Assembly (NCBI GenBank): GCA_951406725.2
Contig: OX597814.1
Location: forward strand, 144,584,001-144,648,000
Reading direction: 5' to 3'
DNA: 64,000 nucleotides
DNA from: Octopus vulgaris
Taxonomy: Eukaryota
The position numbers were made by a program, and so were the translations under genes. Positions within the stretch are counted from its first letter, which is position 1; the number at the start of each line of letters is the position of its first letter. Under the pieces are notes generated by a model that made no database searches, was not told where the DNA came from, and worked only from the letters and a program-made list of their open reading frames with translations. Below are positions 1 to 64,000 of the stretch, piece after piece.

Positions 1-297
1 ACCCCAGGACTTATTCTTTGTAACCCTAGTACTTCTATCAGTCTCTTGCCAAACCGCTAAGTTACAGGGATGTAAACACACCAACATCACTTGTCAAGCG
101 ATGGTGGGGGACAAACACAGACACACAAACACACATATAACAGGCTTCTTCCAGTTTCCATCTACCAAATCCACTCACAAGGCTTTGGTCAGCCCGAGGC
201 TATAGTAGAAGACACTTGCCTAAGGTGCCAGGCAGTGGGACTGAACCTGGAACCATGTGGTTGGTAAGCAAGCTACTTACCACACAGCCACTCCTGT
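1..297 (-). mobile_element. tRNA-derived SINE family A (head GGAGTGGCTGTGTGGTAAG), cut by the window edge
   Basis: Same sequence recurs more than 10 times; A/B-box-like head. Confidence 0.8.
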
Positions 298-955
298 GCC
301 TATATATATATTACTACGTACAGCTTTCACTCAGAGTAGAGGATGATTTGGCTGCATGCACCATTCTTTTACTTATTATTTTGGGTGCCCATGTAGTTTT
401 TGTTCCAACAGAACAGCTAGGATGTGCAACCTGGATTGGATAAGAGAGATGGGGACAAAGAGAGATGAGCCAAGCATTCAGCTAGTACTTTGGTTAACAA
501 GACCAAAAACCTGAAAATTGAAGTTGACCTCAGCAAGATCTGAACTCAGACTTTAGAAAGCCAAAGCAAATATTAGCACACTAAATTTATCCAATGCTCC
601 AGCAACTCTGCCAACCAGCCATGCCTGTATGTATATGTAAATGTTATATTATAGGTGCACATCATAAAGATGCTGAGAATAAAAAAAAACAAAATAAAAA
701 TTTGGAAAAAATATTTAATTTCATAGAAGTTATTTAAAGGTGTGTTTTGAGTGAACAAATAGAAATTTTAAAGGTTTTACAGAAAAAAAAATTTTTCAAA
801 AAAAAAAAATTCATAAAGGAAAAAAAAACCTGATTTGCCCTTCTGTACTTTTTTTTTAAAATATATATTTTCATTTTTCCAAAATGACAAATAGTATTCT
901 AAAGAAAATCTGCAGGTTATTGTATAAAGCCAACTTAAGATAAATGTATAGAGAT

Positions 956-1391
956 TAACCCATAAGCATTTAAACCAACTATATCTGGCCCTAATATTTT
1001 ACCTGTTTTACAATCAAACTGGCCAGATCCAGCCTCTCATACCTACCCAACAATGTCATTCTAAAAATAAACAATCACATCATTGAAATCCCAAAGCTAC
1101 AAGATAATAAATGATTTAATTCAAAATAATGTGAAGAAATTTTACATTTGACAGAGTAATCTCAATGCCTAGGCTTTAAACCAGCCATATCCTGCTCAGA
1201 TAATCTACCTGTTTTATGTTTTGAAAATTGGTCATATCCAGTCTCTCTCTCACCTACTCTCCTACAATGTCAATCTAAAGATATACAGTCACGTCACTGA
1301 AATCTCAAAGCTACCAGATCATGCATGATTAATTCAAAATAATTTGAACAAATATTACATTTGACAGAGTAATCTGAATGCTAAAGGGTTA
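956..1391. mobile_element. piggyBac-like MITE, head-to-tail dimer of a ~220-bp unit
   Basis: TTAACCCATAAGCATT ... AATGCTAAAGGGTTA termini; internal unit present twice; monomer at 15481-15701. Confidence 0.65.
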
Positions 1392-2638
1392 CAGCAAAGG
1401 AATTACAATTGCAGAAGCAGAAAATTAGAAAAAAAAAAGATTTAAAAAATATAAACTCATCAAAATCAATAAGAAATTCTTAATTACAACTTTGCTAAAA
1501 AGAAGTGGAGATTTTTCAGATTTTTATTTTTAATGAAATTTTGCATTTATAGAACAGATTCTTCTCTTTTTCCATAAACTAGAATCAAAAATAGATTTAG
1601 ACATAGAATCGCAATACAGAGAATCAAAATTTATAATTAGAATAATTTTGGTTTCTATTAGTTCCCAATTTCTCAAATATTTATCAATGTTATACTGGAG
1701 ACTTTTCTTTTTTTTTTTTTTTTGAGTTTGTATTTCTCTTCATTCAGCCCCAATCCTTTTATCTCTTAGAGATTACCATCAGTGGAGTGCAGCCATGCTG
1801 GAACACTCCTTTAAAGATTTCTAGCTAATGGTACTTATTTTATCCCTTTAACCAAGCCATAAAGTTATGAGAACATAAACCAACACCAGTTGTCAAGTGG
1901 TGGCACACACACACACACACATATATATATGTGTGATAGGCTTCCATACACCTTCCCTCTACCAAATTCACTCACAACGTTTTGGTCAGACCAAGACAAT
2001 AGTAAAAGATACTTGCTCAACGTGCTACACAATAGGACTGAACCCAGAACTATGTGGCTGAGAGATAAACTTCTTAACACACTGCCATGCCTACACTTCA
2101 ATAAGAGGATATGGTGTTATTTGAGGAAGATTTGACTGCTATTTCTAACAGGTCAACAACTTCTTAGAAGCTCTTTCATTCTTAGTTTCTATAAATATAT
2201 ATAGATGAGTACATAAGTTCTAAATGGTATCTTATCCTTCTATATATCTTAACATTCTATAGTTTGTTTTGTTTTTTTGTTTTTTGTTCTTTTCATAAAT
2301 GAATTCTAGTATTTCATTAAACCAGCGTTGCAGTGAAACAAATGGTCAAAGTTCGACAACTCCGTTAGATTTATTCTCTGTCGGCGTCTGTAATCAATAA
2401 AAGAAATGTAAATTTTCTTATTTTTAATTATTCTATTTCGCTATTTTAATCCCGTTTTCATAATTAACATGGGTGGCGTGATTATTTGACGTTTCCCCTA
2501 GTTAATTTTACAACTAATGACACTAAAGCATGAATAATTGAATGTGACAGATAACCAGAGTAGTCAAGAGTTATATACCTTACAACAAACAGTTCGTCTT
2601 CATTAACGTAACATAGATGGCTCTAGCAGATAAGTTAA

Positions 2639-2851
2639 ACCTTTCATTACCATATTTATTTTGAGATGCTCTATGTTTCTTTCAGTTATTTTAAATATAA
2701 CAAAGAATTTAGTAAAAATAACTTAGTTATCATTAAGCTAGTGTTAAGAACATAAATTTTGACTAAGGTTTGGTGGGAAATTTTAATTCAAAACTTATAA
2801 AAACAAAACATTTGTACTACAGAGCCAGAGCTGGGTTGGTAAGGAAAGGGG
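2639..2851. mobile_element. piggyBac-like MITE (second family)
   Basis: TTAA on both sides; imperfect TIR CCTTTCATTACC / GGTAAGGAAAGGG. Confidence 0.6.
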
Positions 2852-4485
2852 TTAAATCTGTTAAGCTAAAAAAGAGGTGCAAAATAATAATTATTGATTC
2901 ATGATTTAACTGAGAACTGATCAAGCAAGCTAAGATTTCTCTAATTAGAAAAAAAAAAACAAATATGGAACTTTTCACATTCGTCATCTTGTAGTTGTTT
3001 TGTTTATTCTGTAAAAGTTAGTGAAAGTATTGTGTTACAGGAAGCTTTAAAAACATACGAAATAGGTACAATCTTTTTTTATCCCTAATAAGTTTTCTCT
3101 AGATAAGTTCTTTATTCAAAAGATTCATAAGCTTGAGCCAATAATACATAATTTTTGCTAGTGTCCTTGTTCTCAATTGAATTTTCAGATTTTAGTCAAG
3201 ATTTTAATATGATGATGATGATCTTAAATTACTTTGGGGGAACCTTAATAGTTCGTAAATAATTGGGGGAGGTGGGGATAAGTCAATTACATTAACCCCA
3301 CTGTTCGACTAGTGCTTATTTTATCGACCCCAAAAGGATGAAAGGCAAAGTCGACCTCGGCAATATTTGAACTCCAAATGTAGCGATGGGCGAAATACCA
3401 CAAAGCATTTCGTCCAGCGTGCTAACGATTCTGCCAGCTCACTGCCTTGTGCCAATAATACATAATAAAAAGGAAAATATGCCCTAGATTAGAAAAATAA
3501 ATTACAGCTTTATCAAAAAGCAAAAGAAATAGTATTTCAGAATTAAGCCAGAAATATTTTGTGTATAAAACAAACAAAAAAACCTGTTTAAGATCACTCC
3601 TTTTTAACTGTATTTTTCTCACAAGAAACCCCCTTTTTTTTTTATTTAAAAAAATTTTCAAAAATTAAAATAAGAAGATTACTAATGACAAATACAAAGT
3701 TTTATAAATGTATATTATATGTATATAATCCAAGCAAAATAGTTTCTCTTTTTTGTACAAGATGCTTTTGTTTACTAAAATGTCAAATTAACAAGTGAAA
3801 AAACTTATCCAGTAGGTGAGAAAAAAAAACAAAAAAAAAATTCATTTTAACAAGCATATTTAACTGATAAATAATAGTGAAGAGGAATAAGACAGATTCA
3901 ACATCCCTTACATCACCCAATTGCAGAAAACTTCCAAAAATAGTGATAATGATTCCTTTAAAGTAGTCAGTCAAAAAGTGAGAATAGCAAATGCAAAGGA
4001 GAAAGAAAAAAGAAAAGTAAAAAAGAAAAAAAAATAGATATAAGATAAATGTGTATTCATTCGTGCGTATCTGTTTTGTGTTTAAGAGATCATATATGCT
4101 TGTATAAGCGCCAAAACAATGAAAACAGATCACCCTATCATAAGCAAACGATTTCAAGTTAATTCACCATAAGAGGTCTAAGGCTTTTTAATCATTCCCT
4201 GTATTAGCCTAAGATCTTTTGGTCATCTTATGAATAGCCACTCAATTTTGCATAGTTTAACATGGCAATATTCGCACACATGTATGCGAAAGTTCAAACT
4301 TATAATCAACAAATCCGCTGATGCATTCATTACATGTGGAACTTTCAGCAAACTGGTTAATACTTAAAGAACAATTGGCTTTTTTTTCTTTTTTCATCAT
4401 TCTGTTTGCAGGACCTAATTTGATGGATAAATTTATATTTTTTTCTTAATAAGAAAGAATAAAATTTCTTTATGTAAATTAGTCA

Positions 4486-4741
4486 TTAGGATTGCTTTGT
4501 ATGTTTTTGTGCCGTAATCCAGATTTCATCATCTGGTTTAGTAACCAGTCCGTAAACAGGAGTGACAACCTGACCTTTAACAAGACCCAAGCGGAACATT
4601 CTCAAAATCTTTGTGATACAAATGCTGGCACATACATAATTTAGTGCACGCTTTGGATCTCCGTTTTTGCCATAAATATCAAAAGGTTGGAAAACTAAAC
4701 CAGATTTGGCCTTATCCTCAGCAAATCTTTCTGGATCAAAC
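4486..4741 (-). CDS. CYP20A1: CYP20A1 last coding exon (FDPERF...[19 protein letters not shown]...[13 protein letters not shown])
   Basis: TTTCAG acceptor, PERF motif, TAA at 4488-4486. Confidence 0.94.
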
Positions 4742-5266
4742 CTGAAACAAAAATAAAAATTATAAAATCAGAATCCTTATATACTGTATATGTCCACCAT
4801 TCAAACATCATAACAATGTCAATGAAGAGAATATCGTTTGCCATCATTGTTTTAATCTCCACTTTTCTATGCAACCATAGGTGAGATGGAATTTATTGGG
4901 GCAGATTTTCTACAGCTGGATGCCCTTGTTGCCAAATCTCACCTGCTTCCAAGCAAGGTGATATTTCCCAATAGCTAAACACGTTTTTTCACAGAAGACG
5001 GGAAACAAACAACATTGCTTGTATGACAATGATGTTCATTTCAACCATCGTATGATATCTAGACAAGGGTACACACAAACACACACACACACACACATAT
5101 ATATATACATACACACATATACATACATACACACATATACATACATACACATACATATATACATACACATGTATACATATATATATATACATACACATAT
5201 ATACATATACATATATATATAAACATACACATACATATACATACACATACATACATATACACAAAC

Positions 5267-5321
<55 letters not shown>

Positions 5322-8300
5322 TGATGAGCTTCTTTCAGTTTCCATCTACCAAATCCACTCATAAGGTTTTGGTCTGTCTACGTTTATAATAGAAGACACT
5401 GACCCAAAGAACCATGCAGTGGGACTGAACCCAAATTTCCAAGATTAGGAAGCAGGCCTCTTAACCACACAGCCAATGCCAGCACCATCATACATAAATA
5501 AAAACTATCATGATGAGATCTATCACAAAGCTCATCAGTTCAGTGACCATCCAGTCCTGCAGCTTTCCAACCTGAGATCTACAATACTTGTACCGGGGTC
5601 TGTGAACCATGTTCAAAACTTTAAATGGCTGCAGTGTAAAATGCGTGATTATTCATTTATATATTTTATTATTACTGAATCACACATCATTACCACTCAG
5701 TTGCACAGTATTATTCTCTACATCATTTAATGTCTGTTTTCCATGCTAGCATGGTTTTACAGGAGCTGGCAAGGCCAGAGTCTGCACCAGGTTCCATCAT
5801 TTGTTTTGGCTTTGTTTCTACAGGTGGATGCCCTAATGCCAACCACTCTACAGGGTGTACTGGATACTTTTTATGTCACACCATCATACGGCGCTTTTTA
5901 CATGGCATCAGCACCCACACCAATACTTTTTTTTATGTGGCACCTTGGTTTCAGGATATCAATTCTGTTGTGATGGATAGGTTTTGAGTACAGCAATATG
6001 CCACTTATCTTAATCTTCTTACACAATCAGTTACAGATTACTATTATTCAATTACATATACCTTTTTTAACCAGGATCAAACTGGTGGTAAACTTCTTAA
6101 CCATATATCTATGACAGTAACCTTGTTCTATAAGAATTTAACGCCAAGACTTCTATAATGTAAAGGTTTAACCAAGCCTTGTCACACATTTGTATGTTTC
6201 TATGCTAGTATGGTTTTTTATTCTATGAACTTGGATACCATCATTACAAAATGTTGCAGCAACCATCATTACAAAATGTTGCAGTAATTGACTTATTAGA
6301 TACTAATAATGCTAACGGAAAAAAAAGATAATTTAAACATACTGAGTAGGAAGAGGCCAATATTGTTCTTCTTGCATTAGGACACCAATAGCATGAAGGA
6401 TAGGAGTCTGAAGAAAGAAAGAAAATAAATAAATAAAGATTAAGCTATCGGTACTAAAACATTTAATGAAAGCAAAAGAACAATTTAAAGTGATATTCTT
6501 GTGTATGCATTAAAAGACAATTAAAACATGGAGCTATGAAAAGATAACAGTTTATAAAATAGCTACACATTTATTTCAACAAGGTAAAAGAGTTTGCCAA
6601 AAATAAATATTCATCATAATCATCATTTAACATTCATTTTCCATACTGTTGTGGGTTGGATGGTTTGATGTTTGTGGGTTACATGGTTTACAGTCAAAAG
6701 ACTGCCCCAAGCTCTGTTTTGGGCTTCGGTATGGGTTCTACAGCTGGATGCCCTTCCTAATGCCAACCACTTTACAAAATGTACTGGGTGATTTTTACAT
6801 GGCACCAGCAGCAGTGAGGTCACCAAGTAACTTGCAGGACAAGACCCCTCAACTAAAGTGGGAGTAGTATTGAGGGGCAGAAAAAGTTGTCTAGAAGTAG
6901 AGGAGAAACACGGCTATCTCAGGTGGAGAAAAAGTGGAAAGAGAGAAGATCAGAGAGAGAGAGATGGTGAGGATGTGATGGGATAGGGGTGCATACACCC
7001 AAGTTACAGGGAAGTGTATCAAGTGGACAGAGCAAGTAGGTGGCAAAGTTGACGAGATTGCAAAAAAAGAGTGAGAGATGGAAGGAGGAAGGGATGTAGT
7101 GAATGGGCATCCCCCACCAAAAAAAAAAACCATGAGCAGCACTTAACTAAACCCTTATAGTTGCTCCAAATGTTAGGCCTTACTATCAATGAGGATCTCT
7201 CCCAGAGAAGTATATCCTTAGCCAAGATAGCATCCCAAAGACTGGTTCTTTTTTTTGCCATCAACCCCTACACATTACTGCCTTGAGCCAAAGGACTTGT
7301 AGGGTTAGTTACAAGGCTTCTATGGTGTGTAAATGACTGGAATTACAACCTTTCCTTTCAACAGGACACCAGTTTGTCACAAGGTGACTCATTTACAGTG
7401 GAGCAGACTGGAGCAACATGAAATGAAGTGTTTTGCTTAAGAATGCCAACATACTGCCCAGCCTGAGAAAGAAACCACAATCTTGCAATCAGGAATGCAA
7501 CACCCTAACCACTAGGCAAGAAAATGTTTCAGCCCAAATCAGTTGCTAACACTTTACAAGGCTAGAGTGAAGCCCATAATAGAGTATTATACCCACATTT
7601 GCTGTTATGAACACCGACATCCTGGACTGCTTCTAGAAAGCCCACTCAACTGATTGGCATTAAATCACTAAGAAACACAGGCATGCTGTTTCTTCTTTCT
7701 GTCTTTTCTATTGTTACTATAATAGATACTATCTAGCTCCATGCCAACAAAAATGATGGCTAATTATAGTATTTTATATGTAAGGTACATAATAATAACA
7801 CATACAAACATTCACATATTTTCTTAGTACACGCATACACATACAGAATTGAAATGCCGTTTGATTTTTTTTTCACCCCTTCCTTTGTTGTTTGTATGTT
7901 GTGACAGAGAAAGACGAGTATTATTATAGTAGATTGCTCCTTAGAACTGACTGGTCTCATTCCTTCTCCAGGGGAGCACCACCAATCCTCTTGGCTCTCC
8001 ACAACTCATTATCCCATCCCCAAACTTAAATAACCATATGCTCAGTCCTCTCTCCCTAGAATACCAGCTCCCTCTGGAATCTACTTCCTCATATCATTCC
8101 TGCTGGTTGATGACCTGAAGCAATTTTTTAAAAATATTAATGGCATCAAGATCACCAGTCCCAGGACCTACAAAGGCCATTTCCTTTATATTCAACCAGT
8201 AAAATAAAAAGAAAAATCACATTACTCCTAAAACCCTGCAAAAATAAACAACCCCTTCCCCTAGGTATTTATCAGTGCAATTGTAAATGAGCCCATCAAT

Positions 8301-11300
8301 GCAATTGCAGCTATTTTTTTTTATACAGATGTTCATACAGATCCATTGAAAGAGATAAGAACACAGACCTTCAGTTACAAATATCTATTACCATCATCAA
8401 AGCCTGAGAACAGGATTTTAAAATTCTAACTTAAAAATTGAATGTTAGTTGAAATAAATAATAAAATTTTATGAAGTAAAAAAAAAATTAAATTAAAGAT
8501 AAATTTGCAAAATAAATATATTACATTTTTGGGAATTTTATGTCCTTCAAGTTCTCCATCAAAACTCTGGGTGTAGGCAGACCATTGTATTAACACAGCA
8601 CATCGATGAGTTTCATCCAACACTTGCTTCAGATATCTAAGTAAAGAAGAAACAGGTGAAAACAGAGAATTTATTCCATTCTTTTGCAGACATATTTTTA
8701 ACAAGAATATAATATAACAGCCTTTGTGTTTTAATTTACAAAATGGATAGGATGGGTCATCACAATCTGTATCGTCTTGCACACACAACAACACAGAAGG
8801 CCATCTGATTTGGGTGAAGTGTAACATGTAGGTGCAAGCAATAGGTACACTGTAACTTTTAGGTACATGGTCTAGTGGTTGCACTTATGATTGAAGATTG
8901 CAGTTTCAATTCTTAGACCAGGTGATATATTGTACTTTTGAGCAAAACACTTCATTCCACATTGCTCCAATCTACTCAAGCTGTAAATGAGTAACTTTGT
9001 AACAAACTGGCATCCTGTTCAAGTAGATTGTTGTGATATCAGTCATTTGTATGCCATAGAAACTGTGTGACCAGCCTTATGAGTCCTAGAACTCGAGACA
9101 CTAATGTCCAAGGGTTGATGTTGACAAAGAAACTGCCATACCTGTGCTACAAATTTAATGGATCAATTAGAATAACTTCTCTGACACTGCCAATCAACAA
9201 TCTACTGCCTTCTTTTCGAAATTCTCAATGAAGAATCTCTATGCAGCATAAAGTACAGAACTAGAACATTCTCATCAGCATTTTAATGTTCACTTTTCCA
9301 TGCTTGCATGAGTCAGATGGTATTTGTTGAGGCAGATTTTCTACAGCTGGACACACTTCCTTTCATTAGCCTTCATCTGTTTCCATGCAAAGTCAATATT
9401 TCCCCATGACAGACATGTCTCAATACATCATCATCATCATTTAACGTCCGCTTTCCATGATGGCATGGGTTGGACGTTTTGAGGACTGGCAAACCAGAAG
9501 GTTGCACCAGGCTCCAACCTAATCTAGCAAAGTTTCTACAGCTGGATGCCCTTCCTAATGCCAACCACCTTGAGTGTAGTGGGTGTTTTTTACATGCTGA
9601 AATGGTGTTTTTCTACAAGCCACTGACACAGGAGCCAGTCAGGTGGCACTGGCAACAACAACATTCATATGACGCAAAAACAAAGCTATGTAGGCCTATA
9701 GGCTGACTTATGACCAAATCGACTTACAACCAGTCAGTCAGAACCAACAGTGGTCGTAAGTCAACGACGACCTGTATATATAATGGGTTTCTTTCAGTTC
9801 CTCTACCAAATCAACATACAAGGTTTTAATCAATTTGGTGTTATAGAAGACACTTGCCCAAGATGCCAAGCAAGTGGAATCAGATATATAAAGTTTGAGA
9901 GGGAATATAGATTTAAAAAAAAAGCATTCCTTACTTCATTTTTTTAAGATTCTCTGGAGTAATTTCATCATCTTTCAGAGTTTGTACTTCTTTTGTAAGT
10001 TTGGTTTGTACATCACTATGAGTAGCAAGGAAATATAACAACCAAGTCAACACTGAAACAAAAGTTTGAGAAGCATTAGAGAAAAAGAAAATGTTTAGAG
10101 ACAAAGAAGGTAAGTTAAAGGGTGACAAAACTGGGGTTTAAGAATAAGCTTGTTTGAACCAGACTGCTCTCAAATGATGAGTAAAAAGAAGATGGGGGAA
10201 GAAACACTGAATAATGTAGTCCTAGACATACAATGTCTAAAAAAAAAAAAACCAAGATGTCATGTTTGGAACACCCTAAACTGCAGTCCTGCAGAGTTTT
10301 AGTAGAACAGATCAACCCCAGTACTTATTTTTAAACCTGGTACTTATTCTATCAATGCCTTTAGCAAAAATGCTAAGTTACAGGGATGTAAACAAACCAA
10401 CCAGTTAACCAGCAGTGGGGTGGGACAAACACAGACACAAAGAGACACACACACACACACACACATGATAGACTAACCATACAGCCATACCTCTGATAAC
10501 ATTACTTTGCTTTTATTTTTTGGTTAGTTTAGTCAAAGAAGGAGCGCACATTGGTTAAGAAAACAAAAACAATAATGGAACCAGTTTGAACATCATCATC
10601 ATCATCGTGTAACGTCTGTTTTCTATGCTGGCATTGGATGGTTTCACTGAGGTCTGGAAAGTCAGTGGCTGCACCAGGTTCCAATCTGATCTGGCAATGT
10701 TTCTACAGCTGGATGCCCTTCCTAATGCCAACCACTCTGAGAGTGTGGTGGGTGTTTTTTAAGTGCCACCAGCACAGGAGCCAGTCAGGCAGGCCTGGCA
10801 TCGATCACATTCAAATAGTGCTTTTACGTGCCACTGACATGGGCAGGGCCATCACTAAGCCCCTGCAACCCCTGCGGTCATAGGAGGCCTCTGCAGTTGA
10901 AGGGCCCCATGTTGAGATCAAAGTATGTAGATGAGTTATCTATTTACTTTGGTTAAGATGTTGGACAAGAATTAAATTATCTATATTAACTGAACATTTC
11001 AAGAAATAAAATGGTAATACATTGTACCTGCAAAAGTTCTTGTAAAAATATTACATTGTACCACGAACATGTACCAGACTTTGTGGATTGTCAATGATAT
11101 CTATTGAACATGAACTTAGCTCTCAGCTTGATTATTCTGAACTGATCGATGATTTCGCGAAGCCAGAAGTGTGCCATGCTTGTCTTTGAAAGTTGCTTGG
11201 ATTATAAGAGTGCTCTTTTATTCATATCTGGAAGTTTTACTTACTGAAATTTGTAATAGACCTAAATAAATTTAACTTGTACTTTTAAAGATGTTCTTTA

Positions 11301-14300
11301 GGATAATGTGAAATATTGAACTTCAGATAGAATAAAGTAAAATATAGCTATGAATAAAAGATGTGTAGATTATGAATTTTGATTTAAGGGATGTTAATAA
11401 ATGTTACCTTTACTGATAGTACTAATTGACAGGAAACTTGTTATAAGTTATTTGCAGAGCTATACTTAAGTTAGAGTAATCAGGTAATTCATGGGAAAAA
11501 ATATGTCCAAATAGAAGAGATCACAATGGAACAAGTTGTAGAGGATAATGTAGTTTAATCAAGTCCCTGGCAAGATATTGCACTAAAAGCCCAAAAAGAA
11601 ACCATGATGTTGCACTGTAAGCTTACCAAACCTACAGAGAGAGGCTGCACCACAAATTCGTGGAGGACTGCTACACTACAAAGCCATGCAGAACGGCTAC
11701 AAATACAGGTCCATGGAGAGATGCTACCACTACAGACCCATGGAGAGCTGCTGCCACTACAGATCCATGGAGAGCTGCTACCACTACAGATCCATGCAGA
11801 GCTGCCACCACTACAGATTCATGGAGAGATGCTACCATTACAGATCCATGGAGAGCTGTTACCACAATAGATCCATGGAGAACTGCTACCACTACAAATT
11901 CATGGAGAGATGCTACCACTACAAATTCATGGAGAGATGCTACCACTACATATCCATGGAGAGCTGCTACAACTACAGATCCATGGAGAGATGCTACAAC
12001 TACAGATCCATGGAGAGCTGCTACCACTACAGATCCATGGAGAGCTGCTATCACTACAGATCCATGGAGAGCTGCTATCACTACAGATCCATGGAAAGCT
12101 GCTACCACTACAGATCCATGGAGAACTGCTACCACTACAGATCCATGGAGATCTGCTACCACTACAGATCCATGGAGAGCTGCTACCACTACAGATGCAT
12201 GGAGAGCTGCTACTACTACAGATCCATGAAGAGATGCTACCACTTCAGATCCATGGAGAGCTGCAACCACTACAGATCCATTGATAGCTGATACCACTAC
12301 AGATTCATGGAGAGTTGCTACCACTAGAGATTCATGGAGAGATGCTACCACAACAGATCCATGGAGAGCTACAACCACTACAGATCCATGGAGAGCTGCT
12401 ACTGCTAGAAATCCATGGTCGGATGCTACGCAACAAACTTATAGAGAGACTAAAGCAGATCTCTCAAACCCATTGTAAGAGTACACAACCAATCACAACA
12501 AGCAATGCCAGTATCAATATAGTGGTAGGGTGTAGCACAAGGAGAGCAATAAAATTTTGAGAACAGAAATAAAACAGCGAATGGTAAAAGATGTTAAATG
12601 AGACATTACAGCAGCCAAGAGTATGAAAATCAAACATCATTGTCATGAAGAGGTCCATAACTATTTCACTATCAGCTGCATCAGTCTTCAACAAGAAATC
12701 AATTAGCAAGGAATTCTCTGGAGAAACAGTTGGCTGGTCACGGCGCTTTGTAACAGCATCTTGCAGATATTTCTCAAGAAAATTCTGAGCTGCAAACAAA
12801 AACAAAGTAAAATATATATAAGTAAATAAATACATAAATTGGTTAAAATGAAAATTATGCTTTATTTAAAGAAAAAAATCAGATTTTAAACAAAATCTTT
12901 CTCGTGATAAGCTTTTTTTTTAGAAAGAAAACTAAATGTTCAGAGGTGAGGTGGCTGTGTTCCTTTTGAGTGTTGGGCCTCACAGAGGCAAAATGGCTGA
13001 GTTCCTTTCGAGTGGACTTCACAGAGGTAACGTGGCTGAGATCATTTTAAGTGTTGGACCTCACAGAGGTGAAGTAGCTGAGATCCTTTCGAGCAGGCCT
13101 CACAGAGGTGAGGTGGCTGAGTTCCTTTTGAGTGTTGGGCCTCATGGAGGAAAAGTGGCTGATTACCTTTCAAGTGTTGGGCCTCACAGAGGCAATGACC
13201 AAGACCTTTGGCATTATGTTGTGCTTGCAAAGAGGACCCATCAAGCCGTGCAAAATCGCAGCTGTGGCAGATACCAGTGTCACGCAAATGGAATCTTTTC
13301 CGGTGGTACACAAAAGCACTCATGACACTTTTAGATTGGTTGGCATTAGGAAGGGCATCAAGTTGTAGAATACCATGCCAAATCAGACTGGAACCTGGCA
13401 CAGCCTTCCAGTCTGTCAGTCCAGTCAAACCGTCCAACCCATGCCAGCATGGACAACAGATGTTAAATGATGAGGATGATCATGATCCTCATACCTAAAT
13501 ATAACAATAACAAAATGGAATGGATGAAGACAAGTTGAGGCAAGTGAAATCGAAATCAAACTCAGTGACTGGCATCCATTGCTAGTGGAGCGCTAAGAGT
13601 ACCATACAAGTGTGATCGTCGCCAGAGCAACAAGCTGGCTTTCATGCCGATGGCAAGTTAAAAACACCATTCGAGCGTGATCGTTACCTGCGTCACCTTA
13701 CTAGCCTTACTAGCACTTGTGCTGGTGGCACGTGAAAAAAACATTCGAGTGAGGTCGTTGCCTGTGCCGGTGGCATGTAAAAGCACCTACTACACTCTCA
13801 GAGTGGTTGGCGTTAGGAAAGGCATCCAGCTGTAGAAACTCGGCCAGATCAGATTGGAGTCTGGTTCGCCAGACCTCAGTCAAATCATCCAACCCATGCC
13901 AGCATGGAAAGCGGACGTTAAACGATGATGATGATGATTCACAATTCAGGGAAAAAAGGCAGTCTACCAGCCCGTTACCTTTTGCAACAGATGCTAAAAG
14001 TACTAAAGAAAAGGAAAGCAGCCATGACTAAAGGGTCAGTGCAGTAGGGAGTACAACATCCTCATCAGTTAACATCCACCTTTTTGTGTTTGCATAGCCA
14101 GATGCATTTCCTATTGCCAACCATCACCTGTTTCCAAGCAGGGGAGCATTTATCATAGCCAGATGTGTTTTTCACAGGAGTCTGGAAGCAAACAGCGTCA
14201 AGTGTATGATGGTGATGCTCATTTGCAACTGTTATGTGATGTCAAGACAGGAGTACACGCATATATGAACACACACACATTTTAACATATGTGAACAAAT

Positions 14301-17300
14301 TCAATGGGCTTCTCTCAGTCTCCATCTACCAAATCCTTTCACAAGGTTTCGGCTGATCTAAGGCTATAATAAAAGACACTTGTCAAAGATGTCATGCAGT
14401 AGGACTGAACCCAAAACCATATGGTTAGGAAACAAACCTCTTACCCACACAGCCACATGTGATGTACCTAATTCTACTCAACCCACAACCACATGATTCT
14501 GAATCGAATTTCTTCACTAGACAGCCACACCCATATTCAAACAAAAACAAAGCAAAAAACATGGTAAATGTGGAAGATATTTTCATACCTTCTTTAAAAG
14601 CTTGTATCCGATGAGACTCTGGTTCAGCCAGATCCTGCAGGCATCTCTGAATTTCATACCAACACTAGACAAATAGAAAGAAATATAAAACAAATTAAAC
14701 ACAAGTGTCTGCTATATACACAGTTCAAGATATTGGATGTCTGTGAACAAAGGATTCATAAAATAAGTAAGTACCTGCAACTGATTTACCACCCCACTCA
14801 AATTGCTGGCCTTGTGATAAAATTTGAAACCAATATATAGACAACAATACAATACTGATACAGGGCAGGTAAGATGCACTAAGCACCAGGCAGGTAAGGA
14901 CATACAAACATAAATGGCAGGTAAGCATTCTTGAATGCACAGAGCAGATATGTGCATGCACCGTACAGCTAGATTATGAGGCATTATCGCTTACCGTATC
15001 AAAATTCCTCCGCAATGTGAAAATCCCCATGTTGTCTTTGAAGGTGTCACCAATTGTGCTAAGGACTTGATATTTAATTGCTAAAGCCATCATGTGCTCC
15101 TCTACAGGAATATGTTGATCGCTCATCACTGACCATTTTGTCAGTAATTCATCAGTAATCTAAGAAAAGAAAAAAGAAACAGTTTGGATTGGATAATTCA
15201 ACATTCATTTACTTTCATCAAGAAAGATTGTACAACTCACAGAAGTAACAAGAAAAGGAAATAAAAGTTCACTGATGAATAAGATAACTGCTTGAAAAAT
15301 AAGATAATGGGCTTTATTTTACATGTGAAGAAGACCAATTTTTATAAGTTTTCTCTGGCACCACAACACTACAATCTTTATCTTCTTCCTAGCTTTTCCT
15401 ACCCACTCTTATATAATGCGGGGTAGCCATGTATCTCTTCTATAGCAAGACACCTGTGCTTGTTCCTCTACCATACTTAACCCTCTAGCATTTAAACCAG
15501 CCATATCCGGCCAAAAGTATTCTTCCTGTTTTATGTTCAAACTGGCCAGATCTGGTCTCTTACACCAACCCTATGATATCGTTTTAAAAATTAACAGCTA
15601 CCTCATCAAAATCTCATAGCTACAAGATAATGCATGATTAGTTCAAAACAATGATGATGGAAAAGCATTAATTTTGGTAGAATAATGCGAACACTAAAGG
15701 GTTAAACCTCTCAATGCTTGGCAAAAAGCCACTTTCCACTCTCAAATACTACCCTCCGCTAGCCGAAGGGGCTTTTTCCAGATCTTTTCCCATCTTGCAA
15801 GTTACTTAGCAACCATGTTGGTGCCAGTGGCATGAAAAAAAGCACCCAGCAAACACAATAAAGTTGTTGGTAGTAGGAAGAGCACCAGCCATAGAAACCA
15901 TGCCAAATCTAACATTGGAACTTAACGAATTCTGTCAAACCATCCAACCCATGACAACACAGAAAACAGATGTTAAACAATGATAATGGTGGTGATGAGA
16001 AGAACAGTTAAGTGAACTTTTAATTCTAGTATCAAAATGTAATTTACTTCTTGGACTCAAGAAAAATAAATGGTAAAGTTAGCTCTAGTAAGATTTGAAA
16101 CTGTAACAGAAAAGGATCTAATTAAATGCATTTTGTCAAACACTCCATGTTAGCCAGCCTGGTTATTTTGTATTGTAAATGGTGAAGTCGACAACAGAAA
16201 TTACAGGTTTCCAATGAGTTAATTACTGGTTTATTGCATTTCTGACAAGAGCAACAAGGGAGTGCCTGTATCTTGGTGTAGAACACACATCACAAGAACT
16301 TCATTCAAAAAGTACTGGTTGACCAGTTTTCTCGAAGTTTATGCTCTTTGTTAATAGAGGTACATTATAGTGGAAAACTGCCAGTGTCATTCCTCTGTTC
16401 AAAAAGGGTGACCGCACATCACCTGTCAACTATCGCCCAGTCAGTCTCACTAGCTGTATTGCAAAACTGATGGAATCGTGTGTCAGAGAAACACTCTGGA
16501 ACTTCTGGAGCTCTCACAGTCTCATCCGACCCTCACAATATGGATTTGTCCCTAACTCCAGCTGCAGTGACCAGCTTGTCGAGTTCCTTGAGGACATTAC
16601 TCAGATCACTGACAGTGGCTCATGGGTGGATGTTGTCTACCTTGACTTTGCTAAGGCTTTCAACTCTGTGCCACACAAAAGGCTTATGGTGAAACTCTCT
16701 GCAATGGGTGTGGGGGATGACCTTTTTAACTGGTTGAAATCCTTCATCCTCAGCCGAAAGGAGGTAGTCACAGTTCTAGGACAGCACTCTACACCATATG
16801 AGATGTCATCGGGTGTACCACAGGGATCTGTCCTTGGTCCCCTCCTGTTTGTGGCATACATTAATGACATAGATGCCAATTTAAAGAATGCCACAGTATT
16901 GAAATATGCAGACGACATCAAGCTGTACCTTGAAATCAAGAGGACTGATCCTGATGTCTACAACTCTTTCCTGCAATCAGACCTAGACACAATGCAGCAA
17001 TGGATCACAGACTGGCAACTGAAACTGGCTGTGGACAAGTGTACCATCATGCATTTTGGGAGAAAAAACCCTGCGTCCACATACTCCCTCCACAACACTG
17101 ATATCAAGAAATCCTCTTGCGAGCGTGACCTAGGCATCACTGTCAGCAGTGATTTGCGTTGGACAAAGCATATCTCTAAAATTGTCAAGAAGGCCGAGGG
17201 TGTCTTGGCATCAATCAGCAAGACTTTTGTTAGCCGCTCTCCAGCCATCTATTTAAAACTGTATACAGCTATGGTACGACCACACTTGGAATTCGCATCA

Positions 17301-20300
17301 TCAGTTTGGAATCCCTATCTTGCTCAGAACATTGACCTCCTGGAATCTGTCCAGAGACGTGCAACCAAACGCATACCCTCCATCAGACACATACCATATT
17401 CTGAGCGCCTTGTTTCCCTGGGCATGGATTCACTGAAGCTCCGGCGTCTAGCGACGGACTTGGTAAACACCCACAAGGTTATCAACCACCTCACCAACAA
17501 CAACACTGAACACCTTTTTGATCTCCATGTGTCTAACACACGTGGACATGCCTACAAAGTCAGAAAACAGCACAGCTCCCATGACTTTCGGAAACATTTT
17601 TTCACGCTCAGGGTTGCTGAAGCGTGGAATAAACTGCCTGCATCAGTTGTTGACTGCCATGACACTGCATCCTTTAAGGCCCTCATGCTTCCCGAAATCC
17701 GTCGAAACTACACCTGATTATATATACACTTTAGATGAGTTGTAGTGCACCTGAGCACTGTACACAATTATTATTATTATTATTATTATTATGTCCCTCA
17801 GTAATAACAGTCCTAGAAAGGCCAGCGTCTGGAAGGGTATACAGCTGTAAAACACGACCACAATGTCTCTCCCAACCCATACCAGCATGGAAAAACAAAT
17901 ATGAAAACAATGGTTATACAACGTATTCATACACGTGCACACAATAGCCTTCCAGTTTTTCTCTACCAAATTCCATTTACAAGAAAAGCGGCGAATGTTT
18001 CAAGGGAGATAACTCACATCAAACTTAGAGCAAGGCCATTTAAAATTAAACGGAAACGGGTTTTATAATTACTACTGTTACTTCAGAGACAGGGTTTCAG
18101 AGTGAACTTATGCCACGTCTTTAGAAATAATTCTTCTGAATTCTTACCCACACTTTCCTTGGCGTGGCTGTGTGGTAAGAAGCTTGCTACCCAGCCGCAT
18201 GGTTCCAGGTTCAGTCCCACTGCATGGCACCTTACTCTTACTATTAACTCTTTTACTTGTTTAAGTCATTTGACTGTGGCCATGCTGGAGCACCGCCTTT
18301 AGTCGAGCAAATCGACCCCAGGACTTATTCTTTGTAAGCCTAGTACTTATTCTATTGGTCTCTTTTGCCGAACCGCTAAACTACGGGAATGTAAACACAC
18401 TAGCATCGGTTGTCAAGCAATGTTGGGGGGACAAACACAGACACACGCACACACACACACACACACACACATCTATATATATATATATATATATATACAT
18501 ACATACATATATACGATGGCTTCTTTCAGTTTCCGTCTACCAAATTCACTCACAAGGCTTTGGTTGGCCTGAGGCTATAGTAGACGACACTTGCCCAAGG
18601 TGCCATGCAGTGGGACTGAACCCGGAACCATGTGGTTGGTAAGCAAGCTAATTACCACACAGCCAGGCTGACCAAAGTCTTGTGAGTGAATTTGGTAGAT
18701 GGAAACTGAAAGAAGCCCGTCGTGTGTGTGTGCGTCTTTGTGTCAGTACCCCCCACCACCACTTGACAACTGATGTTGGTGTGTTTGCATCAACGTAACT
18801 TAGCAGTTTGGCTTTAAAAAAAAATAAGTACTGGGGTCGATTCAAGTGACTAAAAATTCAAGGCAGTGTCCCAGCATGGCTGCAGTCTAATGACTGAAAC
18901 AAGTAAGAGATAAAAGAATAACAATATTTTATCTATTTGTACTTTTCTATACCTACAAGTAATCAGAATTGTACATTTACTTAATGATGCTCTCCTAGCT
19001 CATCATCATTGTTTTAACATCCATTCTCCCATGCTTGCATGGGTCAGATGGAAGTTATTGAAGCAAATTTTCTACAGCTGGGTGCCCTTCTTGTTGCCAG
19101 CTCTAATCTGTTTCCAATATTTTCATTTAGTCAAAGACAGCAAGCTGGCAGAACCATTACCATGGTGGAAAAAAACGCTTAGCAGCATTGCTTCTGACTT
19201 TACATTCCAAGTTCAAATGCCACCGAAGTCGATAAAATAAGTAATCATGCCCACAGGCATATGGTGTAGTGGTTATGTGTGCAGGCTACTAACCCCAAGA
19301 TTCCAAGTTCGAAGCTTCACAGTATTTTGCCTGTTGCTACGTTCTGAGTTCAAATTCCGCCAAGGTCAACTTTGCCTTTCATCCTTTCGGGGGTCAATAA
19401 ATTAAGTACCAGTTATGCACTGGGGTCAATGTAATCAACTTAATCCGTTTGTCTGTCCTTGTTTGTCCCCTCTATGTTTAGCCCCTTGTGGGTAATAAAG
19501 AAACAGATAAAATAAGTAATCAGTTGAGCACTGAGTAATCAACTTGCACCCTGCCCCACAATTGCTGGTCTTGCACCAAAGTTTAAAAACCAATATTTTC
19601 TTTTAGTTGGAGATATTCTCATGGAAGATTGGAAACAACTGATACCAGCTGTATGAGGTCAGGCTTGCTTACAACTATCACACAATATCAAGACAAGGAG
19701 ACACAAACACACTATAAGCTTCTTTCAGTTTACATCAAGGCTTTGAGCAGCCTAGGGCTATAGTAGAAGCCACTTGGCCAAGGTACTATGCAGTGGCATT
19801 GAATCTGAAACCATGTGGTAAGGAAAAGAACTTAATCACACAGCCATGCTTATGCCTCACAGCACTCACACTACTTCAGTAAGTACAGGGAAGTATATAT
19901 GCTTAGCTGAAGAAGTCAAAAACAAAAACATGCCCAGAGTTGTCCCCTGTATTTGTTAAAAGATTCCAAATAATGATTACCTTACTAGAATTAATCTTTT
20001 GATGTGCGTTGCATTAAATATGTTAATGTTATTAACACTAACTATTCTGGCTTTGTTTGAGAAAGAAAGAAAAAAAAGAATCCCATCCCTAAAATTCCAG
20101 CAAGCCAAGTCCATGAACCCGTTTTGATTCCAAGCTGAAATATGTTTCGAAGCTGTTATAAGCCATCCAACTACCACATTTCCTATCCCCATATAAATAG
20201 GCAACCTTATCACCTAAGGAAGAAATATCTATTCATATAATCAGAAAACAAGCACTGTAGATGTAAATTTAATTTCTAGTCAGTGAGTTGGCAGAGTCAT

Positions 20301-23300
20301 CAGAGCAACAGATGAAATGCCTTATAGAATTTTTTCCAGCTTCTTGCTTTCTGAGTCCAAACCCTGCTAAGTTCAACTTTACTTTTTATTCTTCTATGGT
20401 CAATATATAAAGTGCTGGTCTAAGGCAGTGCACTGGCAGAAATGTTAGAACAATAGACAAGATGCTAAGCTATGGAGACATAAACACACCAGCATCAGTT
20501 GTCAAGTGATAATGAACAAATTTATTAGAGAAAAGGTTATAGAAAGTTTTCTGATAAATGGAGATAAACAGGAGCAAAATTGTGATCTATTTTATAATGA
20601 AAGTAATTCAAGTAAGAATTGGTTGACTCAGTATGAAGTGGGTATAAAAATGCATGACTGAGAGATTCAGGTGATGAAAATTCATTTCAAATGACTTATT
20701 AAGAACATGAAATACCTTTGCTATAATGGTGGAATGTGTTTTGATGGAATTTTCATTCAAAGACTTTGTAAATTTAATTCTACGTTGCTTTCCTGATTCA
20801 TCACCATTAAAAAGGCTTTCCGATCCCAAAAGTGGTTCAAACAGCAAGTAGACTTCACCTAAAATGTTTGATAAAAATTATAATAGAAATACTGAACAAA
20901 CAACAATAACACAAACTACCACAAGCAGAACTAGAAAATAAGTGAAATTTAGAAAAATAAAATGGTTGGTAAAAATTTAATAATGACTACTTCAGAATTT
21001 TAAATTCAAACTGATATATGTATATATATATTTGACTATTACATTAAAATTCCAAGTTCAAAGTCTACTGTGAACAGGTATCATGGAAACTCTGAGGTTT
21101 AGAAAAGGATTGTTTTTTCCTTTTTATATGATATTTAGAATTTTCTTCATCAATAAGGGTTAAACAATTCTTACTTGATCGGTCAACAATTTTCTTTTGG
21201 TTCTTGAAAAGTTCTGGAGATGCCAGACTGATAATTTGGTAATTTGACATCCAAAAAGAAGTGATGGAACCATACTGCTTATGTATATTGATTAGAAATT
21301 CATGAAGACTTCCAGAGCGAATAATGTCAGCCAAATTTCCATCTCTGTAAAATAAGAGGGTTTAGTCATTTACATTGTTAAAACATCATTAATTTTTTTG
21401 AAGTTCAAATCAGAAGAGAAAAATAGAAAAAGACATGACATATTATGGATATTATGTCGGGAAAAAGGAGACGACTACATCATTTTTCTTCACATCAATA
21501 AAACCTAAAAACTAAATTCTGTATGAATTAAAATCTGGCATACTAGATTTTTATTCAGCCAGGTGGCTATTCACAATATTAGCATTTTATTCATCTTTCT
21601 CTATATCAAAGACAAAGAGTTCTCATTCAAGCATGTTAGGGAATAGAGATATAAAGTTGTTGGATTATGATCATCAAAAGAAAAAATGTCTACTATCATT
21701 TTATCAATTATATTTTGTTCTTTTAGTAGTTACAGTTTCTGTTTATTAAAAGATATGTCCATAAGAGATGTTACTGCAATAACTGACCTCTCAACAGTGT
21801 ATATACCTTAGGTATGATACATAGATAGTTATTTTACATTCTGTATATCACTTATTTCACATGCCTCATATAAATTTCATTTGGAAAGACAATCCCTTTT
21901 CTACTAAATGCAAGTAGCACCTCTTTAAGTGGTTTAACTAACACAATCAAGCCACTGAAGTATCATCTTTATAAACAATGAAACAACTTACAAATAAGTA
22001 GCAGAATTCCACACAAATCTCTACACCTTTCTTTTCAAGGTCATATTTCAATTTAGATACACCATGTGTTACAAATCATTTCATAAATAAACAAGTATTT
22101 GGTAAAATATCCTTTTTACCTCTGCCTTAGTGAAGGCACAGGTGTTGTTTTCAGTCATGTTTGTTTGAGAGCAGTCAGGTTCATTTTTAGTATTCTCATT
22201 TGTGAGAGCAGTTGAGTTTATTTCAGATATTCTCATTTTAAAAATCATCTCTGGCTAAATCGTTGAGAGGACATTAGTGTTGCCTTGGCAGAGGTTTGTG
22301 CTCTTGTTATTATTAAACTAGTGTTTGGAACATGAAGTAAGAGTGAACTGCTTAAGCAAGATACTTACAAAAGAGCTAACACAAAGAATGTTATAATTCT
22401 GAGCCTTATGATACTATTTGTTCTTTTACGTTTTTCCATATTTCCATGGATTAGACCAGAGGTTCTCAACCATTTTTTAAATATAGACTCTTTTGATTAC
22501 TAGTTTATTCAGGTGGACCCCCACAGCCATTCTATATTAAAAAAGACTAGTTTTATAGAAACTTCTTTCAAAATTCCTATTTTGTTTTTCACACATTAAC
22601 TTATCTAAGTTGAACTACGTAAAACGTTTGAGAAAAAAAACCTAGCTATTTCTTGCAAATCATACCAATATATGCATCTAAAACAACATCTTTTCAGAGG
22701 CCCTTAAAATTATATTGTGGATTCCCAATTTACTATTTTGTTGTGTGGACCCCCAAAAATCTTACATGGACCTTCAGGGGCCATGTGGACCCCAGTTGAG
22801 AACCAGTGGGTTAAACAGATACTTATTGAAGTATCTTATTTTTGCCTTTAGATACAGGTCTAAAGTAAATTCTCACAGTACAGTAATTCCCCATTCCCAC
22901 TGAACAGACAGGAATATTCTTGTATATTTTTTTCATAAAACAACAAAAATGAACATACTGTTTGGAAGATGGTTCAAGTCCCAGGATTGTAGTTGGTCGT
23001 CTTGAACCCTAAAAAGAGAATTTTAAAAAATATTTAAATATAAAGATATAAAACAAAAGAAAAAAACATTTCCTTGCTGATGCCAGATGTGCATCATAAC
23101 TTTCCATCCTTGATGTTCAATCCCAGGTCAGCACTGACCGAACAAGCCTATGAACAAAGACATTGCAGCTGAGAAGGCACTGGTTATATTTTAGGAGCAG
23201 TCATGGCTGTGTAGTTAAGAAGTTTGCTTGCAACCATGTGGTTTCGGGTTCAGTCCCACTGAGTGGAATCTTGGACAAGTGTCTTCTACTATAATCATGG

Positions 23301-26300
23301 GCCAACCAAAGCCTTGTGAGTGGATATGGCAGACGGAAACTGAAAGAAGCCCATTCTGTAAATGTGTGTGTGTGTGCGTGCATTTCTGTGTTTGTTCCCC
23401 CCCACCACCACTTGACAAACTGGTGTTAGTATGTTTACATTCCCATAACTTAGCAGTTCAGCAAAAGGGAATGGTAGAATAAGTACCAGGTTTTAAAAAA
23501 TTAAGTACTGGGGTCAATTCATTCAACTAAAATTCTTCAAAGCAGTGCCCCAGCATGACCACAGTCTAATGACTGGAACAAAAGATAATGTAAGAAAGAT
23601 ATAGTTGTCTTTTTTTTTTTTTAAAGAGTGATAGAGAATGATTTGAGGGAAATTTGGCTTCTATTTCTAGCAGATTAAGCAACCACCTAAAATTTTTCTT
23701 TGGCTCATCTCACCTAATCATCCTCATCATTATCACCATTTAACGTCCACTTTCCATGCTGGCATGGGTTGGACGGTTTGATTGAGGGCTGGCAAGCCAG
23801 AAGGCTGTACCAGACTCCTATCCAATCTGGCAAAGTTTCAACAACTGGATGCCCTTCCTAATGCCAACCATTCTGAGAGCAACTGCTGCACCTAATTATC
23901 ACGTAACTTCAATATTTTGAGGATACAATTGTTTATTTTTAAAATGACATTCTACAATAGGTGTGGGAAGTTGGATCTGGCTTGTTTGAACATAAAACAG
24001 GTAGAATCTTTGGGCCAGATGTGGCCATTTTAAATGCAAAAGAGTTAAACAAAGACAAGATGATCCCAGCTTGGACAGCTTACAGATCTGCTAAATGGAG
24101 ACTGAAACGGGACTAAATAAGCAGTAACAAAACCAATGTGAATTAGATGAAACTGGTTCGTGAGTAGTTGTCATCCTTCACTTGTATACTGCAAAATCTT
24201 GGTCACTTCCTTATTCAAACTGGACTAATATGCTGCCAACAAAAAGTAGTGAGTGGCATGGTAGACTTAGTAGAATGGTCGACAAAATGCTTTGTCGTAT
24301 TCAGTGATACCCCATTGAATTTATTTCAGTTGAAATTCTTGCCATACAACAATTGAAGTGTTGATAAAATTGTACCAGGCAAGTACTATAGTGCCTTTGT
24401 TGGCCATAGTTGACTATGAATCTGGACCTGCACCAAGGTGCAGGATAAGGATTTTGAAGATTAGCAGTTGCCCAAACATGTAAGACTCTCCTCTTGATAG
24501 CATTTTTCAAGAGAAATCCACATCTCTACAGTCCGAAATCAGTGTTGTCATAAGCATTTCCATTAAAACACAGAGAGTAAGAATAAATACTTCATCTTCT
24601 TCAACACTAATAATTCAGGCAATATACTACTTTGGACATTTTTTTCTTTTCTAATCAAGCCTGAAAGGACAAAATTGGAGGATAGCAGGTCAGGGCCACA
24701 CCAAATTCAGTAAACAATTCCATATGACTCATTATATACCTCTACCCAACAAAATGTGGCCCTGTGCTCTTGTCAGAAATCACAATCTCAAAAAACCAAC
24801 TTAATGCATATTTCCAGCATGCACTAAAAATATCTAAAGAAAATACTGCAAGACAAAACGGCTGGTTTTTCCATACACTTGTGGGTCTGAGAAGTAACTA
24901 TTTCCAATACATATACTGTTAGCAACACTGCAGAGGTTGTAATTCACCCAAAAAGTGCTGCAATGAAAGCTGAAGGAAACAAGCAGCACATGTAAGCACC
25001 ACTGCTTGATACACAGTTTTAAACCAATGATGATGAAAACACATAGGTGCCAGGTAAGTCAATGCAGGTTTTTATCAATGCCATCGAGGTGAAAGATAGG
25101 TGAAGTAGCTTCCGCCATATGGCTGCTGCAGCAGCATATCAGTTTGGCAATTGTCCATGATAATGCTGTGTTTTAGTCTGTTGTTGGATAGGGATAAAGA
25201 ATGAAAACAAATTTCCTAGTTTGGCATTCATACAACTAAATGAAGTGTTTCAGTATCAACAGGCTGAAAAACAAGAGGGGCCAATAATGTGGGTAATATA
25301 GAGACAAAAAAATATTCTGACATTAGCTGCACTTAAAGAGTGATCAAAGGAATACAGGCAGTGCTGATTCAACAAAATGTTAAGACGTTATCTTTGGTAC
25401 TGTAATAATGCTAACATTGGTAATGCCTGTCTTTTACTCATTTCAGACATTGGATGCAGCCACGCTGGGACACTGCCTTGAAGGATTTAGTCAAACAAAT
25501 TGACCCCAGTACTTTTTTTTTAAGCTTGGTATTTGCATGGCTCAGTGGTTAGAGCATCAGGCTCACAATCATGAGGTAGTGAGTTCGATTCCTGAAGTAG
25601 GCTGTGTGTTGTGTTCTTGAGCAAGACACTATTTCATGTTGCTCCAGTTCACTCAGCTGTAGAAATGAGTTGCAACATCACTAGTGCCAAGCTGTATCGG
25701 CTTTGCCTTTCCCTTGGATAACATCAATAGCATGGAGAAGAGAGGCTGATATGCATGAGCGACTGTTGGTCTTCTACGAACAACCTTGCCCAGACTTGTG
25801 CCTCGGAGGGGAACTTTCTAAGTGCAATCCCATGGTCATTCACGACCAAAGGGGGATCTTTACCCTGTATTTTTTTACTTATTCTATTGATCTTTTTTGC
25901 TGAACCACTAAGTTACGGGGCTGTAAACAAACCAACAGCAGTTACCAAGTGCCAATGGGGGACAAGTACAAACACACAAACATGACAAGTTTCTTCCAGT
26001 TTTTGCCTACCAAATCCACTCACAAGGCTTTGGTTGACCCAGGGCTAGAGTAGAAGGCACTTGCTCAAGGTGCCATATAGTGAGACTGAACCAGGAACCA
26101 TGTGGTTGGGAAGCAAATCTCTTACTACATGGCTATGCCATGGAAATTTATAATTTTTCTTTATTGTCTATGCCATCATTTTTCTATGCCGTCATGCATT
26201 AAACAAGATTTCTTGAGACAGTATTTAAAGATGAGTACTCTTTCTAATACCAACCCATATTTACAAGTAAGATTTTGTAATACTCAACATCTCAAACTGC

Positions 26301-27930
26301 TGGACTTTATGTGAGGCATAAATCACTAATGTTCAACAAATACATCATTTTAACATCCACTTTTCGATGCCTGCATGGGTCAGATGGAATTCACTGAAGA
26401 ACATTTTTCAACTACCAGATGCCCTTCCAGTTACCAACCCTCCCCTAGTCTATCAAGCAACAAACAGCCCAGAGTCTTTTTGTGTACAAAGATCAAATAA
26501 TATGTCAAGATGCTCAGACATGCTTTCTTGAATATCTGAAGCATACGACTTTGCCTATATTCAAAATTCAGTAGTGAGGTTATTGTTTTGTTTATGGTTC
26601 ATGAACACATGTAAAACAAGGAGAAAATACAAGCCATACAAACATACATATTTAAACATATATGACAGCATTCTTCATTTCCTGCCTCCTATTTTCATGC
26701 ACACAGATTCATTAACATGTGGCTATAATACAGAATGTTCATTGGCAATATTCACATAGTTGACTGGATTCTCTGCATTCTGTGCCCATATTTTGCCAAG
26801 ATGCAGCAGCACAGTTTGTACACAAGCAGTGGATAATCTAGTCTTTGTTCAAAGAGAATCCCCTTGTTGACAGATGCAATAAGTCCCAGAAATGTTTCCA
26901 TGTCTTATTCTAGCTACTTTTTCCATCTTATTGAAGCTACTATGCTTTCCAAGAACCTATGTACAGAAGCTACCAAAAATTGATATGGAACATTCTGAGC
27001 AGTGAAATTATCTTACTGGTCGAGCGTGATCGTTACCAGCATCGCCTTACTGGCACTTGTGCTGGTGGAACATGAAAAAACATTGGAGTGAGGTCGTTGC
27101 CAGTGCTGCTGGACTGGCTCCTGTGCAGGTGGCAAGTAGAAAAACACCATTTGAGCGTGGCCGTTGCCAGTACCACCTGACTGGCCCTCGTGTCGGTGAC
27201 ACGTAAAAGCACCCACTACACTCTCGGAGTGGTTGGCGTTAGGAAGGACATCCATCTGTAGAAACTCTGCCAGATCTGACTGGAGCCTGGTGCAGCCATC
27301 TGGTTTGCCAGTCCTCAGTCAAATCATCCAACCCATGCCAGCATGGAAAGCAGACGTTAAATGATGATTATGATGATAACTCTTACTGATAACTAAGTCT
27401 GTCATCTGCTACAAAGTGTTTATTCATTATCAGTTTGCCTTTGATTGCACTGTATCTTTCATGTACCAATAGATCACACTGAATACATTATTTGCAATTC
27501 AGATCACAACTAAGTATATATATATATATATATGGGCAACACACACACATTGCATACATGTGTTTTGTACGCATACATGTTCATGTGTGTGTGCGTGTGT
27601 AACTGAAGCCATTCACACATACATACATACATAACAACCCCTATAAAATTTTTAAAATCTGTTCTCCCTCTCTCTCTCTTTTTACACCATCGCTAGAAGG
27701 GGATTTAACTCATATTTGCAAATGGCATATTTTTCCAGCTTGAAAAATGTTTAAAAGTTATGGCTCAAAATTATTTTTACCATTATTCGCTGCTGCCTCA
27801 GGGGAAAATAATTTGACGAAAATACAGCTAGGATCGTGACGAATGTCCTCCTAAAATTTGAGCAACATGCGTGCTAATTTGTGGACGTGCATAATTTACA
27901 TTCACGTACACACACACACACTCATCATGC

Positions 27931-27986
<56 letters not shown>

Positions 27987-28743
27987 ATCCAAACATGAAC
28001 AAAGAGAAAACACAACAACGGGAGGATGTGGAACAAGTAGTGTTATTGGACGCTCGGGAAAGGAAAGAAAGAAGGAGGATTTAACGTTTTAAAGTTATAA
28101 AATATTGGTATAATTAAAAATTTGGGATGATGAAACATTAAATGACTGGTATGTAATTGTATATTAGTATTTTTGTATTTGTATAGTGTGTAAAAAACAT
28201 CCTGATGAGGGGTGTGTCAGTTTTGATAATATGAAATATATCATATTATTTGGCACGTCTCTGAAATGGCCTGAAGATGGAACTCTAAATTTTTTTATTT
28301 TTGCATTATTTTTCAGAGGTTTTTAATACATCCTTTTAATGTTTCATCATCCCAAATTTTTAATTATACCAATATTTTATAACTTTTATAATGTAAATTC
28401 ACTTGTTTTTATGTATAACACCGACTTATATCTATTGATATATATTTTTATATCTTTATATCTGGAATTTATATGTCCGTTTTGTAAATGTGGAAGAATA
28501 TATGAATATATGTATCTATTTGGTCTTCGAGTGTGGATCTTAATTATGTTCCTCTAGTTTCCACTTGCATTGCCTCTGTTCAAATTAAGAAGTGAAATAT
28601 AGCTCACTTGGAGCACTACAACTCTAATCTATTAGGCCTAATTGGAACAGCTGTAAGGGACCATGTTTGACTTTTGCAGATAAATTTTTATTAAATGTTA
28701 CATCTCCATTTTCTTACTTTCTTTTGAATGATTATAAACCATG

Positions 28744-28787
<44 letters not shown>

Positions 28788-31700
28788 CAATAATCCTAAG
28801 ATAGAATTTATAAACATTTAATAAATCGCTATGCGTATTTCCACAGATCATATGACTTAAGATCACAGTCTGTATTCCTGGGATGATTGCAGTGTAATCC
28901 TTAATATTAGTGGGGATCTGGTTGATCATCATCATTGATTCATTTCTTCAGGCAATATAACATTAGTGGATGATATATATATATATGTATATATATATAT
29001 TTATATTATATTGAGGGTACTACTATTCGTAGATACCAACACGCTAAGAGGGACCAATGCGGTCAAAACTACTAAAAATAAACAAAATTTTACCGAATGC
29101 AAAACTTCAAAACACATCATTTTAAAAAAGAATTCAGTTACATATCACATGTGATTTCGCATTTAATGCAGAATATGCATTTCATGTTCATCAGTGCAAC
29201 AAACTCAAGAAATATAAGAGAAAAACATAACATTACAAGCTCGATAGCCAACCGTAGAATTCGTCATAGCATGTACGAATGTTTATCTTTACATATCTAT
29301 GAAAATGGCGGGCTTATTCGCAATGCATTTCGGTAACAAATTGTCTAGTCGGAATAAAAATTCAGTATTGAACTATTCCGATATATATATATATGCGCAC
29401 ATATATATAATTATCATCATTTAACGTTCATTTTCTATGCTGGCATAGGTTGGATGGTTTGACGGGAACTGGACAGCCGGGAAAATGCACCAGGCTCCAA
29501 CTGTCTGTTTTGACAGGTTTTCTATAGCTGGATACCCTTCTTAATACCAATCCTTTTACAGAGTGTATTGGGTGCTGTTTACATAGCACTGGCACCAGGG
29601 CTATTATGTGGCACCGGTATCAGTGCTTTATACGTGGCATTGGCATGGGTGATTTATACATGGCACTGGTATGCATGCTTTTTACATGGCTCACATACAA
29701 TGTGCACTTTTTCCCTCAAAAGAGAAGTCTCAAAAAAGAATCGATTGTATATATGAAGCTAGGCCTATATTATACGCTTTATTGCACAAAAAACATTTTT
29801 ATTCTGAATATGAACTGCTGAAATTGGGGTATATCTAATGAATCCAGGTAAAAAAAAAAAAGTTACAGGAAAGTAAGTCACGGGGGTTTTGTCCAGATCT
29901 AGTAAATTAATAGTGACTTTTTCCCGGCTACCATAAATTGTGACTTTATTACGGGTCCCCGTATCTGATATGACAGTGCGTCTTGTATGCCATCAAATAC
30001 GGCATTTTTAATGTAAAAAAAAAAAACTAGTTGAGGTCTGTGTTGGAAAAACTGATTTAGTAAAGTTCACAAATATTTGAGGGCACACCAAAAAGGATTT
30101 ACAGCAATAAGCAAACTAAATAATGGTTTCGAATGTTGGCACAGGGCCAGTAGTTTTTGAGGGGAGGGGAAAGTCGATTACACTGACTTCCTCTGTTTTG
30201 GGCTGGTAGTTATTTTATCCACCTCGAAAGAATGAGAGGTGAAAGTCGACCGCGACGTAATTCTTATAAGCATTTTGTCCGGCGTGCGAACGGTTCTGCA
30301 GCTCGCTGTCTCAACGCAAAGAAACTAAATAAATTGTGCAATGGCACTTAGTTTATTTCCGGTGATTAGTCATTTATTCCTATTTGTTATTGTTTAGTCC
30401 AGGACAACACCCAACGAGCAATTCTCATGGATCAATAGCATTCTAGCTGTAACCACTGTCTTTTTCAACAAGCAACACACTGTTAAGACAAATTAAACTG
30501 GTGGTGAGTATTAAATATGACTAAGTTTGCGGTCGATTGTGTAATCCGAAATGGAGAAGAAGAGATTTAAAAAATTGAATTTATAATATTTTTTTCCCAT
30601 TTACAAAATCAAAATGTAATTCAGAAAACAACTTTCGAGGAAGTTAAAAAAAAGTTACAGCCGCTCACGGACTACGAAACGAGAGTAGGGAGAGTTAAAA
30701 AAATATATATAAATTGGTTTCTTCTTTCCATAAAACTTACAATGTTTGATGTTTAAAACAGAAACTTAAAGAAAATTTTTTTTAATGGAAAAAATATAAA
30801 AATTGAGTGGAGCACTTACTCAAAACACCACCTATATGTTTTTCATTAGACAGAGTGTGATTCGAACAAGATTTAGCTACTAATTATAACAGGTCAAATT
30901 ACTGCATCCCTTCGTTGGTGATTATAAACAAGGGTGTTACTAAGTTCCGACTCGCGCAGATCTTTAATCGAGTACATTCAAGCCATCATCCTCTCAGCAT
31001 TTTTCCTTCATGCATAGTGGACATTATCCAATGTGTCTTTTAAAGATAGTTGGGCATCATTTGTGTGTGCGAGAGAGATGATTATTTCTAGCATATCAGA
31101 TGTTCATGTACAGGCGCCCACGTTAACGTGAGATACATGACTTCTAAAGCAAATTCCAAATTTAGAGTTCTGGCGGTCATATTAAGGCAGAGAACCGGCG
31201 AAATTGTTATCAAGCCGAACAAAATGCTAAGCGGCATTTCGTCCGTCTATACCTTGAGTACAAATGCCGCCGAGGTTGACTTTGCCTTTCATTCTTTCGA
31301 GATCGATAAAATAAGTACTAGTCAAGTACTTGTGCCTATCTATAGTAGAAAGGATTATATTAGTTTACCAAAGACAGTTCATATTTACATTAGTATCCAC
31401 AAGCTATATTTAGAAAACGGATAGATGATGGTCAATGTACAGACGAAATTTTGTTTATTTCTTCAAAATGTAAAATGACACTTCACTTAATCATACACGT
31501 ATCAAAAGAATTTATGTAGTTTGAAAACTAGATACAATGGTTTCACTAGCTTATAGTTTCGTGTTCAAACTACGCCAGTCACAATTTAGCAATTTATTTA
31601 AACGGAGATCGATTAATAGCAATAGGTAATAAATAAGATCATAGTCGAAAAAGGGTAAAAGACTATTCTAGTTACGAGAAGGGTAAAAGTTAAAAAAAAA

Positions 31701-32157
31701 GGGACGTTGGGAAGACATGTAACTTGGATGAAAGTATTAGTAAACTATGAAGTATTTATTATTGTTATTATTATTATAGTCATTCTGTATTGGTAATTGG
31801 AAAGCGTTGCGTGAAAGGAGTACGTATTTAATTCTCAGCTTACAAAAAAAAAAAAAAAATCTCACGAAGTCCGTCAAGAGAACACATACGAAACAAGACA
31901 ATTTAATGTGTTGGGGTTTGCGTCGTTGTATCAAATATTTTCTCACTTAGTCAACAAAAACAAATGGAAAGCCAAACAATAAATGACAATTCTTTACTAC
32001 TTACATGATAATTAATTTTCACAGTGAGAGTAGACAAAATTTAATAACGGAAGCGAGAGGAATTGCATAAAATGATAATACTTACTGGATAAAGGTAAAT
32101 TATTGAAATTATTAAAGTCACAACGAAAAAGACAGCGAATATAACGAAGTCGAGCAT
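4486..32157 (-). CDS. CYP20A1: Cytochrome P450 family 20 (CYP20A1-like), complete 11-exon gene, 468 aa; join of 32086-32157, 22959-23008, 21175-21344, 20716-20858, 14995-15159, 14589-14664, 12610-12789, 9935-10052, 8525-8636, 6343-6407, 4486-4741
   Basis: Hand-spliced ORF of 1407 nt, all GT-AG with phases consistent. The N-terminus [41 protein letters not shown], ExxR (ETHR), FDPERF and the C-terminal [14 protein letters not shown] match vertebrate CYP20A1 as recalled (MLDFAIFAV..., [31 protein letters not shown]). Confidence 0.95.
5070..5320. repeat. Compound (CA)n/(TA)n/(TACA)n microsatellite
   Basis: Seen directly. Confidence 0.9.
6343..6407 (-). CDS. CYP20A1: CYP20A1 exon 10 ([21 protein letters not shown])
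   Basis: TTTCTTCAG acceptor, GTATGT donor, 65 nt. Confidence 0.92.
7150..7760 (+). mobile_element. Decayed L2/Crack-type LINE 3' fragment interrupted by a family C SINE (~7270-7516)
   Basis: Translates [10 protein letters not shown]...IASQRL, then [20 protein letters not shown]. Confidence 0.55.
8525..8636 (-). CDS. CYP20A1: CYP20A1 exon 9 ([12 protein letters not shown]-helix ... GHKIPKN)
   Basis: TTAG acceptor, GTAATA donor, 112 nt; ExxR motif. Confidence 0.94.
9935..10052 (-). CDS. CYP20A1: CYP20A1 exon 8 ([22 protein letters not shown]...)
   Basis: TTTCAG acceptor, GTAAGG donor, 118 nt; typical I/J helix sequence. Confidence 0.94.
10844..11620 (+). mobile_element. Non-autonomous hAT (Tip100-like) fossil retaining the transposase C-terminus
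   Basis: Starts CAGGGCCATC; 11076-11170 translates [29 protein letters not shown], like the end of the hAT dimerisation domain. Confidence 0.65.
11640..12430. repeat. Minisatellite, 27-bp unit CCATGGAGAGCTGCTACCACTACAGAT, about 26 good plus a few degenerate copies, in CYP20A1 intron 7
   Basis: Direct tandem periodicity; degenerate copies at both edges. Confidence 0.95.
12610..12789 (-). CDS. CYP20A1: CYP20A1 exon 7 (G/H helices and start of I-helix, ...LIDFLL...[10 protein letters not shown])
   Basis: TTTGCAG acceptor, GTAATG donor, 180 nt. Confidence 0.9.
12940..13200 (+). repeat. ~42-bp tandem repeat (about 6 copies) running into an RTE 3' end that extends to ~13485
   Basis: Unit CACAGAGGTGAGGTGGCTGAGTTCCTTTTGAGTGTTGGGCCT; the last copy reads through LGLTEAMT into the RTE 3' UTR and (GAT)n tail. 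Confidence 0.75.
13550..13938 (+). mobile_element. RTE LINE 3' UTR fragment with (GAT)n tail; similar copies near 6625, 9425, 10590, 23725, 27015, 29415, 60650 in both orientations
   Basis: Matches the 3' UTR of the RTE element at 47385-47780. Confidence 0.75.
14589..14664 (-). CDS. CYP20A1: CYP20A1 exon 6 ([25 protein letters not shown])
   Basis: CTAG acceptor, GTATG donor, 76 nt. Confidence 0.88.
14995..15159 (-). CDS. CYP20A1: CYP20A1 exon 5 ([29 protein letters not shown]...)
   Basis: Polypyrimidine tract plus TAG acceptor, GTAAGC donor, 165 nt. Confidence 0.93.
15481..15701. mobile_element. piggyBac-like MITE monomer
   Basis: TTAA TSD at 15477-15480 and 15702-15705; CCCTCTAG / CTAAAGGG termini. 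Confidence 0.7.
16368..17792 (+). mobile_element. 5'-truncated CR1-group LINE with uninterrupted RT ORF (16470-17717) and (ATT)n tail, in CYP20A1 intron 4, antisense
   Basis: [34 protein letters not shown] and TRGH motifs; (ATT)n at ~17766-17792. Confidence 0.92.
18235..18665 (-). mobile_element. SINE family A, near full length; a partial copy in the opposite orientation follows (18666-18915)
   Basis: Homologous to 37230-37670; internal (CA)/(TA) microsatellite. Confidence 0.8.
20716..20858 (-). CDS. CYP20A1: CYP20A1 exon 4 ([29 protein letters not shown]...)
   Basis: TTTTAG acceptor, GTATTT donor, 143 nt. Confidence 0.92.
21175..21344 (-). CDS. CYP20A1: CYP20A1 exon 3 ([31 protein letters not shown]...)
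   Basis: TTACAG acceptor, GTAAG donor, 170 nt; strong CYP20 similarity. Confidence 0.95.
22113..22305. mobile_element. Helentron-associated (HINE/DINE-like) non-autonomous element
   Basis: TTTTACCTCTGCCTTAGTGAAGGCACAGGT 5' hairpin, GTTT microsatellite, 3' CCTTGGCAGAGGT subterminal inverted repeat. Confidence 0.5.
22457..22808. mobile_element. hAT/Charlie-like MITE
   Basis: TIR CAGAGGTTCTCAAC / GTTGAGAACCAGTG; degenerate 8-bp TSD (GATTAGAC/GGTTAAAC); homologous to 61272-61599. Confidence 0.75.
22959..23008 (-). CDS. CYP20A1: CYP20A1 exon 2 ([16 protein letters not shown])
   Basis: TTTTTAG acceptor, GTATGT donor, 50 nt; phases 0 and 2 fit the neighbours. Confidence 0.88.
23195..23590 (+). 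mobile_element. SINE family A, diverged
   Basis: Head, body and tail homology to the other copies. Confidence 0.75.
25536..25865 (+). mobile_element. tRNA-derived SINE family C (CORE-like), nested in a family A copy (~25430-26140, - strand)
   Basis: TGGCTCAGTGGTTAGAGC A-box, GAGTTCGATTCC B-box, TTGAGCAAGACACT core. Confidence 0.75.
27680..27930. mobile_element. Probable Helentron/DINE-like remnant ending at a (TA)n tract
   Basis: T-rich start, AAATTTGAG...AATTTGTGGACGTGCAT, (CA)n, then CTTTTATATATA end. Confidence 0.35.
27982..28745. mobile_element. Penelope-like element terminal-repeat remnants between two (TA)n tracts
   Basis: Hammerhead-like CTGATGA...GAAA core, 52-bp inverted repeat, flanking TA microsatellites. 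Confidence 0.5.
28198..28279 (+). ncRNA. Degenerate minimal type I hammerhead ribozyme (Penelope-type), probably inactive
   Basis: Stem I CATC/GATG; CTGATGA 28202-28208; stem II GGGGTGTGTCA/TGGCACGTCTC extended by GATAATATGA/TCATATTATT; GAAA 28263-28266; stem III and cleavage triplet damaged. Confidence 0.5.
32086..32157 (-). CDS. CYP20A1: CYP20A1 exon 1 (signal anchor, [24 protein letters not shown])
   Basis: ATG at 32157-32155; 72 nt; donor GTAAGT. Confidence 0.93.
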
Positions 32158-32520
32158 GGTCGTGGGAAGTCTTCTAGATTTGCATTCATAAATGTTAACA
32201 AAATCGGGGGTTGAAATATAAACACAGGAAAGCCTATTTGCTTCTGATTAATATAAGGGGAAAAAATTAGCAGTTTCGTTGCAAATCTTGATTTTACTTT
32301 GTTAGTGTTATCAGGTCTTCCCACGAAAAAATTCTGCAACGTATCAATGGGATGCAGCCGCTGCTGCGTGGACAGCAAAATATTTAGCTGCCGGTGAAAC
32401 CCAAAGAAAAGTTCCTAATGCAGAAAAAGGTTTAAAACACGTACACGCATCATTATTGTTAAATTTCTTGTACCTGCAATTTATATATAAAAGTAAATAT
32501 TGACTGAATAAAGGACTCCC

Positions 32521-32948
32521 GGATCTTTTCGGTTTGAACGGCAGTTTTTAACATAATTTCTAGGTAACTAAAAAATTTTAAACTTCGTATACTGGTAGAA
32601 TGTGTTTATAAAACATCTTTTTCTCTTGGCTTTATTGAGAAAATTCTATAGTTTGTAAGTTATTTGTTGGGTTTTTTTTCTTCAATTTCTGCAATTTCAA
32701 CCAATCACTGACGTCCATTGAGGTAAAAAAAAAAACATTCTGTGCCGTATGAATATGTCCCTCGTTTAAGAAACAGATTGGGTTTATTTACATTTGCGAA
32801 GAAAAAAGGTACCCTTCCCCCCACCCCTAACTAACCCTAACCCTAAAATAGATTGAAATGCAATAGATCGATACTAGGGTCATAATCATGGGTGACAATT
32901 TCATATGACACCGCTAGAAAAAAACTGTCGTTCAAACCGAAAAGATCC
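32521..32948. mobile_element. Mutator(MULE)-like MITE, 428 bp, with internal telomere-type repeats
   Basis: 29-bp TIR GGATCTTTTCGGTTTGAACG(G/A)CAGTTTTT; perfect 10-bp TSD AAGGACTCCC (32511-32520, 32949-32958); CCCTAA repeats at 32825-32846. Confidence 0.85.
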
Positions 32949-33419
32949 AAGGACTCCCGACAAACGTTGACCGAGATATTTTAAATAATTTTATTGACAG
33001 TCGCCTCCAAGTTTCGCTGGTTGTCAATCTCATATCATACGCACACACATACACACACAGCAAAAACTGGTCACACATTAGAATATACAATTAAACAAAA
33101 CTCAATATAATTGAGTGGAGTGAGATCATTTTTATACAAAACTTTCTTTCCGCAAATCACGATTCCGAACAGTATGTTGGTACTTTCGTCGGCCTGACTA
33201 AAGCAGTAAAATATCTAAATATTTCTTTTCAAATTACTTTCAGATATTGCCTTATAGTGATAAAACTCTTTGTTGGCATTTTACTTATTAATGTTAACTG
33301 CATACTGCATTTTTAGTCATAGCACGAGCTTTTCTTTTCTTTTCTTTTCAACTTACTGCGTCTGCCGGAAGTGACAGAGCTCATGACCCTTACAGGCCCT
33401 TCGAGCTAGTGAGATTAAT

Positions 33420-36040
33420 GCCGTTCATGTCCGTTTAAAATATTGCATGTCAGTACCTGCCGGAAAGACATGAACGTAGAGGAAATTCCAGCGGGTCGAT
33501 GTTCTTGAGATAAAGAACTGGACATCGTGATTAGTGCTGAGAAAGTTGGAGTGGTGAAGATGCAGAAACAAGAACGTTGGGAGTACCTAAGTAGTGGAGG
33601 CACGAGACTAGCCATTCCAAGGAGCATAGGGAAATTATAGTAACAATAAAAAAAGACAGAGAGAGGAAACAGCACTCCTGTAGGTGAGAAGCTGGAAATG
33701 CGTCGTTTGGTGATGGAGCACCAATCAGCCGACTAGCTCTTTACTGGATGCGATCCAAGAAGTGTGTACGTAGCAGAAATGGAAGCAATTCTCAGTTGTG
33801 AATCTACTTGAGCCTTCAGCTGCTGTTGGGAGCTAAAATATGTAAGATAAATATGTAAGATCGGTTGTCGGCAATATAGCGATGATATACTTTGGTTGAG
33901 TTAAGAGATGTGTGAAGTTCCAAAGATATCTAATTTGAGGGACGTGGTCTTTGCTATGTTGAGGATGTGCTTTCACTCAAAGACAGACTCATTATAGTGA
34001 GGCCCAGTATTTGGAGTGACTGTGAGTGCTCTAGCTGACACCAGCTCCTGTTTAGAGGGCTGAGGTGCAGTGGTGTTTTCTTCATAGAAGTAGTACTTGC
34101 TTTCTGGCTGCTGAAAGAGGCAACGTTGGCATGTCCCCACCAGATGTTCCCAACGTTTCCGTTTATATGGTGGTTATCTATATATCCTTTGGCTATTCAC
34201 AGTGTGAGGTAGCTTGCGTGTGTAGACAATGACCGTTAAAGTTCAATTGAGCTTTCAAATAGTTTATTAAACCGTATTGTTACTTTGACAAATATATATC
34301 CAATTAATTAATGGAATGTAACGAAGAAATAATTGTTGGTTGGTAAATGGAAGAACAACAAGTCTATATGAAGTTACAAACACGAAATATTTATTATCTT
34401 TAATATAAGTGTGTTGTCGTTGCGACGAACGACAGAAAAAAATGAAAATGATATTTAAACCAAGTGAATCAGCAATGATAGTAGCTGTCGTTGAATTACT
34501 GATATTGTCATCGTCGAATTTCATAGCCGAAGTTGAATTGGTGTAAATTCCTAATCTTGGCTGTCACGACCATCTATATATTGCTAATGTATGTCAAAGA
34601 AAAGGCGCCAAATACGAAATTGTTAACGACATTACAATATGTTGTTAGTCCTTTTTTTTTTTTTTTTTGGCTGGTCAAACTAGCAACTGATAAAAAAAAG
34701 TTTTGTGTTTATCATAAAATTGCTGACGTCATTAATCTTTGACAGCATCCTGTTTATAATTTAGTTTGGTTATTTTTACGTCTGAATACAATGATTCGGG
34801 TTCGATTTCTGTGCAGTGAGATGGTGTTTGGGACTCTGCCAATGTTCTTACTACAGGAACAATGTTCAACGAACATAACAGTAGGAATCTTCAGTTGAAA
34901 ATAATGCAAGGAATTTAAATCACTACATATAATTAATATATGTGTTAATTGTCATTACAAGTTAGGGTAGATGCCTTTTGTCGAGTACTGCACAAGATAT
35001 TACATAAGAAAAATGAAAGAAGTGGAGAGAGATGAAGTCGTTGAGACAAGCAACATAGATTCCATTAGACAGCTAGTGGCTCTTTAGCCTGAGGTTAAAT
35101 AGGTGAGACACTATTTTATGAGGGTAAAGCAATATGACGAGTATAAACTTGGGATAACCTTGTTAAAAGTTGAATTCGTTCACCTGTTTATTACTGTCGC
35201 CCAAAAGTTCAAGAATCTTTGTTCAAACTGTTTGGTAGGAAAACTTACACGTTTCCATAGAAGTTTGCCTCAGCCATAGGTCAACCATTGCAAATTGGTC
35301 GAACCATATTCACGTAAGTGTTCATACATTTTATGGCGATACTTTTCCTTTTATGGAGATACATTAGCTCATGGTTGTCGACTGGAAAAACTAAAGCTAT
35401 GGTTCAAATCTCAGACAGGATCTTACTGCAATGCAGGTTTGGTGTGTGGTGTCTAGGCTGCGTGTAGATGAGGCATAGTTAGAGAAGATTAGGGAGGAAT
35501 GAAGGCTTGTGTCGTCTCCATAAGAATAGGCACAGTTGGATGTAGCGGTAAGAAAATCATTGTTTATAGGCGAAGAGAGTGGGGGACAAAAACCGAATTC
35601 CAAAGAACACCGTAATTGATTGAGAATGGCACAGAAATAGTTTGATCAATACATATTGCAACGGTGCTATCTGATAGGATGCTAATGGTCCAGGTAATGG
35701 GAGATGAGTGGAACTCATAAGCGTGAAATTTTGATAGATTTGCTTTCTAGACACGGCCGAGGCTTCGGTGATATCTAGAGTAGCAACATTGCTTTCGCCG
35801 AACTTCTCTAAATCGAGAACCTACTGGTGAGTGACATATGAAACGAGTTCTCTTGTGGACCTGGCTGTAGGAAGTCGTACAGGAGGTCACTATGGAGAGA
35901 GAGAGAGAGAGGAAAGTATGGTATCAGAACATCATTGTTAATTACTGTCTCCCTTACCTGGATCGAATATATTGCTTTTCTTGAAGTTGGAACACATGAC
36001 TTGTTCTTTCACATGTCAGGGTATATCCCCGTAGACATTA
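33420..36040 (-). mobile_element. Old, fragmented L2/Crack-type LINE (RT ~35050-36040; C-terminal part ~33420-34170)
   Basis: Remnant motifs YGDDTSL, LDRIQ..ASRLIG and FFYCYY...LVPP; many stops and frameshifts. Confidence 0.5.
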
Positions 36041-36684
36041 AGAGATTAAAGAATTTGGTAGATATAGAAGCAAGTTCTGTGGTTCCGAGTTCTAATGTAG
36101 TCAAAGCCGATGGCCTTGTTTGTTGACGCAAATGGGGGTACTTCTGCATTTAACGTTTATTCAATACATTCCTACGCATATTTCATTAATGAAAATATCC
36201 ATTATGCAAGGTATTACTTTAAAATCACATGACATAATCAAATCAGTTAACTTATGTCCTGAACAGAAGTCAGATTCTGTTGAAACGTTAAATCTGGCGA
36301 ACTATTATAGAGTGTCACACGGTTAAATTTTCTTTTGTTATACAAACTCTGATGATTTGATGATGCAATCTGATTGTAAGCTAATACTTTGCAAAAACAA
36401 ATAAGTGTAAGAAAGTATTGAATAAACAGGAAAACTTGCCTGCATTCTTTTACACGAGTGCGCACGCGCGCGCAACACACATACACATGCGTGCGCGCAA
36501 TCTGTGTTCGATGGGTAAATACAAAACATTTCGAAAATTATTCTATGCCTTTTAACGGTCGGATCTTTTTACTGATATCGGGCTGGTATTTCTCTAGTAA
36601 TGAGGCTATCTGGGGTATCTTTTGACTTCCAGTCACACCATCCAGTAGCAGACTAACAAGCAGTCTATCTGAAGGAGAGACACA

Positions 36685-36741
36685 TAGGCAGGCAGGTTGG
36701 TAGGTAGGTAGGTAGGTAGGTAGGTAGGTAGATAGATAGAC

Positions 36742-36780
<39 letters not shown>

Positions 36781-36805
36781 AAGAGAAGGTGAGAGGAGAG
36801 AGAGC
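36685..36805. repeat. Graded compound microsatellite (GGCA)-(GGTA)-(GATA)-(GA)
   Basis: Seen directly. Confidence 0.85.
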
Positions 36806-37229
36806 ATGAATCTTACTTGGTGGATGAACAAATGCATGTCTATCCCAGCAGCATAATCAGCATTGACAACGACAAAAGGAAGATTCATTTTTATTGATGA
36901 TTCTCGTGGCACAAGCAAACCCTTCCTTAAGAAACACCTTCACACGAAAGTTCCCTAAGGCAGCGTACTACTTTGATAGTAGCATCAAATGGCATTGTAG
37001 CAACACATTTTGATGGAGGAAACTGCTCACACCATCACTAAATTTCCCTAAGACCTCACACGACATGACTACTATGAAACATCATAAACAACTTACCCTA
37101 GGCAGCCGCAGGTGGGCAACTGACGCTTCGGTAAAAAGTGAAGGAGAACCCCTAGTCTAGATCTTTTGAAGCCAAATGATTTGACAAAGTTTTCTGTTTC
37201 CTGTCACACTCAACTCTGCCATGACTGCC

Positions 37230-37466
37230 TCTTTTACTCTTTTACTTGTTTCAGTCATTTGACTGTAGCCATGCTGGAGCACCGCCTTTAGTCGAGCAAA
37301 TCGACCCCAGGACTTATTCTTTGTAAGCCTAGTACTTATTCTATCGATCTCTTTTGCCGAACCGCTAAGTTACGGGGACGTAAAGGCACCAGCATCGGTT
37401 GTCAAGCGATGTTGGGGGGACTAACACAGACACACAAACACACACACACACACACACACATACACG

Positions 37467-37514
<48 letters not shown>

Positions 37515-37670
37515 TACGACAGGCTTCTTTCAGTTTCCGTCTACCAAATCCACTCACAAGGCTTTGGTCGGCCCGAGGCTATAGTAGAAGACACTTGCCC
37601 AAGGTGCCACGCAGTGGGACTGAACCCGGAACTATGTAGTTGGGAAGCAAGCTACTTACTAAACAGCCTA
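37230..37670 (-). mobile_element. SINE family A, full length, CpG-retaining copy
   Basis: Complete head to AAAAGAGTAAAAGAG tail. Confidence 0.85.
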
Positions 37671-38034
37671 CCCATCAATATTTAGAGCATTCACTGAAAG
37701 TTGCTAGACCGAACATGGCAGATGCTAAATTTCTGCGTGCAAAGATTTGTGATGATTACTTTAAGAGTGGGGAATCTTGATCCTCTTTATCATAGCACCA
37801 CAGAGTAAAAATCAAGAACATTGTTTATTGCAAGGTTTTGAAATAAGCAGGTATCTGAACAAAAAATTTAGTTATAATTCTTCCTTTAATGAGGATAGAT
37901 TTTTATTCGGTAATCTATTACTCATAGTTCGTAATGTGTGTGTAAATCTGCTCATTAAACTTCATGCTACGTTCATATACGGACATCGCCGGGTACCCCT
38001 GCCAGTATATATATGTATATATATATATAATAAA

Positions 38035-38280
38035 TGCGCCCTTTTAAAGCCTAGCCAGGCTCATGGGCTCGGTTTCCCGGCTTCTATGGCGTATGTGTTC
38101 CCCAGCTGGACGGGACGCCAGTCCATCGCAGCGTTACTCATTTTTGCCAGCTGAGTGGACTGGAACAACGTGAAATGAAGTGTTTTGCTTAAGAACACAA
38201 CGCGTCTCCCGGTCCACGAATCGAAGCCACAATCTTACGATCATGATGCTGACACCCTAACCACTAAGCCACACACCTCC
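38035..38280 (-). mobile_element. tRNA-derived SINE family C
   Basis: GTGGCTTAGTGGTTAGGG head and GCTTCGATTCG B-box on the - strand; related to 25536-25865. Confidence 0.7.
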
Positions 38281-39587
38281 ACACACACATATTTTTAGTG
38301 TCCGTCATTGGACAGCATCCACACCGTAACATCACCTTTAAGGGTCTTCAGACTATGATACCGACTGGACTACTTGTATCAATCTTTCTTTGGGGACATG
38401 AAGGGATACAACATAAATAGCCACACCGGTTTTTGAACCGATGTAAACATAAATGCAGACGCATTATATATATGTGTGTGTGAAGGGTTTCAGTACAGTT
38501 ATTATTTCAGAAATTCCATTCAGAAAAAAAACAACAAAAAAAAAAACTGGTTAATTGACAGTTACTATTAAAGTTAATGTACTACATCTATCACATAGTG
38601 GAACTGAACAAGCAACCACGTGGTTGCTTAGCGACTTGTTAACCATATAGACATGCCTGAAAATAATATCCTTGTATGGCTGAAACGCTTTGATCAAAGG
38701 GGCGGCTTGATTAAACGCGGACATGAAGCTGTTAGCCTATACAGCCCCCCAGGCTAAATAATGCAAACCTCCTCACAAAATCCCATCCCTGTCTTATTAA
38801 TAGATTTCAAGTTGAATATATATATATAAGGAAATAAATAGATGGAAGGTTATAAATAGCATAATTGTTTTTTCCAGATAGCTTTACAACACTTCTTTCA
38901 CTGGCAAAAAAAAAAAAAAAAAAAAAAATGAAAAGGAACCTGTCAACATTAACTTAAGCAATTACAAGTATAAGTTAACCTAACATTAAAAAAATTAATA
39001 ATAATCCATAAAAATAATACAAACAAAAATTAAAAAAATCTCAAAAAAGTTCTGTGTAATTTCACGAATAAAACATCGTTAATTATTTTAATTTCAAGTA
39101 CTTCTAAAAGTAAATAAATTTAATATAATAATTATGAATAAATAAATAAATAAATTTAGAAGTTTACATGATCATAGAAAAAAATCTATTTCTTCCAGAA
39201 TATTCTGGATGGTTTAATGAATGCAGCGGCATTAAAACATTCAGTGCGGAATAGTTGTAGGTCTAATACATCCAGTGTACCGTATCTCCTCCCTCTTTCA
39301 ACGTTGTTATATCATAACGACATTTAATCAGTTGTGAAACATTACAAGCAAAAACTTCTCTGTTGGTTTAATATTTATTACTGTAAACCTTGCTATTTTT
39401 ACATATCGAATTATCCATCTATCCATCTATCTATATAATATATATATATATATAACTTGTCCGTCGGGAGGAAGTGGAAAAAAGGATTCAAAAACAAACA
39501 GAACGAAACAAAACAAAATTTTTTATCAGTAGAAAAAAAAAAAACTGGTTGAAGAAGAAGAACGCATAAAAAAAAGTAACAGACAAA

Positions 39588-39623
39588 ATGAGTATAAACT
39601 ATAGCAAGTGGGATCATATTGAG
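39588..39623 (+). CDS. CDC37: CDC37 exon 1 coding part ([12 protein letters not shown])
   Basis: AAAATG context, GAG|GTAAGT donor; the YSKWDHIE motif joins in frame to ISDDED. Confidence 0.88.
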
Positions 39624-40022
39624 GTAAGTAAAAATATATATATATATATATATTTGTCACTATGAAGTATCATTACACATAGCGAAGAAAATTAATTGAG
39701 TAGCTTCGAACTAGTAAACTCTTACTGCATGTGTCGAGTAGTAGTAGCTCTATTTTATTTCCTCTTCGTTTGTACTTTCAGACGGGATTGTGTGTATATA
39801 TTTATACGTGTGTCTCTCGCTCTCTGTATGTATTTATATATAGACACACGTATATATATGTATTCACTCACACACGTATATTTATATATATACGCATTAC
39901 TTACATGCCCGTCTCAAAGTACGAGAACAAGTACATGCAGACAACATATACACACGTATCTATCTGTCTATCAGTCTATCTATCTATCTATCCGTACACA
40001 CACACCCCTGTGTGTGTGTATG

Positions 40023-40071
<49 letters not shown>

Positions 40072-43000
40072 GCCTGTGTGTATATATATATATATATATT
40101 ACATGTGTGTGTGTATATTGTATGTATATATGTGTAGCTATGTATATACAGGTGCATGTATGTGTGTGGTGTGTATATCTCTTCCGAATTTATTTAGCTC
40201 TGCATTTAACCGCATTAATCATATTGTCGGTAGTCGTCATCCTTACAGTTAAAGAAAAAAAAAATCCAGAAAAAAAGGGGCTTTGAACCGACTGCTCGGA
40301 TTATAAAAAATAACCCTTTTCACTCTGTACACATGCGTTCCCTTGAATAATGAAGAAAACCTCAGTGCGGCTGCTCAGCCTGTTACAAATAGCAACCAAA
40401 TTTTCCTAAATGTCACACACTCCCCGTCTTTAAGAAGTGGGGAAGGACACATTAAAACTAGTCTTAGTTTTCCATTCATACGTAAGATGTTTTGTAGGAA
40501 TATTCCATGCTGTAGATGACAGGAACATCGTTTTATATATCCATGGAGGAATATTTAAAGCACATTTGACCTCTGCTGTCCTAAATATCTTAAAAGGATG
40601 GGATGGTCACAGTTGGAATGCATTTGATCGTCTAGGTCTGCCTGTTAGAGCAAAGTTGATCTGGAAGTAAACAACGAAAAAAAATCTATCCGAAATTACG
40701 CACTGGAATTACCAGTTATTTATAGATCAGTGTTGACAGTCAAATTATCTGAGGTCTGTTATAGTTAATTTTGGTTTTTAAATGGATTGAGATCCTTTCA
40801 AATGTCTGCCATACTCATGAGGTTTTATACGCCAAATTAGTTGGTTAGTGATTGGACTATAATTTGATTTTTCTCTTTTAACGATGTTCTTACACTTTTT
40901 CTTCTCGGATTTATTGTTTTTCTTATCTCCTATTTATGTTTGTCAATATTTAAGGTATATTGTTCCATGAGGGCGGCGGATTTTTAAAGTTCTCAATTCA
41001 GACCCCATAGGACAATCTCATCGTTTTTGGGAGCTGATAAAATGAATGGAGTTCTAGAGGGCAAGTCGGTTAAGGTGATTACACCCCTGCGATGGGCGTA
41101 CGTGTGGACTTGTTGCTTAAATCAGAAATTGACATTTATCTCGATCCAATGTCGTAAATCTTATCCTGGACACCTGACCTATTAAAAGTTGCAAATTTAT
41201 ATCAAATCACATCCTACTGTATTTTTTTATTATTACTATTTTTATTTTGAAAAGTAGGACACATTGGATTACGTAGTCCAGCATATATACAGGCAACAAT
41301 TGATTGACGACTGGCCGCCAAATCACAGGACATTTTGGCCGCAGTCTCCGACGGAGGTTCTCGCTATCTGCAGTTCTGCTGGCACTCAAGCTTGTTGCTC
41401 TAAAATATCCGCTTCCTTATGCGAATACGCGGGCTCCGACTGGCCCATGCCAAACAACAAGCACTTTAATACTAGATTAGATAATTAATATCTATCATGC
41501 TTATCGAGGGCGGTGAGCTGGCAGAATCGTTAGTACGCCGGGCGAAATGCTTAGCGATATTTCGCATGCCGTTACGTTCTGAGTTCATATTCCGCCGAGG
41601 TCGACTTTGCCTTTCATCCTTTCAGGGTCGATTAAGTAGCAGTTACGCACTGGGGTCGGTGTAATCGACTTAATCCCTTTGTATTCCCTTGTTTGTTCCT
41701 TCTATTATTTACCCCCCTGTGAGCAATAAAGAAATAAATCCAAGTCAACTTAATTTTACACCATTCCAAAGCTACTCATCCACCATAGAAACGTCTCGAG
41801 GAAATTTGACGTTTTTATTATTTTCCCATTCATTTCCCCCCACTCGCTGTCTTAGTAAAGACTATTTAAAGATTTTGTTTCAAATTTTAAAAGTTTTACA
41901 ATACATTCAGAAATTTTGCAGTCATTTATTTAAGTCGACAGAAGAATATGGACGTTGTTGTTTAGCTCCACAACAGGATTTCTCTCCATTCCACTTCAGT
42001 CTAAAGTGTTGTTTAAAGCAGGTTGCAGATTTGGTTGCTGTTTCTTTCTAACAGGTCGAGCGACTATGTAGAAGTTCGATCTTTTGTTGGCGTACATGTT
42101 GTTAACATTGTTGCTTTTTAGCTCCAGATCAGCTGTATATGAACAGACATATCAGAGGACGGTCCCGCCCTTTTTTTTGTTAGAGGTATAGTGCAATTCA
42201 TGAGATAATTTTAGCAAGTCAAGCAACCACGTGTAGTCCGTCTTGTTGGTAATATAGATACGTATGGTTATATTGATATGCATATTTATTAGATATGTGT
42301 ATTTATTAAACTAATCTTCATTTTATATTTATATGTCACCACCAAAAATTATTTTTATCTGTGACCGAGGGTTTCGTCTGAAACGTCGACTTCTCGTCTC
42401 CCTCATGACATAAAACTTATGTGAATTATTGGTATTGCTTTTTGCCGGCGCAAAGCATCACAAGTTTCTTCAGATTCTGCTCTTTTAATTGGATATACAT
42501 TTATGTCTGTTATATTTCAGACATTATTACAAGTCAAGATTAGGCGGCGAGCTGGCAGAATGGTTAGCATGCCGAGCAAAATACTTAGCGGCATTTCGGT
42601 CCATTTTTACGTACTGAGTTCACATTCCCCCGAGGTCGAATTCTCGACAAAGGTAAAGAATACGTACACCTGTTTTAGTTTTAGGGTTAAGGTTTTTGTT
42701 ACGCCGAAAACCGGTGGTGTACGTATTCTTTACCTCCGCTGACTTTTCGTTTCATCCCCTGCGGGGTCGATAAAATAAGTACCAGTGGAGTACTGGAGGT
42801 GTAATTGACTTGCTCCTCTCCCGAAATTTGCTGGCATGGTGCAAAAAATCTGAAATCATTACAAGTCAAGAAGTAAAGGTGGTGATGGAGGGAAGACCCG
42901 TTTGCATTAACGTTCTAGGTTTCATAGTAACCTTAATACTTTATTAGCACGAGGGTAACTTACATGGACAAATTCCTTCCTGAAAGCGTTTGAGCTTTAC

Positions 43001-44288
43001 ATTGAATCCACTGAAGTAGATGAAAAAAATGTGACTTGTGAAGGCACGGAAAGAATTCCGTTCGTTCGACCATTTTTGTCATAGTTCTTTCTCAATTTAG
43101 GATTCAGGTATTCCTCACTAGCAATAAATATTAGTGATAATTATTAAGTACATTTTTGTTCCGATATAATAGGTCCTCCCCTCTTTTTTTTTTTTTTTCA
43201 AGTTATCTTAAAAGACAGTAGGGTGTCATTTGAGGGAGGTATTTTAGCTCTAGTTGTGCAGGCTTGAATATAGCTAACGTTCTCAACTTTGTCGTTTGTT
43301 CCCATATTTCACAGTTTCTCGAGAAGGAAAACAAAGCGAAACAAAATCGTCTGTTTATAGGTAAACTATGTGTTGTTTAGTCCCAAGTAAAATCTTGATT
43401 GAGCTATCCTATGTCTAAAGGCGTTCCAGCTGTAACCATGTCGTCTCTTTTCTCCCAGACTTAGCCGAGGGTGTAAGTTTGGGAGCGAGATTTGGTTGCT
43501 ATTTCTAGCTCGCTCTTTCGTTGTGTATCAATGGGACATTGTTGTTTATAGTTTCATGCTAGTCAGTCTTTTTACGAGAAGACCTATGATGAAAGATGAC
43601 CCGGTTAGAACCATTCCGTCTATGGAACTACTCTATTTTTATACAAACTCTGAAGAGTTATTTCTAATTTGTGGGAGACAGTTTGAAACTCGTGTAAATG
43701 AATAAATGAAAAATGCTATTTGTTACAGACGCTGATCATAAACTGCTTTTCCACACCATTGAAATAAAAAGTCACGTAGTTCTAGTTTTTTGTTCCTGGT
43801 CAGCTATGACCCAGAAGGTCTTTGATGAAAGGCATTCCAGTCATAGTTTATTCCGTTTAAAACAACAAAGCAAAATTAGACACTATACTTTTTTAGCCGG
43901 TAGAAGGTAATTTGACGGAGATATGTAGTTATTTTTTTATGTTGAACGACTTATTAGAGACTCCATCGTTGGCACATTGTCCTTGCAATTGTTACGTCTC
44001 TCTGACAGCATCCACATCTTTACTGTTGTAGATTTCACGCGCAGATATGCTTGGCTACTTGTTTTGTGTGCTGTTTCGTAGTGTCCAGATGTACTCTCTC
44101 CACTGACCAGTTTATTTCTGTACAGTTACTGTTGCTCCAGGCCTGCCCAAATCGAGTCTCTTTCAATCTTTTCGGTAGCATTTTGGGTATTGTGCAAAGT
44201 GCACCAATTATTACATTATATACACACATACATATACACTATATATACATAAACACGCATATATATACATACACACTTATATGTATAT

Positions 44289-44342
<54 letters not shown>

Positions 44343-45214
44343 TAATTTAACGTCCGTTTTCCATACAGGCATGGGTTGGACGGTTTGAGGATGCACCAGG
44401 CTCCAATCTGATTTGGTAATGTTTCTACAGCTGGATGCTCTTCCAAACGCCAACCACTCCGAATGTGTAGTAGGTGCTTTTTACGTGCTATTGACACAGG
44501 AGCCAGTCGTGGGTGGGTGGGGGTGGTGGCATCGACCACGTTCAGATAGGGCTTTTATGTGCCACCGGTTTGGGGAGCCAATCAGTCGGCACTGACAATG
44601 ATCCATGCATGGATGGTGCTTATTGCGTGTCACAAGTACAGGAGCCAGTCAGGCAGCACTGGCCACTACTACAATTTCCATTTCATTGTGGTTTGTTTTG
44701 ATTTTACATGACTCAGTAGGTCTCCTTGAGCACAGCATGTCGCCCGACGATTCAGAAGTACTTTTTAGCACGCCAGGCAAAATGCTGAGCGGCATTTCGT
44801 CCGTCACTGCCTTCTGAGTTTAAATTCTGCTGAGGTCGATAGATTAAGTACCAGTGAAACATTGGGGTCGATGTGATCAACTAGTTCCCTCTCCCAAAAT
44901 TTCAGGCCCTGTGCCTTTGGAGGAAAGGATTATTACTCCAGTGCATTCTAATTTAGTTAGCAGGTATTTTATCTTGATGTTTGCTGATGACAAGTCTCCT
45001 CAAATTTCAAAAATCTTTCTTAGGGTTCTTGCAGAATATAGGATGGTATTTTTTTGCATGTCTGCCCAAATCGAGCTTCATTTTCAATCTCTTTCAATCT
45101 TTTAGGAGCATTTTGGGTATTGTGCAAAGTGCACCAATTATTACATTATATACACACTATATATACATATATGTACATAAACACACATATATATACATAC
45201 ACACATATATATAT

Positions 45215-45292
<78 letters not shown>

Positions 45293-48200
45293 CATAATTT
45301 AACGTCCGTTTTCCATGCAGGCATGGGTTGGACGGTTTGAGGATGCACCAGGCTCCAATCTGATCTGGTAATGTTTCTACAGCTGGATGCTCTTCCAAAC
45401 GCCAACCACTCCGAATGTGTAGTAGGTGCTTTTTACGTGCTATCGACACAGGAGCCAGTCGTGGCTGGGTGGAGGGTGGTGGCATCGACCACATTCAGAT
45501 AGGGCTTTTATGTGCCACCGGTTTGGGGAGCCAGTCAGTCAGCACTGGCAATGACCCATGCATGAATGGTGCTTATTGCGTGTCACAAGTACAGGAGGCA
45601 GCACTGGCATTGGCCACTACTACAATTTCCATTTCATTGTGGTTTGTTTTGATTTTACATGACTCAGTAGGTCTCCTTGAGCACAGCATGTCGCCCGACG
45701 ATTCAGAAGTACTTTTTAAATGAGCTGGTTATGTGACACTAGTGTAGGCTACGGCTGTGATCTCACTTTACTTGCCGGGTCTTCTCAGTCACAGCATATC
45801 TCCAGAGGTCTCGGTCTTTCGTCATTTCCTCTATGAGGCCCATCGTTCGAAGGTCATGCTTCACCACCTTATCCCATGTCTTCCTGGGTCTCCCTCTTCC
45901 ATGGGTTCCTTCCTCTGTTAGGGAGCGACACTTCACACACCTCATCCATATGCAGCACATGATCATAACAGTGCAGTCGTCTCTCTTGCACACCACATCT
46001 AATGCTTCTTTTTTTCTTTATTGCCCACAAGGGGTTAAACATAGAGGGGACAAACAAGGATAGACAAAGGGATTTAGTCAATTACATTGACTCCCAGTGC
46101 GTAACTGGTACTTAATTTATCGACCCCGAAAGGATGAAAGGCAAAGTCGACCTCAGCGGAATTTGAACTCAGAACGTAACTGCAGACGAAATACTGCTAA
46201 GCATTTTGCCCGGCGTGCTAAAGTTTCTGCCAGCTCAACGCTACATCTGGTGCTTCTTATATCCAACATTTCTCTCCGGGTGCTTACACTCTGTCGTGTG
46301 TGCACACTGACATTACACATACAGCAGATCATACTAGCTTCATTTCTTTCAAGGCTACGCATGTCTTCAGCTGTCATGGCCCTTGTTTCACTGCTCTGAA
46401 GCATGGCAGTTTGCACATGTGCATCATACAATCTACCTTTTACTCTGAGTCAAAAGCCCTTTGTCACCAGTAGAGGTAGGAGCTTTCTGAACTTTGCCCA
46501 GGCTATTCTTATTCTAGAGGCAACGCACTCCAAGCATCCACCCCGATGACAGATTTGGTCACCTAGGTAGCAGAAGCTATCAACTATTTCTAGTTTTTTC
46601 ACCTGGCATGTGATGGAATCAGTTTTCTGAGCATCTTAGATATTTATTACCCTGCCTCTGTGCATCTGCCGCACACAAAAGCTATCTTCCCGGTTAACCT
46701 TCCTTTGATGTTACTGCACCTCTTACGCGTCCATAGCTTACAGTATGTACATCTTACGGAGTTTTTACCTACACCTTTTTCTACAGATCGAACAGGGCCA
46801 TCTACCTGAAGGGGTTTGTGATGTGTTCGCCTTTCTACTTAATAGTACGTTGGTTTTTGCAACATTGCCTCTAAGGCCTTTCGATTCTAAACCTTGCTTC
46901 CACACCTGAAATTTCTTCTAGTTTTGGTAGTGATTCCACTATGACAGCAAGGTCATCAGCATAGAGGAGCTCCCAGGGGCAACCTGTCTTGAATTCCTCT
47001 GTTATTGTCTGGAGGATTATGATGAGGGCTGATCCTTAGTGAACTCTGACTTCTACCCAGAATTCTTCACTATACTCAGTGCCGACCCTTACTTACTAAT
47101 GGCATCCCTGTGCAGCTCTTATTAAGCACTCGCCAATCCCCAATTTCTGCATCGCCCACCAGATAAGGGATCAGGGAACCCTGTCAAGGGCTTTCTCCAA
47201 ATCAACAAAAGCCAAGAACAGGGGTTTATCTTTAACTAGGTGTTTCTCCTGCAGTTGCAGTACCAGGAATATAGCATTAGTAGGGCTTCTAACTGGCACA
47301 AAACCAAACTGCAGACCTTTTCCCTAGTTGTGCTATGACCCTCTCCGTGAGCTTCATCACATATACATATACATACATACATACATCATCATCGTTTAAC
47401 GTCTGTTTTCCATGCTAGCATGGGTTGGACGGTTCGGCCAGGGTCTGGGAAGCCAGGAGGCTGCACCAGGCTCTAGTCTGATCTGGCAGTGTTTCTACAG
47501 CTGGATGCCCTTCCTAATTCCAACCACTCCGTGAGTGTAGTGGGTGCTTTTTACGTGCCACCGGCACGGAGGCCAGTCAGGGCGGCACTGGCAATGGCCA
47601 CAATTGGATGGTTCTCTTATGTGCCACCAGCGCTGGTATCACAACTACAATTTCTATTGATTTTGATTGATTTCGATTTCACTTGCCTCAACAGGTCTTC
47701 ACAAGTAGAGTTTTGTGTCCCAAGAAGGAAAGGTATGCATAAGTGGACTGGCTACATCCCAGGTAGAGGCCACGGGTTACGGTCTCACTTGTCCTGCCGG
47801 GTCTTCTCATGCACAGCATACTTCCAAAGGTCTTGATCACTAGTCATTGCCTCGGTGATACCTAATGTTCGAAGGTTGTGCTTCACCACCTTGTCCCAGG
47901 TTTTCCTGGGTCTACCTCTTCCACAGGTTCCCTCAACCACTAGGGTCTTGCACTTTTTCACACAACTATCTTCATCCATTCTCGCCACATGACCATACCA
48001 GCGCAAATGTCTCTGTTGCATACCACAACTGATGCTTCTTAGGTTCAACTTTTCTCTCAAGTTACTTAGTCTGTCGAGTATGAACACTGACATTACACAT
48101 CCATTGGAGCATACTGGCTTCATTTCTTGCGAGCTTGCGCATATCCTCAGCAGTCACGGTCCATGTAGCATGGCTGTTTGTACACATGTGTCATACAGTC

Positions 48201-51200
48201 TGCCTTTTGTCACCAGCAGAGGTAAGAGCTCTCTGAACTTTGCCCAGGCTATTCTTACTCTAGCGGTAACACTTTCAGCACACCCGCCCCCGCTACTGAC
48301 TTGGTCACCTAGGTAACGGAAGCTATCAACTACTTCTAGTTTTTCTCCCTGTAATGTGGCGGAAGTTGGTCTCTGTGCATTTTCAGTGTTATTGCTCCTG
48401 AGCATCTGCCACATATAAAAACTATATTCCCAGTTAGCCTTTCTTTGACATTGCTGCACCTCTTATGTGTTCATAACTTATACTTGGTGCATCTTATAGA
48501 GTTTCTACCTATGCCTTTTCTACAGATTGAGCAGGGCCATCTACCTGAAGGCGTTTGTGATTTGTCTACCTTCCTACTTATTAGGACTTTGTTAGTGACT
48601 CAGCAATTAGTGCAAGGTCATCAGCATAGAGGAGCTCCCAGGGGCATCCTGTCTTGAATTCCTCCGTTATTGCCTGGAGGACTATGATAAATAAGAGGGG
48701 GCTGAGGACTGAACCTTGGTGGACCCCTACCTCTACCTGGAATTCTTCACTGTACTCGTTGCCAACCCTCACCTTACTAACAGCGTCCCTGTACATGGCT
48801 CGCACAGCTCTCACTAACCATTCATCTATCCCTAGTTTCTTCATTGACCACCAGATTAGGGATCGGGGGACCCTGTCAAAGGCTTTCTCCATGTCAATGA
48901 AAGCCAGGTACAGAGGTTTATCTTTGGCTAGGTATTTCTCCTGCCGCTGTCTTACCAGGAATATAGCATCAGTGGTACTTTTCCCTGGCACGAACCCAAA
49001 CTGCATCTCATCTAAACTGATTCTCTCTCTAATTAGTTGGGCTATGACTCTCTCCGTGACCTTCATTACTTGATACCTCTGTAATTATTTGTATCTAGAG
49101 CGTCACCTTTACCTTTGTAGCAGTTGACTATTATGCTGCTACACCAGTCACTGGGTATGACTCCTTCGTGTATCACCTGGTTAACTATACGGGTGACTAG
49201 GCTATAGCCGACACTGCCAGATATTTTGAGCATCTCTGCAGTGATTCCTGATGGGCCGGGGGCTTTCCCTGCCTTCATACTCTTGATTGCTTTAACTACC
49301 AAGGTACTGCAATTTGGATAGCTGGTCCCTCTGTTGGGTCGACATTCGGCAAACTCTTTTTCTCCCATTCATTCTCTTTATTGAGCAACCTTTCATAGTG
49401 GCGTCTCCAAACCTCTCTCTTTGCAGCCTCATTTAGTGCAAGTGAACCATCATCCATACGGACACATTTCTCTCCTACCACATCACAATTCTCTCTCACG
49501 CACTGTCTTGCAACACGAAATACTTCAAGTCTTTGGTCCTCACGGCGCAGAACATTGGCAAATTTTTTCTTATCTGTTTCCCCTCTGGCTAAATAAACCT
49601 CTCTCCTAGCTTCCCTTATGGCAGTCTGGTACAATTCCCTGCTACCTCCGTTCTTCCGGTCCCTCCAAGCCTGTTTCTTTTGTCTAATAGCCCTGTCACC
49701 CACATTGTTCCACCACCACGTTACCTTGGGTTGAGATGGGACTTTGCTCCATCCACAGATCTGGTCAGTGGCTCTCAGCAGATTGTCCCATAGAAACCTC
49801 CAGTTGTCTTCCACATTATGTGATGCTATATCCCCTTCTTTTTCATTGAAGGCTTAGAGCAGTACGTCTCTAAATCTCTGTCCATTTGCAGGATCTTTAA
49901 GCTTCCAGACCCTTCTCCTCCAAGCAGGTCTTCTTCTGGGAAACCATTTAGCCCTGATCCTGAAGTCGTTAACTACTAATCTATGTTGAGGGGTACATTC
50001 TTCGCCTGGGAAGGTTTTGGCATTTATAAGCAGCCCTCTTTCCCTATTACATTTGACAGTGCAATCTGAATGCTTAAGGGTTAAGTGAACCCTGGTGGAC
50101 TCAAGTGCAGCATTTTGTTTTTTACAATTCTTTGAACATGGACTCTTTGTTTGTTTGTTGCCAAGAGTATTGTAAAATACCCGGTGGATCACTGTTCAGT
50201 CAAAATAACAGATGTTGACACAATGAAAAGTATGGAAGATTTAAAAACAACAAAATGGAAGCCTGTGCTGTAGTTGCAGTATGTTTGAAGCCTTGCAGAA
50301 TAGGTCGGAACATCAGTGTTATGGAAGGCTGTAAACAATGCGAATCAAACATTAAATGTCAATAACATTATCGAATATATTGTAATGTCACCTTATAACT
50401 TTTTAATTAGTCCTGATATTTCAGGTAAATTACCATTTAAAATTGTTTTTTCAAGTGTTAAAAATCAATAGAGTAGTGTATCTGTTATTTTGTGATCAAA
50501 AGACCATGTGTGATGAGTTATGCAAATTTTTGGCTGTGGATTGTGCTCCATGGATTAGTATATTTATGAGGAATTGAGTCACATTATCATACATAGTGAT
50601 TAAGAGCTACTACTTCTCATTCAAGTTAGTTTGATTTTTAAATCAGAATGGTTACTTCAATTCACAATGTTCTATATTATGGGTTGTAGTTTTGATGGTG
50701 GTTGTGAAGTGCTTGTTCTTAATAAATGCAGGTGCATTTGTCAAGGTGTTCCTTTAATTTAGATTTATAATGGCTGAATTGTGTTACAGAATGTAACATT
50801 GCAAGCACATGTTAATATTGTAGATGTGGAAGTTAGTGCTCATAGATTTCTGTTGTTGATGAGCCATTTCTGAGTAGTCCAGCTGCATATTTAGTCGTTC
50901 TTGATTGACTGTGTTGATGCCAGTGGTTGTATTTTTGTTGAAGTCCAGTAATTTCAAGGAACAAGCATTTAAAGAGTTTCTGTTTCCTGGGCTTGTGGCT
51001 GTGAAGGTAAGGAATGCTGAGTTTCCATTGACCTCCAGCACCTTTTTGGAAAGTTTGTGGTATGGATGGCCTGATCTTTTAGCTCAGTGCATTTATTCTG
51101 GATACAGATAAGTTCTAATATGAAGTGAATGAACAGATTTCTGGTGGCATAAGTCCATTGGAATTTCTATTTAAAGTTTTTGTGTACTGATTCTCTTGGA

Positions 51201-54200
51201 GCTTATCTTGTCTTCCTTTTATACTGTTATACAGTTGCCTCTGCTTCTCAGAGCTTCTTCATCAGCCGTTTCTGATTCACTTAACTTCTCTCATCATCTA
51301 TATTGTCAACACCCTGGGCCATACATCTTACCCAGTCCCTTCTCTTGGAACTTTGACTCTCTGGAATTTCATTCTTGTCATGTTTTCTCATAGTCATTGA
51401 CTTTCAACAGTCACTATTGTTGCAACGGCCATGGGCAGAGTTCCTTCCAAACTAAAAGCAGCTGTACAACTGAGAGGGAATCCAGTCATAGAAAATCTGC
51501 TTCAATGAACTCTGTTTGACCCACGCAAGCATGGAAATGAGATGTTAAAATGTTGATGATGGTGATGTCAAAGAATAGTGATGATAGGTTTTATAATGTT
51601 AAAGATAGTTCACTATAAGTTTCTGTTTTGGAAGTTGTCAGATATTTTTAGAAGTGTGTCATGGGAGATGAAGTTAAAAATTTTGTTGCTGTTAATGGTT
51701 GTCAGAAATGCGTGTATAAAGGAATTTATTTTTAAGCTGTCCTATATTGTGTGGTCTTCAAGGATTTGAGTTGGAAAGAGGAATCTGCAGATTGCTGTCA
51801 AGGGCAAGTCATTTCAGGAATTGCATGTGGGGGTGGGAAGGTGATGCATCTGTGTGTTGCTGCTTTTGTTGTTTTGTTTTAGAATTGTTATATAATGTTG
51901 CCCAATTTCCAGATCTTTTGCAGTGTTTGCTAGATGAGCACAGTTTGAAGGTGTATATTTGTGATTTTGCCAAGCTTTGAAGGTTTTTTTTTTAGTTTTT
52001 GTATATCTCTATTGCTTTTGTTGTATCTGATGGAAGGTGTAATATATCTTGCATTTGTGGCTTTTATCTTATGTGAGTTAACTTGCTATTGGTGTATGGG
52101 CATGTCACTTGAATTTGTCATGTGCAAGGTTGTGTGGCTGTTGTTGACCTTGTATGATGTGTTACTGCTTGTTTTGTGGTTTACATCGATCATGAATGTT
52201 TGCCTGTTGTAGGATATTTTTTAATTGGCCTATAATTATTTTATTGTATATATTGTGGTGTTACTGGTCTTGTTTAGCCTCTGGTCAACCTTGATTGAAC
52301 AAGTCTCCCACTCATGAGCTTCCAGTCACTTTAGTGGTATCTTGGACTTCATTATCCTGTGTCCTTTCAGGGAGTTTTTAACTGCTATTTCTTGGAGAAT
52401 AAACAACCACATAGCTTGTTCATGCAACTTCTGTATTGGTTATTGTTCAGTCTCAGGTCATCCCTGATTGAACAAAGAAAGCATTCCAGCTGTAATAACC
52501 CTGTCCCCTTAAGTATTGATATATAGGGTTACATTATCCAATGTCTCCCTTGCTAGATTGTAGGGTGTAATTAAAGGATAGTTGGTTGCATTTTCTAACA
52601 AGGGGCTCCTTCAGTAGCTTGTGTAGGGTCTATATTGTTCATTATTGTAATTTTAAATTCTGGGATTGTTTTTTTTTTTAAAGTTTGTGCTAATATTTTT
52701 TGCTTGATTTGTTCAGTCTGCTATGGTGATGATGGACTGTTAATTGGAGAATTATGGGGTTGGTTGCCGGCTGTTTGTGATAAGCAGGTGTGTGGAGTGG
52801 AAAGTAATGTCTGGAGACAAGTTGCAGTTAACTTGGTGAGGTATGTGGGTGGGTTGTTTAGGTTATAAATAACCTAGTTTTAATGTGATTGTGTCTCCAC
52901 TTATGTTATCTGCTTTGTTTTTGTGCCAGGATGTGTTGCGTACATGAGATTTTATGTGTAGTCTGGTGGGGGCAGTTAGTGAAGTTACTGGTGGTATTTT
53001 TTTTACTTGTTTCAGTCAGACTGCAGCCATGCTGGAGCACTTTAGTCGAACAAATCAATCCCAGGACTTATTCGTTGTAAGCTTGGTACTTATTCTATTG
53101 GGATGTAGCAATATTAATAGTTTCATCAAAGTAGATATTGTGAGCTTTAGGAGAGGAACATTAAAATATTGTAATACCCTTGTTTTTACTACAAGTGAAA
53201 TGTTACTGTTAATACAATAATAATAATTTGTTGCATTGGTACACAACCACACAGTTATAGGGCAAGATTATAGTCAACTAGATACAACAAATATTTTATC
53301 AACTGTGGAGATATGAACTTGGATTGTAGGGTAATGAAACTTTTTTTTATAAGTTTAGTCAGGAATTAGGATGGGCAGCATCTGTGATCCTTTGCAGGAT
53401 GTCTGAGACTGGTGAGAGTAAGGGAGAAAATTATACTAAGACCAGAGTTTCCACTGGAATGTTTGTAACTGGATGCTACTTCTGTTGATTTATTTCTTTT
53501 TAATGTTTTCGAGTCGTTATAATTTGTCCAATTTCCATTTTTTTTTTTTTGTAGATTGAATGACCAATTAAGTTGTTGGTAAGCCACATAGGTTTTTGGT
53601 CTATGTACTTTTGTGAAAGGGCCAGGTGTTAGTGCCTATGTCCTAAACCACATACTAAAATGCATTTAGTGCAGTACTCTTCCATCTCAGTGTCATTTTA
53701 CCACATTTAGATTTTGTAGAAGGGCAAATGACAAGTAAATTGATTATAGTATGTTATTATTGAGACATTTTTCATCCCATGTCCTGTCCACTCAGAATTA
53801 TGATAAATCTGAGTCATTTTTATTTCTTGTTGTGTATATCATGGTTTTAGAATTGGTATCCCTGCATGTCATTAGAGGTAGCTAAAAGGGCTGGCATCAA
53901 GAAGACCATTTAGTTATGCCAAAATGGGAAAGCAGATGTAACAATGACGATGTCTTCTGATTCCTTCATCTTCACATCAACAGATATGAAGTTTATTGTT
54001 CATGTATGGTGTCTATTGTTATACTTGTGGAAGATTTTGTAAATGAAAAGGATTTTCATTTACAAAGTCTTTTCTTCACTTGTCAGAGCAAAACATGTCT
54101 GGAGTTGTCTTCTTAATCTGATAAAAACAACATTGTCGTTTCTTCATTGCTTAATTATTCTAATTCAGCTTTTTAATACTCCTTACATTAAATATATTAG

Positions 54201-57200
54201 CAATAACATACTCATTGATGTTATAATGAATGGATCTCTGATTTATTTCATTCTTTCTTATTGAGTGAAATGTTGGCTTAATAGCTAATTGATAGTTTTG
54301 TTACCAACTTCATTGACAATTTAATGACAGGTTTTATTTTTTTTTTAACATGGTGACATGGGTTGGATACATTATATTACTAGTTGTCACAAGCTTTTGT
54401 CACCTTGTAAGGCCCAACATCTGATATCTGACTTCAACCACTTCTTAGATCTCCCTTGGTTTCTTTTGTTTCATTCTCAGCATTTGGGACTTTTTCACTC
54501 TGCAGCCATTGTCTACAGCAGTGGTTCTTAATATGGGTAGTAACCTCCCCATGGGGGTGTTGTGAGTTCATGAGGAACAGCAAATGTTAAGGGATTAACA
54601 TTTGCTGTAGGGGTTAATCTGCCCAATTTTCAAGAAAGGGAGCTGCGAAGACCCGCTTAACTACCGACCGGTTTCCCTTACTTCAATAATCAGCAAGATG
54701 TTTGAAACCATCCTTAAGAAAAGTATGTTGCTCCACCTCCAAAACACAGTCTCTATCTCTGATTCCCAACATGGCTTCGTGCCGAAGAGATCATGCTTGA
54801 CCAACTTACTGGTAATGGAAGAATTGGTGACACGTATCCTGGATGATGGTGATGCTGTTGACATTGTTTTATTGGAATTTGCCAAAGCTTTTGACTCGGT
54901 TAACCACCGCCTATTACTTGTCAAGCTTCAGGCATATCGTTTCCATCCGGATATTGTACGATGGGTTGGTGCCTTCCTCTCAGATCGCTCCTTCCAAGTC
55001 GAAGTTAATGGTTCACTGTCCGACGTCTCCAGCGTGAGCAGTGGCATGCCTCAAGGTTCAGTGCTTGGGCCCTTATTGTTTTTAGTCTTAATAAATGACT
55101 TGCCCGACGACCTCACGCAACACACCCTTCTATTTGCCGATGATGTCAAACTGGTCGCTCCTCGCAGTGATATAGATGATCTTCGTCGATGCCTCCACCA
55201 AGTTTGGAGATGGTCTAATGAATGGGACCTGTGTCTGAACATGTCAAAGTGTTGTCATCTGCCTGTTAGCTCTTCTCCTGCAACTCAACTTGATTTCGAG
55301 CCGGGTCGTCTGCTGCTGGAAAGGACCGATCAGGTAAAGGACCTGGGTATCTTGGTGGATTCTTCCTTTTCGCCTTCGGCCCAGTGCGTCCATGCTGCCA
55401 ACAAAGCACGCAGAGTTCTGTTTTTGATTCGACGGTCATTCGGAATGCTCACAGCAACCATATTCCTACTGCTCTATCTCACTCTGGTGAGACCCATATT
55501 GGAGTACGGGATTCAAGCCTCTTCTCTTTATCTCCTCAAAGACATACATCATTTCGAAAGAGTCCATTAGCTGGCTACCCGCATGGTTCTTGGTCTCAAG
55601 CATTTGTCTTATGAAGAAAGGCTGAAGACGCTCGACCTTTATTCTCTAGAAAAACGACGATGCCGTGGTGATCTCATTCTTGCTCACAACATCATAATCG
55701 GAAAGTGTAACCTCTCGAAAGAGCTGTTCTTCACTCCTGCTCCAGAGCGTCGGCTGCGGGGTCACTCCGAAAAGCTCTATCTGTGACGATTTCATCTCAA
55801 TCAAAGGAGAGGGGCTTTCTCCGTCCGGGTTGCGGATCCGTGGAATAAGCTGCCGGACGAGATAGTGAAGATGCCGACGACCGCTCGGTTCAAAGTTGCT
55901 TTTGACCAGAAATAGCCTGAACTCTTTGCAGGAACACCCTCCCTGTACATAACTCCATGTCCCCCTACATAGCCTTGCTTTTTGCCTTTTGAGCGAAAAA
56001 ATTAACTTAACTAACTTATTTACAAGTCTTTGTCACGATTAAAATATCAGTATAATATTGGGTTTTGAGTGAACATATGGAAAGTACCACTGTCCATATG
56101 ATTCTTCAGTAATTTCAATCAATGATAAAGCATTGTGCAAAATTAGCTTGTTTGGCCAAATATGGGGAGGAAGCACTTGTAAAATGCCCTTCTGTGAAAG
56201 AGGGTGCTGGGTTACACAAGGTTGAGAACCACTTGTAAATATCCATATAGTTGTCTCTCCAGCATGCACTGGCTGTCTTTAATGTCCAGCGTTCTCTCAG
56301 TTAATTTGTGCTCCTTATTTTATGCAATTTAATATTCTTTTCTACTCTAGGCACAAGACCCGGAATTTTTGGGGGATGGGGCCAGTCAATTAGATCAACC
56401 CCAGTATGCAACTGGTACTTAATTTATCGACCTCAAAAAGATGAAAGGCAAAGTCAACCGTGGCAGAATTTGAACTCATAATGTAAAGACAGACGAAATA
56501 CTGCTAAGCATTTCATCAGGTGTGCTAACATTTCTGCCAGCTTGCCGCCTTAAATTTATGCAATTTAACATTGCACATCCAATGGAGTATATGTGGTTCC
56601 TTTTTCTGCAACTCCTACAGCTTTTTTACATTAAGTAATCATCACCATTTTAACATCAACTTCAACATGCTTGCATGGGTCGAAGGAATTTATTGAGGCA
56701 ATAGTTTCCTTCCTGTTGCCACCCGTTTGCAAGCAAGGTAATATTTCCCCATGGCCAGATATGCTTATGTGGAATATTAGAAATGAATGACACTGCTTGT
56801 ATGACATTGACACTAATTTACAATTATGATGCAATGTTAACATGTCATGACAAGGACACATACACATGTAACAGGCTTCTTTCAGTTTCCATCTACCAAA
56901 TCCCCTCAGTAGGCTTTGGTTGGCCCAAAACTGTAGTAGAAGACACTTGCCCAGATGCCATGCAGTTGGAAAGCAAACTTCTTAACTGCACAGCTGTGCC
57001 TATCAATGTCCATACTTTATCTATTAGCAGCAACATGCTTCTTATATATGTTTTGTGTAGTCTGCATGTAGTTGGCATGGAGGAAAAGAAACCCCTTATT
57101 GACAGCAGAAGTAATTACTTCCTAAACCTTTATTTCTGTGTCACTAAAGTCTGCTCCAGAAGAACTAATTGTTATTTAGCCTTAAGTTGGAATAAATCAA

Positions 57201-60200
57201 ACTAATCTAAGATTAAAAGCATTCAAGAAAGGCAGCGAGCTGGCAGAAACGTTAGCACGCTGGGCGAAATGCTTAGTGGTATTTCGTCTGCCACTACGTT
57301 CTGAGTCTAAATTCCGCTGAGGTCGACTTTGCCTTTCATCCTTTTGGGGTTGATAAATTAAGTACCAGATACGCACTGGGGTTGATGTAATCAACTTAAT
57401 CCATTTGTCTGTCCCCACTATGTTTAGCCCCTTGTGGGCAATAAAGAAATAAGATTAAAAGCATTCAAGCTATTATTACTTTGTCGTGTTTTCAAGATTA
57501 TCCTGTGCTTTTATCTAAGCTGGTGTAGTGTGATGTGATGGGAATTTGACTTGTTTCTAGCAAGTTGAGTGATTATGTAGAAGTTCTCCAAAAATGTCAT
57601 CTACACAACAAATTAACTTTATTTAGTGATCATTTACAGGCTTCATTTCATGGGTACCTCTATTGATACTTATTTCTTAACATTTAGTAAAATTTGTTTT
57701 GATTCTCTGTTAATCCACCACCAGAGATTCCTGTGCATCTTTTTTGTTCCCATTGCTTACATTATTCTATTCATCTCTTTTGCTGAAATGCTAAGTTATG
57801 GAGATGTAAACCAGCTAGTAGTAGTTATCAAGTGCAAAGAGGTGGGGGGTCAAACACTGATACACACATAAACAAACACAGCAGAGTTTTACACAGTTGC
57901 CATCTACTAAATCCACTGACAAGGCATTGGTTAGCCTGACTCTGGCTCTTGTAGAAGACATATACCCAAGGTGCTGCACAATGGGACTGCACCTGAAGCT
58001 ATGTTGCAAAGTGGGCTTCCTTACTTTACAGCCATACCTGCACCTGTGTCAACATTGTTTACACAGTATCAAATTCTTACCTATTTTTTTTTCCCTTCAT
58101 ATTGAACCTATCATAGAATTTAAACTCATAATTTAGGAGTAATTCAATATACACAGCACATTACTGAGAGCACAAGTAGGAAGGCAGTAGTTGTATCACA
58201 CTGAAACTATTTATATTCTAAACAACCTGGATGGTATCAGGAATTTGTTCTTTTACTAACTAGCACTTTTAATTTTTGCCATGTTGACTATTGGGCCTTT
58301 GTCCTGTTATAGCTCTAAGGGGTCCATACTACATTTTTCAGGGCTACCTAAAATACAGCTGGGACATTTAGTTCGTACAGAAGTTTCTAAGGAATGATAA
58401 GCAAGTTCAACTGCTCATTTTACTTGAAAAAAAGCTCTTGTTGGGGTTTTGCAACAGGAAAGTCTACCTCAATAACTTTATTCTAATTCATGCCAGTGTG
58501 GAAGAATAAACTTAAAAAATGATGTTAACAAGCATGCAATTAACTTTGTCATTATCCTCATATGTCCTTCTTTATGTTAATACAATATGATAAATATTGA
58601 TCATTACATTACATTACTCTAGTTTTGTGTACTATCTAATTCTTGTCTGCCCGAGTTGAAAATTCTTGTCTGCTTGAGTTCTCCTCTGCCCGCGTTGAAA
58701 ATTCGTCTATATGATGTGACAAAATTTCTTTTCCAGATTAAGTAACTCGATCTGATATACACACGTAATCTATTTTGATCTGACTTGTAACATGTGTAAC
58801 ATAATCACTGAAAGAGACCAAAGTTAGTAATTACACAGTAATGGTGTAATATCAGTATTTTCATTGAATTTGCCATTTACCAGCTGTTGTGTATGCATGA
58901 ACTTATAATATTGGATGTGGTATTGTCTTCACTAGCTTTTGTTAAGTACCAGATCAGCTTTTATTAAGCAAGCTTTGATTAAGAGCATTCCAGCCATCAC
59001 CATCCTTTTCTGTATATCTGAGATTATTATACCAATTAATGTATCTTTTTTGTAGCTTTCATTATATGTTGTTTTCATGTAGAGTATCTAAGGTGTGTTG
59101 ATCTGGCAGAATTCATCCCTCTGTTTAGCTTAAGAATCTCCATATTTTTTTTTCTACTCTAGGCACATGGCCTGAAATTTTGTGGGGAGGAGGGCCATTT
59201 AATTAGATCGTCCCCAGTATGCAACTGGTACTTAATTTATCGACCCCGAAAGGATGAAAGGCAAAGTCGACCTTGGCGAAATTTAAACTCGGAACGTAAA
59301 GACAGACGAAATACTGCAAAGCATTTCGCCTGGTGTGCTAACGTTTCTGCCAGCTCGCCGCCTTAATCTCGCATCATATTGACTCACCTGTTTTAAAAGT
59401 TTGCTTTAGAAACCATCTGGTTTTGAGTTTGATTCCACTATGTAATACCTTAGGCAATTGTGTTCTACCATATATCCTGGTTCACCTATGTCTTGTGAGT
59501 GAAATTTGGTTGACTGAAACTGTTGAAAGCCCATCATATACATACTTCTGTGTTTAGATTTTGACTGAAAAATCCATTTTCTAATAAAATTTGACTGTTT
59601 GAATTATTTCCATTTGTTTTAAATTTATCTAATTTAAATTCAGATTTCTGACGATGAAGATGACACCCATCCAAATATTGACACAGCCAGCTTGTTCCGC
59701 TGGCGTCACCAGGCTCGTATTGAGAAGATGGAACAGGCGAAAAAGGAGAGAGAAAGCTTTGAAGAAAGTGTCAAAACGTATGTACACAGTGTTTCATTGT
59801 TGGTTGCTGTTAAGTTCCATGTGGGACCACCATATGATCAAAACCCTTCTAGCCATAACCATCTTGTCACTTTGTAAACCAGAGTCTACACTGCCTATGT
59901 CTCCTTAATAATGGAACCTTTATCATTTACTTGTTTCAGTCATTGGACTGCAGCCATGCTGGTGTACTTGCTTTGAAGGATTTAGTTGAATAAATTGACC
60001 CCAGTACTTATTTACTAAGTCTGGTATGTAGTCTATTGGACTCTTGCCAAACCACTAAATTATGGGGATGTAAACAAACCAGCACCTGTTAAGTGGTGGT
60101 GGTAAGAGGAGAAACACAGAAGTAGTGTACATTTGAGTGAGATTTAATGTTTATAGCATTATGAGCGTCTGTGTACAATTTCCTCATTGGCTCATTCTTT

Positions 60201-61226
60201 ACACATGAAGGCATAGCTACAAAGAAGTTGCTGGACCACTGACCTTATTATTTCAAACCTTTACTGGAATCATTATGTTGTTGAGCTGACCTGTGATCAA
60301 AGACATTTCGGCCGTAACTACCCTGTCTTTAGAAATGAAATGGACATCAGAGAGATTAAATCCTGGAAGGGGTAGACCCAGGAAGATGTGGGACAAAGTG
60401 GTGAAATGTGATCTTCGGTTGTTGAGCCTCATGGAGGCAAGGATAAATAACTGAGACTTCTGGTGATTTGCTGTGCTTGAGAAGACATGTCAAGCTAAGT
60501 AAATTGTGGTAAAAAAAACATCCAGTACACTTTGTAAAGTAGTTGGTGTTAAGAAGAGCAGCGAGCTGTAGAAATCATTCCAAAACAAACTGGAACCTGG
60601 TGCAGCTCTCCCACCCATGCCAGACATTACAATGATGATGATTACAACACATCATCATCCTTTAACGTCTGCTTTCCATGCTGGCATAGGTTGGACAGTT
60701 TGACCAGAGCTGGCAAGCTGGAGAACTGCACCAGGTTCCAGTCTGATTTGGCATGGCTTCTATGTCTGGATGCCCTTTCTAATGCCAACCACTTTACAGT
60801 GTGTGCTGAGTGCTTTTAATATGGCACTGGCACGAGTGTTTTTGTGTGGCACTCCATGTTGTTTTATATGTTGGAATGTGCAATATAATCTTCACCTAGT
60901 TGGATGCAGGGACAGTATATTTCTGGCTCTCTGCCTGTTTACCCAACTACCTACAATGAAAGATATCTTCTTGATTGAAACTGATCTTGAAAATACTCAA
61001 CAAAACGACAACCAATTAATATAAAATATAGCTATTTACTCACTCCATCTAAATTCTCAGTCTATTTCCAAAATAAATTGAATTGAAATTTTATTGGTTG
61101 TGTATTTCAATTGTGAGTTCAATACAGGTTTTGGGGCAATTGTAGTAGAATTTATTTCCTTATAACTATTTCAGAAATAAGAAAAGGTTAGAGGAAAAAA
61201 AACAGAAACTCAATGAAGCTGATAAG
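39588..61226 (+). CDS. CDC37: Hsp90 co-chaperone Cdc37, 5' part (exons 39588-39623, 59644-59777, 61175-61226); gene continues past the window
   Basis: Spliced translation [12 protein letters not shown]|[44 protein letters not shown]|[18 protein letters not shown] is the Cdc37 N-terminal signature. Confidence 0.93.
39790..40180. repeat. Compound (TA)/(TG)/(TCTA) microsatellite tract
   Basis: Seen directly. Confidence 0.85.
41508..41737 (+). mobile_element. tRNA-derived SINE family B with MetaSINE-like central domain; other copies near 3260, 19330, 31185, 42542, 46008, 56336, 59150
   Basis: GGCGGTGAGCTGGCAGAA head; GCCTTTCATCCTTTC.GGGTCGAT...AGTACCAG core; AATAAAGAAATA tail. The domain assignment is from memory. 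Confidence 0.8.
42651..42735. mobile_element. 85-bp foldback mini-element inserted in a family B SINE
   Basis: Perfect 20-bp TIR AGGTAAAGAATACGTACACC; internal TTAGGGTT. Confidence 0.65.
44142..45718. repeat. Local direct duplication, ~630-660 bp (44142-44768 and 45062-45718)
   Basis: Both copies carry the same flank, (CA/TA)n tract and RTE 3' UTR, ending ACGATTCAGAAGTACTTTTTA. Confidence 0.85.
45295..47358 (-). mobile_element. Degraded 5'-truncated RTE LINE, interrupted by a family B SINE (~46008-46237)
   Basis: RT remnants and RGRPRKTW C-terminus; homologous to 47385-50043. Confidence 0.85.
47385..50043 (-). mobile_element. 5'-truncated, frameshifted RTE-clade LINE
   Basis: End of endonuclease (QHRLVV), [30 protein letters not shown], Cys-rich insert, RGRPRKTW, 3' UTR with (GAT)n tail. 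Confidence 0.93.
50650..53600 (-). mobile_element. Heavily decayed Penelope-like retroelement interrupted by SINE fragments
   Basis: Strong strand skew; remnants resembling PLE RT (PPDY.NL near 52960; SNIS...VLQYF near 53190) and GIY-YIG (IY.LTCAC near 50800). Confidence 0.4.
54618..55960 (+). mobile_element. 5'-truncated CR1-group LINE (second family), RT ORF 54698-55570 with downstream stops, (TAAC)n-like tail
   Basis: KKG...[29 protein letters not shown]. Confidence 0.9.
57228..57449 (+). mobile_element. SINE family B, full length with 20-bp TSD
   Basis: TAAGATTAAAAGCATTCAAG at 57208-57227 and 57450-57469. Confidence 0.88.
59644..59777 (+). CDS. CDC37: CDC37 exon 2 ([25 protein letters not shown]...)
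   Basis: TTCAG acceptor, GTATGT donor, 134 nt; contains the SDDED CK2 site and the HPNID motif. Confidence 0.95.
61175..61226 (+). CDS. CDC37: CDC37 exon 3 ([17 protein letters not shown])
   Basis: TTTCAG acceptor, AAG|GTAAGT donor, 52 nt; phase fits exon 2; coiled-coil composition. Confidence 0.8.
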
Positions 61227-61271
61227 GTAAGTAATTGTGAAGATTTCACCTTCAGATTTTAAGATTTAAGT

Positions 61272-61599
61272 CAGGGGTTCTCAACTATTTTTTACCTATG
61301 AACCTCTTTGCTTACTATTTTCTTCTGGTGGACTCTCGTATCCATTGTATGTTTAAAAACTAGTTTTATAGAAACTTCTTTCAAAATTCCTATTTTGTTT
61401 TTCCCACATTACCTTGTGTAGGTTGAACTATGTAAACTTAGAAAAAGAAACCTGTTTGTTTCTTGCAATACGCACCAATGCATACATCTAAAGCAAACAT
61501 TTTTAGTGGCTCTTAAAATAGTATTGTGGATCCTTATCTTACTATTTTGTTTCTTGGACCCCCCACAAATCTTATATGGATACTGGTTGAGGACCTCTG
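61272..61599. mobile_element. hAT/Charlie-like MITE 45 bp downstream of CDC37 exon 3
   Basis: CAGGGGTTCTCAAC / GTTGAGGACCTCTG TIR; perfect 8-bp TSD ATTTAAGT. Confidence 0.85.
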
Positions 61600-63614
61600 A
61601 TTTAAGTAATGAGACAGATCTTATTGTGATGTATTTTATGTATTTTATGTATTTTATGTATATATTTACTGTCTTTTGAAATTTTGCTTTGAGTTTGTTG
61701 CAATTTTATGTGTCTATAAGTAAAGGTACATGCTCTTTTATTGGATTCAGCCACTGAATTGTGGCCATGCTGGGGCTCTGCCTTCTAGGGTACAGTAAAT
61801 TATACCAACCCAAGCAGTTATTTTATTGAACTGGGCAAGAATTGATCTGGTAGTAAAGAGTTGTAATCAAATATTACAAAATATTTCATCCTGCCATCTA
61901 CTGGTTCTTCCATCGAAATGCCTATTTGTGTCTTATTTAAATACACAAGGTGCCAGTGCCATGTAAAAAGCACCCAGTATACTCAGTAAAGTGGTTGATG
62001 TTAGAAGGTCATGCAGCCAATAGAAACCATGCCAAAGCAGACAATTGAGGCCTAGTGCAGCTCTCTGGCTGGCTATTTCCTGCTAAACTGCCCAACCCAT
62101 GCCAGCATGAAAATTGGATGTTAACTGATGATGATGGTCAGTAAATTAGTAATCAGTAAATATTTATAAATGTTTTCAGTGTTGTACTTTTGATCCATTA
62201 ATTGTTTGATTTGAAGAAGGGCCCTGTCCAAAATATGTTCATTCACCTCCATGGCACATGAACTTGTCTTTAAAAGAAAAAAAAATTATAAGCTGTTTCT
62301 CAGATTTCCATCAATTATCCATTGATAATTAATAAAGTCTTTCATAACTATTCATAATTTGCCATCGCTTTGAACCTGAATGATATAACTGCATGGGGGA
62401 ATAGGATTTAGATTAGAGGGAATTTTCGTTTTTAATTTACAAAACTTCATTACCTCTTAATGTGTAGTTTTCAATGAATGATAGAAGCTGTGCAATTGTA
62501 GTGTCATGTAACTCGATCAATAGCCTGTTCTTATTTAATTCTTGCTTAAAAGAAAGTGTCTCACTGAGAATAATTACTCTCAGTTGTTACTTGATTTGTT
62601 TTAAATTTTGGTATCTAGTAACAGGTTGAGATAGTTCATATTTTTAGTTTAAGAATTGGAATAGTATGGAATGGAATTGTTTTGTCCCAAGTCAGCTCTG
62701 ATTAAGCAGACATTTAATTAAAAGCATTGAAGCTATAACCATGCTATCTCTTTGTATATTGAGGACTACATTGTGCAATGTAGCCTTCCTCTTTTTAAGA
62801 TAGTAGGGTGAGTTTAAGGGGGTTTTGACTTATTTCTAGCAAGTAATGTGATTACATAAAGGCAACCTTGTTCACATTATAATTATTATTTTTAAAGTGG
62901 TAGTCTACAATTCTCCTTTCTATTTCTAAACAATCTTGTCCAGTCAGGAATAATTGTGTGTTCTGATGTTGAAACAAGTCTGAGCAAGTTGTGGTAGTTT
63001 TCAATGGCTGTTAATTAAGCTTTTTATCATGTGAGGTTTGTTTGATGTTGAAAATTGATGGGAATAAACAAGCTGTTAATGCTGTCAACATCTTTTGTAA
63101 ATTGGTTGTATATGTAATGTGATGATTTGTATTCAATGATTTCATGTGGCAACTACTAAGCCATGTATGTTACATCATATTGACCATCACATGGGTTGTT
63201 ACCAACTTAATCCTTTAGCATTCAGATTTTTCTCTCGAATGTAATACTCATTCATTCACATTGTTTTAAATTAATCCTGCATTATCCCATAGCTTTGGTA
63301 TTTAGGTGATGTGGTTGTTTGTTTTTATAATGACACTGTAGGGTAGGTGTGAGAAGCCAGATCAGCTAAGTTTGAACATAAAACAAGAAGAATATTTGGG
63401 CCAGATTTGGCTGGGTTGTTAGAAGCTGTATGGTTTTGTATAAACTGATCAACAGCCAGTTCTTAATATTATATAAAGTAAAAATGACATTGTAGACAGT
63501 AAGAGTAGGGATACTGTTGTGAAGTTGTAGCTATCAGCAGAGAAATGCAGGAGAGAGCTAATATGTGCCAATCCTTCAACAGTTACACTAAATCCCGGAT
63601 GTGATTATCCTTTA

Positions 63615-64000
63615 TTTTTTACTTGTTTTAGTCAGATCGTGGCCATGCTTGGGCACTGCCTTGAAGAATTTTTAGTCAAATGAATCAACCCCAGTATTTT
63701 CTTTTGTTTTTGTAAGCCTGGTTCTTATTCTATTGATCTCATTTGCCGAACTGCTAAGTTATGGGGGACATAAACACACTGACACTGGTTAAGTGGTGGT
63801 GAGGAGACAAACATAAGCACAAACACGCACACACACCCACATATATATGCATCCATATATATGACAGGCTTCTTTCAGTTTCCATCTTTCCAAATCCATT
63901 TACAAGGATTTGGTCAGCCTGAGGCTATAATAGATGACACTTGCCCAAGGTACCACACAATGGGACAACCTAGAACTAAATGGTTGGGAAGCAAGCCATA
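63615..64000 (-). mobile_element. SINE family A, diverged
   Basis: Homology to the other copies. Confidence 0.75.

Follow-up and report, generated by a model that had tools for sequence, protein, structure and literature searches.

Can a cytochrome P450 that has lost the cysteine ligand of its heme still be a maintained protein, and what would it then do? The question arises at a CYP20A1 gene on the minus strand of the window, by which we mean the whole 64,000-nt stretch of Octopus vulgaris DNA analysed here. The gene's terminal exon (4741-4486) reads FDPERF followed by 25 residues, not spelled out here, which include Asp412 (GAT at 4659-4657). A sequence-only reading had placed Asp412 at the position of the heme-thiolate Cys in an otherwise intact CYP20A1, and had offered two accounts of it: a maintained pseudo-enzyme, or a heme protein with a different axial ligand. 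We find that the loss of the heme ligand in the sole detected copy of this orphan P450 is real, old and clade-wide in the coleoid sequences found.

A homologue search with the last exon returned P0001, an Octopus vulgaris protein named 'cytochrome P450 20A1-like' (468 aa, 100% identity). The locus comprises 11 exons running from 32157 to 4486 on the minus strand, with a span of 27.7 kb and GT-AG borders at 10/10 introns, and the joined coding sequence of 1407 nt translates exactly to P0001 and ends in a single terminal stop. The eleven open exons, the canonical splice sites and the ExxR and PERF motifs described from the sequence alone are all present in this model, whose features are as follows.

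32086 to 32157, minus strand: exon 1, with the start codon and the N-terminal membrane anchor (aa 1-24); identical to P0001 and followed by a GT donor, helix 2-22 in the structural model
22959 to 23008, minus strand: exon 2, with AG and GT splice sites
21175 to 21344, minus strand: exon 3, containing Arg96 (P0001 mapping)
20716 to 20858, minus strand: exon 4, with C-helix Arg123/Arg124 kept (P0001 mapping and alignment)
14995 to 15159, minus strand: exon 5 (P0001 mapping)
14589 to 14664, minus strand: exon 6, F-G region, with aa 209-219 identical in 4/4 octopod-decapodiform comparisons
12610 to 12789, minus strand: exon 7, I helix, with Phe278-Asp279 at 12634-12629 (alignment)
9935 to 10052, minus strand: exon 8 (P0001 mapping, Pfam p450 match)
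8525 to 8636, minus strand: exon 9, K-helix ExxR intact, with Tyr346 at 8575-8573 (alignment)
6343 to 6407, minus strand: exon 10, its junction with exon 11 present in contigs of 3/4 runs
4486 to 4741, minus strand: coding part of exon 11, with PERF, the degenerate Cys loop, the beta4 strands and the stop codon TAA
4651 to 4683, minus strand: degenerate heme-signature loop, aa 404-414, with Asp405 and Asp412 (GAT 4659-4657)
649 to 672, minus strand: alternative terminal exon of the annotated isoform P0069 (426 aa), reached from an internal donor after Tyr419 at 4636

The transcript evidence for the last exon comes from contigs of four among 24 listed public runs (four studies, three organism codes), compared with region 4250-4830. 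The Asp412 codon is covered by contigs in all four runs with no other letter, and in three of them the contig diverges from the genomic sequence at acceptor 4741, where 30/30 letters of exon 10 follow. Because this exon-exon junction is present, we treat the contigs, from runs that carry no RNA label on record, as transcripts; they are blind to expression level and to rare edits. Transcript contigs also extend beyond the stop, from 4485 to below 4250 on the minus strand, for at least about 1 kb, and at 2686 nt contig X1 is about as long as expected for a full-length mRNA whose 5' UTR measures about 210 nt.

The idea that an alternative last exon might supply the Cys, which the sequence-only reading had entertained, finds nothing behind it: P0069 also has Asp412, its alternative exon contributes no Cys, and a six-frame motif scan of the 64-kb window found no Cys-bearing heme motif. 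The P0069 junction (4636 to 672-649) was not seen in the contigs of the four public runs, and the isoform would lack the greater part of the L helix and of the beta4 strands. A sequencing or assembly error, judged improbable from the outset, is now ruled out by agreement among four octopod species (the same Asp in O. sinensis, O. bimaculoides and Argonauta) and all four runs.

By fold and by profile score, the protein descends from the P450 superfamily. Its Pfam p450 (PF00067) score is 130.5 bits against a cut-off of 22.8, and an AlphaFold2 model built from a 54-sequence alignment has a full P450 fold with an N-terminal helix at 2-22 (mean pLDDT 87.5, pTM 0.88). Foldseek and VIA match the model to P450s at a TM of about 0.8, the best being CYP120A1 (Z 40.7, rmsd 2.6 over 418 residues). 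Orthology with CYP20, judged against a threshold of about 40% identity to CYP20A1 sequences, is indicated by identities above that value and by nesting within the CYP20 tree. Like the CYP20s of Solemya (P0010), oyster and abalone, the octopus protein has the usual length, membrane anchor, ExxR and PERF, and it is 44-46% identical to its nearest non-coleoid mollusc relatives. In the excerpts of PMC8669017, vertebrate CYP20A1 is single copy, as the octopus gene appears to be.

The heme site tells a different story from the scaffold. The canonical heme-thiolate signature FxxGxRxCxG is absent, with Asp412 in octopus and Asp, Arg or His among coleoids; the I-helix groove (A/G)Gx(E/D)T is replaced by FDFHT in all coleoids; of the basic residues associated with the heme propionates, Arg346 is lost in 17/17 coleoid rows and the C-helix Arg is kept; and the coleoid sequences share no single alternative axial ligand of the sort that characterises non-canonical hemoprotein CYPs. 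The protein is a CYP20 by descent but, on these residues, fails the heme-thiolate test of a canonical P450. In the AlphaFold2 model, pLDDT falls below 50 at 403-406 and 408-410 and lies at 68-79 at 91-120, compared with 89-95 in those regions (89-93 at the Cys loop) of a Cys-bearing Solemya control modelled with the same 54 sequences. The low values at the loop may reflect a disordered Cys pocket, or may only mean that the query fits poorly into an alignment of mostly Cys-bearing sequences.

We then ask how widely the change is distributed. The alignment holds 144 of 151 CYP20-related proteins, 17 coleoid and 127 non-coleoid rows from sponges to vertebrates; left out were P0003, P0005 and P0008 (mis-called ORFs with intronic N-termini), the truncated isoforms P0077 and P0081, P0069, and the 654-aa P0108. 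The 17 coleoid rows amount to four 90% clusters and one fragment, many of them near-identical, and the named species are three Octopus, Argonauta and Sepia (Acanthosepion) pharaonis, with the other rows grouping with Sepia. At the axial column, aligned without gaps through the motif, Cys occupies 127/127 non-coleoid CYP20s and 0/17 coleoid rows, which carry Asp (4/17, Octopus and Argonauta) or Arg (13/17, Sepia-type). The assignment of Asp412 to the Cys position is upheld by this column, and the feature, first described at the level of an octopus and indeed present in Octopus, proves to be coleoid-wide in the sequences found. The neighbouring residues Asn410 (-2) and Lys414 (+2) match the first description, yet taken alone they say little, given that the 127 Cys-bearing CYP20s themselves vary there (Gln at -2 in 20; Glu at +2 in 22 and Ala in 17). 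Fragment P0003, from an ENA contig, resembles the Sepia-type proteins and has an axial His, ungapped through the motif; Cys, Arg, His and Asp can be walked in that order by single-base steps, a possible route for the loss.

The age of the loss follows from the tree only as a bracket, between other molluscs and crown coleoids. The coleoids form a clade (SH-aLRT 100) amid mollusc and other lophotrochozoan CYP20s, with a stem branch of 0.44-0.51; from root to tip the crown measures about 0.26-0.35, much as in bivalves and gastropods. Relative to P0001, O. sinensis has 2 differences and O. bimaculoides 6, Argonauta hians is 88% identical, and the Sepia-type proteins are 61-62% identical. The octopodiform-decapodiform split is placed at about 240-245 Ma in the calibration used in the excerpted PMC13076209. 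The homologue and profile searches returned no sequence named Nautilus or Vampyroteuthis and none that branches on the coleoid stem in the trees, and no orthologous coleoid CYP20 DNA was found among metagenome contigs. A single loss of the axial Cys on the coleoid stem is the simplest reading of the tree, with two early losses as the alternative.

Sites elsewhere in the protein separate what was dismantled from what was held. With a cut-off of 85% conservation outside coleoids, every coleoid row preserves the outside residue at 56 sites and every one departs from it at 7, namely Pro342, Arg346, Val365, Leu369, Gly405, Cys412 and position 464, the last of which falls at the ragged C-terminus. 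Gly405, which opens the Cys pocket, is present in 127/127 non-coleoids and is Asp or Ala in coleoids. Arg346, at the beta1-4 position where P450s use an arginine to bind a heme propionate, is present in 120/127 non-coleoids and is Tyr or Thr in 17/17 coleoid rows. In the I helix, GGFHT has become FDFHT (Phe278-Asp279-Phe280-His281-Thr282) in 17/17 coleoid rows, with Asp at 279 in all of them and Gly in 103/127 non-coleoids. Aligned with CYP3A4, the Phe278-Asp279 pair falls on the Ala-Gly of FAGYETT, a stretch that lies over the heme. Bulk at 278 alone does not exclude heme, because ticks carry Lys at 278 and keep the Cys. On the other side of the ledger, E333, R336, P387, R389 and F390 of ExxR and PERF are kept in all or nearly all coleoid sequences, and some heme-side residues persist as a counterweight, namely C-helix Arg123/Arg124, Arg96, His281, Thr282 and, at -2, an Arg kept in decapodiforms where octopods have Asn.

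The same division appears along the chain. Octopod-decapodiform identity is 0.61 overall, versus 0.56 for bivalve-gastropod pairs, and the most relaxed 11-residue segments relative to other molluscs are 405-415 (0.09 vs 0.85) and 345-355 (0.41 vs 0.89), which are the two heme-binding segments. P0001 and P0076 share 1/11 residues at 405-415 (binomial p 5e-4). Across the 98 sites at least 80% conserved outside coleoids, change in some or all coleoids affects 9/10 heme-neighbouring sites and 16/88 elsewhere (Fisher p 1e-5, a descriptive value, as the motif set was chosen after the alignment was seen). Within lineages, the loop is conserved at the protein average, with 9/11 residues shared between Octopus and Argonauta and 9/11 between two decapodiform clusters, and it is therefore not drifting freely now. 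The best-kept segments are 209-219 (1.0 vs 0.39), 437-447 (1.0 vs 0.57), 145-155, 191-201, 160-170 and 38-48. They cover the membrane-proximal start together with the F-G region and the beta4 hairpin; for the latter two, conservation is taken as raw identity, uncorrected for rate variation, and is suggestive only.

No second gene that might serve as a backup was detected in the octopus genome. The full-length Solemya CYP20 and its C-terminal 89 residues were compared with the 2.8-Gb own genome, with 91/91 and 35/35 candidates scored, and the only strong last-exon match is this locus (66.6 bits; next 30.8). A second or Cys-bearing CYP20 was not detected in the 2.8-Gb assembly, in which a gap might conceal one; the Cys-retaining paralogue suggested for checking in the sequence-only reading did not appear. 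The remaining matches are ordinary P450s, with a normal Cys motif in four of the loci retrieved. The top match after the CYP20 locus, L001 (G000:C7:3392910-3393659), is an intronless 537-aa open frame that was rejected as a paralogue, since its Cys motif is normal and its identity to CYP20s reaches only about 25-33%.

These observations bear on several explanations. Retention of heme through a non-Cys ligand (Asp412 or a nearby Tyr, Cys or His), in a non-canonical hemoprotein such as a gas or redox sensor, a heme buffer or a peroxide-using catalyst, is an unlikely one. It can draw on Asp412 being common to all four octopod sequences, on the retained Arg96, Arg123/124, His281 and Thr282, and on bacterial precedents: the excerpts of Nguy et al. 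(PMC11703216) describe 20 families, A-T, of non-canonical CYPs, all 880 of them bacterial, each with a particular axial residue or none, including Glu, Arg, Ser and Sec, and with ligation shown for Ser and Sec. The bacterial axial residue is typical of its family, however, whereas the coleoids have Asp, Arg or His within one orthologous group and have also lost the propionate Arg. The presence of three unrelated axial residues argues against a replacement iron ligand, as do the loss of the propionate Arg and of the pocket Gly405 and the lack of conservation of Tyr407 and Cys421, the two other ligands named in the sequence-only reading. Both of these were rejected, being Ala and Tyr, respectively, in Sepia-type proteins; no Cys other than Cys337 of the K helix is invariant among coleoids, and Phe278 stands where CYP3A4 has a small Ala before Gly. 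Of the two accounts first offered, the one with a different axial ligand is therefore not supported. We regard as quite unlikely a heme-free enzyme, in which the empty P450 pocket would have acquired cofactor-independent chemistry (e.g. lipid isomerisation or hydrolysis) through Asp279 with His281/Thr282. Phe278-Thr282 is indeed invariant in 17/17 coleoid rows where 103/127 others have Gly279, the substrate-channel regions are well conserved, and one proposal for CYP20A1 is that its substrates bring the oxygen with them (PMC8669017); but an invariant Asp279 is equally explicable as a structural or ligand-binding residue, and His281 and Thr282 are ancestral, not new.

It is highly improbable that the gene is dying or dead, as a young pseudogene or redundant duplicate, or that its Cys is restored by RNA editing or an alternative exon. 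The long coleoid stem branch would suit decay, as would the viability of zebrafish cyp20a1 knockouts, which show behavioural changes (PMC8669017, in excerpt). Against decay, the frame is open in five named species with 61-62% identity across about 240 Myr, and against redundancy, no paralogue was found in the own genome. Coleoids recode RNA heavily, which would favour restoration of the Cys, but A-to-I editing of GAT gives Gly and not Cys, and the contigs, though they drop rare variants, show no other letter. Maintenance is instead supported by the open frame, the GT-AG introns, the spliced contigs, the resemblance to Argonauta (88% identical) and to the Sepia-type proteins (61-62%), and the ordinary crown branch lengths.

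Consequently, we prefer the account in which octopus CYP20A1 is a pseudoenzyme that lacks heme, is anchored in the ER and has been retained for no less than about 240 Myr, probably serving as a ligand binder or scaffold; we think it likely, on the combined sequence comparisons. It develops the pseudo-enzyme account of the sequence-only reading, which gains from the intact spliced frame, from the failure to detect a Cys-bearing paralogue and from a loss common to octopods and decapodiforms. The steps would be these. The Cys would have been lost on the coleoid stem (once) or twice early, after which the Cys loop and the beta1-4 strand would have diverged between octopods and decapodiforms, with the new I-helix pair Phe278/Asp279 probably intruding into the usual heme space. 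Selection would have kept in place the core with ExxR and PERF, along with the membrane anchor, the F-G region and the beta4 hairpin, parts that border the substrate channel of P450s and are turned towards the membrane. Because the anchor, the core and the substrate-channel regions are retained, we infer that the protein's non-oxygenase job would be to bind a lipid-like ligand or a partner protein at the ER membrane, its predicted location.

Cys-less P450s are already a known kind, and the cephalopod CYP20 case did not turn up in the literature searched. Insect CYP408 proteins are animal P450s without the conserved Cys, in a different P450 clan; coleoids lost theirs separately, in CYP20. The closest working model is provided by PDGAF/EryCII-type proteins, which in the excerpts of PMC11703216 are heme-less, non-catalytic chaperones with a P450 fold. 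Like them, the octopus protein retains the fold without the axial Cys. Unlike them, it does not descend from the bacterial PDGAF family but nests among animal CYP20s; they are bacterial and soluble and have a glycosyltransferase partner, whereas the octopus protein arose independently, from an animal CYP20, and is anchored in the membrane. By this analogy the octopus protein may work most like PDGAF without being one. The main-text excerpts of PMC11703216 contain no mention of aspartate or of eukaryote cases. We found no report of Cys loss in cephalopod CYP20 in the literature searched, which covered few subscription papers and supplements; P450 nomenclature curators may already have noticed it.

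Within CYP20 itself, unusual heme sites are not confined to coleoids. The human CYP20A1, described as the last human orphan P450, showed no oxidation of steroids or amines and is reported to be weakly active on luminogenic probes and aniline (PMC8669017). Published CYP20 oddities are a degenerate I helix, atypical outside coleoids too, and a variant heme loop with the Cys kept (PMC8110760, PMC4229089, PMC5381652, PMC6880348); loss of the Cys is not among them. In our alignment, vertebrate CYP20A1 rows (e.g. P0056, P0128 and P0130) keep the Cys, and the heme site itself is eroded, since -2 is mostly Gln, +2 mostly Glu and the I helix hydrophobic.

A profile search added 140 further representatives, with Cys at the axial column in 119, the column uncovered in 14, the Cys absent in 6 and displaced in 1. 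Of these seven, three resemble fragments or mis-assemblies. Three others, P0163, P0167 and P0212, have the full length of CYP20-like P450-family proteins and no axial Cys; in P0218 a Cys lies about two residues further on, which makes it ambiguous. In the tree, P0163 falls near a cnidarian sequence, P0167 and P0218 fall among arthropods, and P0212, confirmed as CYP20 by an Atlas look-up, falls in a clade with a named copepod CYP20A1. These placements apart from coleoids would make four axial changes in all, counted from proteins (P0163, P0167, P0212 and P0218) that are known from one contig each and might be duplicates alongside a normal copy. Repeated independent loss of the axial Cys within CYP20 is, on these sequences, a lead only. 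If it is real, one possible though doubtful generalisation is that the conserved animal job of CYP20A1 is largely non-catalytic, the orphan, human protein included, acting mainly as an ER lipid-binding protein or scaffold on a P450 fold; it would follow from coleoids having gone at least about 240 Myr with no heme ligand and from up to three other lineages being apparently Cys-less.

The coleoid clade amounts to a natural knock-in experiment, in which the only CYP20 copy is intact and spliced while its heme site is dismantled, and it separates the scaffold role of CYP20 from catalysis. An old, clade-wide animal case joins the short list of P450 pseudoenzymes, and the database label 'P450 monooxygenase' on these cephalopod proteins is probably wrong.

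The rest of the window holds a few minor features. Within CYP20A1 intron 7 lies a 27-bp minisatellite of 28 copies (11661-12418), several frames of which are open, and a weak Pfam match at the same position is probably a Cys-repeat artefact. Upstream of CYP20A1 are broken retroelement-like frames on the minus strand (about 46000-50200) and a reverse-transcriptase fragment on the plus strand (54611-55567, Pfam RVT_1). An exon of the gene for CDC37, the Hsp90 co-chaperone, lies at 59638-59874 on the plus strand (Pfam CDC37_N, E 1.5e-8).
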